Source: Gemmatimonadota bacterium (lineage in GTDB: Bacteria > JBHIER01 > G020348925). Taken from it: a stretch of 64,000 nt of DNA. Location: assembly GCA_020348925.1 (NCBI GenBank), contig CP070758.1:3797688-3861687 (forward strand). Reading direction: 5' to 3'. The notes below the pieces were generated by a model. That model ran no database searches, was not told the DNA's origin, and saw nothing but the letters and a program-made list of their open reading frames with translations. Shown one piece after another: positions 1-64,000 of this stretch. Position numbers and translations under genes: made by a program. Position 1 is the first letter of the stretch. Each line of letters begins with the position of its first letter.

Positions 1-21
1 TTTGGCTCTTAGTCGGAAACA

Positions 22-65
22 TAAAAAAGAGGCACGATTGAGGAAAAAATGGTGCCTCTTTTTTA
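22..65. terminator. Intrinsic terminator-like hairpin
   Basis: Perfect 14-bp inverted repeat TAAAAAAGAGGCAC (22-35) / GTGCCTCTTTTTTA (52-65) with A and T tracts on both sides. Confidence 0.65.
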
Positions 66-125
66 ATGCCTTGCTATTTGAAAAATTTCATTGTATTATT
101 TCTGGAGAAATGAAAGGTATGTTAC

Positions 126-1682
126 ATGTTCCATTTTCCAAAAATATGCATTATTGCTCTCTTCAGTTTCATTCTCCTGTGTTCCTGTTCCTCGAAAAGA
201 AACCCTGTCGTTCTTCGTTTTGGTGTTTCAAGTGCTCCATCATCGTTGGATCCGGCAGAGACGGAGGACTTCGTGGCAAGCAAAATATTGGCCAATATGT
301 TCGATACCTTGGTCAACTATGAGAGGGGTAAGTTTTTCAAGAGGTCAGCCTTAGCCGAATCACTCAGGGTAAATTCTGAAGGAACGATATGGACTTTCTA
401 TCTGCGTCGGGGCATCACTTTTCACGACGGAACCTCTTTCAATGCTGAAGCCGTGAAAATATCCTTCGACAGGCAAATGAATCCGGAGACCGATTTCTAC
501 CTCACTGAAAAAAATGTGTATGGAGGCTCGACCTTGAGTATGATCGAACGCATCGACATACTCGACGAGTTCACAGTCCGTTTTCAACTGCACTATCCAT
601 ATGCTCCTTTTTACCATACGCTGGCCAATTGTTTCGGAGCCTCTATCATCAGCCCATCCGCTCTGAGAAAATTTGGCCCTGAATTCGGGAAACACCCCGT
701 GGGGACAGGCCCTTTTCGCTTGGCCAGCTGGAAAGAGGGAAAATCGATCACCCTGGTGGCACATGAAACCTATTGGGGAGGTCCGCCAAAGATCGACAGA
801 GTAGAATTTGTCATAGTCCCTCAATCCATTGACAGAGTGGAGAAGATGCTTGATGGTTCCTTAGACATCATTGAGGATGTCGGAGCGACTTTGATCGATA
901 AGCTCTATCTAAAACAGGATGTCGAACTAATCTACAGTGAAGATCTCGGGGTGCATGTGCTTGGTTTCAACTGTCAACAAAAACCTTTCAACGATCCAAG
1001 AGTGCGGAAAGCCGTTGCTCTGGCTTTTGATAAAGAGAAATTTGTGCATACGATGCTTCGAGGAAAAGGTCTGGTCGCCTCCAGCCCCCTACCCCCAGCC
1101 CTGGGGACATTTTCTTCGCTATCAGAACAGTTGCCGTATGATCCTGTCGCCGCTCAAAAGCTTTTGGCCCAAGCAGGATATACTCGAGGGTTCTCTGTTG
1201 ACCTGTGGTGTTACTGCATATCGGAACGGGCAGGCGTCCTCCCCTTAGCAATCAAAAAAAATCTTAAAAAGATAGACATCCAGGTCAACATAAAGTATTA
1301 TGAAGATTGGGATGAGTATAATAGAGGCGTTATGAGAGGAGAAGCATCCCTCTTCGTAGACGGATGGAGAGGCAACATAGTAGATCCCGACGGCTTTCTG
1401 TACCCCATTTTCCATTCCCGGGCAAGGAAGAGCGGAGGGAATTTGTTCCATTACTCGAACGCGAGTTTCGATCAATTATTAGAGGAGGCGCGTCGCACAA
1501 TGAATGAACCCACGCGCATGATGCTCTATGATGAGGCACTAAGAATTATTGTTTCGGATTTACCCTGTCTCTTTATCAGTTTCAGTAAAGAGACCTTTGC
1601 CCTTCGAAGTTGTATCGAAGGATTCTCTGTGAATCCTTTGGGTATTGTTCGATTGAATAATGTTGAATACGTACCCCTCTAA
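126..1682 (+). CDS. ABC-type substrate-binding lipoprotein, family 5 (DppA/OppA-like)
   Basis: Lipobox-like LCSC; SLDP, LAES..WTFYLR.G..FHDG, HPVGTGPF, PFND.RVR.A and Y.N..FD.LL motifs. Confidence 0.9.
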   Translation: MFHFPKICIIALFSFILLCSCSSKRNPVVLRFGVSSAPSSLDPAETEDFVASKILANMFDTLVNYERGKFFKRSALAESLRVNSEGTIWTFYLRRGITFHDGTSFNAEAVKISFDRQMNPETDFYLTEKNVYGGSTLSMIERIDILDEFTVRFQLHYPYAPFYHTLANCFGASIISPSALRKFGPEFGKHPVGTGPFRLASWKEGKSITLVAHETYWGGPPKIDRVEFVIVPQSIDRVEKMLDGSLDIIEDVGATLIDKLYLKQDVELIYSEDLGVHVLGFNCQQKPFNDPRVRKAVALAFDKEKFVHTMLRGKGLVASSPLPPALGTFSSLSEQLPYDPVAAQKLLAQAGYTRGFSVDLWCYCISERAGVLPLAIKKNLKKIDIQVNIKYYEDWDEYNRGVMRGEASLFVDGWRGNIVDPDGFLYPIFHSRARKSGGNLFHYSNASFDQLLEEARRTMNEPTRMMLYDEALRIIVSDLPCLFISFSKETFALRSCIEGFSVNPLGIVRLNNVEYVPL

Positions 1683-1759
1683 CCTGTATCAGAAGGTGAC
1701 GCTTTGCGAATACTCCAGGAGATTACTTTGTAAGCACGCTCTGTAATCATGCTCTATCG

Positions 1760-3610
1760 ATGAAACTGCGCATCAAATTTCTGTTGTCAATCTCTCTCCT
1801 TATTCTCATGGTGATCGGTGTTATCGTCATCGTGGTCAATCATCTCGAGGAGCGGTCAATTCTCGAGGACAGGGAGATCAGTGCTTTCGATCTTGTCTAT
1901 GTCCTGGCTCACAGTAGTGTCCAAGCCATTGTGGCCGATGATTATTTGGTTCTGCAGGAAATTCTTGATAGCGTTCACAGCAAAAAAGATATCATACAGG
2001 CCATGATCCTCGATAATGACGGAAACATCCTGGTCCATAATGATACACGGTTGGTCGGTCACACTTTGGCGGACGCACTCTCAACGGATGCTATCCGGGC
2101 GAACTCCGAACGCTCTGTTCGAATCCAACATGGTGGCACAACACCGGCTTGGGACGTATCCGTCCCGGTTATGATTCTGAACAAAAAGGTGGGAACAGCC
2201 AGAATTATCTTCTCGCTGGAGAGCGCCTATAGTGAAATTGCCAAGACGCGAAATACCGTACTGACAATAGGGGCATTTGCATTTTTGAGTGGTATTTTTC
2301 TTTCCATGGTATTAGGAAGGATTATTGCCAGACCTTTGTATAAACTCGTGGATGCCACTCGACGAATTGGAAAAGGCGATTTATCCTACAGGGTTCGAAT
2401 TGATTCCGGCGATGAGATCGGCGAGCTGGCTAAGGCATTCGATCAGATGATCGAGGGTCTGGTCGAGAGAGACACACAACTCGAGGAGAAAATGGCTCAA
2501 CTCTCCGAACTCTCCAGCTACAACGAAAATATCCTCCAGTCGATGAGCAGCGGTGTCATCACCGTCGATCTCAGGGGCAGCATAGTTACGCTCAATAAGA
2601 GTGCCGAGAAAATCACTGGTCTGATGAAAGATGACGTCAAGGGAAAAGATGTGAGATCGATAGTATCCTTCGATCCTTCCTTTCGAGACATCATCTTCAA
2701 GGCTTTGAGTTCCGGAAAAGAGATACGAAACATCGAGGTGAAATATAAGAATCTCCAAGATCGAAAACTTACGCTTCAGGTGAATACTCGACTTCTCAAA
2801 ACTTTTGAGGGCAAAACCATTGGTGTCCTCACCGTGTTCAATGACCTGACCGAGATCAAGAAGCTCGAGGAGGACATGAAACGGGCAGAACGGCTTGCCA
2901 CATTGGGGACGACGGCGGCCTCGATTGCTCATGAGGTTCGGACACCGCTCACTTCACTGAGCACATTTACCGAACTGCTTCCGATAAAGTACAACGATCC
3001 AAAGTTCAGAAAGCGGTTCCAAGCCATCGTGCCAGCGCAAGTGGATCGTTTGATCAACTTGGTGAACGATCTCCTCGACTTCTCCCGGGTCGAAACGCTT
3101 CACTTCCAAGATACCCAAATCAATACAATAGTGAAGGAAGCCGCAGATGTTCTTGCGGAAAAGACGTCGGAATGCGGTGTCCGTATGGACCTTGATCTTG
3201 CCTCGAACCTGCCTGTCATCCGAGTCGACCGAGAACATATTTCTCAGGTCTTCCTGAATGTGATACAGAACGCTCTCCAAGCCATGCCCGACGGTGGGGA
3301 ACTGAAGATCGCCAGTGCCTATGCGGACTATGATGCCTCTCAATGCAAAGACACCGTTGAACGATCCTTATACCCTGGATTCGTCGAAATTTCTTTCTCC
3401 GATAACGGTTTTGGGATTGCTGAGGAAAACATGGAGAAACTTTTTGAACCGTTCTTCAGTACCCGCTCCAAAGGGACCGGTCTCGGCTTGGCCATCAGCT
3501 ACAGAATTGTAAAAGACCATGGAGGTTCCATTCAAGTGCGGAGTGAAGTCGGTCGGGGAACAACCTTTGTCATCTTCTTACCCAAAAGGACCCAGACTGG
3601 GGAAATTTGA
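1760..3610 (+). CDS. Membrane sensor histidine kinase (2 TM, HAMP, PAS, HisKA, HATPase; NtrB/AtoS-like)
   Basis: DEIGELA HAMP, PAS, AHEVRTPL H-box, N box, DNG.GI, LFEPFFST and GTGLGL. Confidence 0.93.
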   Translation: MKLRIKFLLSISLLILMVIGVIVIVVNHLEERSILEDREISAFDLVYVLAHSSVQAIVADDYLVLQEILDSVHSKKDIIQAMILDNDGNILVHNDTRLVGHTLADALSTDAIRANSERSVRIQHGGTTPAWDVSVPVMILNKKVGTARIIFSLESAYSEIAKTRNTVLTIGAFAFLSGIFLSMVLGRIIARPLYKLVDATRRIGKGDLSYRVRIDSGDEIGELAKAFDQMIEGLVERDTQLEEKMAQLSELSSYNENILQSMSSGVITVDLRGSIVTLNKSAEKITGLMKDDVKGKDVRSIVSFDPSFRDIIFKALSSGKEIRNIEVKYKNLQDRKLTLQVNTRLLKTFEGKTIGVLTVFNDLTEIKKLEEDMKRAERLATLGTTAASIAHEVRTPLTSLSTFTELLPIKYNDPKFRKRFQAIVPAQVDRLINLVNDLLDFSRVETLHFQDTQINTIVKEAADVLAEKTSECGVRMDLDLASNLPVIRVDREHISQVFLNVIQNALQAMPDGGELKIASAYADYDASQCKDTVERSLYPGFVEISFSDNGFGIAEENMEKLFEPFFSTRSKGTGLGLAISYRIVKDHGGSIQVRSEVGRGTTFVIFLPKRTQTGEI

Positions 3611-3727
3611 TTGATGCACTCCAACGAAATAAAAGAAGCCTTTCATCCTCTTATATTCGCCATACTGTACATCCGATTTTTCAAGCTTCTGTAAGTACCT
3701 TATTCCCTTTCACCATTTAGGAGAAAA

Positions 3728-5113
3728 GTGATGAATGCAACGATACTCGTCGTTGACGATGAACCGAGCGTCCGGGAAACCCTCATCATGGCTCTCGAGG
3801 ATGAATACGACGTTGTTGCCGTGAGAAGTGGTGAAGAAGCACTCGATCACATATCAAAATCGAAGGTCGATCTCGTCCTTCTCGATATCCTCATGCCCGA
3901 AATGGATGGGTTCGAAACCCTGAAAGCCATCAGAGAGAGGGACGATGAGCTGCAGGTGATCATGGTCACTGCAGTGAAGGAAATCCAGAAAGCGGTGGAA
4001 TCAATCAAACTCGGAGCTTTCGATTATATTTGTAAACCCTATAAGCTTGAAGAGTTGAAACGTTCCATCTCTCGTGCCTTGAAGGTTGAGGAGCTGGAGA
4101 AGGAGAATATCTATCTTCGCTCCGAACTGGACAGTAGATTTCAATCCACGTCCATCATCGGAAAATCGAAGGCGATCCGGGATACTTTGGCTATGATCGA
4201 ACGGATCGCCGGTATGGACTCAACGGTGCTCATTTCAGGGGAGACCGGAACCGGCAAGGAATTGATCGCCCGCTACGTGTGGCAGCGGAGCGCACGCTCC
4301 TCTCGTCCATTTGTGGTCATCAACTGCGCCACTATTCCCTCATCTCTGATGGAGAGCGAACTTTTCGGTCATGAGAAAGGAGCTTTCACATCTGCCGATA
4401 AAAGAAAAACAGGGAAATTGGAGATGGCCGACACCGGAACAGTCTTTTTGGATGAGGTGAGTGCACTTTCCCTGGATATGCAGACAAAATTTTTGCGAGT
4501 GCTTCAAGAGAAAACCATCGAAAGGGTGGGCGGAGGGAGGGTCATTCCTATTGATGCACGATTTATCGCAGCCACCAACACAGATCTGAAAAAAGCCATA
4601 GAGGAAAAAACGTTCCGCGAAGACCTCTTTTACCGCCTCCACGTCGTGCCCATCTGTATCCCTCCCCTCAGAGAACGGAGGGAGGATATTCCACTTCTGA
4701 TCGCCCATTTCTTGGAGCGTTTCAACCGGGATTTCCGCAAAAACATCAAAGGTGTCTGCGATGAAGTTATGGAGATTTGCACCAGTTATCGGTGGCCGGG
4801 AAATATTAGGGAACTGGAAAATTTAATGGAAAGACTCGTTGTTCTGACAACGGAGGAAATAATACCCATGAATATGATACCCCAGAACATGCTTACCAAT
4901 GAGATTGATGCGGCTATTGAAACAATCCCCGAGGAACTGAGTCTCAAGCAGGCCAGGCAAACCTTTGAAAAGAGATATATTGAGAAGTTACTCAAGCTGA
5001 CCAACGGAAACGTGCAGCAAGCGGCAAAATTGTTAGGTGTGCACCGAGCCACCGTTCTCAACAAAATCCAAGAATACGGGCTGAATCGGCACAAATCTGT
5101 CAGTCATATATAA
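3728..5113 (+). CDS. Sigma54-dependent response regulator (REC-AAA+-Fis HTH)
   Basis: VVDDE and LLDILMP receiver, GETGTGKE Walker A, ESELFGHEKGAFTSA, FLDEV, WPGNIREL, C-terminal HTH. Confidence 0.95.
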   Translation: MMNATILVVDDEPSVRETLIMALEDEYDVVAVRSGEEALDHISKSKVDLVLLDILMPEMDGFETLKAIRERDDELQVIMVTAVKEIQKAVESIKLGAFDYICKPYKLEELKRSISRALKVEELEKENIYLRSELDSRFQSTSIIGKSKAIRDTLAMIERIAGMDSTVLISGETGTGKELIARYVWQRSARSSRPFVVINCATIPSSLMESELFGHEKGAFTSADKRKTGKLEMADTGTVFLDEVSALSLDMQTKFLRVLQEKTIERVGGGRVIPIDARFIAATNTDLKKAIEEKTFREDLFYRLHVVPICIPPLRERREDIPLLIAHFLERFNRDFRKNIKGVCDEVMEICTSYRWPGNIRELENLMERLVVLTTEEIIPMNMIPQNMLTNEIDAAIETIPEELSLKQARQTFEKRYIEKLLKLTNGNVQQAAKLLGVHRATVLNKIQEYGLNRHKSVSHI

Positions 5114-5143
5114 TTTCGTTTCCAATCCTTTGAATGCATCGAT

Positions 5144-5275
5144 TGTCATTCCCGTCCCGCAACAACTGCGGGATAAACTCCTGCAGAGCCTGCCCCGTAT
5201 TTATTAGGGGGAATCTCCTCGATATACACAACAGACTCTCAATGAAGGGGATTCCGGGATACACCCGGAATGATA
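5144..5275. repeat. Composite REP-like palindromic element
   Basis: Outer inverted repeat TGTCATTCC...GGAATGATA enclosing hairpins TCCCGCA-acaac-TGCGGGA, CCCC-gtatttatta-GGGG and ATTCCGGG-ataca-CCCGGAAT. Confidence 0.55.
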
Positions 5276-5626
5276 CAGCACAGAATCGTGGACAGTGCCG
5301 TGAAATACTGTTCAAAACCAATGTTCTTTTTCACTCTATGAAATGTGCATGTTACATCACATTTGTGTTGATTTTATGAATAATCCGGGTGAGAGAACGA
5401 AGTTGAAAATCCAGAGAATAATTTGCAATTGTCATTTTTTTTTGACACCCCTCCAATTTCTTTAAAAATCAATAGTTATAAAAAATAATCGCCCCCTATC
5501 CCAACCGTGTCATTTTTTTTCGACACATGTATCACGGTGATCGTTCCAAAAAAGTATGACCAGTGAAATCCCTAACTTCCAAATAATCAAAAGAATCGAC
5601 ATTCTCGTGGGCAGATGTAGGATTCT

Positions 5627-5642
5627 CGGTATTATTTTTGCT
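5627..5642 (+). promoter_or_regulatory. Putative sigma54 (-24/-12) promoter
   Basis: CGGTATTATTTTTGCT has GG-N10-GC spacing with TTGC, about 60 bp upstream of the ATG at 5704. Confidence 0.55.
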
Positions 5643-5703
5643 TTATAGCAATATCTATGTATTTTTGAGAGTTTGGTTGAAACACAGGAGAGGGGTGCAT
5701 GAT

Positions 5704-6450
5704 ATGAACACGGAACGAAGAAGTGTGAAACAATTAAGGCCGAGAAAACCATCAATAATGGTGATCGATGATGATTCGGATGTGAGGGACTCTTTCTCCG
5801 TTATACTTGAGGATCATTGTGACCTTCTTTTGGCAGCAAGCGGTGAAGAAGCCTTGGCTCAGCTTCGGGATCGAAATGATATCAATATGATTTTTTTGGA
5901 CTATAAGCTTCCCAGAATGAACGGACTCGACTTCCTGAAAGCATTACATCAGTATAAAATCAACGTACCTGTGGTCATGGTCACAGGAAGAGGGACAAGG
6001 GATATTGCGGTGAAGGCTTTTCAATATGAGGTGGAAGATTACATCACCAAACCTTTTCGGGTTCGGGATATCCAAAATGCTGTCGTAAAAGTTATCGAAA
6101 AAAGCAGGCCCCACAAAACCACTCTGACCAGAGCGAAGACATTTATCAACAAAAATGTCCATAAAAAAATGTCCACACTGGAGATCGCCAATTCCCTCGG
6201 AGCACAATACAGGGATCTGGTACAGCAAATGAAGGCGGATACGGGTATGACGATTGTTGGATTTAAAAATGCAAGGCGTATCGAATTGGCTAAGAAATAC
6301 TTGCGGGAAAACGATTGGAAACTAGAGAGCGTCTCCACCGCCGTGGGATTCAGAAGACAGAATTACTTTTCGTACGTCTTTCGAAAAATAGCAGGTCTGA
6401 CACCCTCAGCATATCGAAAGCAGTTTCGTAAGTATCCCTTAAAAACATGA
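5704..6450 (+). CDS. Response regulator, REC plus AraC-type HTH (YesN-like)
   Basis: VIDDD, FLDYKLP, TKPF; C-terminal RIELAK..L...VGF...YFS.VFRK..GLTPSAYRK. Start placed at ATG 5704 after AGGAG. Confidence 0.9.
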   Translation: MNTERRSVKQLRPRKPSIMVIDDDSDVRDSFSVILEDHCDLLLAASGEEALAQLRDRNDINMIFLDYKLPRMNGLDFLKALHQYKINVPVVMVTGRGTRDIAVKAFQYEVEDYITKPFRVRDIQNAVVKVIEKSRPHKTTLTRAKTFINKNVHKKMSTLEIANSLGAQYRDLVQQMKADTGMTIVGFKNARRIELAKKYLRENDWKLESVSTAVGFRRQNYFSYVFRKIAGLTPSAYRKQFRKYPLKT

Positions 6451-6489
6451 CTGTTCTGCCTGGGAGAGGGCTCGCAGCTTCATAAAAAT

Positions 6490-8243
6490 ATGGAGAGTGA
6501 ACACCTCACGGCTGCAGGAATCTCAACTGAGGGGATGTTTGAGATTTCGGAAGAGTAATTCCGCAGTCTGTTCAACAATCTCCCAATCGCCTGTTTTGGA
6601 TATGACCGCAAAGGGAGGATCCAAATCTGGAACAGGGGTTATGAAGAACTGTACGGCCTAAAGGCCTGAGAAATAATGGATCCTTCCATTCTGAGGAACG
6701 TTGCCCGCCCCGAAGACCGCCGGGTTCGAAGGAAAACAATCAGAGACGTCTTTGCAGGCAAAAATTTCTACTGTTTGGAATGGGCGGACTGTCGAGCCGA
6801 CGGATCCTCGTGCATTGTTCGCGTGGATACACTCCCTCTCCGTGATACCCAAGGTGAGATCATCATGGGCATATGCGCCTGCAACGATATCAGCGAACAG
6901 AAGCGCAATGAGGAGTTGCTCATAAGAGCCGCCCAGGAATGGCGCGTGCCCTTCGATGCTATGGTCGATTCTGTTTCGATCATCGACACAATATGCCGTA
7001 TCAAGCGGAGCAACAAGACGACGACTCAAATGTTCGGTCTGACCTTTGGAGATCTCATCCACCGCTCATATTATGAAATCTTCCACGGTACGAGGAGTCC
7101 GATAAAGAACTGTCCCTTTCAGACAATGCTCACAAGTCGGACCTCAGAGAGCGGGGAATTCTATCTCGACAACCTGAAAGGGTGGGCTTCGATCACGGTC
7201 GATCCCATCCTTGATGCGCACTTCGGAATTGTAGGAGCCGTTCACATCGTTCGCGACATCACTGAACGTAAGCAGTTACAGAAACAATTGTTGCAATCAG
7301 AAAAAATGTTCACTTTGGGTCAATTGATCTCAGGGGTCGCTCATGAACTGAACAATCCCATGACAGGCATCCTTGGATTTTCCCAGCTCCTGATGACCTC
7401 TCAAGACCTTCCGCGGCAGGCGCAACAATATCTTTCAAAAATCAACCGCGAAGCCGAGCGGACCAGGGGGATTCTTCAGAATTTGCTTACCTTCGCGCGT
7501 CAACGGAAACCTGAGAAGAGAATGGTTCGGCTGAACGAAATCGTCAACCGTACGTTAGAGTTGAGAGCTTACGAGATGAATGTGAGTACCATCGAGGTGG
7601 TTCGAAAATTTGACCCGAAAATCCCTCCCCTTTTGGCTGATGGGCACCAACTCCAGCAGGTCTTTTTGAACATCATCATCAACGCCGAACAAGCCGTACT
7701 GCCATCACATGATGGAGGCAGGCTGACTACGGCTCTCCATCTCTCACAGCATAATATAAGAGCACGGAGGCCCCATTACTGTTGTGAGTGAAAAGGGCCG
7801 AGGGGCCACCTTAACAGTGATACTGCCAGTCGGTACCATTCAAGATTTCGATAATGATGAAGAGCTTTGACCGGTGGTTATCGCGGCTGACACCGCAACG
7901 AAGACCGTCTTGGCTGTTGACGATGAATCACGTATAACAGCACTCGTCAGAGAGCTTCTTGAAAGAGAGGGGCAGAGTGTGGAGATGGCGAATGGTGGAG
8001 AAACAGCCATCAGAAAAATCGATGAGGACTACTTCGATGCCGTCTTCTCCGACCCGACGATGCCGGTCCAAAGCGGGGCTGAGATCGATCTCCAGTGTCA
8101 GGAGAAAAACTGGGACATTATTGCCCCCGGAAGCTCTTCGTTTTCTGAGAAAAAACAGACCGTCATATGTTTCAAAACCTTTTGAAATAAAAAACCTCGT
8201 CTCTTCCGTCAATCTGCGCCTTCGATCGAAGATCTTTACGTGA
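6490..8243 (+). pseudogene. Decayed PAS-PAS-HisKA-HATPase-REC hybrid kinase
   Basis: ATG 6490 is in frame with ORF 6676 but interrupted by TAA 6556 and TGA 6667. HATPase core is deleted near 7720 (GRL jumps to LSISHSII*EHGG in another frame). REC domain is split between ORFs 7874 and 7959. Confidence 0.85.
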
Positions 8244-8481
8244 GTCAACATATTCTGATCATGTGATCGAAGAAATTGTATGACCGCGCCTTTTCAGAAT
8301 GCCATTGTCGAGATGACAGGAGGCACATCACAGCCCATCCGAACCATAAAATTCTCCCCATTAGAACCGCCATGGGCCCACGATTCCCGAATTAAGAAAA
8401 TCAAGTTTTGTTGAATAAAGGGAAACTCATTACCACCTAAATTCTGCAATGTTTCGGTTCAAACATAGCAACAGTCCACTC

Positions 8482-8718
8482 TCAAAAAGTCTCACTGTGC
8501 AGCCGGTGTGATGCTCGCAAGCGTTGTTCAATGCCGTTCTGTTGACAGGTTATCATAAAGGCATGGTGCCTCGGATCACCTCTGTACTCCCTTTCGTTAT
8601 CGGTTTCATATTCTTCGAGGTCAGAGGCACGTTTCTCACTGACCCGTTCGAGGGCCCATTGGGCAGAGGGCTCCGTTTTGTCGGGCAGTACGGCTGCAAA
8701 CAAGTCCCTCGAGAAATC
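8482..8718 (-). mobile_element. IS481-family-like transposase remnant (integrase core fragment)
   Basis: Reads DFSRDLFAAVLPDKT...ETDNEREYRGDPRHHAFMITCQQNGIEQR, resembling the DDxSR...TDNGxEY...F...C...GIEQR rve core; no intact ORF or terminal repeats found. Confidence 0.6.
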
Positions 8719-8916
8719 TCGTCACCGTCCTCGCCTTATTACAGAGAGTATGGGAAGTCCAGAAAGTGGTAACAACGTTGAGGTTTCGTACCAATGAAAT
8801 GATACATCGACCAACCGAAATGTTATTCAGGAACGCAGAAACAAGCTCTCCATTCGCGTCGAGCGAAAATCGGTTCGGCTTTTCCCATGATCAGCAAGGG
8901 AGGTCGCACTCATTAC

Positions 8917-8945
8917 TTGACTTTTCCACATCGCCGGGTTAGTTT
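8917..8945 (+). promoter_or_regulatory. Putative sigma70 promoter
   Basis: TTGACT-N17-TAGTTT upstream of the HisC-like gene. Confidence 0.4.
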
Positions 8946-9159
8946 TGCCTCATAAGACACATCGTATGGGCGATGAATCCTTTTGCCCTCTCAGGGAATC
9001 CAATGGGTGCGATAGACAAAACTTCCGGAATGTTCCAAACCTGCCGGAAGGTCATCCCTCGACTCGCAGCGTTAAAGAATGCCGGGAAATACCGAGGACA
9101 ATGAATTTCCCGGTCCCATCATTTTGGACATAAACCATGGTCACAAAGGAGAGGATGTT

Positions 9160-10599
9160 ATGGCTCTCGAAAAAACCTTATCGCGGAGAAATTTTTTACG
9201 CTCGTCCGCTTCCGCAATGGGCCTTGTTTATCTCTCTGTCGTTGAACCGGAAATGTATGATCACACTCCTGGGGTACACGCTGTTGATTATCCAGGGCGT
9301 TTGTGTTACAATGAAAACCCTCTGGGCCCGTCACCGCAGGCACGGGCGGCGATGAGTAAAGCGGTTGCAATGGCACATCGTTATCCTGACTGGTTTTGCT
9401 CAAATCTGGAAAGCCGCATCGCAGCTCATCATGGTCTTCAACAAAACAACATCTGTGTGGGCGCTGGCGCGACGGAAGTCATTCGCCTCATAGCGGATGC
9501 CTTTTTAGGGCCTGGCGATGAGATGATTACGGCCACCCCCACGTATTCCCAGATGGGTTACGATGCGACATCGAACGGCGCCAGCGTTGTTGAAATACCG
9601 GTCGATGAGAATTATGACATTGATCTCCAGGGTATTTTTGAGGCTATTGGGTCCAACACCAGGATGATATCCCTGGTGAATCCCAATAATCCTCTGGCAA
9701 GAGTTATCAATAAAACCGATATGGAGGCGTTCATCAGAGAGGTTCCCACAGGTATCGTGGTCGTGGTGGATGAAGCCTATCATCATTACGTTCACTCCCC
9801 CGATTACGAAAGTTGCATCCGTTTCGTGGACGAAGGACTGCCCGTTGTTGTGGTGAGAACGTTTTCCAAAGCCTTCGGACTGGCCGGAGCCCGCATCGGA
9901 TATGCTGTGGCTTCCTCCGAATATACCCCTCTCATCGCTTCGACGCAATTGTTCGGAACGGTGAGCAACCTTGGCCAGGCCGCAGCCGAAGCGGCCCTGA
10001 ATGACATGAATCATGTGAACAATACCGTAGCGATCAACGACGAGGTGAAGGGCTTTCTTGAAACCGAGTTCACCCATTTGGGTTTGGATTTCATTCCCTC
10101 GGAAACAAATTTCATGATGATTGACGTTGGCACAGACGCCGAGACGGTGGTCTCCCAGCTTGCTTCCCGGGGTTTTCTGGTTCGCTCCGGCTGGGGAATG
10201 CGGCACCATATCCGAGTTTCAACCGGATTGATGCATGAGGCGGTGAGCTTCGTGGGAGCCTTAAAAGACGTCCTGGATCTCGGGTTCCATTACGGTCTCA
10301 AAGGGAGTGGTGAAAGTCCGAAAACCTTCGGCTTGAATTCTGTCTATCCCAACCCGTTCAACTCACAATGTAAAATCAAAATTACGGCCCATCGGGATGA
10401 GAACGTGTCACTGACAATTTATGACACACTGGGGCGCAAGGTGCGATCGCTGGTCCATCATCCGCTCCGAGCCGGAGTACATTATATTCCCTGGGATGGG
10501 AAAAACGCTCACGGAAACAGTGTTGCCTCGGGAGTGTACATCATCAGTCTTATACAAGGCGAATGTGCCGAAAGTTCCAGAGTTACATTGATTCGATAA
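9160..10599 (+). CDS. HisC-like class I/II PLP aminotransferase with Tat signal and C-terminal T9SS type-A/FlgD-Ig tail
   Basis: SRRNFL twin-arginine motif; NENPLGPS, YPD, NPNNP, VDEAY, RTFSKAFGLAGARIGY (PLP lysine); tail YPNPFN...IYDTLGRKVRSL...WDGKN..G.SVASGVY. RBS AGGAGAGG before ATG 9160. Confidence 0.88.
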   Translation: MALEKTLSRRNFLRSSASAMGLVYLSVVEPEMYDHTPGVHAVDYPGRLCYNENPLGPSPQARAAMSKAVAMAHRYPDWFCSNLESRIAAHHGLQQNNICVGAGATEVIRLIADAFLGPGDEMITATPTYSQMGYDATSNGASVVEIPVDENYDIDLQGIFEAIGSNTRMISLVNPNNPLARVINKTDMEAFIREVPTGIVVVVDEAYHHYVHSPDYESCIRFVDEGLPVVVVRTFSKAFGLAGARIGYAVASSEYTPLIASTQLFGTVSNLGQAAAEAALNDMNHVNNTVAINDEVKGFLETEFTHLGLDFIPSETNFMMIDVGTDAETVVSQLASRGFLVRSGWGMRHHIRVSTGLMHEAVSFVGALKDVLDLGFHYGLKGSGESPKTFGLNSVYPNPFNSQCKIKITAHRDENVSLTIYDTLGRKVRSLVHHPLRAGVHYIPWDGKNAHGNSVASGVYIISLIQGECAESSRVTLIR

Positions 10600-10790
10600 A
10601 AATGGAAATCTTTCAAGAGGAAACGGGCCCTTCTTCGTCAGCGAGAGAGTGCGCTGGCAAAGATCCAACCGAGGATGATTTCGAGAGAAACAAGAGGAAG
10701 GAAAATACGCATGGTCTCCATTGATTCGAAGCGAACAAACGTGAGGATGGGAAAAATGGAAGATACAAAATTATCGGAATACTGGGGAAT

Positions 10791-11249
10791 TTGGTGGTCG
10801 CCGATTTTCTGAATACGAAGCCGATCACGGTAACCTCAGATACTCCGATGGCCGAGATTGTCAAAATATTTCTGGATCACAGCTTCGGAGGTATTCCTGT
10901 CGTTGACGACGGTCTCCTCCAGGGTATGGCCTTGAAAAGAGATCTTCTGGAGATCTATTTCATACCCCACCACGAGGTGGATGATACCGAAAAATTGCTG
11001 CGCTTGGTCTCGCTCATGGATCCTCTCAAACCGGTCAGCGAGTTTATGGAACCTGATCCTATTACAGTCACCCCGGGGTACAAAGCTTCTCAGTTGGCCC
11101 AGCTCATGCTCAAAGATGACACGTTTCTCTTTCCGGTCATTAAAAAGAAGGGGCTTCTCCCATTCACCGCCAAGAGGAAATTCCTCGGAATCGTTACCCC
11201 GACAGATATGCTGCCGCTCCTTTACGAAGCTATGGTCAGAGAGGATTAA
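10791..11249 (+). CDS. Tandem CBS-domain protein
   Basis: PITV...GGIPVVD..L.G and V..FM..DPITV.P...FPV...LGIVT..D. Start uncertain: ATGs at 10747/10756 are out of frame, possibly a 1-nt deletion. Confidence 0.8.
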   Translation: MVVADFLNTKPITVTSDTPMAEIVKIFLDHSFGGIPVVDDGLLQGMALKRDLLEIYFIPHHEVDDTEKLLRLVSLMDPLKPVSEFMEPDPITVTPGYKASQLAQLMLKDDTFLFPVIKKKGLLPFTAKRKFLGIVTPTDMLPLLYEAMVRED

Positions 11250-11256
11250 AAGCATT

Positions 11257-12472
11257 ATGGAAGAATCCGGTCTCCATATGGGAGAAATATTTTTGGCCAT
11301 CACCCTGCTCTTGGTGCTGGCCAAACTGCTGGGGGAGGCGATGGAGCGACTGGGACAGCCCGCCATCTTGGCGAGCTGACCGCTGGCATCGTCCTGGGCT
11401 CTCATCTCCTGGGACCAGTCCTGTTTCACAAACCTTTATACGACATCGAGTCCATGGTCTTTCTCGGGGAAGTAGGGGCCATATTCCTGCTTTTTTCGGC
11501 CGGATATATGGAAGTCGACTTGAAGAGGCTCATCCGCATGGAAAAAGAGTCCCTCATCGTCGCCCTGCCCGGGGTCGCTGTGGCCTTCATGGCCGGTTTT
11601 CTTATCGGGAACTCATTTGGATACGGGTTCATTGGCAACCTTTTTCTCGGCTTGGCCTTGTCCATCACCAGCATCGGAGTGACGGTGCGAACGCTGATGG
11701 ATCTGGGGAGATTACAGACCGATTACGGCATGATTATCCTGGGAACGGCCATTATCGATGACATCCTGAGCCTCTTTATCCTGGCCATCCTCGTATCCAT
11801 GGCTCAACCACACGCCACCCTGACGGCATTCGGAGTAGGTTTTATACTCCTCAAAGTTATTGCGTTTTTTGTCGGTTCGGCGCTCTTTGCCATTTTTTTA
11901 CTCAGGCCTTTAGCCAGAATCACCAATAGATTTATTTTTGCTGAAAAGCGTTTGGGCATTATGCTCGGCGTCATCTTCTTTTTCTCACTTTTGGCCAAAG
12001 TTACGGGATTGCATATGATCATCGGTGCTTTCACTGCGGGAATGATTCTCGCTCTCCAACCCGATTTCAAGGCAAAGGACATCGAATACAAAGTGAACGG
12101 TTTGGCCTACGGCTTATTTATCCCTCTCTTTTTTGCTATACTGGGAACGAGGATCGACTTCGCTGCTTTAATGCAGGGCGGAAAACTGGCTCTGGGGATC
12201 ATTCTTGTGGCCATCGCCGGCAAAATATTGGGGGGGTTATTGGTGGGAGAATAATTCGGTACACGTTGAAAAAATCTCTCGTCATCGGCATAGGCCTCAT
12301 TCCCAAAACCGGCGTGGAGCTGGTCGTCATTTCGATAGCCCTAAGTGCCGGTATCATCGATCAAAAAGTCTTCACCGCCATTGTGGCCATGGTTGCTGTG
12401 ACAGTGATTCTGACTCCCCTCCTGTTGAAGCAAGCCATTGGTCTCTTGGAGAGAGGAGCGGAGCTCTTTTGA
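11257..12472 (+). pseudogene. Cation:proton antiporter (CPA2, KefB/NapA-like) with two frameshifts
   Basis: RLGQPAIL then GEL.AGIVLG in another frame (about 11371); SITSIGVTVR, AIIDD, GAF.AG, FIPLFF; second shift at the G-run about 12230-12237 rejoins SLVIGIGLIPK. Confidence 0.85.
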
Positions 12473-12708
12473 GTCGAAGAGAGGCGTTCCTTTCCTACCC
12501 TCCCTGGGCTCTCACGGGGGCACAATTGAATTTCCCCGCATTGTTCTCAAAACTTCGGAGTCGTGTTGAGCTGATTCGTGAGAAGTGAAACCCTCATGAA
12601 TTGACACGTGTCGAAATGATGTTGTTGCAGTGATGGACTACGAATCACGCGGAGTTCACTCAACGCCCGCGACAGTGCCCTTTTCGATTTCTCACCAAGG
12701 AGGTGGAC

Positions 12709-13401
12709 GTGACACAACAGATGAATGGAGAACAGCGGCTGGAATCTCCTCTTTCCCCCGGAGTTCTTTCTTGTTACAGTCATGCATGGAATATCATGCG
12801 GGAAAAATTTCTTGAATTTTTCGTCATCACTGTGATTGCCATAGCCCTAACACTTCCAACTGCGGGATTGTCTCTCAAAGACGAAATTCCGCCGTTCTTT
12901 GCGATGCAACTTTTTAGTTTTTCCCTTCTGTACACACTCGTCCTCTTCTGGCCCCTTGAATATGGAATCGATTTCGCGTTCTTAAAGGGGGCCAGAGGTG
13001 AGGACGTAAAGGTCAATGACATTTTTGAAGTTTTTAAAAATTATCTGAATGCTGTCCTGGCACACTTCATCGTCGGGGCAATCATAGGGATCGGAATACT
13101 GTGTTGCTTTGTCCCGGGGATCGTTTTTGCTTGCAAGTTGGCCTTTGTTCCCTATTTGGTCGTTGATAGGAAAATGGATGTGATCAACGCTCTCAAGGAG
13201 AGCTGGAGACTTACGACCGGACATTCGATGACCGTATTTCTTATCGGGCTCGTGTCGGTTCCCATATTTATCGCGGGATTGATGATTTGTTTCGTCGGAG
13301 TCATCATCTCCGCCATGTGGGTCGAACTGGCCTTTGCATCTCTGTATTGGTCAGTTGCCCGCTCGGCGGAGCCCGGATATGCAAACAATCGAAAAGTATA
13401 A
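12709..13401 (+). CDS. Integral membrane protein (DUF975-like)
   Basis: Several TM segments; IVFA..LAFVPYLVVD...ALKESWRLTTGH pattern; AAGGAGGT RBS before GTG 12709. Confidence 0.75.
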   Translation: MTQQMNGEQRLESPLSPGVLSCYSHAWNIMREKFLEFFVITVIAIALTLPTAGLSLKDEIPPFFAMQLFSFSLLYTLVLFWPLEYGIDFAFLKGARGEDVKVNDIFEVFKNYLNAVLAHFIVGAIIGIGILCCFVPGIVFACKLAFVPYLVVDRKMDVINALKESWRLTTGHSMTVFLIGLVSVPIFIAGLMICFVGVIISAMWVELAFASLYWSVARSAEPGYANNRKV

Positions 13402-13412
13402 AGGGGAAGATA

Positions 13413-13748
13413 ATGACCGCATGGATCATGGTTGCCGTGGCCGGTGGATCTCTTTTTCTATCAGGTATGGTTCTCGTAGCGCTTCGATATCGGCGAGGCG
13501 ATTTCAATCGATTCGAATTTCTCGTCCTCATGATAAGTGGTCTCGCTGTGGTCCCAATCGCCGTTTTCGGCGGGCTTTATGGAGAACCAGTGGTGGACTG
13601 GGCAGGATTTCTTTATTGCGTATGGTTGGGATTGATGACTGTTATGAGCTGCCGTCGTCGCAAGCGGATACACCACCACAGCAATGAATGCCCCGGAAGA
13701 GAGAACCTCTCTCCCGAAAACCGCTCCCCTGAAGGCGCAGGTATGTGA
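13413..13748 (+). CDS. Small three-TM hypothetical protein
   Basis: AAGGGG RBS, ATG 13413, three hydrophobic stretches. Confidence 0.55.
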   Translation: MTAWIMVAVAGGSLFLSGMVLVALRYRRGDFNRFEFLVLMISGLAVVPIAVFGGLYGEPVVDWAGFLYCVWLGLMTVMSCRRRKRIHHHSNECPGRENLSPENRSPEGAGM

Positions 13749-13938
13749 AGAGCAGAGACACGAGCCGATATGTGAGTGCCTGGCAAGGGATCACTACGCC
13801 CGAAGTGATTTTTCCCCTGTAAGTGCATCTTTTTGCACGTTACCACGTCGACAGATATTCCCGCGGATATTCGGTAAGATGATTATTTATTTGCACGTTA
13901 AGGGAGAAAACTGTGGCGAGACACTCCCGTGCATTCCT

Positions 13939-13954
13939 GGGCACAGTTTTTGCG
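13939..13954 (+). promoter_or_regulatory. Putative sigma54 promoter
   Basis: GGGCACAGTTTTTGCG = GGCAC-N5-TTGC, about 100 bp upstream of the first DUF362 gene. Confidence 0.6.
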
Positions 13955-14051
13955 ATACATTTCTGCGCGGCAGGTATTATGAGACATGGCGCTCTAAGGC
14001 TCTGTGGCTAATGGCTCAACAATATCCGAATACGAAGAGACAATGTACCCC

Positions 14052-15377
14052 ATGAAACACGTGAATAAAGGCGATCGTTTAACCATCTCCACCCGCAGAG
14101 AATTTCTCAGGCAAGTGGTGACGGTTGGGGCTTGGTCTTTCTTTGGCGTGAAGGGGATTCCCAAAATTGTGGGAGCCAACCCGCTGGTGTATCCTCCCCG
14201 TGCTCGAATACCGAATCCATACGTTTCTGACGAAGGGAAGCCGCTCCTTGTCACGGTTCTTGGGACTGATATTCGACAGATGCTGAGGGCTGGATTCGAG
14301 CGACTGGGTGGTCTTCACAAACTGATCAATGACAACCAGGACGTTCTCATCAAACCGAATCTCAATGGGGTCGATATCTATCCAGCTATTTCCAGTGCGG
14401 AGGCCATTGCAGCACTGGCTCAAGAAGTGGCGGAACGTACGACGGGAACCGTGAGGGTTGGGGACACGGGATTTCATTCGAGAGATGATGTGTACGCCCA
14501 TATCGATCTCGAGGGCGCACTCACAGGAACAGGAGCCGAGGCAGCCTATTTTACTGACACCTATAATGTCCGGAGGTCGTCGTGGAGCGATTCCAAACCG
14601 GACTATTTGGTGTACACCGATGTCTACGACGCACCGATCATAGTCAACTTTGCCTGCATGAAACGCCATTATCTGGCTCACATGAGTATGGCTCTGAAAA
14701 ATAATGTGGGAGCTGTGGCCGGCTCGGACGCGACGGAATCACGAGCATATCTTCATGGGCTCAGTGGCAATTCCTTTTTGGAGGAGGTCGCCGAAGTAGC
14801 CGGCCTTATTAATCCGGAATTGACCGTTGTCGACGCGCGGAGCGTCCTGGTCGGCAACGGTCCTTTTTCCGATATGCCTGACGCTCAGATCCTCCACGGC
14901 TTGAATTTTCTGATCATAAGTGGCGATATGATGGCTGTTGATCTTTACTGTTCCGTTCTTCTCCAAGGATATGATCGCGATTTTTCGTCGTCCCAAATCA
15001 TGCCCACCCTGAATCGGGCTCATGAATTGGGCTTAGGAGTGAGAGAATTGAGCGACGTCGAATTTGCGGAGACATACACGTGTGTCGAGAATCTTGAGGA
15101 CGGAACCATGCCTCTTCAGTTCGAACTGCATCAAAATCATCCCAATCCCTTTAATAGCTCAACACAAATTTGTTTCAGAATCCATGACAAAAATTCCGTT
15201 GCTCTTTACATCTATGATGCTCTGGGAAGAAAAATCTCAACGGTAATGAACCGCGAAATGGCCCCTGGTCAGTATTCGGTGGAATTTCACGGGAACAGCG
15301 TGCCGAGCGGCCTCTATTTTTATCAATTGAGAGTTGGGCCGCATCTCCTGACGAAAAAGATGACGCTGCTCAGATAA
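14052..15377 (+). CDS. DUF362-family protein with Tat signal and C-terminal T9SS type-A-like tail
   Basis: TRREFL; VLIKPN, KRH..A.MS.ALKN.VG, P.LTVVDA, GNGP, SGD..AVD; tail F.LHQNHPNPFN...IYDALGRKI...SGLYFYQL......KKMTLLR. Start could be 14043. Confidence 0.85.
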   Translation: MKHVNKGDRLTISTRREFLRQVVTVGAWSFFGVKGIPKIVGANPLVYPPRARIPNPYVSDEGKPLLVTVLGTDIRQMLRAGFERLGGLHKLINDNQDVLIKPNLNGVDIYPAISSAEAIAALAQEVAERTTGTVRVGDTGFHSRDDVYAHIDLEGALTGTGAEAAYFTDTYNVRRSSWSDSKPDYLVYTDVYDAPIIVNFACMKRHYLAHMSMALKNNVGAVAGSDATESRAYLHGLSGNSFLEEVAEVAGLINPELTVVDARSVLVGNGPFSDMPDAQILHGLNFLIISGDMMAVDLYCSVLLQGYDRDFSSSQIMPTLNRAHELGLGVRELSDVEFAETYTCVENLEDGTMPLQFELHQNHPNPFNSSTQICFRIHDKNSVALYIYDALGRKISTVMNREMAPGQYSVEFHGNSVPSGLYFYQLRVGPHLLTKKMTLLR

Positions 15378-15536
15378 TTCCACCCGCGCGGTTTTCGCCG
15401 AAAAAAGTCAGACGCGGAGCTTTAAACCCCCGAGCCCTGAAACATATCCTCCGCAGGTGTGGTCACATGGTAGTATCATAAGCCTGAAAATTCGGGGCAC
15501 CCATACAGCACGTTCAGAAGATCGGAGGGGTTCCAC

Positions 15537-16895
15537 ATGTGTCGCCGTGAAGAGAAAAGTCAAAGCAGACAGACACATCCGCGAAGAACGTTTCTGAAAA
15601 AAATAGCCTCACTGGGGATGCTGTCTCTGTTGGGGAGAGATATACTTCCCAGACGAGCGAACGCAGGTGTGACGGCCTTTCCGCCGCGAAAAAGAATTCC
15701 GAATCCGTACGTTTCCAGTGAGGGCAAGCCGATTCTGGTGTGTGTCTCGGGTACGGATTTCGGAGAGATGTTGCGGACAGGACTGGAGCGGATCGGCGGA
15801 CTTGAAAAACTGATCGACAGCAATCAGGATGTCCTCATCAAACCGAATCTGAACGCCTCGGATGTGTACCCCGCCATTTCCAGCGCGGAGTCCATTGCTG
15901 CCTTAGCTCGGGAAATTGGAGGCGTAACGAGTGGGAGTGTCAAGGTGGGCGATGTCGGGTTTCATTCGGCCAGTCGGGTTTACAATCACATCAATTTGGA
16001 GAAGACATTGAGCGGTACGGGAGCCGAGGCCGTCTATTTCTCAGAGACGTACGATGTTCGCCGAGCCCCATTTATCAAAACATTAGCCAGTAAATCGTTA
16101 TGGAATCCTTCGAAACCGAATATTTCGGTCTATTCCGATGCGTATGATGCCCCGATCATCATCAGTCTCACCTCCATCAAACGCCATTTTCTGGCCCACA
16201 TGAGCACGGCGCTCAAGAACAATGTGGGCGCTGTGGCCGGATCGGGCGCGAGTAGGTCACGGGAGTACCTTCACAGTCTCCGCGATAAGTCTTTTTTAAG
16301 AGAAGTTGCGGAAATTGCTCGGGTTATCCAACCGGAGTTGACTGTGGTCGATGCTCGAAGCGTACTCATCGGCAACGGTCCGTTTTCCGACTATCCTGGG
16401 GCGGAAATTCTCGACGGCATTCATCTGCTCATCATGAGCGGTGATATGATTGCTGTTGATCTCTATTGTTCCCTTCTTCTTCAAGGCTATGACGATACGT
16501 TTTCATCGTGGCAGATCAACTATACGGTCCAACATGCACATGCCCTGGGTGTCGGCGTGGGGAGTTTGGACGAAGTTGAGATTATTGAACCTGTCGCGTC
16601 AGTTGAAAGTTCACCTGGTTCATCCGTGCCGGGCGGGTTTGAATTGTATCAGAATTATCCCAATCCCTTTAACGCTTCAACTCACATCGGATTCCGTATT
16701 GAGGAAAAGAGGAATATCACGCTGCACGTTTATGATTCACTGGGACGAAGAGTTTCGACTCTTGTGAAAAGGGAGATGTCGCCTGGTGAGTATTCATTCA
16801 CATTTGACGGGAACGGATTACCGAGCGGCACCTATTTTTATCAACTCAAAGTGGGTCGAAGTCTTGTAACGAAGAAGATGATGTTGCTGAAGTGA
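15537..16895 (+). CDS. Second DUF362-family protein with Tat signal and C-terminal tail (paralog)
   Basis: PRRTFL; same DUF362 motifs; tail FELYQNYPNPFN...VYDSLGRRV...SGTYFYQL......KKMMLLK. Confidence 0.87.
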   Translation: MCRREEKSQSRQTHPRRTFLKKIASLGMLSLLGRDILPRRANAGVTAFPPRKRIPNPYVSSEGKPILVCVSGTDFGEMLRTGLERIGGLEKLIDSNQDVLIKPNLNASDVYPAISSAESIAALAREIGGVTSGSVKVGDVGFHSASRVYNHINLEKTLSGTGAEAVYFSETYDVRRAPFIKTLASKSLWNPSKPNISVYSDAYDAPIIISLTSIKRHFLAHMSTALKNNVGAVAGSGASRSREYLHSLRDKSFLREVAEIARVIQPELTVVDARSVLIGNGPFSDYPGAEILDGIHLLIMSGDMIAVDLYCSLLLQGYDDTFSSWQINYTVQHAHALGVGVGSLDEVEIIEPVASVESSPGSSVPGGFELYQNYPNPFNASTHIGFRIEEKRNITLHVYDSLGRRVSTLVKREMSPGEYSFTFDGNGLPSGTYFYQLKVGRSLVTKKMMLLK

Positions 16896-16927
16896 TGTCA
16901 GACCTGACTTCTGAAATTTGCCGATCT

Positions 16928-17467
16928 TCACCGATCCGATTTCTTTTTCACTTCCCAGCTTAAAAACCCCCATAAAATTCGTTTTTCAAGATACTGTTCG
17001 TGTTTCCTTTTTAACTCTTTTAATGCTCTCAGTTCAAGCTTCATTTCTGGAATTTTTTCGTTCAGTTTTTCAATTTTGCTTTGGACCGCCGCGATCTTTT
17101 TTCTGAGCGATTTGGCTTCTTTCTCCCGGTCACTCAATTTTGGCAAGGTAAAAAGTCCTCCTAAAAACGTAGAGTGCCTGCGGACAGAGACGGTGTCTGA
17201 CCGCATGAGTGTGTTGAGACTGTCCAGGTATTGCGTCCTTTCGGCCTGATGCCGTTTGAGCGCCTGTTCTATTCGGTCATTTTTTTCTTGCCACTCCTTC
17301 AATTCGGACTCGTTCAAAATGGGATATGTGCCGTACACACCTCCTAAAAATGAAGAGGCGGAATCTTCAGGCGTGTCTGTCGCATCCTCGAGCAGTAGAG
17401 CCCCGTGCACCTGAACAACCACGTTCCACAGAATGACAATTGTAAAAATGTAGATCCAGTGTTTCAT
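16928..17467 (-). CDS. Secreted coiled-coil hypothetical protein
   Basis: AAGGAG RBS, signal peptide ending VHG-A, long K/E-rich heptad stretches. Confidence 0.7.
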   Translation of the reverse strand: MKHWIYIFTIVILWNVVVQVHGALLLEDATDTPEDSASSFLGGVYGTYPILNESELKEWQEKNDRIEQALKRHQAERTQYLDSLNTLMRSDTVSVRRHSTFLGGLFTLPKLSDREKEAKSLRKKIAAVQSKIEKLNEKIPEMKLELRALKELKRKHEQYLEKRILWGFLSWEVKKKSDR

Positions 17468-17514
17468 GAGATGTCTCCTTTCTTTGAGAGCCGTATGAAA
17501 CTTATTGCAAGGCT

Positions 17515-17579
17515 AAGGTAGTCATATGAATGCGGCCAGTCAAATAGGAATGGATGAAGATGATGAAATTTTTGATGAA
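17515..17579 (-). promoter_or_regulatory. Sigma70 promoter with LytTR-type direct repeats
   Basis: Minus strand TTGACT(17543-17538)-N17-TACCTT; TTCATC repeats at 17553, 17562 and 17574, the outer pair 21 bp apart. Confidence 0.5.
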
Positions 17580-17639
17580 GGGGTTTGGAAACTGTGTAAG
17601 GACCATTCGTCAAAAAACGGTTGAGCTTCAGGTCCCAAC

Positions 17640-18668
17640 ATGTATATTTTAGGCGTCATGGTTTTCTTGAAAAAACATGGGTTCTTGAGAAGGCGAACAG
17701 GATATCACCTGACCTTCTGGTTTTGCATCTTCCTCATCATCTCTTTCGCATCCTTGGCGGCTTCGGCCACGGTCCTATTCTCTCTGACCTTAGCCTTGAG
17801 TCTCGTTATTCTTATGACCATTCCGGTCTATCTTCACTTTTACTTTCTCGATCATTTTTTCAATGCCAAGAGATACACCCTGTATGTGAGCCTCGTGATC
17901 GCCACCATTGTTGTCCTCAGTCCTCTCTTTTATCTCTACTTTTCCAATTTTTTCGGGACGAAGAACAATATTGTTCAATGGATGATCGATATCATCTTTG
18001 TCTTGGTAACGACGACGGCTATTAAATTTGTGAAACACGGCTTCCGGCAAAGATTGCAGTTGCATGAGATTAAGGCGAAACAGCTCCAGACGGAGTTGAG
18101 CTTACTGAAATCTCAGGTCAATCCTCATTTTCTCTTCAACACGTTAAACAATCTTTTTTCAATGGCATTGGAACACGGGGATAGAACCGTTGCCGAGGGT
18201 ATCTCCCGATTATCTCATCTCATGCGCTATATGATCCACGAAAGCGGCGAGGAGAAGGTCAGTCTCAAGAAAGAGGTCGAGCAACTCGAGCGTTTTATCG
18301 CACTGCAAAAAATGCGTTTTTCAGATGAGGATGCAATTCACATCGAATTTCAAGTGGAAGGTGATATGGACGGAATACAAATTCCGCCTATGATTCTGAT
18401 ACCCTTTGTGGAGAACGCCTTCAAGCATGGCATCAGTTTGTGTGATGCCTCGTCCATCGATATGCGTTTGGGTATAAACAGCAAGAGATTGATATTCTCC
18501 GTCGAGAATACAGTCCATCATGCGGTAAGGGGAATTCTGGAGAGCACTTCAGGGATTGGTCTTGAAAATGTGAAGCGGCGACTGGAGCTGCTCTATCCGA
18601 AAAATCATGAGCTCACCGTTCGCCAAGCCGACGATACATTCTCAGTTCGGTTGGTGTTACACTATTGA
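17640..18668 (+). CDS. LytS/YehU-family sensor histidine kinase
   Basis: N-terminal TMs; EL.LLKSQVNPHFLFNTLNN, PFVENAFKHG, SGIGLENVKRRLELLYP. Confidence 0.93.
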   Translation: MYILGVMVFLKKHGFLRRRTGYHLTFWFCIFLIISFASLAASATVLFSLTLALSLVILMTIPVYLHFYFLDHFFNAKRYTLYVSLVIATIVVLSPLFYLYFSNFFGTKNNIVQWMIDIIFVLVTTTAIKFVKHGFRQRLQLHEIKAKQLQTELSLLKSQVNPHFLFNTLNNLFSMALEHGDRTVAEGISRLSHLMRYMIHESGEEKVSLKKEVEQLERFIALQKMRFSDEDAIHIEFQVEGDMDGIQIPPMILIPFVENAFKHGISLCDASSIDMRLGINSKRLIFSVENTVHHAVRGILESTSGIGLENVKRRLELLYPKNHELTVRQADDTFSVRLVLHY

Positions 18669-18676
18669 GGTTTCGC

Positions 18677-19396
18677 ATGGTTATGAAATGCTTGGCCATT
18701 GATGACGAACCGCGTGCGTTGAAAGTTTTAGGAAATTACATCGAAAAGGTACCTTATCTGGAACTTAGCGGGAATTTTCGCGAAGCTCTGAAAGCGTTGG
18801 ATTATCTGCAGATCAATACCGTCGATCTTATCTTTCTGGACATCAACATGCCGGATCTTACAGGGCTTCAATTCTTAAAATCCCTCATACACAAGCCTCT
18901 GGTGATATTTACAACGGCGTATTCAGAATACGCCGTTGAGAGCTATGATTTCGACGCGGTCGATTTTCTTCTAAAACCCATTGAATTTGACCGGTTTCTC
19001 AAAGCCACCAATAGAGCTTTGAAACAGTTTCAGCTCATACATCAACTCGAGCGTTCCGACATCTCGAACTCGAAGTCCGAGGAGCGCGGCAAACACACCG
19101 TTCTCATTAAGAGCGGTTCTGAAACCCATCAAATCAAGATCGAGGACATACAGTATGTGGAAGGTGCAGGGAATTATGTGACCTTTGTAACGAGAGATAA
19201 AAAGATCATGTCTCTCCTGACAATGAAGGATGTCATGGATATCCTTCCTTCGCAACAGTTTCACAGGGTGCACAAATCGTACATTGTAGGTCTGAAGCAC
19301 ATTCGTCTCATCGAGAGACATCACCTTGAGGTGCGAGACAAGAAAATTCCGATAGGGAGACTCTACAAGGAGAGTTTTCTCAAAGCCTTCCGTTGA
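18677..19396 (+). CDS. LytTR-family response regulator
   Basis: IDDEP, FLDINMP, FTTAY, LLKP; LytTR domain YVEG.GNYV...F.RVHKSYIV...IPIGR.Y. Confidence 0.95.
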   Translation: MVMKCLAIDDEPRALKVLGNYIEKVPYLELSGNFREALKALDYLQINTVDLIFLDINMPDLTGLQFLKSLIHKPLVIFTTAYSEYAVESYDFDAVDFLLKPIEFDRFLKATNRALKQFQLIHQLERSDISNSKSEERGKHTVLIKSGSETHQIKIEDIQYVEGAGNYVTFVTRDKKIMSLLTMKDVMDILPSQQFHRVHKSYIVGLKHIRLIERHHLEVRDKKIPIGRLYKESFLKAFR

Positions 19397-19991
19397 TGTC
19401 CAGAAATCCCTTCTTACACCCCTGTATTCGGCAGGCGAAAGATGCCCAAGGGATCGCTGGGGTGAGGTGTATAATGATATGGGGCAATGCGATTGGAGGT
19501 GTGGAGGAAGGACTCTTAAGGGCTAAGGAACGGCGGCTTCCCCTTTGCGCGGAGTGCGAGCGCTCAGCGGCGAACTCCTGTTGTCCGGTGGCGATTGATT
19601 CCAGAGGGAAAAAGGAATTGGGCGTCGCGGTTGACTGGGGACCTGTCGCTGAACGATTAAGAAGCGATGGCAGTTCATATCTTTTCAAAATTTTGGATGC
19701 TCGGATAGCTCAGGATCTTCCGGTGGAAAATGACTTCTGTGGCGTCGAAAACTATTGGGGCCGCGATGAATTGTGAGCCAAATCGTGTCGTCTTTAACTC
19801 TATTTTTTCAACAAGAGGAAGAATCGATGGCGGAACAGCATGAGTCCCGTAGAAATATTACACTCGGAGAACAATAGCACGGGAAAAAAGATTTTATTCC
19901 CCCTCCAATCATTCTCGATCACCTCAACCCAGAACTCAATAAGGCTGGTGGTCCTGTGCCTGCCCCCAGTCAGCATGACAAAACTTTTTGC

Positions 19992-20020
19992 TTGACATCC
20001 TGGTAAAACTTTGTTAATCT
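19992..20020 (+). promoter_or_regulatory. Sigma70 promoter of the membrane operon
   Basis: TTGACA-N17-TAATCT with TG extended -10. Confidence 0.6.
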
Positions 20021-20166
20021 GTTCCATATTTTTTGGTGGGAGGACGTTGCAGAATCGGTCATGTCGGGGTTCTTTGGATCTTTTCTCTGATAATTCCAAG
20101 GGATCAAGCCAATTCGTGGATCGTTGGATGATAATGTTCGAAACAAGAGTCGACCGTGGGTAGCGT

Positions 20167-21111
20167 ATGGATTCCGTAATGACAAGATTGTCGTTCATCG
20201 TTTTTTTCTCCTCATTCTTACTTACGGCTACCGTCGCTCAGGGCACTGAGACACCTGAACCAAGCACACCGTCTCAAACAATGGGGAAACAGCTCCTCGT
20301 GAACTCGGATGCGAAGCAGTCGAAAGGAACGGATGCGGAGTGGATCCATTGGGAGCGGTTCAATGTTCTTGTGATTGTGGGGATCTTTTTTGTCTTCGTC
20401 ATTCTCCTGACGAACTGGGCCAAGAGGGGAAAAGAGCTTCGCATGCGAGAGATTGCTGGTATTCAGGCTATGGGGAAGGCCATTGAACAGGCGTCGAGAG
20501 AGGGCAAACCGGTCGTCTACGTGCCCGGGGTTTTCGATGTGGACAACATCCAAACCATTGCCAGCATGGCCATTCTTGTTCATGTCGCGAAGAAAGCTGC
20601 GGAGAATAATGTCAGACTTATTGTCCCGCTCAATCGAGCATTTCTTATCCCCCTGGCTGAAGAATCGGTAAAGAAAGGAATGGATGAAGCAGGAAAATTG
20701 GATGCGTATGATCCCGACAATATTCGATATTTATCTGACGATCAATTCGCCTACGCTGCAGCGGTGGACGGAATTATGCTTCGGGAAGAGCCTGCGGCGT
20801 CCTTCTATCTGGGAGGATTCGGCGCGGAAGCACTCATTCTGGCGGAGATAGGCCACAGCGTTGGGGCGGTTCAGATCGCAGGCACAGCCGAGACACAACA
20901 GCTGCCCTTTATTGTGGCCACATGTGACCACACCCTCATCGGCGAAGAGTTCTACGCTGCAAGCGCTTATATTTCAAAAGACTCGAAGTTGTTGGGTACG
21001 CTCAAGGCAGCAGATATTGTGAAAGCAACCATCATTGTACTGTTGGGTGTCGGATCGATTCTGGAATTCTTTGGAATTCCTACGATCAGTGGCTGGTTCC
21101 TTGTTCGGTAA
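20167..21111 (+). CDS. DUF6754-like membrane protein
   Basis: Signal peptide, TM, then R.IAG..A...AI..A..EGKPV, QFAYAA, G.F.AEALILAE.G...GA.QIAGT, TLIGEEFYAASAYIS. Family name recalled, not searched. Confidence 0.7.
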   Translation: MDSVMTRLSFIVFFSSFLLTATVAQGTETPEPSTPSQTMGKQLLVNSDAKQSKGTDAEWIHWERFNVLVIVGIFFVFVILLTNWAKRGKELRMREIAGIQAMGKAIEQASREGKPVVYVPGVFDVDNIQTIASMAILVHVAKKAAENNVRLIVPLNRAFLIPLAEESVKKGMDEAGKLDAYDPDNIRYLSDDQFAYAAAVDGIMLREEPAASFYLGGFGAEALILAEIGHSVGAVQIAGTAETQQLPFIVATCDHTLIGEEFYAASAYISKDSKLLGTLKAADIVKATIIVLLGVGSILEFFGIPTISGWFLVR

Positions 21112-21159
21112 TCAGCAAAGGGATTCGGCTCCCACGCTCGTCATCCCTGGAGTCAAAGA

Positions 21160-21786
21160 ATGCGACGGGAAATCCCGATAGCCATCACTTTTATTTTCGG
21201 GATCTTTATGATCCTTCAATACTTTGTGCAACATCCCGTGGTCAGTTTTCTGGCGAGCCGTTTTCAGCGGTGGGCCATCATTGTTCTCTCCTTTGCTTAC
21301 GTTCTGGGTGTCTCGAACATCCTCCGGGTGAATGGATCGAAGATACTTCGCAGAGAGAAAGACTGGGGGTACAAGCTTGTCTTGGTCTTGGCCCTCCTTG
21401 CTACTTTAGTGATTGGACTGGTTCAGGGTTTATCGAAGGGCACTTTTTTCATCGATCGCATCTATATGAAAATGTACATGCCCATGATGGCCACCATGTA
21501 CGCCAGCCTCGCCTTTTTCATTGCATCGGCTGCCTTTCGTTCTTTTCGCATTCGGACGTGGCAGACAGGATTTTTAGCGGTGACAGCCCTTATTGTCATG
21601 GTGGGGCGTATTCCCCTGGTCTACAATTTCGTTTGGACGCGATATCCGGATCTCGTCGAATGGATTATGAACGTCCCCAATGTGGTGGCCTACAGGGCGA
21701 TTCTCATCGGTGCAGCCCTGGGTGCGATTGCTACCGGTCTGCGAGTTATTTTCGGAATAGAGCGCTCCTATCTTGGAGGCGAATAA
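21160..21786 (+). CDS. Multi-TM hypothetical protein (operon gene 2)
   Basis: About six TM segments; ends RAILIGAALGAIATGLRVIFGIERSYLG. Confidence 0.8.
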   Translation: MRREIPIAITFIFGIFMILQYFVQHPVVSFLASRFQRWAIIVLSFAYVLGVSNILRVNGSKILRREKDWGYKLVLVLALLATLVIGLVQGLSKGTFFIDRIYMKMYMPMMATMYASLAFFIASAAFRSFRIRTWQTGFLAVTALIVMVGRIPLVYNFVWTRYPDLVEWIMNVPNVVAYRAILIGAALGAIATGLRVIFGIERSYLGGE

Positions 21787-21788
21787 AC

Positions 21789-22619
21789 GTGCTGGAAACC
21801 CGAAAACAGAAGGTATTCGACAGGCGCATTATATTCCTGAGCTTGGCTCTGGCTGTCATCATACCGCTTCTCCTGCCCGTCGGGGTACCGATGAAGGTGA
21901 GCCAACCGGTCAGGGATTTTTATGACAAGATCGAAAAGCTTCCGGCCGAAGCGAGGATCCTACTCTCATGCGATTACGATCCGGCAGCGAAAGCGGAAGT
22001 GTACCCAATGAATCTGGCCATACTCCGGCATCTCTTCAGGCGCAATATGAAAGTTGTCTCCTTCAGTTTGTGGGAGGGAGGACCGCCCATGGCAGAACGT
22101 GCCTTGAAAATAGTGGCTGAGGAATATGGCCAGATCTACGGGAGTGATTACGTCAACCTGGGCTTCAAGGAGGGTCGAGAAGCCACTATGGTGGCCATGG
22201 GAGAAAATATAAGAAACACCTTCCCGACGGATTATTATCGGACACCGATTGACAGCATTTCTCTTTTACATGATGTCAAAGATTACGGCGATTTTCAGCT
22301 TTTGATCAGCCTGACTGCGGGATATCCAGGAGGCAGGGAGTATGCGAAATATGTGCAGCCTCGCTTCGACATCCCTCTCGTCTGCGCTGTCGTGGCCACC
22401 GGAGTTCCGTTTCTCATGCCCTATTATCAATCGAACCAGATTTCGGGTCTTGTAACAGGGATTATTGGCGGGGCCGAATATGAGGAACTCATCGGCGCTC
22501 CGGGATGGGCGAAACGCATCATGGATCCTTTGACCATAGGTCATTTGATGATCATTGTGTTTATTGTCTTGGGAAACGTATTGTACTGGGTGCACCGGGG
22601 ATCTCGAGAATCTCGGTGA
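21789..22619 (+). CDS. Membrane-anchored hypothetical protein (operon gene 3)
   Basis: GTG 21789 directly after the upstream stop; TM, soluble domain (YG.DYVNLGF..G, GIIGGAEYE), C-terminal TM. The ORF-track start at 21270 overlaps gene 2 and is not real. Confidence 0.8.
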   Translation: MLETRKQKVFDRRIIFLSLALAVIIPLLLPVGVPMKVSQPVRDFYDKIEKLPAEARILLSCDYDPAAKAEVYPMNLAILRHLFRRNMKVVSFSLWEGGPPMAERALKIVAEEYGQIYGSDYVNLGFKEGREATMVAMGENIRNTFPTDYYRTPIDSISLLHDVKDYGDFQLLISLTAGYPGGREYAKYVQPRFDIPLVCAVVATGVPFLMPYYQSNQISGLVTGIIGGAEYEELIGAPGWAKRIMDPLTIGHLMIIVFIVLGNVLYWVHRGSRESR

Positions 22620-22636
22620 GAGGAGCAGGTTGAGCG

Positions 22637-23293
22637 ATGGAATTTTTCTGGACGACAGTGGCAGTACTTTTGACGCTCTGCGTCTTCAGCTTCCTGTACA
22701 AGGACAATCCCCTGTACAAGTTTGTCGAACATCTCTTTGTCGGTATCGCTGCAGGCTATGTGATTGCCGTACAGTTTCATAATGTGTTCGTGCCCAACAT
22801 ATGGCATCCTTTGACCAAGGGATTGGATTGGTGGCCGGTTGTTCCTCTCATTATGGGGCTCTTTCTTTTTGCCCGATTTTTTCCTCGGGGAGGATGGATC
22901 AGCCTCTGGCCGATGGCACTCATCCTCGGAACATATTCTGGGCTGGCGGTCATCGGCTTTGCCTCAGGTGATCTGGTTATTCATATTCAGTCCAATTTAA
23001 TCCCCATTATTGATGTCGGTTCCGTGAAGGCATTCGCAAAGGAGCCGGGCCTGTTCACGTTTTTGCAGACCCTCACCAACCCCCTCATTGTCCTGGGTCT
23101 CATCTGCACATTGAGTTACTTCTTCTGCTCCAAGGAGTACGAACGACTCACAAGAATAACTTCAAAGATCGGCGTCGCGTTCTTGATGATCGGATTTGGA
23201 GCGGGATACGGATACACGGTTATGACCAGAATAGCCCTGTTAATTGACCGTTTCTTTCTGATTTTTAGCGAGTGGTTGGGCATTATTCAGTAG
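22637..23293 (+). CDS. Multi-TM hypothetical protein (operon gene 4)
   Basis: LTLCVFSFLYKDNPLYKFVEHLFVG..AGY and FLMIGFGAGYGYTVMTR; about six TMs. Confidence 0.8.
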   Translation: MEFFWTTVAVLLTLCVFSFLYKDNPLYKFVEHLFVGIAAGYVIAVQFHNVFVPNIWHPLTKGLDWWPVVPLIMGLFLFARFFPRGGWISLWPMALILGTYSGLAVIGFASGDLVIHIQSNLIPIIDVGSVKAFAKEPGLFTFLQTLTNPLIVLGLICTLSYFFCSKEYERLTRITSKIGVAFLMIGFGAGYGYTVMTRIALLIDRFFLIFSEWLGIIQ

Positions 23294-23535
23294 ATTCAAT
23301 CACCCCTGACATTCGTAACAGTGGAAAGTCGAGAAAAGACAACGCCTCTGTCCGATTGTGCGTTTCATGAAATTTTCCCGTGAGAGGCCCGTTCCGAGCT
23401 CCATGGTTTTTGGTGAGGACCTTGGGGAATGTCGGAGTGCTTTCAGAGGGCAAGAGTACCGAGATCGAGATCTGTGTCCACTCTCTCGCGATGTCATAAC
23501 TGAAGTTTAGGATTGACTCACGGCGTTTTATATGA

Positions 23536-23541
23536 TACATT
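23536..23541 (+). promoter_or_regulatory. Sigma70 -10 element (with -35 TTGACT at 23513-23518)
   Basis: TTGACT-N17-TACATT with TG extended -10, upstream of ATG 23579. Confidence 0.5.
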
Positions 23542-23578
23542 AAAATAACCTGAAAGAAATCAAAGAAACTGAGGGAAC

Positions 23579-25071
23579 ATGATAGCGAAAATTTTGTTAT
23601 TACTCATCTTCATTGGTGGTGTACTCATTTTCCCCGGGCAGGGGACTTTTGCTCAGACCGAGGGTTCCGCTGACAGCATGACGTCTCGGGGGGAGAACGT
23701 TGTCGCGAGTCCTCCTGTCGATGTGGAGATCTGGGTACCGAAATTGCAGGGCTGGATTCACGTTGATGGGAGGTTGGGGGACGAGGGCTGGGTGCAAGCC
23801 GCACGGCTTGAAACGTTTTTTGAGACTGAGCCCGGAGATAATGTGGAGCCGTCCGTGGAGACGAAGGTTTGGATGACGTATGATGATCATACCCTCTACA
23901 TCGGTTTTCATTGTTACGATGATCCAACGACCATACGGGCGACGCTGAGTGATCGGGATCAATTCAGAGCGGATGATATAATTTTCATTATTTTGGATAC
24001 ATTTCAAAATTATCAGACCGGTTATCAGTTGGGAGTGAATCCCTATGGATTGCAGGTCGATATCCTTCGCAACATGGAAGAACAGGATGGGACATTTGAC
24101 ATTGTCTGGCACTCGGCCGGCCGCATTGTGGATGACGGCTGGGTGGCGGAGATGGCTATCCCCTTTAAAAGTTTGCGTTTCCCCAACAGGGAGGAACAGG
24201 AGTGGGGGTTCCATTGTATCCGACTCCGGCCCCGTGAGAGCTTAGAGGAGATCTCGTGGCCCTCGCGGGATCGGGATAATCCCTGTTTTTTATGTCAAGC
24301 CGCCGTGTTGAAGGGTATACGAGGTGTGAACGCCGGGCGCAATATGGAGATTCTCCCCTATGCGCTCTCCTTTCAGGCGGGGAGCTTGGAGGATAGTGAC
24401 GATCCCGAGTCGCCTTTTCAAAACGAGGATGTTGACGGTGCTATAGGGTTCAATTTCAAATACGGTCTCACCTCTGATCTCACTCTCGATTTTGCCTATA
24501 ATCCGGATTTCAGTCAGGTTGAGTCTGATGTTGCCCAAATTGACATTAATACCCCCTTTGCGCTTTTCTACCCTGAAAAGAGGCCCTTTTTCCTGGAGGG
24601 CAACGATATTTTCAGCAGCCAAATCCACGCTGTGTATACCAGAACGATCAATGACCCGATTTTGGCCGCGAAGCTTACAGGGCGAGTGAACGAGACCTCA
24701 ATCGGATACATCCTGGCCAAGGATGAGAGATCGCCTTTCATCGTGCCTTTCCAAGAGCAGAGCGATTTCGTCCCCAGTAGTGTGACATCAGTATCAAATG
24801 TGTTCAGGCTGAAACATGACGTCTGGGAGGATTCCTTTCTGGGTGCAATGGTTACGAACAGGGAGGTTGGTTCCGGATACAATCGTGTAGCCGGGGTCGA
24901 TGCGAGCATCAGGTTTTTCTCGGACTATCGCATTACAGTGCAAGCCCTTCAAAGCTGGACGCAGGAGCCCCCGGATACGAGTTTGTATGAAAATGGGGAC
25001 ACCCTGAGGTTTGATGAGGGTCGGTATAGTGCAAAATTCGACGGTGAAGAATTTCAGGGGCTTGGCTTGTC
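23579..25071 (+). CDS. CBM9-like plus DUF5916 exported protein, 3' end lost in the gap
   Basis: Signal peptide; VDGRL.D..W, YD...LYIG, GWVAEMAIPFKSLRF, NPDFSQVESD, LFYPEKRPFFLEG; open up to the N run. Confidence 0.85.
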
Positions 25072-25171
25072 NNNNNNNNNNNNNNNNNNNNNNNNNNNNN
25101 NNNNNNNNNNNNNNNNNNNNNNNNNNNNNNNNNNNNNNNNNNNNNNNNNNNNNNNNNNNNNNNNNNNNNNN
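25072..25171. other. Assembly gap (100 N)
   Basis: Exactly 100 N, the usual placeholder for a gap of unknown length. Confidence 0.99.
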
Positions 25172-25246
25172 CCAAGAAAATCCTTTTCCCATAAAAACAG
25201 ACTGGATGACAATAAGTTCATGGGAATCATAAAATTACATAATCCC

Positions 25247-25263
25247 TGCAACATCCGTACCAG
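25247..25263 (-). promoter_or_regulatory. Sigma54 promoter pointing into the gap
   Basis: Minus strand CTGGTACGGATGTTGCA = TGGYAC-N5-TTGCA, about 100 bp past the pilR stop. Confidence 0.75.
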
Positions 25264-25360
25264 TAAGGCCGCAGGAAACCAGCCACGAAAAAAACGCTGA
25301 CATTTGCAAAACGCCAGCGCAATATGCGGTAGACACAATCACCACCCTGGACCTCCCTCC

Positions 25361-26731
25361 TCAGTCCATCTCGTCCCGGGAATACTGGTACCGTTCTATT
25401 TTCCGATGAAGGGTGGACGGATCAATTCCCAACATCTCAGCTGCCTTCTGTTTGCGCCACTTGTTGGCCTGAAGCACCCAATAGATGTATGCCTTCTCGA
25501 TAGTCTCCATGGTCGGCAGAAAGGTATCGTCCACGAAGGCCATTGGCTTGAGCTTCGGATTTCGAACTGTCTCCGGGAGATGTTCAGGAGTGATGGTTCC
25601 GTTATCGCAGAGAAGGACGGCACGTTCCACCACATTCTCCAGCTCCCGCACATTCCCCGGCCAATCGTACTCGGTCAGAAAACGCATCGCTCCCTTCGAG
25701 ACGCGAACCGCCTCACCCTCGTTGCGCTCCTTCTCACGATCCAAAAAATAATTCACCAACAACTCCACATCGCCCCCCCGCTCACGCAACGGCGGGATCA
25801 CTGTCGGTATCACATTCAACCGATAGTACAGATCCTCCCGAAACTGACCCTCCTGAACCGCCCGCTCCAAATCGCGATTCGTCGCCGCAATCAACCGGAC
25901 ATCCACCTGCAAGGTCTCGGTACCTCCGACACGTTCAAACCGGCGCTCCTCAATCACCCGCAACAATTTCGTCTGCACGCGCAAACTGATATCACCCACC
26001 TCATCTATGAACAACGTCCCGCCATTGGCCATCTCAAATCGACCGATGCGACGCTCCTTGGCATCGGTAAACGCCCCCCGCTCATGACCGAACAACTCAC
26101 TCTCCACCAGGCCCTCAGAGAAAGCCGCCACGTTGGCCCGCACAAACGGACCCTCACAACGCAAACTGTTGTGGTGTATCGCACTGGCCACCAGCTCCTT
26201 GCCCGTACCGCTCTCTCCCCGAATCAACACCGTCGAATCCGACGGCGCCACCCGCACAATGTGCTCCCGCACCGACTCCATCTGAGAACTGCTCCCGATC
26301 AACCGATCCAAACCTCCGTTCCCACCGACCCACTCCCGCAACAGCCGATTCTCCCGACGCAATCCTGAAACCTCCAAGACGCGATCCACATAAGCCATCA
26401 ACTCCCGCTTCTTAAAGGGCTTCTCGATGAAAAAGGACGCTCCCGCGTTGAGCGCCTCAATGGCCGCCTCTTTGGTCCCATAGGCCGTCATGACGATCAC
26501 GGGAACCGTCCTATCAATTTCTTTTACCCGCTGCAGAATCTCCAACCCATGGGTGCCGGGCATCCGAATATCGGTGATGACCACATCGAACCGCTTCCCC
26601 CCTACCACTTCGAAGGCTTTTCTGCCATCCGTTTCCATCTGAACTGTAAAACCTTCCCGCTCCAACATGATCCTTAAGAAATCACACATGCTCTCTTCAT
26701 CATCTATGACAAGCACCGATTTGAATGCCAT
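25361..26731 (-). CDS. pilR: PilR-like sigma54-dependent response regulator
   Basis: REC, GESGTGKE, ESELFGHERGAFTDA, WPGNVRELEN, Fis HTH; follows pilC and pilS. Gene name rests on synteny. Confidence 0.85.
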   Translation of the reverse strand: MAFKSVLVIDDEESMCDFLRIMLEREGFTVQMETDGRKAFEVVGGKRFDVVITDIRMPGTHGLEILQRVKEIDRTVPVIVMTAYGTKEAAIEALNAGASFFIEKPFKKRELMAYVDRVLEVSGLRRENRLLREWVGGNGGLDRLIGSSSQMESVREHIVRVAPSDSTVLIRGESGTGKELVASAIHHNSLRCEGPFVRANVAAFSEGLVESELFGHERGAFTDAKERRIGRFEMANGGTLFIDEVGDISLRVQTKLLRVIEERRFERVGGTETLQVDVRLIAATNRDLERAVQEGQFREDLYYRLNVIPTVIPPLRERGGDVELLVNYFLDREKERNEGEAVRVSKGAMRFLTEYDWPGNVRELENVVERAVLLCDNGTITPEHLPETVRNPKLKPMAFVDDTFLPTMETIEKAYIYWVLQANKWRKQKAAEMLGIDPSTLHRKIERYQYSRDEMD

Positions 26732-26795
26732 TCTATCACTCCTTTCATACGGCTCAACTCTCAGGTCAGCACCCGGTGACCATAAGGGTCACTGT

Positions 26796-28520
26796 TTAGC
26801 AACATCTTGGCAGAGAAACGAGAAACGTGACCCCTTGTTCTCTATTATTCTCGATTTCAATCCGTCCTTTATTGTGTTCTAAAATTCTCTGAACAATTGA
26901 CAACCCGAGACCTGTTCCACTCTTCTTGGTTGACACAAAGGGTTCAAAGATGCGATCACGATCCTTCTCTTCAACCCCAACACCGGTATCGGAGACAAAG
27001 ATACGAACATCATCACCACTGTCTCGAGACGATCCGGATCCGTTACTCGAGTGCACACCAATCTTGAGCTCACCGCCCTCTGGCATCGCTTCAAGCCCAT
27101 TAACCAGCAAATTGATGAGAAGCTGTTTTAACTGATCTTCATCGAATTGCACTGAGATCGCTTGTACTCCAATCTCATTCAGTACGGTAATGTTCTTGTT
27201 GTTACTCGGATGATTTTCAATGAGAGAGAACACCTCATCGACAACATCGTTCAGAGAAACCTTTGTTGCCGTTGGCAGTTTGAGTCGGGAGAAGTCGAGG
27301 AATCCCTTGATAATTTTATTTAATCGCTCCGATTCTCGGACAATGAGAGTCATAAGCTTCTCGTTCTCACCGGACACGGGAACGGCCTCTCTCAAGACCT
27401 CAACCGCCCCACTGATCGATGCTAGGGGATTTCGAATCTCATGAGCGATCCCGGCTGACAATTCCCCCACGGCTGCTAAACGGTCGGCCCGCCTCATCAT
27501 CTGCTCCATTCGCTTCACATCCGTCAGATCCTGAAAGTTCACAATGACCCCACCCCTTCTCCCCTGCTCATCCTGCACGAGCGCTGTCGTGAGACCGATG
27601 GGTTTCATTTTCACCAGACCGCATTTGACGGTGATCTCCCGTCTCGAATGAATGATTCCCTGTTCTAAGGTCTCCATCATCATGCGTCCCAGATCGGGCA
27701 TTCGCTGGGCAAAAACCTCCTGACAGTATTTTCCCTTCACGTCGCCCTCCCTATAGCTCAAGATGTGCTCCGCAGCTTTATTGAAGTAGACGATCCTTCC
27801 CTCATAATCAACGGTGATGAGCCCTCCAGACATGTTTTTCATAATGTTGTCGGTGTCCAGGCGCATCCGTTTGAGCATGTTGGATGTCGTCTGTAACTCT
27901 TCGCCTTTGAGCCGTAGACGTTCCGCGAGATACCCACTGATAAATGCGGACAGGAAGAAAAATGAGATGTACAGATAGATGTTAATAAGCACAGCCTGAA
28001 ACTGATACGTCGAGGAGGAGAGTTGTCCCGCAAAAAACATTTCCGGAATAATCCCCTTAAATTCAGTCCAGATAAGCAGCCCGTAGACGAGACTCGACTG
28101 ACCGGCTATGAGGATACTCCCTTTGAGTCCCAAAAAGAGGCTGGCTCCGAAGATGGCCAGAAAGTACAGAGGAATGAGAGGACTGTCAATCCCGCCTGTA
28201 TAGTAGACGATCTCCGTGATGACAAAAATGTCCCAGATGAGCTGGGAATACATGAGATGAACGATCCCCGTCCCCTTCTTCACACCGATTTTCACACCAA
28301 ACCACACGAAGGCCGTCACAAGATACGTGGCCAACAAAACAAGGGGTAAGGGCCAGAGCACGGTGTTCAGTTTCAAACTTCTGAAAAAAAGATAGATCGC
28401 CCCTATGAGGAGGGTTAGGACCACGACTCGAACAAGAGACATCCACCAGACGCGGCGAATGAACTCCTCAGACCATTTGGAGGGTCCTTCCTTCAGTCCT
28501 TTTTGACCTTCCTGCTTCAC
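26796..28520 (-). CDS. pilS: PilS-like sensor kinase (about 6 TM, PAS, HisKA, HATPase)
   Basis: YYTGG..SP...LY TM region typical of PilS; AHEIRNPL; GTGLGL. Confidence 0.85.
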   Translation of the reverse strand: MKQEGQKGLKEGPSKWSEEFIRRVWWMSLVRVVVLTLLIGAIYLFFRSLKLNTVLWPLPLVLLATYLVTAFVWFGVKIGVKKGTGIVHLMYSQLIWDIFVITEIVYYTGGIDSPLIPLYFLAIFGASLFLGLKGSILIAGQSSLVYGLLIWTEFKGIIPEMFFAGQLSSSTYQFQAVLINIYLYISFFFLSAFISGYLAERLRLKGEELQTTSNMLKRMRLDTDNIMKNMSGGLITVDYEGRIVYFNKAAEHILSYREGDVKGKYCQEVFAQRMPDLGRMMMETLEQGIIHSRREITVKCGLVKMKPIGLTTALVQDEQGRRGGVIVNFQDLTDVKRMEQMMRRADRLAAVGELSAGIAHEIRNPLASISGAVEVLREAVPVSGENEKLMTLIVRESERLNKIIKGFLDFSRLKLPTATKVSLNDVVDEVFSLIENHPSNNKNITVLNEIGVQAISVQFDEDQLKQLLINLLVNGLEAMPEGGELKIGVHSSNGSGSSRDSGDDVRIFVSDTGVGVEEKDRDRIFEPFVSTKKSGTGLGLSIVQRILEHNKGRIEIENNREQGVTFLVSLPRCC

Positions 28521-29719
28521 TATTTCACTGCTCCGATGAGATCAAACATAGGCAAATACATGGCAATGAGCATGCCTCCAACAACGGTTCCTAAAATAAC
28601 GATCATGATCGGTTCTAACACCGATGTCATCGATTGAACCGCCGTATCCACTTCGTCCTCGTAAAAATCGGCTATTTTCCCAAGCATGACATCGACTTCC
28701 CCGGTCTGTTCGCCCACGGCAACCATCTGAACGACCATTGGAGGAAAAACACCGCTCTCTTTGAGTGGTTCGGAAATGGTCTGACCGCCCGCAATACGCT
28801 CTGCCATCTGTTTGACCGTGATTTCGATGACCATATTTCCGGAAGATTTGGCCGTAATATTCAGAGCCTCGATAATGGCCTCACCGCTGGACAGCAGAGT
28901 CTCCAGTGTTCGGGCAAATCGGGAAATAGCCGTCTTGAGGACCACTGGGCCGAAGACGGGGAGGGACAGGAAAATTCTATCCCGAATAAGCCTGCCCTTG
29001 TCCTTTCGAGTCACAAATTTGTAACCAACGATGAGGAGCACAATACCGATAATCAGGTACACAAAGTTGTGCTGGAGGATATTGCTCAGGAAGAGAACGA
29101 TCTTCGTCGGACCGGGCAGCTCCGCATCAAAATCGGCGAACAGATCGGCAAAAACCGGAATAATAAAGATGAGCATAAAACATACGGCGACAACGGCCAC
29201 CACAGAGATGACGAGGGGATACATAAGGGCCCCTTTTATTTTCCTCCGAAGTGCGACAGTCTTTTCCAGATATGTGGCGACGCGTCTCAGGATCACATCC
29301 AAGACACCCCCCAATTCGCCTGCCTCGACCATATGGATAAAGAGATCGCCGAAAATATTGCGGTACTTGATCAAACTGTCAGCCAGGGTGCTACCGCTCT
29401 CGACGTTGTGGGAGACACTGCGCAGAACTTTTTGGAAATGCTTGTTATCAACCTGATTGGCCATGACTGCCAGGCACTGTGAAAGGGGCAATCCTGCACC
29501 GATCATCACGGCAAATTGTCGGGCAAAATTCGCTATTTCCCCCAATCTGATTCCAGTGCCAATTTTGAAAATGAGTTCTTTCCTCTTCTTCTTGACGGTT
29601 GTGACAGTAACTCGGTTGGCCCGAAACCAACGGTACAGCTCGTCCGTTGTACGAACCTCAACCTCACCGGAGACTTTCTTACCGGCAGGATTCTTCCCTT
29701 CGTATACGTAAATAGCCAT
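28520..29719 (-). CDS. pilC: Type IV pilus platform protein (GspF family)
   Basis: FARQFAVMIGAGLPL, AGE.GG.LD, VGEQTGE, LEP, AMYLPMF. Confidence 0.95.
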   Translation of the reverse strand: MAIYVYEGKNPAGKKVSGEVEVRTTDELYRWFRANRVTVTTVKKKRKELIFKIGTGIRLGEIANFARQFAVMIGAGLPLSQCLAVMANQVDNKHFQKVLRSVSHNVESGSTLADSLIKYRNIFGDLFIHMVEAGELGGVLDVILRRVATYLEKTVALRRKIKGALMYPLVISVVAVVAVCFMLIFIIPVFADLFADFDAELPGPTKIVLFLSNILQHNFVYLIIGIVLLIVGYKFVTRKDKGRLIRDRIFLSLPVFGPVVLKTAISRFARTLETLLSSGEAIIEALNITAKSSGNMVIEITVKQMAERIAGGQTISEPLKESGVFPPMVVQMVAVGEQTGEVDVMLGKIADFYEDEVDTAVQSMTSVLEPIMIVILGTVVGGMLIAMYLPMFDLIGAVK

Positions 29720-29721
29720 TA

Positions 29722-30855
29722 TTAAACCCTCCCTGCAGTACTCATAGCTGGTTTTCTTTTTGACAACATATCGTCGAGCTCTTTGGGATCAGGACTTCGC
29801 ATGATGGCCTCATATGAGGATATGGCCTGCTTCGTGACCAGTTCGAAAAGAGATTGATTCATGGTCTTCATGCCGTACCGCCCGCCCACCTGCATGAGAC
29901 TGTATATCTGGTGAACTTTGTCGTCTCGAATGAGCGCCCGAATGGCGGGGGTACAGATCATCACTTCCATCGCCATCACTCTCCCCCCACCTATCTTCGG
30001 TATGAGCGTTTGGGACAAAACGCCTTCCAGAGAAAGTGACAACTGAACTCGAACCTGAACTTGCTGATGCGCGGGAAAGACATCGATAATTCGGTTAATT
30101 GTTTGAGCACAGGAGTTGGTGTGCAAGGTGGCCAAGACAAGATGACCCGTTTCAGCAATAGTCAAAGCCGCCTCCACGGTTTCAAGGTCCCGCATCTCTC
30201 CAATGAGGACCACATCAGGATCCTGCCGCAAGATATACTTCAGGGCACCTTTAAAGGTTTCCGTGTCCAGCGTCACTTCTCTCTGGTTCACCAGACATTT
30301 GCGATGATGGTGGACGTATTCAATAGGATCCTCGATCGTAATGATGTGGTCCGATCGCTCCCGATTTATTTTATCGATCATAGCGGCCAGCGTTGTTGAC
30401 TTTCCGCTGCCCGTCGGTCCTGTCACCAACACAAGCCCTCGCGGTTTTCCGGCCATATCGCTGACGATGGGAGGAAGTCCCAACTTTGCGAAAGAGGGAA
30501 TCACGACGGGGAGTCGACGGAGAGCCACGGCCACGGAACCTCTCTCCATATAGACATTCACTCGAAATCTGGCCTCATCCTTCAAGCCAAAAGAGAAATC
30601 GAGCTCCTTGTTCTCTTCAAAGATTCGTTTCTGTTTCTCGGTGATCATACTGTAGGCCAACTTCTGCGTGTTCTCCGGAGACAACAGATGCCGGTCGATA
30701 CTTACGAGCCGTCCGTCGATGCGAAATAACGGAGGTGAATCAACCGCCAGATGCAAATCCGATGCATCCCGGACGATCATATCCTCCAACATTTCATTCA
30801 GATCAAACTTCTTGTGAGTGTCTTTTTCAGTCATGGCCTTATCCTTCCCGATCAC
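29722..30855 (-). CDS. pilT: Type IV pilus retraction ATPase
   Basis: ASDLHL, GPTGSGKSTTLA, TIEDPIE, LRQDPD, AETGHLV..TLHT, AIRALIRD (AIRNLIRE-like). Confidence 0.95.
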   Translation of the reverse strand: MIGKDKAMTEKDTHKKFDLNEMLEDMIVRDASDLHLAVDSPPLFRIDGRLVSIDRHLLSPENTQKLAYSMITEKQKRIFEENKELDFSFGLKDEARFRVNVYMERGSVAVALRRLPVVIPSFAKLGLPPIVSDMAGKPRGLVLVTGPTGSGKSTTLAAMIDKINRERSDHIITIEDPIEYVHHHRKCLVNQREVTLDTETFKGALKYILRQDPDVVLIGEMRDLETVEAALTIAETGHLVLATLHTNSCAQTINRIIDVFPAHQQVQVRVQLSLSLEGVLSQTLIPKIGGGRVMAMEVMICTPAIRALIRDDKVHQIYSLMQVGGRYGMKTMNQSLFELVTKQAISSYEAIMRSPDPKELDDMLSKRKPAMSTAGRV

Positions 30856-32552
30856 TTTCCTGTGGTTTCCCGTATAACCTCTTCAAACGAGGTGATGCCA
30901 TCTTTAAATTTGATGAGCGCATCATCTCTCAACGTAATCATCCCATCGGCAACAGCTTGGTTTCTCAATTCCTCAGTCGATGCTTCAATGTGGATCATGC
31001 GACGAATGACCGAAGAGATCGGCATCACTTCGTAAAGACCCAAACGCCCTTTGTATCCCGTCTGATTGCAGTTCGAACATCCCTGCGCTTTAAATATCCG
31101 CATATCGCCGTTATCACGAGGATCAATGCCCAGCTCGTTGAACATCTCATCATTCGCGCGCACCGCTTCTTTGCAGTGTGAACAAAGCTTTCTCACGAGT
31201 CTCTGGGCGATCACCATATTTAAAGACGTTGACACGAGAAAAGGGGCAATCCCCATATCGATCAGTCGATTAATCGTGCTGGGGGCATCGTTCGTATGGA
31301 GAGTACTCAAAACCAAATGACCCGTGAGCGCTGCTTTAATAGCAATCTCTCCGGTCTCAACGTCTCGAATCTCCCCCACCATAATAATATTCGGATCCTG
31401 CCGCAGGAAGGATCTGAGGGAAGAAGCGAAGTTGAGACCGACCTCCGGTCGGACCTGCACCTGGTTGATTCCGGGCAAGTTATATTCAACCGGATCCTCC
31501 GCCGTCATAATATTTGTATCGACGGTATTGAGCATGCTCAGGGCTGAGTAGAGCGTCGTGGTCTTTCCGCTTCCGGTCGGCCCTGTGACTAAGACAATGC
31601 CGTAAGGTTCCTTAACGGCCTTAACAAAATTCTGCAGAGCACTCATCTGGAATCCCAACTTCGTCAGATCAAGTGTCAGATTACTTGAATCCAAGATCCT
31701 CATCACCACCTTTTCTCCAAAGACGGTGGGTAGCGTCGAGACACGAAGATCAACAGTTTTATTGGCCAGCCGGATTTTAATCCGTCCATCCTGAGGAATG
31801 CGTCGTTCTGCGATGTTTAAGCTTGCCATAATTTTCAATCGGGAGGTGACAGCCGGCTTCAAACGATAGGGCAATTGGGGCATTTCTATAAGCGTACCGT
31901 CAATTCGATACCGCACCCGAAATACTTTTTCGAAGGGTTCCAGATGAATATCGCTTGCCCCTTTTCGAATAGCTTCGATGATCAGGCTATTGACCAGGCG
32001 AACCAAAGGAGCTTCTTGAACGGCGGACTCAAGATCAACTTCCTCAAAATCTTCCTCCTCTTTCGTTTCTACCAGAACCTCCAGATCTTCAACATCCCTC
32101 ATCACTTCCGAATATGAATCTCCCGTGTCATACAGTTTTTCGATGGCCTTTTGTATGGCAGAATCCGTGGCAACCCGAGCCTCAATCGTACAGCCTGTGA
32201 GGAACTTGAGAGCATCGAGAAGAAAGAAATTTGTGGGATCGGCCATGGCCACTAACAATCGCCTGCCAGACTTCTCCAGAGGTAATACTTTAAATTTGAT
32301 TATGACATCGGATGGGAGCAGGCCCACAATATCTGGATCCAGAGATTTTTCAGAAAGATCGACCGATTGGACACCAAGCTGTTTCGATAAATATTCTAAA
32401 AGGTCTTGTTCTGTGATAAATCCTAAGTCCGTAAGGTTCGTCCCCAGCGTGCCCCCTTGACGTTCCTGACGGTCCAGCGCCTTTTCTAACTGCACCTCCG
32501 ATATACGGCCATCCTGGACGAGCATCTCGCCCAATTTTAAAATTCTGGCCAT
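30852..32552 (-). CDS. pilB: Type IV pilus assembly ATPase with MshEN-like N-terminus
   Basis: ASDIH.EP, RIPQDGR, GPTGSGKTTTLY, TAEDPVE, tetracysteine C..C / GC..C..TGYKGR. Confidence 0.95.
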   Translation of the reverse strand: MARILKLGEMLVQDGRISEVQLEKALDRQERQGGTLGTNLTDLGFITEQDLLEYLSKQLGVQSVDLSEKSLDPDIVGLLPSDVIIKFKVLPLEKSGRRLLVAMADPTNFFLLDALKFLTGCTIEARVATDSAIQKAIEKLYDTGDSYSEVMRDVEDLEVLVETKEEEDFEEVDLESAVQEAPLVRLVNSLIIEAIRKGASDIHLEPFEKVFRVRYRIDGTLIEMPQLPYRLKPAVTSRLKIMASLNIAERRIPQDGRIKIRLANKTVDLRVSTLPTVFGEKVVMRILDSSNLTLDLTKLGFQMSALQNFVKAVKEPYGIVLVTGPTGSGKTTTLYSALSMLNTVDTNIMTAEDPVEYNLPGINQVQVRPEVGLNFASSLRSFLRQDPNIIMVGEIRDVETGEIAIKAALTGHLVLSTLHTNDAPSTINRLIDMGIAPFLVSTSLNMVIAQRLVRKLCSHCKEAVRANDEMFNELGIDPRDNGDMRIFKAQGCSNCNQTGYKGRLGLYEVMPISSVIRRMIHIEASTEELRNQAVADGMITLRDDALIKFKDGITSFEEVIRETTGK

Positions 32553-32658
32553 CGATTGCTCCTCAATGTAGGTAGTAATATTCCGACCATTGATTGCTGT
32601 TCACTATCATTCAAGAAATAATATGGTACCGATTTTCTGCAGGATTGCGGCCGCGAGC

Positions 32659-32943
32659 TCAATCTCCGGGAATATCATGAGACCGAACCTCTCCAAAAAC
32701 GAGCTCGGTCATCTCCTCCACTTTTTTCGAGGCGGCCTCAAGGGTATATCCTTTGTCCAGCGACTCCTTCATCTGTTTTAATCGAAGAAAATCCCGGCTC
32801 GTATATCGCTTAAACTTCCTGGATCCCATTTGCACATACCGTGGTCGGACAATCCCCTTCAACTCCCAATAGTATAACTGCCTCAAGCTGATGCCCAGTT
32901 TTTTTATTATGTCAGAACTGCACAGCAGACCCCTGCTATCCAT
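32659..32943 (-). CDS. Short MerR-family HTH regulator
   Basis: LGISLRQLYYWE.KG...P......RY...D..RL..M......GYTL; AGGAGG RBS; no effector domain. Confidence 0.85.
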   Translation of the reverse strand: MDSRGLLCSSDIIKKLGISLRQLYYWELKGIVRPRYVQMGSRKFKRYTSRDFLRLKQMKESLDKGYTLEAASKKVEEMTELVFGEVRSHDIPGD

Positions 32944-32973
32944 AGCGACAATACCTCCTGACCTTATCTATGA

Positions 32974-32991
32974 ACATTACACATCAATGTC
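32974..32991. promoter_or_regulatory. Dyad operator ACATT-N7-AATGT, copy 1
   Basis: ACATTACACATCAATGTC, overlapping a minus-strand TTGACA (32993-32988); 17/18 identical to 41705-41722. Confidence 0.65.
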
Positions 32992-33096
32992 AAAATAGAA
33001 CCAAAAAAAATGTCTTTTCTTTGAATCATCCAGCACATCACATACTCAAGAATAGCCCACCCATCGTACTCACGCTCTCTTCTCTAACATGATTTT

Positions 33097-33113
33097 AGCA
33101 AACTTCATGCCAA
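33097..33113 (-). promoter_or_regulatory. Sigma54 promoter upstream of the merR-like/pil genes
   Basis: Minus strand TTGGCATGAAGTTTGCT. Confidence 0.75.
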
Positions 33114-33304
33114 ACGCTCTTTTCCAAGGAAAAGCATCTGGCAAGCATCATCGAAGCATCAGGAATCCTTTGCAGTGAACGAATACGATGGACATTTCGT
33201 TCGAGCATATCGCCGTCAGAAAGAGAAATCCTGCGTAGACTCACAGGGGGATTTCGCCAACCATTGGTGAAATAGCAGAGTCGTCGTATCATACCTTACA
33301 TCGT

Positions 33305-36300
33305 TCATGCGTCCCCTCTAAAAAGAAGGTTGACTTCGGCAACAAGATCTTTAACATCGAAAGGCTTGGAAAGATACGGCATATTACAATCTTCAATGAA
33401 ACGGATGGTGTCGGAGTTTCCCACATCACCTGTCAAAAAGAGAAATTTTTCCGCCAAGCGTGGTTTGCATTCTTGGCAAAAGTGATAGATCGTTACCCCG
33501 TCCTTGCCTGGCATTTTCAGGTCGGAAACTATGGCATCGTAATTGTCCTCCTTTATCTTACGGAGAGCAGATTCTCCATCATAGGCCATCTCCACGGTGT
33601 GTCCTTCCCCTTCCAGGGCCTCTTTGACTAAATCCACCACCAGTGCTTCATCGTCAATGATCAAAATTTTCTTGTTTTCGAGTTTTGTTGTGTATTCGAT
33701 GCGAATTGGGAGACTCTGATTTTCCGCATTCCCCGGCATCTGCACGGGTAAGGTAACGGTGAATTTTGCCCCTCGATCTTTCTCATTCGCAGCCGTGATC
33801 ACTCCGCCATGCTCCTTGATAATTCCGTAGGAAATTGAGAGTCCCAAGCCGGTTCCCTTTCCTACTGGTTTCGTAGTAAAAAAGGGATCGAACACTTTGG
33901 AAAGATGTTCTTCGGCAATACCAGGGCCGTCGTCTTGGAAGGAAATTTGAGACATATTCGATTCCTTCAGCCACTGTGTGGTGACTTTCAAGCGTCCCTT
34001 CCCATGAGCCTCGAGCATCGCCTGCTCAGCATTAATAAAAAGATTCATAAAGACTTGTTGAAGCTGATGTTCATCACCAAATATTGGAGGGCACTTGGGA
34101 TCGAATTCCCGGATAACCTCGATGTTATTCACCCGCATCTCATACGCTCTGAGTTCCAAGGTCTGATCAACAACCTTGTTGATCTGGAGGATTCTCTTCG
34201 TCGGTTTGCTTTGGCGGGCGAAGGTCAGCAAATTCTGAACGATTTTGCGAGCCCGCTCCGCCTCTTGACAAATGGTCTGCAGCGATTGCTTCGACTTTCC
34301 CGGGAGGTCAGGCGACATAAGAAGCAGTTGCGCATACCCCAGAACTCCTGTGAGTGGATTGTTGAGTTCATGCGCCACGCCTGATATTAATAATCCCAAG
34401 GCGGACATCTTTTCAGACTGAAGAAGTTGAGATCTCAGTTTTTCCTGCTCCGTGATGTCCATTGCTATTTCCAAAACGACCCGATCTCCTTTTTCATTCA
34501 TAATCGGCATGGCAAAGGTTTCCAGAGTCAAACCATCTGCCGTAGTACTGGTGTACATGTACGGATCAGACTGCTGTTCTCTTAAAAAGTAATTCACAGC
34601 ACAGAAACAATTCTTGCAGGGCTTTTGACCGAGTCGAAAAACCTTATAGCATTTCGAGCCGATTCGTTCCCCAACCGCCTCAACGGATTTCCTGTTTTGG
34701 TAAATGATGTTGTACGTCTGATCCTCCATCACAACTTGCGCGTGCATGTTATCCAAGATAATTCGAAGCTTGTCCCTTTCAATCCTTAGAGATTCCTCCA
34801 TGCGCTTACGGTCAGCAATTTCCTGCTCCGCCTGCTCATAGAGTTGTGCGTTTTCAATGGCAACCGCTATTTGATCGGCAAGGGTCTGCAAGGTAAAGAC
34901 ATCATCCTCGGAAAAAGCGTTGATCTCAGCACTCTGTGCATCCAGCACACCAATGATCGTTCCCTTCGACACAATAGGTACGGCCATTTCGGATTGTGTC
35001 TCCATGTCCTTCAGCGACGCGCGATATCGAGATTCCTTGCTCACGTCGGGTACGATGAGAGGTTCGCCATGTTTCGCCACCCACCCTGTGATACCCTCGG
35101 ACCCGGCTTGCAGTCGAACCTGGTTTTCAAACGGCTGCAGAGGTGGCAATGTGGTTGCCCTGAGAACCAGTGTCTCATCCTCCAGTAGAAGAAGGATCAC
35201 GTTGTAATAGTGAAACGCGTCGCCGATTAATCGAACCGCCTGATGCAGCAACTCATCAAGTTCCAGAATCGCCGTGGTTTTCTGACCGACAGAGGCAATG
35301 AGTGCCAGACGAGCTGCTCTCTTCCTGATAGCTTCCTCGGCCTTCTTTCGCTCGGTGATGTCACGCAGAATGCCTTGGGTGGCAATACCTCCTTTGTACT
35401 GGATATAGGAAACTGCGGGTTCCACCTCGATCTCCTCGCCCTCCTTGGAAAGAGCCGTAAACTCGTAGCGCGAAGAGACGATCTGCCCCCTCTCCACTTT
35501 CTCAACCCGCTCCTGAATCAAACTCCGACTCTTCGGCGCAACCAATTTCATGAAATTAAAGTCAGGAGCGTTGGTTTCTTCCTGCGTATAGCCAAACAGC
35601 TCTTCAAATTTTTTATTGATTATTTCAAATTTCCCATCGTGCAACAGGTAGATGGCATCTTGAGAGTTGTTGATGAGACTTCTGTACTTCTCTTCGCTTT
35701 CCCGGAGCGCCTTCTCGGCCTCTTTCCGATCGGAAACATCTCGAATAACTGTCACGACTTGCGACACCTGTCCATTCTCAAAAACAGGAATTTTTCGTGT
35801 TTCTGTGATGAATTCCCTCCGGGTGACCCGCGTGGTTTCCTCTGTAATAAGCATCTTCCCAGTATGAAAAACTTCCCGATATTCATCGCCCACTTTTTCC
35901 GACAGAAAGGGATAAATTTCAAAAACAGATCGGCCAATGATGTCTGTTTCTATGCCCAGTTCTTTATTCCAATGTTTCAGCGCCCTGTTACATAAGAGAA
36001 ATCGTAAGTTGCGATCAAGGACGTGAATGGCATCCCCCATTGAATCGATTGTCGATCGATATTGTAATTCTGAGGTTCTCTGGGCTTCCTCCGCTCGCTT
36101 TCGTTCGGTAATGTCGACAAATGCCGCCTGAATAGCCGGTTTCCCTTCATATTCAATCCGGCTGGCAAACATCTCGACCCAGCAGATGTCCCCGTTCCGT
36201 CGGATCAGGCGGAATTCGTATCGCGAGGGAACAGGTTTCCCTTCCAATCGATCCTGAAAGCGCTGGAAGAAAACAGCCCGATCCTCGGGGTAGAGATGGG

Positions 36301-36847
36301 ATTGTAATTGATCGGACGATAGGGAGGCCAAGTCCTCAACCGAATAGCCCAAAATGTCAGCCATTGCCGTGTTGGTAAAAACAATTCGAGGGGGTATGCC
36401 CTGGGCAATGACAAGCCCTTGGAGCGACTGCTCAACAATCGACCTGCTCGCATCCTCCACCCGTTTCCGCTCAATGGCATAGCGAATGGATCGCACCAGT
36501 ATGCCGCCCTCAACCTGGCCCTTCACCAAATAGTCTTGAGCACCCTCTCTGACTGCCTTTACCGCCAAAGATTCATCGTCTTGACCGGTTAAAATAATGA
36601 TGGGTCGAAGTGGCACCTTCTCCCGTATCTTGGTGAACGTTTCAAATCCTCGGCTGTCGGGCAGCGTAAGATCCAACAGAACGACGTCAATCTCTTTTTG
36701 TTCGAGGTACTCTATCCCCGCCGCAAGCCGATCAACACAATGCAGGCGAAATTGAACGCCCTTGACTTCATGAAGGATCTCTTGAATCAGCCGCGCGTCG
36801 CCGGGATTATCCTCAATGAGTAGAAGGTATATTGGCTTCTCAGTCAT
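33305..36847 (-). CDS. Cytoplasmic hybrid kinase REC-PAS-PAS-PAS-GAF-PAS-HisKA-HATPase-REC
   Basis: LIEDNPGD receiver, repeated PAS/PAC (DITERK), GAF (FSEDD..TL..LADQ.AVAIENA), AHELNNPL, GKGTGLGL, C-terminal REC. Start set at MTEKP (36847). Confidence 0.93.
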   Translation of the reverse strand: MTEKPIYLLLIEDNPGDARLIQEILHEVKGVQFRLHCVDRLAAGIEYLEQKEIDVVLLDLTLPDSRGFETFTKIREKVPLRPIIILTGQDDESLAVKAVREGAQDYLVKGQVEGGILVRSIRYAIERKRVEDASRSIVEQSLQGLVIAQGIPPRIVFTNTAMADILGYSVEDLASLSSDQLQSHLYPEDRAVFFQRFQDRLEGKPVPSRYEFRLIRRNGDICWVEMFASRIEYEGKPAIQAAFVDITERKRAEEAQRTSELQYRSTIDSMGDAIHVLDRNLRFLLCNRALKHWNKELGIETDIIGRSVFEIYPFLSEKVGDEYREVFHTGKMLITEETTRVTRREFITETRKIPVFENGQVSQVVTVIRDVSDRKEAEKALRESEEKYRSLINNSQDAIYLLHDGKFEIINKKFEELFGYTQEETNAPDFNFMKLVAPKSRSLIQERVEKVERGQIVSSRYEFTALSKEGEEIEVEPAVSYIQYKGGIATQGILRDITERKKAEEAIRKRAARLALIASVGQKTTAILELDELLHQAVRLIGDAFHYYNVILLLLEDETLVLRATTLPPLQPFENQVRLQAGSEGITGWVAKHGEPLIVPDVSKESRYRASLKDMETQSEMAVPIVSKGTIIGVLDAQSAEINAFSEDDVFTLQTLADQIAVAIENAQLYEQAEQEIADRKRMEESLRIERDKLRIILDNMHAQVVMEDQTYNIIYQNRKSVEAVGERIGSKCYKVFRLGQKPCKNCFCAVNYFLREQQSDPYMYTSTTADGLTLETFAMPIMNEKGDRVVLEIAMDITEQEKLRSQLLQSEKMSALGLLISGVAHELNNPLTGVLGYAQLLLMSPDLPGKSKQSLQTICQEAERARKIVQNLLTFARQSKPTKRILQINKVVDQTLELRAYEMRVNNIEVIREFDPKCPPIFGDEHQLQQVFMNLFINAEQAMLEAHGKGRLKVTTQWLKESNMSQISFQDDGPGIAEEHLSKVFDPFFTTKPVGKGTGLGLSISYGIIKEHGGVITAANEKDRGAKFTVTLPVQMPGNAENQSLPIRIEYTTKLENKKILIIDDEALVVDLVKEALEGEGHTVEMAYDGESALRKIKEDNYDAIVSDLKMPGKDGVTIYHFCQECKPRLAEKFLFLTGDVGNSDTIRFIEDCNMPYLSKPFDVKDLVAEVNLLFRGDA

Positions 36848-36976
36848 GTTTCCCTCAACCCGTGCGCGATCGCAGAACCTCTCCCGCACTGAAACAGGCA
36901 TCGCAACGATGGGATACAACAGCACCGTCCGGGGGAAAAACTTCAGTTGAGACACGAGGCATAATTTTGTTCTCCG

Positions 36977-37879
36977 TCACATGTACATCTGATAACCGTT
37001 ACGTCCTGTATCCTTCGCCTGATACATGGCAATGTCCGCATGCTTCATAAGTCTATCGGCGTCCGGTCCTTGTTCGGGGTACACCGCAATACCGATACAG
37101 GCAGTAATCGTGAGTTCGTGTCCATCAATGGCAAAGGACTTTTGAAAAATCTCCAAAATTCTATGAGCGACCCGATCAACATCCTCAATACCTGATATCT
37201 CCGGTAAAAGAAGAAGACATTCATTTCCTCCCATTCTGGCAATAGTATCCTCCTGGCGCAACAGATGGGTCAATTGCACTCCGACGACTTTCAGGAGTGG
37301 GGCCTCTCGACTATGTCCCAAGGAATCATTCACATCTTTAAATCGATCCAAATCGATCAGCATAACCGTCAATTTCTGCTCGTTACGGTGCGCGTGGGCC
37401 AGCGCCAGATTGAGACGATCGTTGAAGAGCACTCTGTTGGGGAGACTGGTGAGGGGGTCAAAGTACGCCAATTTTCTGATCGTCTCTTCCATCTTCTTCC
37501 ATTCAATCGCATACCGTATCGAGCGTACGACTTCATTCGAATCGACCTGTCCCTTCACCAGATAATCCTGTGCTCCCTGGTGCACAGCTGTCACTGCGAT
37601 TGTCTCATCGTTGAGTCCGCTCAACACGACGACCGGCATTTCAGGGGCGTGGGTGCGGATCTTGGCAAAGGTGTCGAGCCCTTGGCTGTCAGGGAGTAAG
37701 AGACCCAAGAGAACAAGATCAAAATCTTCACCGGTAAGACACTCCCGGGCCCTCGGAATTCTGTCAGTACACTCCAGATCAAAGACTGTACCTTTTGCCT
37801 CAGTCAATATTTCTTCGATGAGACGCGTATCGCCCGGATTGTCCTCAACCAGAAGAACTTTGATAGATGCACCACTCAT
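36977..37879 (-). CDS. REC plus degenerate GGDEF protein
   Basis: D.LT.LPNR, DLDRFK.VND..GH, RQED I-site, MGGNEC in place of GGDEF; receiver Asp replaced by Gly (LLGLLLPDS). ATGA overlap at 37876-37879. Confidence 0.85.
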
Positions 37880-38331
37880 TGCTTCCCATCCGGCGGCAGC
37901 TTCACAATGGTTACCCAAAAATCTTCGATAGATTTCACAACGGTGATAAATTTTTCCAGATCGACTGGTTTGGTGACATAACAATTTGCATAGAGGTCGT
38001 ATGCCTTCGCAATATCTTCTTCAGCTTGTGATGTCGTCAGAACGACAACCGGGATTCGGCGCAGGTGTGTGTCCTCTTTAATTTCAGCAAGCACTTCCCG
38101 ACCGTCTTTCTTTGGGAGATTCAGATCAAGCAAAATAAGATCAGGCCGAGGAGAATTACTGTATTCGCCATCTCTGCCTAGGAAACGCATAGCCTCAACA
38201 CCATCACTCGCCACATGCAGATTGTTGCTAACTTTATTTTCCTTGAGAGCTTCCAGGGTCAAACGCACATCTCCCGGATTGTCCTCAACCAACAAAATTT
38301 CGATAGGTTTACCGATTCTCTGACTTGTCAT
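37876..38331 (-). CDS. Single-domain response regulator, Rcp1-like
   Basis: [46 protein letters not shown]-terminal FW...VKLP. Confidence 0.93.
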
Positions 38332-41300
38332 AATGACGTCTCTCCTTGCATTGGAATTGTGAAATAAAAAATGGACCCTTGCTCAGGTTGCGATCCAGCC
38401 CAGATTCGTCCTCCGTGACGTTCGACGATCTTTTTGCAAATGGCCAATCCGGCACCGGTACCCGGGTACTCATCCTTCGTGTGCAGACGCTGAAAAATGC
38501 GAAAGATCCTTTCCGTATATTGCGAATCGATGCCAATACCATTATCAGCTACGGAAAACCGCCACTCTCCATTGTCCCGCACCACACCAACGTGTATCTC
38601 AGGATTCATGGCACTGCGAAACTTGATGGCATTGCCTATTAAATTTTGGAACACCTGTACGAGTTGCGTTCCGTCAGCGACAACTGCTGGCAAGGCATCA
38701 TGAGTTACTCTGGCCTGACTCTCCTCGATGGCCACCTTCAGATTCACGAGGACTTGCTTGAGCACGTCCTCACACTTCGTCGGCTTAAAGGGCTTCCCTC
38801 GCGTTCCCACACGCGAAAAAGCCAGCAAATCATTGATAAGATTTTGCATGCGAACGGCCCCGTCGACCGCAAACCCGATGAATTCAGTTGCATCTGAATC
38901 GAGACGGTCTGAGTACCGCCGTTTGAGAAGCTGCATATAACTGGCGATCATACGCAGGGGTTCTTGAAGATCATGAGAAGCAATGTAGGCAAAATGTTCG
39001 AGCTCCTGATTGCTCCGTTCCAACTCAGTTGCATATTCCCGCAAGGCTTTCTCCGCTCGCACCCGTTCAGTGATATCGCGAAGAACACCCTGGGTGGCTA
39101 TACCACCTTTATATTGTATGTAGGACACCGAGGTTTCAACGACGACCTCTGTGCCGTCTCGGGACACGGCCGTAAACTCATATTGGGGCGGAACGGTCTC
39201 ACCCCGCTTCACTTTTTCAATGCGCTCCTCAATAACGGGCACACTTTTCGGCGACACCAGATTCATGAAATTAAATTCAGGGGCATTGGTTTCTTCTTGA
39301 TTGTATCCGAAGAGCTCTTCAAAACGTTTATTGATGATCTCGAACTTTCCATTGAACAACAGATAAATAGCATCACGGGACTGATCGATGAGGTTCCTGT
39401 ATTTCTCCTCCGACTCCCGCAACGCTTCCTCCGACTGTTTACGACCCGTTATATCACGATAGATACCGTAGAGAGCCACCTGCTCCTCCCCCACATTGAT
39501 CGGTGAAGCAAGCACCGATACATTGATCAACATACCATCTTTGCGGCGTCGCAGGCTCTCAATTGCAACGTTTTGACCATGCGTCACTTTATCGGTAATT
39601 GAAACCGCCTCGTCCCGGAGATTCTCGGGAGCAATAAGATCATCAATCGAGCGTCCGATTGCCTCCTCGCGCTCGTATCCGAAGAGCCTGACGAATTCAC
39701 TATTCAACCGCATAATTCTGCCGTTGTTATCAGCCATCACGATAGCCTCTTGGGCACTCTCGAACAGCTGCTCGAGATATGCCTTCTCAAGGCGCAATCC
39801 TTCTTCCTTCTGCTTAAATTGAATGGCCAATGCAATCTGATCCGAGACGAATTCGAGAATCTCCAAATGCTTTTCAGTATACCGTGAAACATCTCTGTAA
39901 CTTTGTACACCCACAGCACCGACAACATCCTGTCCCACCCGGAGAGGAACACCAACCCAAACTTTCGCAGGCGCTCCGACTTCTTCAACCTCACCCGTGT
40001 GCTTCAACTTCCTGATGTCCTCCTCTGTCAACAGAAGTGATGCGTCCTGACTTATGACATACGATATCAGTGATTTCCCGGCCGGGAATGAAGTGTAACT
40101 GTCCTTTTCATTGATGAAATAAGGAAGTGAAATAACGTCATTGTCTCTGTCATACAGGGCTATGAAGAAATTCGTTGTGTCCAAAACAGTGCCGAGAACA
40201 TGATGAATCGACTTGTACAACTTTGTGAGATCTTCGGTGGTATTGGCTGCATTTGAGATTTGATACAGAACACGTTGTATTTTCTCGGTTCGGACTCTGT
40301 CTGTGATATCACGGTAGATCCCATAGACACCCACCTGATCTTTGCCAACAATAATCGGCGAAGCCAAAATTGAAACATTGAACAGTCGACCATCTTTTCG
40401 TCGACGCAAGGTCTCTGCGGCAACTTTCTCTCCGCTCGATACAGTGGCCGTAATAGACTCGGCCTCTTCCAGGAGCTCACCCGGGGCGACGAGCTCGTCC
40501 AAAGATTGCCCAAGGGTCTCTTCGCGGGTGTAGCCAAACAGTCTGCGAAACTCACTATTGATGCGCTGAACATTCCCCTCCATATCAGCCATGACAATTG
40601 CCTCTTGAGCACTTTCGAAGAGTTGTTCAAGATACGCCTTTTCGATTCGCAGCGCTTCCTCTGCCTGCGTGCGTTCCGTTATATCCTCAACCGTTCCTTC
40701 GTAGTATAGGACATTTCCAGATTCATCACGGGCGCATCGGACACTCTCTCGAACAAAAATGGTTGTGCCATCACTCCTTGTCCAGGAGGCTTCAAGGCCT
40801 GTGACCTGTCCCTCCCGTTCAACACGCTGCTTGAACGTAGAACGACAATAATTGGGCTCAAATCCGGTTTCTTCTAAATTTCGATTCTTGAGTTCTTCAA
40901 AGGAAGAATAACCCAACATTCGGACCAGTGCGGGATTCGCCATGAAGATCTCCCCTTCTGGAGAGGTTCGATACAGACCTATCATTGAATTCTCAAAGAG
41001 GCTTCGAAATTGTTCTTCGGCATTTCGCAGGGCTGCTTCAGTCGTTTTGCGGTGGGTCACATCACGTGCAACTCCCTGAACAGCATAGGGAATTCCATCT
41101 CTGAATAACACCGATGACTCCGCTTCAACCCAAACGAAACTCCCGTCCTTTTTCCGAAGTTGATATTCCGTTGGCTTGCGCTCAACGCCTGTCTGCTTGA
41201 TCTCTTCGAGGGCTTTGTGAGCCTTCTCCAATTGATCGCCATCAAGAAGGGACGAAAAATCGAGGACAAGAATATCCTCTCTATTATAACCAAGCAAATC

Positions 41301-41522
41301 CAGGGCTGTTTGATTTGCGTCCAGGAACCGACCTTCAAAATCATGGACATACACACAGTAAAGAGAACGGTCGAATAAAGCCTGATATCGATCCTCGGAG
41401 AGGTGGCGTGTCCTCAAAGCCTGATCTGTTTTATCTTTCACGTTCTCCGGTTCAACACCGTTCCGATCTCCCTCTCGCGGCTCTTGTTTCCGCTGATCTT
41501 CCTCCGTATGGCCATCTTTCAT
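38328..41522 (-). CDS. Multi-PAS/GAF histidine kinase with Cph1/BphP-type transmitter
   Basis: Five PAS and one GAF domain; [33 protein letters not shown]....[14 protein letters not shown]. Confidence 0.93.
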
Positions 41523-41704
41523 TGTGCGCCTCTCCTCAAACAGGCATTCCGCAAAAACATAAAATCAATCTTTGTGATCATACAGAATGTCTCTTGATCC
41601 CGTTAAATTGTATCACACAACATACTGAGTATCACCTCATGAAAACCATGGGATAGGATTGGCATAACGTTTTTTTACTCGAAACATGCTCACCTTTCAA
41701 AGAT

Positions 41705-41722
41705 ACATTATACATCAATGTC
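41705..41722. promoter_or_regulatory. Dyad operator ACATT-N7-AATGT, copy 2
   Basis: ACATTATACATCAATGTC, same orientation as copy 1, upstream of the kinase gene. Confidence 0.65.
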
Positions 41723-41751
41723 GAAACCCTTCGAAAAACAAACAGTCATTC

Positions 41752-41768
41752 CGCAATTTTCATGCCAG
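41752..41768 (-). promoter_or_regulatory. Sigma54 promoter of the kinase cluster
   Basis: Minus strand CTGGCATGAAAATTGCG. Confidence 0.75.
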
Positions 41769-41998
41769 GCATGGACTGCAATCGGTACGGCCCCGGAGAA
41801 TAATCAGCAAAACATTGAAAAACAATAGGATATAATATATTGACTTGGCACTATTTGACGATTCAGGAGAACAGTGATGAGACGGAGGAGGTTCTTATTG
41901 CAGAGGGTTTGGGTGTTCTCACCCACAAATTGCCACTTGAAGATTATTCAGGGGATCGCAGAGATCGGTGTCGGAGAAAGATTTCACAGGGCACTCTG

Positions 41999-42193
41999 TC
42001 AACCGATGCTCCGCAACCACCGGACCAGGAAGAGCACAACAGCAAAAACAATGAACAGCCACAGAATGTAATGACTTTTTATCGGCTCCTTCCGCCGGTA
42101 TTTTCGGAAGTTAAACCGCTTTTCCCCAGACTCTTCCTCAGAACTTTTTCGAATCGAAAAACGGCGAGGTCGGTGGTATCTTTTCATGCTCAT
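41999..42193 (-). CDS. Small basic protein with a C-terminal TM helix
   Basis: GAGG RBS, 15 bp after the epimerase stop, one hydrophobic helix. Confidence 0.55.
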   Translation of the reverse strand: MSMKRYHRPRRFSIRKSSEEESGEKRFNFRKYRRKEPIKSHYILWLFIVFAVVLFLVRWLRSIG

Positions 42194-42208
42194 GGTTTCC
42201 TCGAAAAA

Positions 42209-43246
42209 TCACACGATCTGTTCGTGTGACATTTCTTCTCTCCGCACGACTCCGAATCCTGGTCTCTCCGGTAAGATGAGTTGCCCCTCGTCCAGAAGGA
42301 CTCCTGTGAAGGGATCATTCGTTGTGAGCAGATTCCCGTCGAGATCGGCATAATCAACTGAGGGAGAAAGATGCGCAGCGGCGGTGATGGCTACGGAACT
42401 CTCCACCCGACATCCCAACATGATCATCATGTCGAGAGCCCGGGCTACATGAATCATTCGCAGGGCCTCACGCACCCCCCCACACTTCATCAGCTTGATA
42501 TTAATACCATCAATTCGGCCGACCAATTTCGGAATATCCTTTGCAATCCGGACGGGTTCGTCAGCAAAAAGGGGGAGATGGGTCCTCTTTTTCACAAATT
42601 CAAAACCTTCAAGATCATCGACCGGAACAGGCTGTTCGATAAACTCGACATCAAACGCTTCAAACCTGTTTATTTTTTCGACAGCCTCTTGCGGTGTCCA
42701 AGCCCCGTTGGCATCGACGCGAAGAACGGCTTGACTCTCCTCGCGAACCGCTTTCAGTATTTCAAAATCGTAATCCGTACCCAGTTTGACTTTCAAAACA
42801 GGGAAATCACGGACCTCTCTCACCTTCTGTCGGATGTGTTCAATCGTATCAATTCCTATGGTGAAAGAGGTTCGGCAGGCCTTCTCCTTGTCCAATCCGA
42901 AAAGTTGAAAGGCGGGGATACCCAGAAGCTTTCCCACAAGATCGTGCAAGGCCATATCAACGGCGGTCGCGGCGGCACGACTGTACGGCGAGATTTGTCC
43001 GAGACGATCCAAAATCGCCTCGATCTGGAAAGGATCGTCGCCCAAAACGGCAGCTGCTTTCGAAAGAAATTGGACGACGCTCTTCTGATCTTCCCCAAAG
43101 TATCCGGACGGAGCCGCCTCTCCGTATCCGACAACGCCCTCGTGAATTATTTCAATGAAAATATTGTGATACGCGTTGTGGGCTTCGCGCGAAATTCGAA
43201 AAACATGTCGCGTTCTCAAATCGAGGGGCTCATATTTCAGTCGCAC
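42209..43246 (-). CDS. Dipeptide epimerase family enzyme (L-Ala-D/L-Glu epimerase / DgcA-like, enolase superfamily)
   Basis: G.GEAAP, KVKLG, DAN, EQP, ADE, NIKLMKCGG, DLD; GTG start overlapping the upstream stop. Confidence 0.9.
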   Translation of the reverse strand: MRLKYEPLDLRTRHVFRISREAHNAYHNIFIEIIHEGVVGYGEAAPSGYFGEDQKSVVQFLSKAAAVLGDDPFQIEAILDRLGQISPYSRAAATAVDMALHDLVGKLLGIPAFQLFGLDKEKACRTSFTIGIDTIEHIRQKVREVRDFPVLKVKLGTDYDFEILKAVREESQAVLRVDANGAWTPQEAVEKINRFEAFDVEFIEQPVPVDDLEGFEFVKKRTHLPLFADEPVRIAKDIPKLVGRIDGINIKLMKCGGVREALRMIHVARALDMMIMLGCRVESSVAITAAAHLSPSVDYADLDGNLLTTNDPFTGVLLDEGQLILPERPGFGVVRREEMSHEQIV

Positions 43247-44292
43247 AGGGAGTCCTCCAGGGCATCCATCAATTTCGCCGCTCCGAATTTGATACAATCC
43301 GTAGTAGGAATCTTTGTTTCATCCTCGATCCGGTCAATCGTCTCCGCAATCTCCTTCTCAGTCAGATCGTAACAATTCAGGGCAATGGCAACCACTTTTG
43401 TCGTTCGTATCCAATGCGCCGCCTCCTCGTAGAGCCGAATCACTTGAGGAAGTGGCGGAATGGGGAACGAGGTATCTCCCAAATATTCTCCAATATACTT
43501 CCGGCTGGGTTGATGACAGAGAACCAACGCCTGGGGAGCACATCCATGAAGGAGGGCCAGGGTCACTCCTGAATATCCGGGATGAAACAGCGAACCTTGA
43601 CCCTCAACAAATATCCAGTCTGCACGGATGGAAGACTCAAGGACCATTTTTTCAACCGTACCTGCCATGAAATCGCCGGCAACCCTGTCAATGGCGACTC
43701 CCTTTCCCCAAACCAACATTCCGGTCTGTCCTGTGGGAATACAATCCGCTGCCAGCTCCCGCAGCCGAGCCTCTTTGAATAATTCAAAGGTCACCGTCAT
43801 CTTGCCCGTATCACAATCTGAACCGACAGTCAGGACAACATGCGAGTCGATGTGTCTCGCTGCTCCGGAGGCGATAGGAAGCTCTCGCGGAGGCTTTCGA
43901 AGGTCCTCTATGACGACTCCCTTTCTGCGTGCCAATGATGCAAACGCCTCATCGTCAGACAGGAAAAAATGGAGTCCGTTGACTATCGTCATCCTGTGTT
44001 CGATGGCCTCCCGAATAATATCTCTCCATTCTTCGGGCAAGACACCACCACGTGGTGCCACCCCAATCAACAAGGTATTCGGTCTGTATTGAAGTGCCTC
44101 TTCAAGGGAAGCTACGATCGGACACCCATTGCCGTAACCGATGATGTCATCGACGACGTTTCCGCTCTTCGTACTGTCAATGACTGCAACCACCTCATCA
44201 GGAATATACCGAAGAGCTCCGACCCCCGTCTTTGAACTGAAGGATCCGAAGGCACCTTCAGCCAAAATAACAATTCGTCGACCTTCATTCAT
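43237..44292 (-). CDS. DUF1611 protein (DgcN-like)
   Basis: KTG.G.LRY, IGVAP.GG.LP..W, NGLH, GSDC.TGKM, TGQTG, VEGQGSL.HP.YSGVT..LLHG..P. Confidence 0.88.
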   Translation of the reverse strand: MNEGRRIVILAEGAFGSFSSKTGVGALRYIPDEVVAVIDSTKSGNVVDDIIGYGNGCPIVASLEEALQYRPNTLLIGVAPRGGVLPEEWRDIIREAIEHRMTIVNGLHFFLSDDEAFASLARRKGVVIEDLRKPPRELPIASGAARHIDSHVVLTVGSDCDTGKMTVTFELFKEARLRELAADCIPTGQTGMLVWGKGVAIDRVAGDFMAGTVEKMVLESSIRADWIFVEGQGSLFHPGYSGVTLALLHGCAPQALVLCHQPSRKYIGEYLGDTSFPIPPLPQVIRLYEEAAHWIRTTKVVAIALNCYDLTEKEIAETIDRIEDETKIPTTDCIKFGAAKLMDALEDSLCD

Positions 44293-44337
44293 GGTTCGCC
44301 GCGACGCACAGAAAATCCCAACTTCGGCCAATCTTCA

Positions 44338-45012
44338 CTACACCAACATTCTCGCTATGAAATACAGTTGCGTAAATGAATATCCTGTAAAGAGAAAACA
44401 AAACGGTGTGACAAATGCGAAAAGAATCCATCCGATGATATTGAGACCGATCATAGGGCCCACAATGATGAGACCAAAGACGATGAAAATGCCGTATCGC
44501 TCCAGGCGCAGGAAGGAATACTCATACTCCGGCGGAAGAAATCTCAGTAAAATTCTCGAACCATCCAAAGGCGGAATAGGAATTAAATTGAAACACGCCA
44601 AGACCAAATTAATGATGACTCCTATTGCCAAGAAGCTCACCGGAATACCAAATACGCCCACGACTCCTGGGCGATACAAGAGTCGAAAAAGAATACCGCA
44701 ACAGAATGCCAAGATTATGTTAACAGCCGGCCCGCTCAATCCGACCCACATCATATCCCTTTTTGGATCTCGTAGATTGTACGGATTTACCGGTACTGGT
44801 TTGGCGTACCCAAACAAAAAGTGTGAGCCGCTCAAAAGCAGCATGGCCGGGAGCAGCACAGAGCCAAAAAGGTCGATATGCGGAAGAGGATTCAATGTCA
44901 GCCTCCCCGCGTATCGCGCTGTTGGATCGCCCAATCTGTCTGCCATCCAACCATGGCTTACCTCATGAATGACGACTGCGAAGAGTAGAACCGGTATGGA
45001 TAAAAGTGTCAT
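44338..45012 (-). CDS. Site-2 protease family (M50) membrane metalloprotease
   Basis: HEVSH, LGDPTA...GRLTLNP..HID, GP..N, FNLIPIPPLDG. Confidence 0.92.
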   Translation of the reverse strand: MTLLSIPVLLFAVVIHEVSHGWMADRLGDPTARYAGRLTLNPLPHIDLFGSVLLPAMLLLSGSHFLFGYAKPVPVNPYNLRDPKRDMMWVGLSGPAVNIILAFCCGILFRLLYRPGVVGVFGIPVSFLAIGVIINLVLACFNLIPIPPLDGSRILLRFLPPEYEYSFLRLERYGIFIVFGLIIVGPMIGLNIIGWILFAFVTPFCFLFTGYSFTQLYFIARMLV

Positions 45013-45223
45013 TTCCTACATCCGAGTTTTCGAGTTTCTCAGCCTTTTCCAGATAACGCCATCTCACTGTTAAATCGAACAGAATATAAGCTTACACTGT
45101 ACCAAGATCAATAGCTTTTCCATACAGCTGAAAAATTGTGGCACAACGACAGATTCTGTCTCCATCAAACAACCGCACGGAGCTTCGGCAGAAAGCGTTT
45201 CCAGGAAACGGGGCACGAGCGCT

Positions 45224-45730
45224 TCAGAGATCGAGTCGCCGTGTCCCGACATACCGCTGCTGAAAATACGGTGATTCGAATTTTGAAATTGTTACCCCCT
45301 GGCCCTCGCTTGCGTGCACAAACCGATTTTCTCCCACGAAGATCCCGACATGGGTTGCCCGCTTCCCATTTTCGGAGAAAAAGAGAAGATCTCCGAAGCA
45401 CCACCGCTTCCGTGCCACATGATATCCCATCGCAAAAAGCCCTTCAGTGCTGTGCGGAAGATCGATCCCAAGCGCTTGTTGAAAAACCACAACAACAAGA
45501 CCCGAACAATCAAGACCATCTTTACTGTCACCACCCCACTGGTACGGAGTGCCGAGATAGGCTGTGATGACTTTCTCGATTTTTTCGCGGCATTTTGCAA
45601 TCCTGCCCCCACACCTCGTGTCCCCTCGGAACGGATACCGGGGATACGGTCGGATGCCGGCACACCCCAACCCCACCCCATAGATCGCGAGCAAGAGAAC
45701 GACCCCATATCGACCGAGAATTGTGTTCAT
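45224..45730 (-). CDS. NlpC/P60 (C40) peptidase lipoprotein
   Basis: Lipobox GLGC; YLGTPY.WGG....GLDCSG, GDLLFF, HVGI, FVHAS. Confidence 0.92.
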   Translation of the reverse strand: MNTILGRYGVVLLLAIYGVGLGCAGIRPYPRYPFRGDTRCGGRIAKCREKIEKVITAYLGTPYQWGGDSKDGLDCSGLVVVVFQQALGIDLPHSTEGLFAMGYHVARKRWCFGDLLFFSENGKRATHVGIFVGENRFVHASEGQGVTISKFESPYFQQRYVGTRRLDL

Positions 45731-46049
45731 GAATCAGCGCACCTTTCTTTTCGTAACTCCGGTATTCAAATAAGGCGTGCTGAAAGCCTTATGTCAATGA
45801 AAATCCTCATGTTGAAAAATATGTTGCATAAAAATGAGGGAATCGCTATCTTACACGACTTGGAAATATCGAGTACGCTGAGGCGCTGAACAAAAGTCTG
45901 AAATGAGTGATTGCACGTCCCAAGTGGAGCGTCCGTATGTTTCCGGAACCTTTCGTTTGAGATTGTTGAGACGAGCCTCCGTGTAGAAGACACGGGATAT
46001 GCGATTGCTACGCTGGATCAACAACGTGTAAACATATCCTCTCATTTTT

Positions 46050-47171
46050 ATGCATCTCACACTGATAACAATCTGCCTCATCGGATTGGGATTTTTGTAT
46101 CTTTGCGGCATTGTCATACTCCTCATCGGCTTACACCGATTGAAGAATGGCATGAATAATGAAACGCCCTTCGTTTCCATTATCGTAGCCGCTCGTAATG
46201 AGGACAGACACATTGAACACTGCGTCACGGCCCTCATCGATCAGGATTATCCGCAGCAGCGATACGAGATCATCGTCGTGGATGACCGATCGCACGATCG
46301 TACGCCCGAGATCGTCAATACCATGTTGGAAAGATCCAAAAATCTTCGTCTGTTTCATGTTGGAACCGAACCCTCACCCCTTGTGGGGAAAAAACGGGCT
46401 CTTGATCTTGGCATACGACAGAGTCGAGGCGAGATCATTCTGACGACAGACGCCGATTGCCTGCCGAAATCAACGTGGATCGGCGGCATGATCAAGTACT
46501 TTGAACCGAGCGTGGGATTGGTGGCCGGTTACACATACACCGAAGAACCCGGAGAAAGGGTGACCGTTCTTCAAAGACTCCGGTCAGTCGAACGAATCTC
46601 TGTAGCGGCCGTTGCCGCCGGGAGTATCGGTTGGGGTCAAGGTCTCACGTGTACGGGCCAAAATTTGGCCTATCGAAAGAAGGTCTACTACGATGTCGGC
46701 GGTTTTTCAAAGATTGGTCATGTGCGGTCCGGAGACGATGACCTCCTTATTCAACGCGTGCACCGAAAAACCTCATGGCAAACCCGATATGCCGTATCGT
46801 CTGAAACCTATGTCCGGACAAAACCACCCTCAGGAGCCCGGCCGTACATTCAGCAGGAAAAAAGGCGGGCCTCAAAAGGATTTCTCTATCCCCCCTGGTT
46901 GACTCTCTCTCTCCTGGCCCTTTATTCATTTTACATCCTTCTCTTCGTTTCCTTGTGGATCTCTTTCTTCGATTGGAATCATTTTTCAATTGCATGGTAT
47001 GTACTTGGCGCCAAAGCGTTCGGGGAATTTCCTCTTCTTGTGAAAATATGTACTCTTCTCAATCGGAAAGATCTCGTCGTTCTTTTTCCAGTAGCAGAGA
47101 TCGTACATATACCCTATCTTATCATTTTCGGATTGTGGGGAACCCTGTGCACGTATTCGTGGAAAGAATAA
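46050..47171 (+). CDS. GT2 glycosyltransferase (processive-type motifs)
   Basis: SIIVAARNE, VVDD.S.D.T, KK.AL, TTDADC, SGDDD, QEKRRA (QxxRW variant), TMs at both ends. Confidence 0.92.
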   Translation: MHLTLITICLIGLGFLYLCGIVILLIGLHRLKNGMNNETPFVSIIVAARNEDRHIEHCVTALIDQDYPQQRYEIIVVDDRSHDRTPEIVNTMLERSKNLRLFHVGTEPSPLVGKKRALDLGIRQSRGEIILTTDADCLPKSTWIGGMIKYFEPSVGLVAGYTYTEEPGERVTVLQRLRSVERISVAAVAAGSIGWGQGLTCTGQNLAYRKKVYYDVGGFSKIGHVRSGDDDLLIQRVHRKTSWQTRYAVSSETYVRTKPPSGARPYIQQEKRRASKGFLYPPWLTLSLLALYSFYILLFVSLWISFFDWNHFSIAWYVLGAKAFGEFPLLVKICTLLNRKDLVVLFPVAEIVHIPYLIIFGLWGTLCTYSWKE

Positions 47172-47294
47172 TTCAAAGAACCCGGACGGTTCAAAAAATG
47201 TGTCAGACAGAGAAGTATTGAATGTATTTTATGTAACTTAGAATTATCAATGACGTGAAGCTCGAATGGAGAACCTTGCGCGACCGCCAACACC

Positions 47295-47334
47295 ATCATT
47301 CCGGCATTCCGGATCAGGTCCCTGCAGGAATGAT
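47295..47334. repeat. Short REP-like palindrome
   Basis: ATCATTCC...GGAATGAT inverted repeat between the GT2 genes, with ends similar to the element at 5144-5275. Confidence 0.4.
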
Positions 47335-47364
47335 TGCGAATAAAGAACGCGGCAGGGGAAAATA

Positions 47365-48504
47365 GTGTTTGGATTCATTCTCATTCTTTTTTTTCTGACA
47401 GCATTCTACGGTATTGAAGGACTCAAATTCCTTCGAGGTTTATCTCTTTTACGGCGGGGAACGAACGAAAGGGAATTTGTGGTCTCTGTCGTCGTAGCTG
47501 TGAGAAACGAGGAGCGAACAATCGGTGCGTGTTTGGAGGCCCTCCTGAGCCAGACGTACCCGAAGGGTAAATATGAGATCATTGTCGTCGACGATCAATC
47601 GACCGACAGGACATCGGAAATCGTGACATCTTATCTCCAGGACAATTCGAATGTGACCCTCCTCAAGATAGAAGAATCCACAGAGAACTGGGCGCCTAAA
47701 AAGTACGCCCTCAATGCGGGTATCGAAAAAAGCCGTGGGGAAATCATACTGACAACGGATGCCGACTGCCTCGTCGAGCCAACCTGGATCCACAGGATGA
47801 TCTCATATTTTGAGGAGGATATTGGAATGGTCGCGGGATTCTCACAAGTTGGTACCCCGGATGAAAAACTGAGCCTGTTTGGGAAACTTCAAGCAATCGA
47901 CTTTCTGGCCCTCATGACCACCGCCGCAGGCGCAATTGGAAACAACCTCCCGTGGGCCGCCTCCGGCCAAAATCTGGCCTATAGGAAGGAAGCCTTTGAA
48001 AGTGTCGGTGGGTTCGAAAGAATTCGACACCGCCCCTCCGGAGACGACGTCCTCTTGCTCCAACTCGTTTCAACTATGACGGAGTGGAAGATCCGATTCG
48101 CCACATCTGAGGAATCCTTTGTCACAACACGACCGGAAAAAACAGTGGGCGCTTTCCTCAATCAAAAAAGAAGGTGGGCTTCGAACAGCGGTATGCAAAT
48201 CGAACTCAATAAAAAATTCTTCGCTTACTTAGTGGTTACGTTCAGCCTCAATGTGCTCCTGTTCATAACCCTCCCTCTGTCTCTTGTTCTGGAGGACTTC
48301 TTTTTCGCTCCCTGGATCAGTTTTGTGGTCAAGGCCGGTGTCGACTTTGCCGTTATCGGAAAGGGGACACACATGTTTCGACGGCACGACCTCCTCGCAC
48401 TCTTTCCGATATGGGAACTAGTGCACATCCCCTACATCGTTGTAACTGGGATTTTGGGCACGACGGGCGGTTTTACCTGGAAAGAGAGATACTACAACCG
48501 ATGA
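47365..48504 (+). CDS. GT2 glycosyltransferase, paralog
   Basis: VAVRNE, VVDD.S.D.T, TTDADC, SGDD, QKRRW. Confidence 0.92.
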   Translation: MFGFILILFFLTAFYGIEGLKFLRGLSLLRRGTNEREFVVSVVVAVRNEERTIGACLEALLSQTYPKGKYEIIVVDDQSTDRTSEIVTSYLQDNSNVTLLKIEESTENWAPKKYALNAGIEKSRGEIILTTDADCLVEPTWIHRMISYFEEDIGMVAGFSQVGTPDEKLSLFGKLQAIDFLALMTTAAGAIGNNLPWAASGQNLAYRKEAFESVGGFERIRHRPSGDDVLLLQLVSTMTEWKIRFATSEESFVTTRPEKTVGAFLNQKRRWASNSGMQIELNKKFFAYLVVTFSLNVLLFITLPLSLVLEDFFFAPWISFVVKAGVDFAVIGKGTHMFRRHDLLALFPIWELVHIPYIVVTGILGTTGGFTWKERYYNR

Positions 48505-49617
48505 GTGTCTTTTGAAAAGGATTTTTTGGTGAATTTTCGAAAAATTGTCAAACCGGCGAAGAAGGGAATTGCGAATATCTTAGCCAGACGTCCGGTCAAT
48601 TCGAGCACTGAAATCAGATTAACCCGACTCTGCACCCAGCGATGTCGTCAATGCAACATTTACAATAAGAGCACCGAACCGCCGACTGTCAATCCGGACG
48701 ATTTTGCCCTCATGGCGAGGCGGCTGAGAGATTACGGGGCATACGTCGGCTTTATCAGCGGTGGCGAACCGACTCTCGTACCGCATCTGAATGAAATGTT
48801 GCACGAGGCGGTAAAGACGTTTCCGGTGGCGGTGACTCTGAACACAGGCTTGTACAATACGACGAAAACGATCGAGCACATCGCCGAATACGTTCTGAGG
48901 CATAACATCAATATTCAGACTTCCCTGGATGGCCTGAATGATGTGGGGGACGATCTTCGTGGTGTTCCTGAATTCTCACGGACTGTACTCAAGCATATGG
49001 AAGTCATCTCAGAGATGCGGAGAGACTTACGATCACACTCCCTTCTCTATGTAAACATCGTCCTCAACAACCTCAATATGGATCAAATCCCAGAGATGAT
49101 TCACCATATTGCTGCGAAGGGATGGGATGTGACTGTCGGTCTCTACCATACAGTGACCTCATCCACAAAAAATGATGAGGCACTCAGACCTGTCCTCGGA
49201 CAGGATCTTGACCGGCTCATAGCATACTTGATCGACCATCCCCGTATCCTGACGCTGAAACCCTTTCTCCAGGGAATCAAGGTGTTTCTCGATGGAAACG
49301 GGTTCAAAAAACACTGCCCGTTTTTGACCTCCCCCCTTCTCGCCACCCGCCTCACAATCATGGAAACCGGAGATGTTCATCTGTGCCGGGGGGAACCTAT
49401 TGGAAATATTTTGAAGCATGAATTACGAGAGATCTTCTCCGATCGTGCCTACACTCAGCGTTTATCGGAGTACAGGAGATGTTCTGGATGCTGGACAAGT
49501 TGTTACATTCAACGATCCCTGCTCCTGCACCCCCGCACTCCAAAAGAATTTCTGTCAAATATGAAGAAAGTACTTCGTGCACGACGAGCTGTGCGCTTGA
49601 AGCCGGAGGTCCAATGA
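48505..49617 (+). CDS. Radical SAM protein with SPASM/twitch-type C-terminus
   Basis: CTQRCRQC, ISGGEP, SLDG, GDVHLC....IGN, C.GCW.SC. Confidence 0.88.
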   Translation: MSFEKDFLVNFRKIVKPAKKGIANILARRPVNSSTEIRLTRLCTQRCRQCNIYNKSTEPPTVNPDDFALMARRLRDYGAYVGFISGGEPTLVPHLNEMLHEAVKTFPVAVTLNTGLYNTTKTIEHIAEYVLRHNINIQTSLDGLNDVGDDLRGVPEFSRTVLKHMEVISEMRRDLRSHSLLYVNIVLNNLNMDQIPEMIHHIAAKGWDVTVGLYHTVTSSTKNDEALRPVLGQDLDRLIAYLIDHPRILTLKPFLQGIKVFLDGNGFKKHCPFLTSPLLATRLTIMETGDVHLCRGEPIGNILKHELREIFSDRAYTQRLSEYRRCSGCWTSCYIQRSLLLHPRTPKEFLSNMKKVLRARRAVRLKPEVQ

Positions 49618-50654
49618 TTCGGTCAGCCATGACCATCCTTCGAAGACACGCGACCACCAAAAAGGCAGTGAACGTCCTCATTGTGCTGGTCTCGTATCTT
49701 CTTTCGAAACTGATCCGGCGACCGATTGCGTGGGGCCATCCCTTTATGCTTATGGTCGAACCTACGAATATGTGTAACCTCAAATGTCCCCTCTGTCCTA
49801 CCGGCTCCGATAGTCTCACACGGCCCAAAGGAAAAATGTCTTACGAACATTTTGTACATCTCATCGACGAAGTTCACGAACATCTCTTGCTCCTCAGTCT
49901 CTGGAACGTGGGCGAGCCTTTCCTGAACGAGAGTTTTATCAAAATGATTCGATTCGCAAAGAGAAAAAACATATACGTCATCACGAGTACCAATGGTCAT
50001 TTTTTAGGTACAAGAGAAAAGGTGCGAGATCTTATCCTATCGGGCTTGGACGAATTGATCGTCTCCATGGACGGTGCAAGTTCGGAAACGTACAATCGTT
50101 TTAGACAGAATGGACAGTTTCAGACAGTCGTCGATGGGCTCCGAGGAGTGACGGACGAAAAGAATATTCTCAAGAGCGCAAGTCCCCGAATCGATCTTCA
50201 ATTTATTGTCATGCGACACAATGAACATGAGGTCAAGGCGATGGAAGATTTAGCCCGAGAGCTGAAGGTCGACAAATTGACCCTCAAAACAGTTCAGGTT
50301 ACAAACGTGGAGGAGGCCGAGGAATTTCTCCCCACCCAACAGGAATTCAGACGGTACCTTTTTCATGGAGACACCTTCCGTATGAGGGGGAAACTGAAGA
50401 ACAATTGTCGTTGGCTGTGGTTCTGTCCCGTCGTCAACTGGAACGGAACAGTCGTTCCCTGCTGCTTCGACAAAGACAACGAGTTCACTTTTGGAAACGT
50501 TTTCGAAGAATCATCTTTAGAGAATATTTGGCAGAATGAGCAGTACAGCGCTTTTCGAAGAAACATATTGAGCGACAGAAAAGCCTATGCACTGTGCACA
50601 AATTGTTCTGAAGGTATAAAGAGCCTGTATATAAAAAAGGAACGGCTTACTTAG
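49614..50654 (+). CDS. Radical SAM/SPASM protein
   Basis: EPTN.CNLKCPLC, GEPFL, STNG, SMDG, C..LW...VVNWNG.VVPCC.D, C.NC; ATGA overlap. Confidence 0.92.
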   Translation: MIRSAMTILRRHATTKKAVNVLIVLVSYLLSKLIRRPIAWGHPFMLMVEPTNMCNLKCPLCPTGSDSLTRPKGKMSYEHFVHLIDEVHEHLLLLSLWNVGEPFLNESFIKMIRFAKRKNIYVITSTNGHFLGTREKVRDLILSGLDELIVSMDGASSETYNRFRQNGQFQTVVDGLRGVTDEKNILKSASPRIDLQFIVMRHNEHEVKAMEDLARELKVDKLTLKTVQVTNVEEAEEFLPTQQEFRRYLFHGDTFRMRGKLKNNCRWLWFCPVVNWNGTVVPCCFDKDNEFTFGNVFEESSLENIWQNEQYSAFRRNILSDRKAYALCTNCSEGIKSLYIKKERLT

Positions 50655-50665
50655 GGAAACACGAA

Positions 50666-51595
50666 ATGACTCTGCGTTGGAGAAAATATCTCGTTGTCGC
50701 GAAGATCATACTCACGTTCCTCATTCTGGGGATCGTGCTTCTTCAGGTTGACATACATCGAATTGGATCGGCTTTTCAATCCCTTCGAGTTTCATTTTTT
50801 ATTCTGGCTCTCCTATTCGTTCCAGTCAATCTCATTTTTCAGCTGATCCGATGGCATTATATTCTTAAGACAGTGGCCATCGCTGTGACACCCCGACACG
50901 CGTTCAAGTCGATTCTGGCAGGATTGGCCTTCAGTCTTGTGACCCCAGGACGGGTTGGCGAAGTCGGACGATCACTCTATTTTCAATCTTCGACCACGAT
51001 CAAAACTGCTGGCCTCGTTATCTTAGAAAAGGCTTATGCATTCATAGTCATACTGATCGTCTCAGGCATCAGCATCATGCTTTGGCAAAGAACACTTATA
51101 GGAGCTCTTATAATTGTCAGTGCACTTTTTATCGGATTTCAGTTGAAACTCATCCGTTCCCTTCTCTCCCGGCTCTCTTTTCTGTTCCCGTACGGCGAAA
51201 AAATCGCAGAGTTGTGGTCGTCCTGGGACAGCTTTGAACGAAAGCACATCGCACTTCTGCTGGCGATCTCAATGGGATTCTTTGTCATTGTATTTCTCCA
51301 GTTCTTCATTCTTGTATCATCCTTTCAGACGGTGTCCCCGGCGTCAGCACTGATCGCCATTCCTCTGACGATGGCCATCAATTCTTTTCCCATCACAATT
51401 GCCGGGTTGGGTCTGCGAGAAGGCGCTGCGGTTTTTTTCTTTTCCAAGTTCGGAGTGGCCGAAGCCGCAGCTTTAAACGGAGCGTTCCTTCTCTTCGTTA
51501 TCGATATTCTCATTCCAGGACTTGTCGGCCTGCCTCTCATATCGAAAATGAGATTGCACTTCGAACACGCCGCTGAGGAGAAACCGTTCCCATGA
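50666..51595 (+). CDS. Lysylphosphatidylglycerol-synthase TM / flippase-like protein (UPF0104)
   Basis: RW..IL, TPGRVGE..R, PITIAGLGLREG, multiple TMs. Confidence 0.88.
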   Translation: MTLRWRKYLVVAKIILTFLILGIVLLQVDIHRIGSAFQSLRVSFFILALLFVPVNLIFQLIRWHYILKTVAIAVTPRHAFKSILAGLAFSLVTPGRVGEVGRSLYFQSSTTIKTAGLVILEKAYAFIVILIVSGISIMLWQRTLIGALIIVSALFIGFQLKLIRSLLSRLSFLFPYGEKIAELWSSWDSFERKHIALLLAISMGFFVIVFLQFFILVSSFQTVSPASALIAIPLTMAINSFPITIAGLGLREGAAVFFFSKFGVAEAAALNGAFLLFVIDILIPGLVGLPLISKMRLHFEHAAEEKPFP

Positions 51596-52383
51596 GATAT
51601 CCTATTCTTCTGCAACTCAGATTCTGGTGCATTATTCATTGTACCCTCTTCGCATTCTCCGCTCCGTCCGTCTTGAGCTCCGGTGAAACGCAACGCCAAG
51701 AAACCTATGTGTACAGCTTTCAATACTTGGGCCTGACAGTGGCAGAAGGTACCATCACCATCTCCGATACTCTCATGGATGACGGCACAAGTGGAAAATA
51801 TATGAAGACCCGTGCCACCTCCCTGACGGCAGCATCCGTTCTCTTTCGAATCGATAACAAATACAGCACTCTTATTGATACAGCAACCTGTCTTCCGCTT
51901 CTCTACACAAAAAATATCGAGCAGACGAATTTGAGTCAGGGCTGTCATTTTCAATTCGACCAAAAGAACCTCTGCATACTCAGCGCTGAGGGGGAAAAAA
52001 TTTCCCTGGCTGCTCCGACTCACAACTTCTTCTCCGCCCTCTATTACATGATGAACCATACTTTTCAACCCAAAGAGATTCTGCGTCTCCCAGTCTATGC
52101 CGCCGGGAATATTTGGGAAGTCAGAGCGGAGGCACTCAAAACAGAGATGATCGCAACATCGATTGGTACCTATCGAACCGTACAGGTTGAAATCGAATTT
52201 CACCGTCATTCCAATTTCCAAGAGCAGACAAGAAAAACAGACGTCCTCACGAACCGTCTCCTGCAGGAGGATGTCAAAACGTATCTCTGGTTTTCGGCAA
52301 CCGAAAATGGTGTGGTCGTCAAGGCCGAATATGAACTGTTTCCCGCAGGACTGCGCATGATGTTAGCCGGATACATGAAATAG
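51592..52383 (+). CDS. DUF3108-like exported protein
   Basis: Signal peptide; Y...YLG..V..G.I, F.I...Y.T.ID, ..W.S pattern. Confidence 0.65.
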   Translation: MRYPILLQLRFWCIIHCTLFAFSAPSVLSSGETQRQETYVYSFQYLGLTVAEGTITISDTLMDDGTSGKYMKTRATSLTAASVLFRIDNKYSTLIDTATCLPLLYTKNIEQTNLSQGCHFQFDQKNLCILSAEGEKISLAAPTHNFFSALYYMMNHTFQPKEILRLPVYAAGNIWEVRAEALKTEMIATSIGTYRTVQVEIEFHRHSNFQEQTRKTDVLTNRLLQEDVKTYLWFSATENGVVVKAEYELFPAGLRMMLAGYMK

Positions 52384-52391
52384 GAGAACCG

Positions 52392-54008
52392 ATGGACATC
52401 CCTTTCAATCCTTTCTATGTCGCCCTCTACCCAGAAATTCACTACACTTTTGATCTCTTTTTCAGTAGACTGTGGCATGCTCAGCCCGAAATTCTCGCCG
52501 ATTGTCCATGGCGTATCAATCCCGGATGCAAGATTCCTCTTCTGTGCATTATCAAGCATGCCGATAGATTTCCCATATCGCTCGAATCAATCGCCGTTGA
52601 GATGCTCTATGATGACGGAACGAGAGAGAATCAGACGATATGGGCCACCCCCTATCCTATAAAAACTTATCACTGGTACAATGTGTTTCTGATTGCACCG
52701 AGAAAAGAGTACTCAGGCAATATTCTTATTTCCGTGTACATCAACATCCAGCAGGGACATCACGCTCACCATATTGTGAACCATAATTATCGAGGCATAA
52801 TGAAATCTCCTCTGAAAGTGCACATCGCCAAGGAGCCGCTTCCGGCTTTAGAGCACTGGTATTACGGCGAATCGCATTGCCACAGTTTTCACTCCGACGA
52901 CCAGGTGGAATTTGGAGCTCCGGTATCAGCTACAATCCAGCTGGCAACAGCGATGGGTCTCAACTGGATAGCCATAACGGATCACTCCTACGACTTGGAC
53001 GATACATACGGAAACGCTTTGCATTATGATCACAATCTCTCGAAGTGGAAAAAGCTAAAAAAGGACATACAGAACGAAAACGGTAAAAGTTCATTCAAAA
53101 CAATTCTGGGAGAGGAAATTTCATGCGGCAGTGCGCGAAATAAAAATATCCACCTTCTCGCCTATGGAATCAATAATTTTATACCAGGCGGTGGTGACGG
53201 GGCCGAACGCTGGTTCAGGACGAGACCGGATTTGCCATTGAAGAAGGTCCTTCGGATAGTGAAGGAAGACGGGGGTATCGCTTATGCCGCTCACCCACAG
53301 GAGCGTTTTACATTGGGTGAACGGTTTATGCTTCGCCGAGGACATTGGGAAAAAGAAGATCACGCCCTCACAGATTATTGCGGACTCCAATTCTGGAACG
53401 GGAAGCAGGACAAATCGTTTCATGAAGGGTACAAACGATGGATTGAGATGTTGCTCCAAGGGAGGCGCATTTATTGTATCGGTGGTGACGATTCACATGG
53501 TGATTTTAATGTTTTCCGTCAAATAAGAATTCCCCTCGTCAAAATGATAGAATCACCATACAAGGTTTTTGGCAAAGTTCGAACATGTATCTTCTGTGAA
53601 AACGAATTCAATGAAAAATCAATCCTGACAGCCTTAGCCAAGGGACACATCATAGTCACCTCAGGTCCCTTTGCCACCCTGTCTGCCCGGAATGAACAGG
53701 GAAATACGGTCGGAATCGGTGGAGAAATTTCAGGAAAAAAAGTGGACATCGTTATAACAGGCAGATCCTCAGAAGAATTTGGAGACATAGAACAGGTGTC
53801 ACTGTACACTGGCAATCTGAAGGATCGGAACGAGAAAAAGCAGGAATTTCTCTTCAAGGCAGATTATTCCAATGCTCGGGATTTCGAAATCAAAAACACG
53901 TCTCTTCAAACGGCAGATCCGGTCTATTTTCGATTGGAGGCAACATCCAGGAAGGGGAAAAATGCGTATACCGTTTATACAAATCCGATTTGGTACACAC
54001 CGGCCTAA
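52392..54008 (+). CDS. PHP-fold metallohydrolase (CehA/McbA-like)
   Basis: H.HS..SD, ITDH, GEEIS, HLL, AHP, GG.DSH, Y.R.E and TNPIW. Confidence 0.82.
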   Translation: MDIPFNPFYVALYPEIHYTFDLFFSRLWHAQPEILADCPWRINPGCKIPLLCIIKHADRFPISLESIAVEMLYDDGTRENQTIWATPYPIKTYHWYNVFLIAPRKEYSGNILISVYINIQQGHHAHHIVNHNYRGIMKSPLKVHIAKEPLPALEHWYYGESHCHSFHSDDQVEFGAPVSATIQLATAMGLNWIAITDHSYDLDDTYGNALHYDHNLSKWKKLKKDIQNENGKSSFKTILGEEISCGSARNKNIHLLAYGINNFIPGGGDGAERWFRTRPDLPLKKVLRIVKEDGGIAYAAHPQERFTLGERFMLRRGHWEKEDHALTDYCGLQFWNGKQDKSFHEGYKRWIEMLLQGRRIYCIGGDDSHGDFNVFRQIRIPLVKMIESPYKVFGKVRTCIFCENEFNEKSILTALAKGHIIVTSGPFATLSARNEQGNTVGIGGEISGKKVDIVITGRSSEEFGDIEQVSLYTGNLKDRNEKKQEFLFKADYSNARDFEIKNTSLQTADPVYFRLEATSRKGKNAYTVYTNPIWYTPA

Positions 54009-54101
54009 GATTCTTTTGTTTCTATCTTTTTCTCATCCCAGCCGTGGCGGTGACACTGATGACGATGTGCGAGCGGTCGGAGACATGTCAGGAGAGCGCG
54101 A

Positions 54102-55910
54102 ATGAAATTCGGGGACTTTTTCGCGGACCAGAATTGTATCGTTTTTGACGGTGCTCTGGGCACACAACTCTATGCACGGGGCATTCCGAAAGGACACTGT
54201 TACGATGAGCTGAACATCTCCATGCCGGAAGTCGTGATGGGAATTCACCAAGAGTATATCGATGCGGGAGCTCAGGTTATCACCACAAACACGTTCGGTG
54301 CCAATGCCTCTATCCTGGAGGAATATTATGATCTGGGCGGAAAAGTAAAAGAGATAAACTATTTCGGAGCACGACTGGCAAAACGTATTGCCAAGAAAAG
54401 ATCCTTTGTCGCCGGCTCCATCGGTCCTGTAACGAGACCTCTTGACCGGGAGAAGAAACTGAAAGACGAGGACATCTCGATGATACTCAAGGAACAGATT
54501 GAGGCGCTCCTCGAAGGCGGAGTGGACCTCTTGCTCCTCGAAACCTTTGCCAGTCTTGATGAGCTTCAAGCGGGTATACGCATAGCACGGGAAATAGACA
54601 AAGAGATCGTCATCATCGCTGAGGCTTCCTTTCCCAACAACGGTCTCACTCTTTTTGGAAAAAATCCGTACGAAGCGGCCCTCAGGCTCGACGTTCAAGA
54701 GGTCGATGTCAGCGGGTCCAACTGCGGCACAGGCCCTCAGAGCGTTTACGAAGCGATCAGAAAAATGGGATCAGTAACCGACAAGGAGCTGTGTGCCATG
54801 CCCAACGCCGGTTTGGCTCAATTCACTCAAGGAAAATTCTCCTATCCGTACAATCCGGAATACTTCGCACGGTACGGGAAAAAACTGTTGGCATCCGGAG
54901 TGAGAGTTATCGGCGGATGCTGCGGTACAACCCCCCAGCATATCAAGCTCCTCACTAAAAACCTTGAAGGACTGACACCCGGTAGAAGGAAAACCAAAAA
55001 AATCGAGATCACCCAACAGAGACAGGTCAGAAAAAGAGAAGAAATCACTTCGCATTTGCCGTCGCTTTTTGACAGAGGGGACGCCATCGCCCTTGAAATC
55101 GATCCACCCAGGGACACCGATTTTGAGGGTTTCATCAAAAAAATAGAGCCATATGCAGAATATATCGATGTCATACATGTCTCGGATAGTCCCATGGCAA
55201 AACCGAGAATGTCTCCCATTTCTGCAGGAAAGCTTCTGAAGGATGCTCTTGAGAAAGAGATCGTCATTCACTACACGTGCAGGGACAGAAACATTCTTGG
55301 TATCCAATCCGATCTCATCGGCGCTTCTGCCCTCGGACTCGAAAACGTGCTGGCCCTCGGTGGAGACCCTCCTTCCATAGGCGATTATCCCTTCGCCACA
55401 GGCGTCTACGATCTCACCGCGGACGGGCTCGTCGAAATGATGTCGGCCCTGAACCAGGGCGTTGATCTTCTTGGAAACCCGGTTGGACAGCAAACCCATT
55501 TCTTCATCGGCATTGGCGCGGGAATGGGGCAAAAAGATACAAGCGAAATCGAGATCGTAAAGAGAAAGATACAACATGGGGCACATTTTATAGTGACCCA
55601 ACCGATCTTTGATCTCGAAGGAAAAAGAGATCATTTTGAGGCTTTGAAAAAGCTGAGATCTCCTATAGTGGTCAGTATCTTTCCTCTCGTCTCCTCTCAA
55701 AATGCTGAATATGTTCACTTCGAGGTGCCTGGTATCACAATTCCGCACAGATATTTGAAAAGAATGGAGGGGAAGAAAGGGAAAGAGGGGGAAAAAGAAT
55801 GGATAAGTATTGCCAGAGAACTTCTAAAAGAACTGCGCGGTTTCGCCAACGGAATTCTGCTCATTCCACCTTTCAATCGATTTCACCTTGTCGAAGAAAT
55901 TCTTTCGTAG
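54102..55910 (+). CDS. yitJ: Bifunctional homocysteine S-methyltransferase / methylenetetrahydrofolate reductase
   Basis: DGALGT, TNTFGAN, AGSIGP, NC..GP, PNAG, GGCCGTTP; then E.DPP, HYTCRDRN, GDPP..GDYP, TQPIF. Confidence 0.92.
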   Translation: MKFGDFFADQNCIVFDGALGTQLYARGIPKGHCYDELNISMPEVVMGIHQEYIDAGAQVITTNTFGANASILEEYYDLGGKVKEINYFGARLAKRIAKKRSFVAGSIGPVTRPLDREKKLKDEDISMILKEQIEALLEGGVDLLLLETFASLDELQAGIRIAREIDKEIVIIAEASFPNNGLTLFGKNPYEAALRLDVQEVDVSGSNCGTGPQSVYEAIRKMGSVTDKELCAMPNAGLAQFTQGKFSYPYNPEYFARYGKKLLASGVRVIGGCCGTTPQHIKLLTKNLEGLTPGRRKTKKIEITQQRQVRKREEITSHLPSLFDRGDAIALEIDPPRDTDFEGFIKKIEPYAEYIDVIHVSDSPMAKPRMSPISAGKLLKDALEKEIVIHYTCRDRNILGIQSDLIGASALGLENVLALGGDPPSIGDYPFATGVYDLTADGLVEMMSALNQGVDLLGNPVGQQTHFFIGIGAGMGQKDTSEIEIVKRKIQHGAHFIVTQPIFDLEGKRDHFEALKKLRSPIVVSIFPLVSSQNAEYVHFEVPGITIPHRYLKRMEGKKGKEGEKEWISIARELLKELRGFANGILLIPPFNRFHLVEEILS

Positions 55911-55925
55911 GACACAGGAAAAAAG

Positions 55926-56618
55926 ATGAATGTAGGCATTCAAAAACTGTTTTCTGAGGTGCCGCGCACCTACGAGCTCGTCAACCATGTGCTGACTTTT
56001 GGGTTCGATATCCTGTGGCGCAGGACAGCCGCGAAGGTTGCGGTTTCCGGAGGCGGAACACAATGGCTGGACCTGTGCAGCGGGACAGGCGAAATGGCTC
56101 TCTCTCTCCGGCAAATCGGAGGAGATGAGGTGACCGTCGTTGCTGCCGACTTTTCCCTGCCCATGTTGCGTCATCTCAAAGAAAAACCGGAAGCCGAAAA
56201 TATCGTCTTGACGCTGGCGGAAGCGAGCCAGCTCCCTTTTCCCAACAACACCTTCGATCTGGGGACCCTCTCCTTTGCCACACGGAATATCAAAGTCAGC
56301 CGAGACGATTTGATTCAATGTTTCCGAGAATTCCACCGCATCATCAAGCCGGGCGGGCGCTTCGTCATTCTGGAAACGAGCCAGCCGCCCTCAAGATGCA
56401 TCAGGTGGCTCATCCACACCTACGTTCGGCTCTTCGTGCGTCCTGTCGGATTCATCATTTCAGGATCGCGCACGCCCTACGCCTATCTCTCGCGTACGAT
56501 ACGACGGTTCTATGAGGCCGAAGAACTATCGGACATTATCAAACAAGCCGGTTTCTCAGAGGTGACCTTCAAACGCTTACTCTTCGGGATAACCGCAATA
56601 CATAAAGCGTTAAAATAA
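55926..56618 (+). CDS. ubiE: UbiE/MenG-family methyltransferase
   Basis: F......Y...N..L.FG....WRR, LDLCSGTG, DFS..ML, LPF..N.FD, E..R..KPGG. Confidence 0.82.
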   Translation: MNVGIQKLFSEVPRTYELVNHVLTFGFDILWRRTAAKVAVSGGGTQWLDLCSGTGEMALSLRQIGGDEVTVVAADFSLPMLRHLKEKPEAENIVLTLAEASQLPFPNNTFDLGTLSFATRNIKVSRDDLIQCFREFHRIIKPGGRFVILETSQPPSRCIRWLIHTYVRLFVRPVGFIISGSRTPYAYLSRTIRRFYEAEELSDIIKQAGFSEVTFKRLLFGITAIHKALK

Positions 56619-56715
56619 TATGAGTTACATCGTATAAGATGAAGAGGAACATCGATTCCCTCTCGAAGAATGAATATATGCCAGGAGCGTTTAGTTAAAA
56701 GAAAGGAGACCTATA

Positions 56716-57198
56716 ATGCAAGTCTTAGTCATGTACTACTCGCGATCGGGGAACACGAAAAAGCTGGCCGAAGAAATAGCCAAGGGAGTGAAAGAAGTCG
56801 AAGACATCGAATGTGTCGTGAAATCCGTGTCCGAGATTACACAAGATGACTTTTTAGAAGCGGACGGCATCATTGCCGGAAGCCCCGTCTATTTTGGAGC
56901 CATGGCGGCGGAGATGAAGGAGATCTTCGACAAGTTTGTCGGCATCCGAAAACACATGGAAGGAAAAATCGGCGCGGCTTTCTCCACAGCCGGTGACCCA
57001 TCTGGCGGAAAAGAGACGACGATGCTGTCCATCATCCAGGCCATGCTCATTTACGGCATGATCATCGTCGGCGACCCCCTGGACGCCAGCGGTCACTACG
57101 GCGTCGCTTGTCTTGGCGCCCCGGACAAACTGGCGGCTGAGAATGGTGCGAAGTTGGGGAGGCGGGTGGCTCTGTTGGTTAAAAAACTACAGGTCTAA
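56716..57198 (+). CDS. Flavodoxin-like NAD(P)H oxidoreductase (WrbA family)
   Basis: YYSRSGNTKKLA, GSPVYFG, GAAF...G...GG.ETT; AAGGAG RBS. Confidence 0.88.
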   Translation: MQVLVMYYSRSGNTKKLAEEIAKGVKEVEDIECVVKSVSEITQDDFLEADGIIAGSPVYFGAMAAEMKEIFDKFVGIRKHMEGKIGAAFSTAGDPSGGKETTMLSIIQAMLIYGMIIVGDPLDASGHYGVACLGAPDKLAAENGAKLGRRVALLVKKLQV

Positions 57199-57271
57199 TG
57201 TATAGATTGTATTGGAATCGAAGGAAAGAATATTACAATTCACTTTTTCGTTATTCTTCGCCGCTATACCT

Positions 57272-57826
57272 TCAATTTCCTCCATGTTCCTCCAATGTTT
57301 TTCGAAGAATGTGGAGAAGAGCCCTGTCTCGATCACACTCAAGGTGTTCCCTCATATTGATGAGGGTCGGCAGGTCAAAAAATTTTGTGAGTTCCGTCTC
57401 CGAGATTCACTTTCTCCGTTTTTTTCGACAACGCACCATACCCCTGACCACCCAACGTACTTCCCCCCAAATTCAAAGGCCCGTATTTCGTCATCAAAAG
57501 GCTATATCCTGTATTGCCAGGAAGGGAGTTTGTCGGCGAGATATCTGGTTTATCGCGGGACACCATCACCAGCTCCTGGAGTACCTTTCCTAATCCTACC
57601 AGATTGTGGCCTCTCTCGAATAGACCAGATCAAGATCGAAAATGGATCGGACATCACGCAATCTCAGAATGGACCGGACAGTTCGCTGCAAAACCAAGAG
57701 TCGCTGCCTGGGGCTCTGAGAAAGTATCCACCGGATCGGGGTGACATCAACACCATCGTCAGCGGACGATTTCTCATGCTCCCCTGTTGAACCGATCTTC
57801 GATCCTGTTTTATGGAGCTCACTCAT
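57272..57826 (-). pseudogene. Relic of a small-protein plus nucleotidyltransferase gene pair
   Basis: Across three frames: DGVDVT.IRW.LS.SP..RL..LQ fused to FDLDLVYSR; then NL..L..VLQEL...LLMTKYGPL.L; then DLPTLI....E....DRA.L.ILR.TLEE*. Confidence 0.6.
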
Positions 57827-58049
57827 GTCGATTCCTTTATTGCCCCATCTCTCCCAGACCAGCTAAAGGTTTGGGTTTCACATGCCTGAATTTTGCGGTA
57901 TCACCTCACTGTATTAGGGGTCTCGATTGTGTGATGCGACACAAAAGAGAGAAACACCGACAGTCTTTCGGTTGATGCACAAACCATAGTTATTATTCGT
58001 TCAAAATCTTCAGTTGGTTTCGGGGTCCCTGAGATACAGGGAATACTTT

Positions 58050-58214
58050 TTACAACTGAGAGATGTTCAGACCCTTCTGAATGAAAAGGCTCCGCTCACA
58101 GTGCGCACACGACAGGGCTCCCCTATTCACGGCATCATCACCGTCCTTGTCGCGCAGAATAAGTTCACCATGACACTGAGGACAACACGGCAATGGCACT
58201 GTTGAGCATTTCAT
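58050..58214 (-). pseudogene. Trm112-like zinc-finger mini-ORF (54 aa), probably truncated
   Basis: MKCSTVPLPCCPQCHGELIL...GALSCAHCERSLFIQKG; below the ORF-track cutoff. Confidence 0.45.
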
Positions 58215-58297
58215 CTCAATCACATACTCAGTTACAAGTCAAAAGGGGAAATATCCAAATTGCGGGTTTCTCTCTGTCCACGTGCAGTTCTTTGCTG

Positions 58298-58906
58298 TTA
58301 CTCCATTGAGCAAAACTCACACCTTCGTTCTTGTCGATACATATCCAAACCACTACTCTTTCCCCTTACCCGCAATACGAAAAAAAGAACGAGAGCAGAT
58401 GCAAAGAGAAAAAAGGCGATGATGGCAGCAATGGCAAGGTAGTATCGGTTTCTAACAGAAGTGTCCGTTAGTTTCCAGCGCCTGATTGTATAGCGAAAAA
58501 GCATGATGGAAAGAAAAAGAAAAATGCTTTGGATAAAGAAGAAGGTGTATTGAGAAAAAAGAATACCGGCCGCAGCCCATGCATCGGGGAACTGTTTTGT
58601 AGAAGCACGATAGATATTCAGAACAAGAAAACCGGGGACTAAAATGAGGGCTATGGTTGAATTGGCTATGAGGAGCTTGAATTCGTTGCGATCGCCAAAG
58701 ATGAAAAAAAACGTCAACATAAAACCCAGAACAACAAGTGGGAACAAAGGCTCGCTGTGATGTGATTTGGGATAAGACGGAGAATATCCGGCCCAGAGGC
58801 TGTACAAACCCCAAAAGAAAAGCCACAGGAGCAGCTCGTATGCAACCGACTTGGTAGCATATCTGTCAATTAATGATCCACGACTTTTCGAAGGAATGGA
58901 ATTCAC
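58298..58906 (-). CDS. AT-rich multi-TM hypothetical protein
   Basis: About five hydrophobic segments; purine-rich RBS before the GTG. Confidence 0.65.
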   Translation of the reverse strand: MNSIPSKSRGSLIDRYATKSVAYELLLWLFFWGLYSLWAGYSPSYPKSHHSEPLFPLVVLGFMLTFFFIFGDRNEFKLLIANSTIALILVPGFLVLNIYRASTKQFPDAWAAAGILFSQYTFFFIQSIFLFLSIMLFRYTIRRWKLTDTSVRNRYYLAIAAIIAFFLFASALVLFFVLRVRGKSSGLDMYRQERRCEFCSME

Positions 58907-59080
58907 TATCTCTCTTCCTTAAGAATGAAAGGTTCTATCATTCCTTCAGTTTGTACATAAGTTGCTTGCCAACGATTAGCAAACCACAAAGCCTGCACAG
59001 TCCGTTGGATCCGCCGATCTTCTTCACTCGAGTTGATCCATCCATGCTGATTGTATCGTTGTGAGGAAACCACAACGATA

Positions 59081-59884
59081 TTATTCCAGCGGTTCGACAA
59101 ACGCGCTTTCCGGTTGGCGTGTCACAGGAAAATCGACGGGAAACACTTCGAGTTTTACCTTCTCTCCCATGTGTGTGTTAATCACGAAGAAACGTTTGTC
59201 GATGTAATCTTTCTTGCATTCACACATAGCCCTTAAAATAAGGCTCACGTTCTGCGGATCGTCGTCGGACATGCCAAAGCGGTGTTCTGGATCGGATCCG
59301 AATTTTTCCAGCGCCTTGTCGACGGATTTCTTGATCGCGACTCTCTTCAATGCCGGTGTGGTCTTTATCAGGCCGGGATCGTCGAGTTGTTCGCGGCGCA
59401 CCTCATCGTTTCCTACGGGTAAAAGGGTGAGGTAATTCGGCTCTCGCGGGATCAGGCCTTTTTCGACGAGTACGCGCAAACCGACCTTCAGGGTCCCGGG
59501 ACTGTGGCCCCGGGCAGTAATAATCGAGACGGGCCGCTGTTTTTTGCAGGCGTAAACGAACAGATCCCAGGAGGGCGCTTGCCAGTTCCGCTCATTCGAT
59601 TCAATCGCCTTTTCAATGTCCTCCACAAAGTATTGTTTCTGACCGGGTTGTAGTTCGTCTGCCGGAATATCACCGAAGTTACGGTAACTCCCGTCGAACA
59701 TGGCATAGTTCTCCCACTTGCCCGGCTGTCCCAGGAGAGGATGAATAGTGGCAAATTCACCGGTGCTGAACGGCTCGGGTTTCTCCGTTTCCGTGTTCAG
59801 GATGAATATGGGTGTGGTCAAGAACATGATGTTGTCATCAAAATCAAAGAAATAGAAGCTAACATCGTCAAATTGAATGGCCAT
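59081..59884 (-). CDS. HAD-superfamily phosphatase-like protein
   Basis: Motif I FFDFDDN, motif II IITARG, lysine in ALKR, motif IV GMSDDD; AGGAG before ATG 59884. Confidence 0.7.
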   Translation of the reverse strand: MAIQFDDVSFYFFDFDDNIMFLTTPIFILNTETEKPEPFSTGEFATIHPLLGQPGKWENYAMFDGSYRNFGDIPADELQPGQKQYFVEDIEKAIESNERNWQAPSWDLFVYACKKQRPVSIITARGHSPGTLKVGLRVLVEKGLIPREPNYLTLLPVGNDEVRREQLDDPGLIKTTPALKRVAIKKSVDKALEKFGSDPEHRFGMSDDDPQNVSLILRAMCECKKDYIDKRFFVINTHMGEKVKLEVFPVDFPVTRQPESAFVEPLE

Positions 59885-60002
59885 TTCTTCGTACTCCTGT
59901 TTTGTCGGGTTCAACAGTGCGAGCGCAAGCCTCTTCCCCGCACCGACTCCGTTCAGCGGAACAGCCAGGAACAGTGAGTGTCAGAGAGAAATCTTCCGTC
60001 GC

Positions 60003-61868
60003 CTAACTGAACAACAGCCTTTCAGAGAGCTCCTGTGTCCCATCGGTGTAGTAGGGTTTCGTCCATGAATCATCAGGGTATAAATATGCTGCCTTTTCCG
60101 CTTCCTCGTCGGACAGCTTGTTCAACTCATTTCGCGACTTGAAGTGGTTAAACAGCCGCATGAATTCCCCGAGAAATATGTCGGCGACGCGTTTGTTGCC
60201 CCGAATGATGAGCATGTTCTCGTCGTTGTTGACTGTGGAGGCCTCACTGAAGTTCGCAGAACCGGTAATCACCACAGGATCGTCCGAGAGCGGATCTATC
60301 AGCATGTACTTGGTGTGCAGATAATTGACATGGTCGTTCAATCCCGTCAGCGTTTCGATGAATTGTTTGTGCTTATCTTTACCGCCTGCCCGTTTCTTCA
60401 AGGTATCGCCCCACGCTATCCGGTTTTGCGTGCACTTGGCCATGAGGGGGTACTTCGGCCGCATGAGGCCCGTGATACCTTCCAGCAAAAGATAGCGCAG
60501 GTATGGTCCTCCGCCGCTGACCGGCTTCTTCCTTTTCACCTTTTTGAAGATTTCATCAGCGACGGAAAAGGCTGCGGTGAAGAAGACGGAATTCTCCGCA
60601 GCATCCAGTCGGTCGGCGTACCAGTCGAGCATGGCCTTGGTCAGCCGCGGGCTGAATACCGGAGTCATGGAATTTGGCGGCGGAGGTCCCTGGAGATCCG
60701 ACTGCTGCAGGATCGTCCAGTTCCGAAGACCCTTATCGGGAGGATCGGATTTCGCCGACTTCTTCTTGGGATCGGTGGAAAGTTTAGCCCAATACTCGAA
60801 GTACTTTTGCGCCACGGCTTCGTCCCGTACGACATGTCCCACGTTGGACTGGCCGAAGATTCCGCCGGCCGTGAAATTCGTGGAGCCGGTCCAGACCTGT
60901 ATGGGCTTGCCGTTCTTCAGCAGCACAATGAACTTGTTGTGCGAGATCTGTGTGATTGTCCGTGGTATCATCATTTCCTTGAATGCGGACAGATATTTGG
61001 CATTGGAAATCCCGATCTGGCTCACGGCCTGTTTGGCCGCCTCACAGACACTATCTCCGGACACCTCTTTGATCACTTCTCTGCTCGTGTACGTTGCCGG
61101 TTCCTGTCCACCCTTCGTATAGTTCACAGTGGTGTCAGCATCGTAGTTCCGCTTAAGCCGATACGTACTCTGTCGTTTGGCGTGGTGCACAATTTTGACG
61201 TCAGCTCCCCTCTCCAGGGCATTGACGAAAGCCTGAATGACTGGGGGATAGGTGAACTCATACACCGCGGCGCGTATCGAATATTCAGGACCTTTGGCCT
61301 GGGCAATGAAACGCAGCATGGCTTCTTCAAGCCCTCGCGACAGCCACTTGTAAGCCTCGCGCTGTGGCACATCTTCCGGCTTGAGGAATTCGGTAAATCT
61401 CATCTCATCCGGATCTTCCACCTGAGCCTCATCCTTGTACCATCTGCGGTACTTGCCGAACCGGCGGCTGTAGGCCTGACTGCCGGCGACGCCGCGGTTG
61501 AAGTAGACGGCGTGCGTCTTATCCTCCGGGTCTTCAGTAGTAATCGTTACGTCAACCGGTTTTCCCTTTTCAGGTGCTGCGGGACTACCGTACACAGGGA
61601 CCACGCGGTAGGTATAGGTTTTCTTCGGATCCACGACATAATCACTCCACTGAAAAGCTTGAATAACCGGCACTTTGCTTGTGATTCCTTCAAAATCGCG
61701 ATCGCCACGCAACGGTTGAAACTTACCTGTTTTTCCTTTGCGCTTGGAAATGGTAAATCCCAGCAGACCCTTGGCCGCTTGCTTCTCTGCGTTCAGTCCA
61801 AGCAGTACGACCTCCGTACCGGCAATCGCATGGACTGAAATGCCTGTTTTCTTGTTGCGTTTGCGCAT
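60003..61868 (-). CDS. Phospholipase D-family protein with two HxK motifs
   Basis: SHNKFIVL...VWTGSTNF and LHTKYMLID...ITGSANFS...NDEN; Fn3-like N-terminus (YTYRVVP); no signal peptide seen. Confidence 0.9.
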   Translation of the reverse strand: MRKRNKKTGISVHAIAGTEVVLLGLNAEKQAAKGLLGFTISKRKGKTGKFQPLRGDRDFEGITSKVPVIQAFQWSDYVVDPKKTYTYRVVPVYGSPAAPEKGKPVDVTITTEDPEDKTHAVYFNRGVAGSQAYSRRFGKYRRWYKDEAQVEDPDEMRFTEFLKPEDVPQREAYKWLSRGLEEAMLRFIAQAKGPEYSIRAAVYEFTYPPVIQAFVNALERGADVKIVHHAKRQSTYRLKRNYDADTTVNYTKGGQEPATYTSREVIKEVSGDSVCEAAKQAVSQIGISNAKYLSAFKEMMIPRTITQISHNKFIVLLKNGKPIQVWTGSTNFTAGGIFGQSNVGHVVRDEAVAQKYFEYWAKLSTDPKKKSAKSDPPDKGLRNWTILQQSDLQGPPPPNSMTPVFSPRLTKAMLDWYADRLDAAENSVFFTAAFSVADEIFKKVKRKKPVSGGGPYLRYLLLEGITGLMRPKYPLMAKCTQNRIAWGDTLKKRAGGKDKHKQFIETLTGLNDHVNYLHTKYMLIDPLSDDPVVITGSANFSEASTVNNDENMLIIRGNKRVADIFLGEFMRLFNHFKSRNELNKLSDEEAEKAAYLYPDDSWTKPYYTDGTQELSERLLFS

Positions 61869-61969
61869 GACCTGATTCTCCTTTCTTTCTCTTGACAGAA
61901 GTAAACGATGTGTGTGCTCAGTGCCACTATTTCCTACTCCGCCAAAATCGTTTCCCTCTTACGACGGCG

Positions 61970-64000
61970 TCAGCAGTCCAATTTCTTTTGGCGACCGCTC
62001 TCGTCATCGACTCCCCGGCGGACCAATCCTCGCCATGCCGTCTGCACCTCAGCGGTGACGTGCTCTGGGTCTCCGGCCGCCTCGAAGACAGGACGGCGCT
62101 TGTGCTGCTCCTGGTGATGCGGAAACATGGCGACGAAAAACTCGCTCCAGCCTCCCATGCGCATCCGCACCAGATCGTAGCGCTCCGGAAAGCGCTGCGC
62201 CTCCTCCAACGTGCTGGGGTCCGCGCAACTAATCGACATCATGTTCGGGCCGATCTTCCCCTCCGCGAACTGCCGGATCAGTTCCTTGAGTTGTTCAAGG
62301 GGAAAGTTCTCCCGGATGTTGATATCGACCGGAGAACCGCACGACAGGCCCACGCCTATGGGATCAGTATGCGCGGGATCGTCGTATGCTGTTTTACCCT
62401 CTGCCCAGGAGTGCAGGGATTTTATCGCCACTCGGCCGCGCGCGGGCACGGGGAGATCGAGCGGCGTCGAGGAGGGGCTGAAATCCGACGCCACCGTCTG
62501 GCCGTTCCGCCGCCCGTCCGCGGACGCTCCCAGGAAGGAGCCCACACCGGCGTAATCCTCGAAGGTTGCAATGCCCGGGGTGATCACGAACTCAAAAGGG
62601 CACTCGTCCGTGCCATAGCGGCCGCGCAGGATCTCCAGCTTTTCGGAAATCGGGTTCTTCGGATTGCGGATCAAGTCGTACGCCATGTCTACCAAATCTC
62701 TCACCACCTTACGCGCGAAGCGGTCCACCTCCTCATGTCCCTGACCGAACTTGGACAGTCCCAGGGCATAATTGCGCAAATGTTTGAAGCGCTCGGCCTG
62801 CACGGCAATCCGACCCTCACCGATCGTGCTGCTATAGAACGGTTCTTTCATGTCATAGCCCCAGTTGCAAATGAGGCAATTTACCAGCTCTGGCAAGGTG
62901 AATACCGCCTCGTTGCTGAAGACCATGTGCCGGATGGCCCACAGCGAGTCGATCGCGGTTGCGATACCACTCATCAACGGCGAAAGCAGTTTATAACGAG
63001 CGCCGCCGGCTGTCAAGTCCCGGCTCCGTTCCAAGCAATCGTCGATCAGCGCTGAGAGTAACGGACTCGGACATACCTTGCTTAGATTGCCATAGCGCGA
63101 AAGCATGCCGTTGTAAAAATCGATCAGCTTGTAACGATAATGCTCGAGGAAAAGCTCGTAGAACGCTTCCCAACTATCGATTTCTTCCGCCGGTTTCGAG
63201 TGGAAAGACGCCTTGAGACCCGTGATGTGGATGGGTCCCGCTGCGGCGTACGTGCGACCTCGGTTGAGGGCCATCTCGATGGCATCTGGAACCGGCACAA
63301 AGGAGAAAGCAAACTCGTTCTTGCCGGCCATGATGGTCTCGAAACATCCATCGCAAACCATGTCGCGGGCATCCGCGAGATCTACAACGGTTCCGGTCTC
63401 GATGATCCCCTCACCACTTCGCAACAGCCCCGCAATGATCTTGTCGTCGTTAATGAGGAAGGGGTGTCCTCCACCGGAAAGGACGCAACGAGCAGCTTCC
63501 TCCAAGACGTCGTCCGGCGTATCGGGGTGAACTCTGAGCGACAGACAAGGCGCGTTCAATGGCAGACGCCGAGCTGCACGGAGGCACATGCGGGTGACCG
63601 CGTTGCACCCGTCCTCCGGGGTCTCGGCGTCGTTTGCCTTGCAGCCCCCTACGGTGATCTGCTGCACCCATTGGTTGAGGGCAGCACCCTGGGGGAAGTC
63701 ACCACCCTCATACGTAATGGCTACGGAGCCGCGGGATAGCCTGTCGTTGAAATGCCGGTGATTCAACAGAACCTGTTCGTCCATCTTGATCCAGAAACAG
63801 TCGATGATTTCCTGGGCCTCGTCCGGTGTGATCCTATCGGCCTCGTAGAAGGGCGCGAGAAGCTGATCCAGTCGACCAATCGACACGGACTCTCCTGCGA
63901 TGTGCATGCAGCAATGCATACTGAATACGAGCTGAGCAGCTTCCACAAAGGTCGTCGGGGATTCGTTCGCGAGCTTCTCCATCCGCTGGGCAATCGACTT
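61970..64000 (-). CDS. Glycyl-radical enzyme (PFL-like family), 5' end outside the window
   Basis: S.GRLDQ, A.E.IDCFWIK, ITVGG, P.LSLRV, G.P...ND, GCFE Cys loop, GA.Y, KFG, ASADGR, L.EAQ..PE.Y.L..RMGGWS; frame open to position 64000. Confidence 0.9.
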   Translation of the reverse strand, partial: KSIAQRMEKLANESPTTFVEAAQLVFSMHCCMHIAGESVSIGRLDQLLAPFYEADRITPDEAQEIIDCFWIKMDEQVLLNHRHFNDRLSRGSVAITYEGGDFPQGAALNQWVQQITVGGCKANDAETPEDGCNAVTRMCLRAARRLPLNAPCLSLRVHPDTPDDVLEEAARCVLSGGGHPFLINDDKIIAGLLRSGEGIIETGTVVDLADARDMVCDGCFETIMAGKNEFAFSFVPVPDAIEMALNRGRTYAAAGPIHITGLKASFHSKPAEEIDSWEAFYELFLEHYRYKLIDFYNGMLSRYGNLSKVCPSPLLSALIDDCLERSRDLTAGGARYKLLSPLMSGIATAIDSLWAIRHMVFSNEAVFTLPELVNCLICNWGYDMKEPFYSSTIGEGRIAVQAERFKHLRNYALGLSKFGQGHEEVDRFARKVVRDLVDMAYDLIRNPKNPISEKLEILRGRYGTDECPFEFVITPGIATFEDYAGVGSFLGASADGRRNGQTVASDFSPSSTPLDLPVPARGRVAIKSLHSWAEGKTAYDDPAHTDPIGVGLSCGSPVDINIRENFPLEQLKELIRQFAEGKIGPNMMSISCADPSTLEEAQRFPERYDLVRMRMGGWSEFFVAMFPHHQEQHKRRPVFEAAGDPEHVTAEVQTAWRGLVRRGVDDESGRQKKLDC

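What the first reader, a model, noticed from the sequence alone, without database searches (positions are those of the whole stretch)
59081..64000. Glycyl-radical enzyme + phospholipase D-family protein + HAD phosphatase in a GC-richer block
Seen: three co-oriented genes about 100-120 bp apart, visibly more GC-rich than the rest of the window and bordered by AT-rich and decayed DNA (57.2-59 kb). Known: PLD-fold proteins cleave phosphodiesters in lipids or nucleic acids, HAD enzymes remove phosphate, and GREs catalyse anaerobic eliminations (CutC, HypD, IslA, diol dehydratases). I know no described locus combining these three. Inference: an acquired anaerobic module that frees and then cleaves a phosphodiester-linked small molecule such as a lipid head group. 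Alternatively the PLD is a nuclease and this is a stress or defence island.
Basis: partly seen in the sequence, partly recalled or inferred. Interest (0 to 1): 0.75.

Follow-up and report, generated by a model that had tools for sequence, protein, structure and literature searches.

The report
Peroxidase-fused glycyl-radical enzyme, PLD, phosphatase module
The three genes are a real gene set that recurs in many bacterial phyla, but its radical enzyme is fused to a heme peroxidase instead of having the usual anaerobic activating enzyme, and what the set acts on is still unknown.

Summary
Three co-oriented minus-strand genes lie at 59081-64000, 101 and 88-118 bp apart, in the most compositionally deviant block of the window.

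The glycyl-radical enzyme (GRE) gene is cut by the window edge. Its full product is in the protein collection: 1291 aa, with a DyP-type heme peroxidase domain fused in front of a PFL-like domain. No radical-SAM activase is found in the window. The "HAD" gene matches no Pfam or NCBIfam model but has all four HAD motifs and the HAD topology.

The linkage is conserved. GRE homologues lie beside PLD homologues in 10 of 80 fetched loci from at least four phyla. Fusions tie all parts together: DyP-GRE, DyP-GRE-HAD, DyP-HAD and PLD-HAD. Hosts include genera I recall as aerobes. Only the two Bacteroidales loci use a classical radical-SAM activase.

Co-occurring genes point to nucleotides at least as much as to lipid head groups: cytidine deaminase, a nucleotidase-like phosphoesterase and deoxyribosyltransferase-like genes.

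The DyP-PFL fusion is in print but uncharacterised. I found no report of the PLD/phosphatase linkage. Function remains inferred.

The parts
61970..64000 (-). C-terminal 676 residues of a 1291-aa DyP-peroxidase/PFL-like glycyl-radical-enzyme fusion. The first ~615 residues, including the whole DyP domain, lie beyond the window end.
   Evidence: Pfam PFL-like 1.6e-90. P0394 is 100% identical, 1291 aa, with PF20628 + PF02901. Best PDB matches are GRE eliminases: 9rco 5.9e-41 and glycerol dehydratase 1r8w 1.4e-35. It sits in the fused clade A with SH-aLRT 100.
63338..63352 (-). Cys loop D-G-C-F-E (putative thiyl-radical Cys and general-base Glu).
   Evidence: Aligns to GCVE of 9rco and 1r8w. D, G, C and E are invariant in 11 of 11 PLD-linked GREs. 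[DN]GCxE is present in 119 of 120 long relatives. Coordinates checked.
62147..62161 (-). Glycyl-radical motif variant R-M-G-G-W.
   Evidence: Aligns to RVAGYS of 9rco and 1r8w. R-x-G-G-W is invariant in 11 of 11. GGW is present in at least 119 of 120 long relatives. Pfam Gly_radical scores only 17.2 bits, below the 22.2 cut-off.
60003..61868 (-). PLD-superfamily phosphodiesterase: two HKD lobes behind an N-terminal beta-sandwich (residues ~1-115, 61524-61868).
   Evidence: PLDc_2 1.1e-21, two stretches. AF2 model pLDDT 89.3. Foldseek best matches are PLD 7e0m (3.6e-13), the PLD3/PLD4 5' exonucleases and vaccinia F13. The profile search hits nuclease Nuc 1byr at 1.3e-7.
60876..60941 (-). HKD motif 1 (HNK...GSTN; no Asp at the usual +7 position).
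   Evidence: H310, N311, K312, G328, S329, T330 and N331 are invariant in 30 of 30. Sequence checked.
60252..60317 (-). HKD motif 2 (HTKYMLID...GSAN), complete.
   Evidence: H518, K520, D525, G536, S537, A538 and N539 are invariant in 30 of 30. Sequence checked.
59081..59884 (-). Unannotated HAD-fold phosphatase-like protein ('HAD1'), 267 aa from ATG 59884 (an alternative TTG start is at 59914).
   Evidence: No Pfam, NCBIfam or PADLOC hit. 1941 homologues, named 'hypothetical' where named at all. Invariant D24, D26, N28, T133, K190 and D217-D219 in 33 of 33. AF2 pLDDT 89.3 with strand-DxD, helical turn, hairpin, strand-T, helix-K and strand-DDD. Foldseek PDB best E 0.058, a HAD. Atlas look-alikes are phage DUF2608, Acid_phosphat_B and HAD_SAK_1 clusters at 0.89-0.91, TM 0.56-0.57.
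59831..59845 (-). HAD motif I, D-F-D-D-N (nucleophile Asp and Asp+2).
59258..59266 (-). HAD motif IV, D-D-D.

Best explanation
The block is the downstream part of a conserved, horizontally mobile module with four activities.

1. A 1291-aa protein has an N-terminal DyP-type heme domain fused to a PFL2/glycerol-dehydratase-type glycyl-radical enzyme domain. The domain keeps its radical Gly (RMGGW) and its Cys-x-Glu loop.
2. A two-lobed HKD (PLD-family) phosphodiesterase.
3. A HAD-fold phosphomonoesterase.

Proposed mechanism, all steps inferred. The PLD cuts a phosphodiester. The HAD enzyme removes the resulting phosphate. The GRE domain then does radical, elimination-type chemistry on the freed alcohol. 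Its protein radical is generated or maintained with help from the fused heme domain and a peroxide, not by an adjacent radical-SAM activase.

The substrate is more likely nucleotide-derived (nucleic acid, or a cytidine-nucleotide-linked compound) than a membrane-lipid head group.

Shown here: domain content, catalytic motifs, fusions, conserved linkage, atypical composition. Inferred: order of reactions, substrate, role of the heme domain, and physiological role (salvage or catabolism versus conflict).
For: Full-length architecture:
- P0394 is 100% identical to the window fragment, 1291 aa, Dyp_perox_C + PFL-like.
- 17 of 19 other long relatives scanned carry a DyP domain.

Catalytic residues:
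- DGCxE and RxGGW are invariant in 11 of 11 PLD-linked GREs and align to GCVE and RVAGYS of solved GREs.
- Both PLD HKD motifs are invariant in 30 of 30.
- HAD motifs I-IV are invariant in 33 of 33, on a Rossmann-like model with squiggle and flap.

Linkage:
- A GRE homologue lies within 10 kb of the PLD in 10 of 80 loci, spanning Bacteroidota, Pseudomonadota and Chloroflexota, with the window's own host a further unplaced lineage.
- DyP accompanies 8 of those 10 and a radical-SAM activase the other 2.
- A HAD domain is present in 9 of 10, and a UshA-like metallophosphoesterase in the tenth, L063.

Fusions:
- DyP-GRE in the window protein, L010 and clade A.
- DyP-GRE-HAD1 in 3 of 120 long relatives (P0407 hhalign probability 99.9%, E 2.9e-32).
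- DyP-HAD2 in L014 and L048.
- PLD-HAD2 in L066 and L070.

Close relatives:
- 18 of 40 clade-A GREs (at least 67% identical) share an exact contig length with a top-120 PLD or HAD1 hit. The offset control gives a mean of 0.16 or less.
- 0 of 79 clade-B GREs do.
- One named genome has locus tags DBP02_17735 (GRE), 17740 (PLD) and 17750 (HAD1).

Nucleotide leaning:
- A cytidine deaminase equivalog (255.6 bits, cut-off 153) sits inside the operon in L015. Its homologues are in L019 and L080.
- L048 has a dCMP-deaminase-like gene two genes downstream of the PLD.
- The L063 phosphoesterase matches only nucleotidase families, all below cut-off.
- The same PLD family pairs with a deoxyribosyltransferase-like gene in 6 loci.
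- The PLD fold is nearest to PLD3/PLD4 exonucleases among others.

Interchangeability:
- L016 has GMC oxidoreductase + ferritin-like + HAD1 + PLD. The HAD1-PLD pair therefore also works with a non-radical redox module.
Against: - No biochemical datum exists for any member.
- The fold search of the PLD also returns true phospholipases and phosphatidylserine synthase, so lipid versus nucleic acid is open.
- The GRE scores far below every NCBIfam cut-off (226 against 678 for TIGR01774), and its Gly_radical Pfam hit is sub-threshold.
- In the window's clade, the DyP distal Asp and Arg are replaced by His and by Gly, Ala or Ser (8 of 8 rows), so ordinary peroxidase chemistry is not assured.
- Glycyl radicals are destroyed by O2 (established knowledge), which sits badly with aerobic hosts.
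- The loci were found by anchoring on the PLD, so 10 of 80 measures how often this PLD has a GRE, not the reverse. 70 of 80 PLD loci lack a GRE.
- The PLDs most similar to the window's in the genome collection (67-74%) sit in other contexts.
- Cytidine deaminase is in only 3 of 10 loci and is not in the window.
- HAD assignment lacks any significant HMM or Foldseek match.
Confidence: 0.45

Rival explanations
1. The module frees and cleaves a lipid or osmolyte head group. The PLD (plus HAD phosphatase) releases choline, glycerol, ethanolamine or a similar alcohol from a phospholipid or glycerophosphodiester. The GRE then acts like CutC or glycerol dehydratase.
For: - GRE eliminases are the closest solved relatives (glycerol dehydratase 1r8w, CutC).
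- In 31 of 80 loci the same PLD family is followed by a GMC oxidoreductase whose best NCBIfam matches are choline dehydrogenases (95.9 bits, far below the 605 cut-off). SRPBCC lipid-binding-type proteins accompany it in 27 loci.
- The PLD fold also matches Streptomyces, plant and human phospholipases.
- A PLD-to-CutC choline route is discussed for gut bacteria (search listing, plus recall).
Against: - Scores against the CutC, HypD and HpfG equivalogs are 141-176 bits against cut-offs of 1000-1100.
- The stretch holding glycerol dehydratase Asp447 (residue recalled) is deleted in the window protein (alignment).
- It explains neither the cytidine deaminase, nor the nucleotidase-like replacement of HAD, nor the deoxyribosyltransferase-like partner.
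- No microcompartment or aldehyde-handling genes appeared among the 52 window ORFs scanned.
- By eye, the PLD has no signal peptide or membrane anchor.
Confidence: 0.2
2. Conflict or defence effector set. The PLD is a nuclease, and the phosphatase, deaminase and radical enzyme destroy nucleic acids and nucleotides of an invader or of the infected cell. The heme domain possibly acts as a peroxide-sensing trigger.
For: - 7 of 10 GRE-containing loci have mobile or defence-type neighbours: transposases and a PD-(D/E)XK nuclease (L008), YLATT and a ResIII helicase (L014), MmeI (L015), AAA_15/21-HNH and an integrase (L019), CHAT and Endonuclease_NS (L048), CHAT-TPR (L070), AAA_21 (L080).
- PLD homologue P0087 carries effector-associated domain EAD1.
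- In L002, PLD operons abut EAD1 / nSTAND1 / Endonuclease_NS / trypsin genes; L007 has the same gene families by clustering.
- The L048 deaminase resembles an anti-phage dCTP deaminase (76.7 bits, below the 400 cut-off).
- GRE linkage is scattered on the PLD tree: 9 changes for 11 rows, though the L048 row was mis-picked.
Against: - PADLOC gives 0 hits for GRE, DyP and HAD1, and only generic PLD similarity (DrmC 4.1e-10).
- There is no sensor or NTPase inside the module.
- In the window the visible neighbours are housekeeping genes (MetH-like fusion, UbiE/MenG, flavodoxin-like).
- The sister arrangement with GMC oxidoreductase forms a 19-row Flavobacteriaceae clade on the PLD tree with partly conserved flanks, which looks vertically inherited and metabolic.
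- The Aravind-group conflict-system papers hold none of six terms searched (phospholipase D, PLD, HKD, peroxidase, glycyl, pyruvate formate).
Confidence: 0.2
3. An ordinary anaerobic GRE activated by an unlinked radical-SAM activase. The DyP domain only protects it from H2O2, as proposed for DyP subclass P2.
For: - PMC9719856 (passages read) proposes this protective role.
- PMC5041501 (passages read) reports a separate putative PFL activase in a fungus that has a DyP-PFL fusion.
- The Gly and Cys motifs are canonical enough for classical activation.
- PLD/HAD-linked GREs in Bacteroidales do have an adjacent activase (TIGR02494, 192 bits, above the 174 cut-off).
Against: - No activase homologue is in the other 78 loci or in the 64-kb window.
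- DyP linkage defines one well-supported clade of 40 of 58 GRE rows, with fusion retained throughout a 32-row subclade. That argues for an obligatory partnership rather than optional protection.
- Hosts include genera I recall as strict aerobes.
Confidence: 0.15
4. Neighbours without a shared function: a chance juxtaposition in a variable region.
For: - 70 of 80 PLD loci lack a GRE.
- The PLD switches partners often.
- Spacers of about 100 bp in the window allow separate promoters.
Against: - Four kinds of domain fusion link the parts.
- The parts recur across phyla in varying gene orders.
- Contig coincidences are far above the control.
Confidence: 0.03

Closest known systems
DyP-PFL fusion proteins ('subclass P2' DyP-type peroxidases; fungal 'DyP B-PFL')
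   Same: Same architecture: an N-terminal DyP domain and a C-terminal PFL-like domain. It is noted in bacteria and fungi and described as unexplored or of elusive significance (PMC9719856 and PMC5041501, passages read).
   Different: The passages read from those papers describe the fusion only, and no library search paired it with a PLD or phosphatase. Here it is tied to a PLD phosphodiesterase and a phosphatase by synteny and fusions. The window's clade also has a remodelled distal heme pocket (Asp to His; Arg to Gly, Ala or Ser).
GRE 1,2-eliminases with radical-SAM activases (glycerol dehydratase, CutC/CutD, HypD, HpfG/HpsG)
   Same: PFL-like barrel, Cys-x-Glu loop and C-terminal Gly motif. 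These are the best PDB and NCBIfam matches.
   Different: No adjacent activase; a fused heme domain instead. All scores are far below equivalog cut-offs. Some hosts are aerobes (recalled). The Gly motif is RxGGW rather than RVxG[FYW].
PLD-superfamily nucleases and phospholipases (Nuc, PLD3/PLD4, Zucchini/MitoPLD, DrmC, Streptomyces PLD)
   Same: Two HKD motifs and a bilobal fold. Weak PADLOC similarity to DrmC, ZacB and DpdK.
   Different: Single chain of 621 aa with an extra N-terminal beta-sandwich. No member has been characterised. It occurs in three alternative operon types.
HAD superfamily, class IIIB acid phosphatases and phage DUF2608 / HAD_SAK_1 proteins
   Same: Motifs I-IV and predicted core topology. 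Nearest language-model and structure look-alikes.
   Different: Below detection for Pfam, NCBIfam and Foldseek-PDB. It has a large cap insert. Motif I reads DxDxN, where a canonical HAD (recalled) has Thr or Val in the last position.
Class I versus class III ribonucleotide reductases (analogy only, recalled)
   Same: One radical chemistry served by different radical generators in oxic and anoxic organisms. Here that is a radical-SAM activase in Bacteroidales loci against DyP in the others.
   Different: No evidence yet that DyP generates the radical. The GRE is of the PFL2 type, not NrdD.

Membership tests
Glycyl radical enzymes (PFL-like superfamily) | PFL-like catalytic barrel domain | tested here: met
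   PF02901 1.6e-90. 31 PDB GRE sequences at E 0.001 or better.
Glycyl radical enzymes (PFL-like superfamily) | C-terminal glycyl-radical motif RVxG[FYW] | tested here: met
   RMGGW aligns to RVAGY of 9rco and 1r8w. It is invariant in 11 of 11, and GGW is present in at least 119 of 120. However, Pfam Gly_radical scores 17.2, below the 22.2 cut-off.
Glycyl radical enzymes (PFL-like superfamily) | Catalytic Cys on the Cys loop (Cys-x-Glu in eliminases) | tested here: met
   DGCFE aligns to GCVE. Invariant in 11 of 11.
Glycyl radical enzymes (PFL-like superfamily) | Cognate radical-SAM activating enzyme encoded nearby | tested here: not met
   tblastn with the L066 activase finds nothing in the window (best E 1.3), and it hits only L066 and L070 among 80 loci. 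The only radical-SAM ORF in the window is SPASM-type, about 9 kb away. The rest of the genome is unseen.
Glycyl radical enzymes (PFL-like superfamily) | Formation of a stable glycyl radical | not testable with these tools
   Needs EPR on activated protein.
PFL2/glycerol-dehydratase subfamily (TIGR01774) and named eliminases (CutC, HypD, HpfG) | Score above the curated cut-off | tested here: not met
   Full-length P0394 scores 226.4 against 678.2 (TIGR01774), 148.5 against 1050 (CutC), 140.9 against 1100 (HypD) and 175.9 against 1000 (HpfG).
DyP-type peroxidases (N-terminal domain, outside the window) | Proximal heme-ligand His | tested here: met
   His257 of P0394 aligns to the DypB proximal His (residue identity recalled). 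It is conserved in 24 of 24 DyP rows.
DyP-type peroxidases (N-terminal domain, outside the window) | Distal Asp of GxxDG and distal Arg | tested here: not met
   In clade A the Asp position is His in 8 of 8 rows, and the Arg position is Gly, Ala or Ser in 8 of 8. Clade B and the separate DyPs mostly keep the distal Asp and all 16 keep the Arg, as read from the alignment context. TIGR01413 scores 57.4, below the 100.5 cut-off.
PLD (HKD) superfamily | Two HxK(x)4D(x)6G(S/T)xN motifs in one chain or dimer | tested here: met
   Motif 2 is complete. Motif 1 has H, K and GSTN but no Asp. All are invariant in 30 of 30. PLDc_2 matches in two stretches.
PLD (HKD) superfamily | Substrate class (phospholipid versus nucleic acid) | not testable with these tools
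   The fold search returns both kinds.
HAD superfamily phosphatases | Motifs I (DxD), II (T/S), III (K), IV (DD) on a Rossmann-like core with squiggle and flap | tested here: met
   D24, D26, T133, K190 and D217-219 are invariant in 33 of 33. The model has strand 19-23, helical turn 25-29 and hairpin 36-49.
HAD superfamily phosphatases | Significant match to a HAD profile or solved HAD structure | tested here: inconclusive
   0 Pfam or NCBIfam hits. Foldseek best E is 0.058, to HAD 2pke, TM 0.29-0.33. Atlas matches HAD-clan phage clusters at 0.89-0.91, which is lead level. hhalign to the type-2 HAD of L066 gives E 4e-4, probability 35%.
Known anti-phage defence systems (PADLOC-DB 2.0) | Match of the component proteins to a system model | tested here: not met
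   GRE, DyP, HAD1 and cytidine deaminase give 0 hits. The PLD gives only weak DrmC, ZacB and DpdK matches.
Choline-utilisation (cut) type GRE clusters | CutC equivalog, activase CutD and microcompartment shell genes | tested here: not met
   CutC score is far below cut-off. No activase. No shell-protein family among the 52 window ORFs scanned.

The most novel reading that the evidence does not exclude
The fused DyP heme domain is an oxygen-compatible, peroxide-driven radical generator. It installs or renews the glycyl/thiyl radical of the PFL-like domain, making this the first glycyl-radical-type enzyme system independent of a radical-SAM activase. With its PLD nuclease and nucleotidase partners, the module carries out RNR-like radical dehydration, and so destruction, of nucleosides released from nucleic acid. 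It would serve either as a peroxide-triggered conflict system or as an oxic nucleotide-salvage route. The GMC-oxidoreductase/ferritin-like version would be its non-radical counterpart.
Probability: 0.15. Interest if true: 0.95.

Novelty: new variant of a known kind. Interest (0 to 1): 0.72.

Why it matters
Glycyl-radical enzymes are regarded as strictly anaerobic and dependent on radical-SAM activases. A large clade fused or paired with a heme peroxidase, found in aerobic bacteria and in fungi, has been noted in print but never explained.

This analysis gives that clade a conserved genomic context: a PLD phosphodiesterase plus a phosphatase, sometimes a cytidine deaminase. It also identifies a natural control, the Bacteroidales version with a classical activase.

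The open question 'what is DyP-PFL for, and how is it activated?' becomes a short list of testable substrates and one clear EPR experiment. The work also defines an unannotated HAD-like family of about 1900 members and a PLD family that acts as a hub for three alternative enzyme sets.

Tried and rejected
- Complex prediction of PLD (A1) with HAD1 (A2): no verdict, scores 0.01 and 0.00. This is not evidence either way.
- The listing of cluster members for the border ORFs and the module proteins: the query was not sent because the database is switched off. Whether the 57.2-59 kb ORFs exist elsewhere stays unchecked.
- hhalign of the HAD1 profile against the type-B 250-aa protein, the type-A 175-aa protein and the C-terminus of the L048 DyP protein: no relation. 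The L048 and L014 C-termini match the type-2 HAD of L066 instead.
- Foldseek of the HAD1 model against PDB: 0 matches at E 0.001 or better.
- PADLOC: nothing specific.
- tRNA, Rfam and promoter/terminator scans of the borders: nothing.
- One literature search was badly framed and useless.
- Two Aravind-group conflict-system papers hold none of the six terms searched.
- PLD tree: the L048 row was mis-picked by my script (it took the DyP-HAD2 ORF; branch length 10) and must be ignored. My single-linkage 'family 0' also absorbed HAD2 and DyP fragments through the fusion proteins.
- My greedy ORF caller missed the L014 DyP-HAD2 gene and the L016 plus-strand genes. These were corrected with the ORF listing.
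- Atlas look-alikes of the type-B 535-aa protein (4-HFC-P synthase / class I aldolase-like, 0.89) are a lead only.
- I considered and dropped the idea that the PLD partners formed a contractile-injection-type cluster. They are GMC oxidoreductase, ferritin-like and SRPBCC proteins.

Full report
**1. What is in the window**

On the minus strand of 59081-64000 there are three ORFs. The first is 61970-64000, open at its 5' end (676 aa). The second is 60003-61868 (621 aa). The third is 59081-59914. The gaps are 101 bp and 88 bp. The second gap is 118 bp if the last gene starts at ATG 59884, which has AGGAG upstream and is where homologues start.

Pfam finds PFL-like (1.6e-90) plus a sub-threshold Gly_radical hit (17.2 bits against 22.2) in the first ORF. 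It finds PLDc_2 in two stretches (1.1e-21) in the second and nothing in the third. NCBIfam agrees.

The block has GC 0.550, against a mean of 0.485 (sd 0.027) for 40 background genes. It has the largest tetranucleotide distance of 60 sliding windows: 0.272, against 0.170 for the next window that does not overlap it. The deviation is graded: GRE z 3.7, PLD 1.7, third gene 0.7.

The 58-59 kb bin (GC 0.441) is the third lowest of 64 bins. 57.2-58.0 kb has no convincing ORF. 58298-58906 looks like a membrane protein and 58050-58223 like a small zinc-ribbon protein. The cluster look-up that might have shown whether they are real genes was unavailable. There are no tRNA genes, Rfam matches or excess promoter/terminator-like sites.

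**2. The radical enzyme is a DyP-PFL fusion**

The protein collection holds the window's own full-length product, P0394. It is 100% identical, 1291 aa, and carries Dyp_perox_C, PFL-like and YjjI-like Pfam domains. The window therefore contains residues ~616-1291. The heme domain lies beyond base 64000.

In the exhaustive representative search, most of the best full-length hits are 1179-1322 aa. 17 of 19 long relatives scanned have a DyP domain.

The PFL-like part aligns to solved GRE eliminases (9rco 5.9e-41; glycerol dehydratase 1r8w; CutC). GCVE pairs with GCFE, and RVAGYS pairs with RMGGWS. D-G-C-x-E and R-x-G-G-W are invariant in 11 of 11 PLD-linked homologues. Among 120 long relatives, [DN]GCxE occurs in 119 and GGW in at least 119; one protein has a C-terminal extension that my pattern did not cover. 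All NCBIfam scores are far below cut-offs, so it belongs to no named GRE.

The DyP domain matches DypB-type structures (E 1e-14 to 3e-15). It keeps the proximal His in 24 of 24 aligned DyP domains. In the window's clade, however, the distal Asp is His and the distal Arg is Gly, Ala or Ser (8 of 8 rows). Clade-B fusions and separate DyPs mostly keep the Asp, and all 16 keep the Arg. The DypB residue roles are recalled.

**3. The other two proteins**

The PLD has both HKD motifs invariant in 30 of 30 homologues. Its confident model (pLDDT 89.3) shows an N-terminal beta-sandwich and two lobes. The best structural neighbours are PLD 7e0m, the PLD3/PLD4 5' exonucleases and vaccinia F13. PPK1, PssA and classical phospholipases follow. 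The sequence profile reaches nuclease Nuc and MitoPLD. Lipid versus nucleic-acid substrate is therefore open.

The third protein belongs to a family of 1941 detected homologues. Where the sources name them at all they are called 'hypothetical', and none has a precomputed Pfam domain. Invariant D24, D26, N28, T133, K190 and D217-D219 fall exactly where HAD motifs I-IV lie on the predicted Rossmann-like fold. That fold includes the helical turn and hairpin after strand 1 (pLDDT 89.3).

Foldseek against PDB gives nothing significant; the best hit is a HAD at E 0.058. The ESM Atlas look-alikes are phage clusters carrying DUF2608, Acid_phosphat_B or HAD_SAK_1, with scores 0.89-0.91 and TM 0.56-0.57. 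I accept 'HAD-fold phosphatase' as probable, not proven. I call it HAD1.

**4. Is the trio conserved?**

I anchored on a 30-sequence PLD alignment and scanned one genome per species. 176 stretches encoded relatives and the best 80 were fetched with up to 10 kb on each side. The source genome itself was not among them; the best hit is 74% identical.

tblastn found a GRE homologue in 10 of 80 loci and HAD1 in 6 of 80. Gene maps follow:

- Window and L010 (Chloroflexota): DyP-GRE fusion, PLD, HAD1.
- L008 (Saprospiraceae): GRE, DyP, PLD, HAD1.
- L015 and L019 (Hellea; Caulobacterales): GRE, DyP, cytidine deaminase, HAD1, PLD.
- L080 (Blastomonas): PLD, GRE, DyP, cytidine deaminase, HAD1.
- L014 and L048 (Aureisphaera; Psychroserpens): GRE, then DyP fused to a second HAD type (HAD2, Acid_phosphat_B-like), then PLD.
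- L063 (Paraflavitalea): PLD, GRE, DyP, and a metallophosphoesterase whose only NCBIfam matches are UshA-like, 5'/3'-nucleotidase and SoxB models, all below cut-off.
- L066 and L070 (Bacteroidales): a true GRE activase (TIGR02494, 192 bits against 174), a more distant GRE (27-29% identical), and a PLD-HAD2 fusion.

L024 has a DyP fragment plus HAD2 at its locus edge, 9 kb from the PLD. Every GRE locus thus has a PLD (by construction) and a phosphatase of some kind. The radical partner is DyP in 8 loci and a radical-SAM activase in 2.

Three of 120 long GRE relatives (P0406, P0407, P0412) are DyP-GRE-HAD1 triple fusions.

18 of 40 clade-A GREs (at least 67% identical to the window's) share an exact 'longest contig' length with a top-120 PLD or HAD1 hit: 10 with PLD, 13 with HAD1, 5 with both. 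PLD and HAD1 hits share 17 lengths. Control offsets average at most 0.49. 0 of 79 clade-B GREs share a length. One named genome has consecutive locus tags for GRE, PLD and, one gene further on, HAD1.

**5. Evolutionary picture**

On a tree of 58 GRE domains, 40 of the 42 rows with a DyP domain or neighbour form one clade (SH-aLRT 100). The separate-DyP group (8 rows) is sister to the fused group (32 rows), and the window falls in clade A (100). The Bacteroidales activase-linked GREs fall elsewhere, together with 810-850-aa GREs and the other two DyP-PFL fusions (P0311, P0318), so fusion there was apparently independent. The root is not established.

On the PLD tree, the GRE context needs about 9 changes for 11 rows. 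One of those rows, L048, was mis-picked and must be ignored. The PLDs closest to the window's (67-74% identical) sit in other contexts.

The same PLD family sits in two further operon types:

- Type A (31-32 loci): PLD with a 180-aa protein, a GMC oxidoreductase, a ferritin-like PF12902 protein and SRPBCC proteins.
- Type B (6 loci): PLD with a 250-aa protein, a 520-aa protein and a nucleoside-deoxyribosyltransferase-like protein (weak Pfam hits, E 3e-5 to 7e-4). In L002 it lies beside EAD1 / nSTAND1 / Endonuclease_NS / trypsin genes; L007 has the same gene families by clustering.

L016 is a hybrid: GMC oxidoreductase, ferritin-like, HAD1, PLD. This suggests that DyP-GRE and GMC/ferritin-like are interchangeable redox modules behind the same PLD-phosphatase pair.

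**6. What it most likely does**

Shown here: domain content, intact catalytic motifs, fusions, recurrent linkage, atypical composition.

Inferred: the PLD cuts a phosphodiester, the phosphatase removes the phosphate, and the DyP-GRE transforms the freed alcohol.

Clues that favour a nucleotide-derived substrate:

- A bona fide cytidine deaminase lies inside three operons (255.6 bits against 153 for L015).
- L048 has a dCMP-deaminase-like gene nearby.
- A nucleotidase-like enzyme replaces HAD in L063.
- Type B has a deoxyribosyltransferase-like partner. Members of that superfamily hydrolyse (d)NMPs, which I recall rather than tested.
- The PLD resembles PLD3/PLD4, and HAD1 resembles phage HADs.

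Clues that favour a lipid or head-group substrate:

- The GRE resembles diol and choline eliminases.
- The type-A GMC enzyme has a weak likeness to choline dehydrogenase.
- Type A includes SRPBCC proteins.

The role of DyP is unknown. The literature offers only 'protection from H2O2' (PMC9719856, passages read). Obligate fusion across a large clade, the absence of a linked activase and aerobic hosts make a role in radical generation worth testing.

A defence role is suggested by neighbours in 7 of 10 related loci and by an EAD1-PLD fusion. PADLOC gives no support, nor does the window's own housekeeping neighbours. The type-A arrangement also looks vertically inherited in Flavobacteriaceae.

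**7. Host**

The rest of the window encodes sigma-54 regulators, type IV pilus genes and several proteins with T9SS C-terminal sorting domains. This points to the FCB group, but its oxygen relations are unknown. 'Anaerobic' therefore cannot be asserted for this organism either.

**8. Novelty and literature**

Searches of the held library:

- 'glycyl radical' + 'DyP': 5 papers.
- 'DyP-PFL': 1 paper.
- 'pyruvate formate' + 'dye-decolorizing peroxidase' + 'fusion': 2 papers.
- 'glycyl radical enzyme' + 'peroxidase domain': 1 paper.
- 'glycyl radical enzyme' + 'sequence similarity network' + 'peroxidase': 2 papers.
- 'glycyl radical' / 'phospholipase D' / 'HAD', at least two of the three terms: the 12 listed of 16,818 papers were mostly about choline and TMAO.

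The only two papers found that treat the fusion call it uncharacterised, and none lists a PLD/phosphatase linkage. Subscription journals are outside the library, so 'not in print' is limited to these searches.

**9. What stayed unchecked**

- The DNA upstream of base 64000.
- Gene order on clade-A metagenomic contigs (collections closed).
- Cluster membership of the border ORFs.

Noticed in passing
L001-L080, e.g. L003 4841-8076, L005 12480-16281, L012 11970-16305: The same PLD family is followed, in 31-32 of 80 loci from several phyla, by a 180-aa unknown protein, a GMC oxidoreductase, a ferritin-like PF12902 protein and one or two SRPBCC proteins. This is an apparently undescribed conserved operon ('type A').
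   Followed up: partly
L016 647-6214: A hybrid arrangement: GMC oxidoreductase, ferritin-like, HAD1, PLD. It links the type-A redox genes to the HAD1-PLD pair of the GRE module.
   Followed up: partly
L002 9935-21847; L007 9775-21622; L001 947-8306: The PLD, a 250-aa protein, a 520-aa protein and a deoxyribosyltransferase-like protein ('type B') lie beside conflict-system-type genes. In L002 (scanned) these are EAD1, nSTAND1-Endonuclease_NS and EAD1-trypsin proteins; L007 has the same gene families by clustering; L001 has a trypsin-Endonuclease_NS protein. PLD homologue P0087 itself carries an EAD1 domain.
   Followed up: partly
window 9079-10599, 14004-15377, 15537-16895: A class I/II aminotransferase-like protein with FlgD_ig and a T9SS C-terminal sorting domain, and two DUF362 proteins with the same sorting domain. 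This is an unusual secretion tag for an aminotransferase fold.
   Followed up: no
window 58050-58223 (-) and 58298-58906 (-): A 57-aa CxxC...CxxC zinc-ribbon-like ORF and a 202-aa multi-pass membrane-like ORF with no family match. Both are co-oriented with the module and lie downstream of it. Neither is conserved in the related loci.
   Followed up: partly
window 57212-58000: About 0.8 kb without a convincing ORF on either strand. The 192-aa reading frame translates to low-quality sequence. It may be non-coding or degraded.
   Followed up: partly
window ~25000-25400: Cumulative GC skew peaks at about 25 kb. There, gene orientation switches from mostly plus to mostly minus.
   Followed up: no
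window 49479-52383: A radical-SAM/SPASM protein lies next to two GT2 glycosyltransferases, an LPG_synthase_TM protein and a DUF3108 protein. It is unrelated to GRE activases.
   Followed up: no
P0265, P0259, P0272 (relatives of the GRE): Some DyP-PFL fusions carry a C2 domain, a C-type lectin domain or DUF2278. The first two suggest eukaryotic members with extra targeting domains.
   Followed up: no
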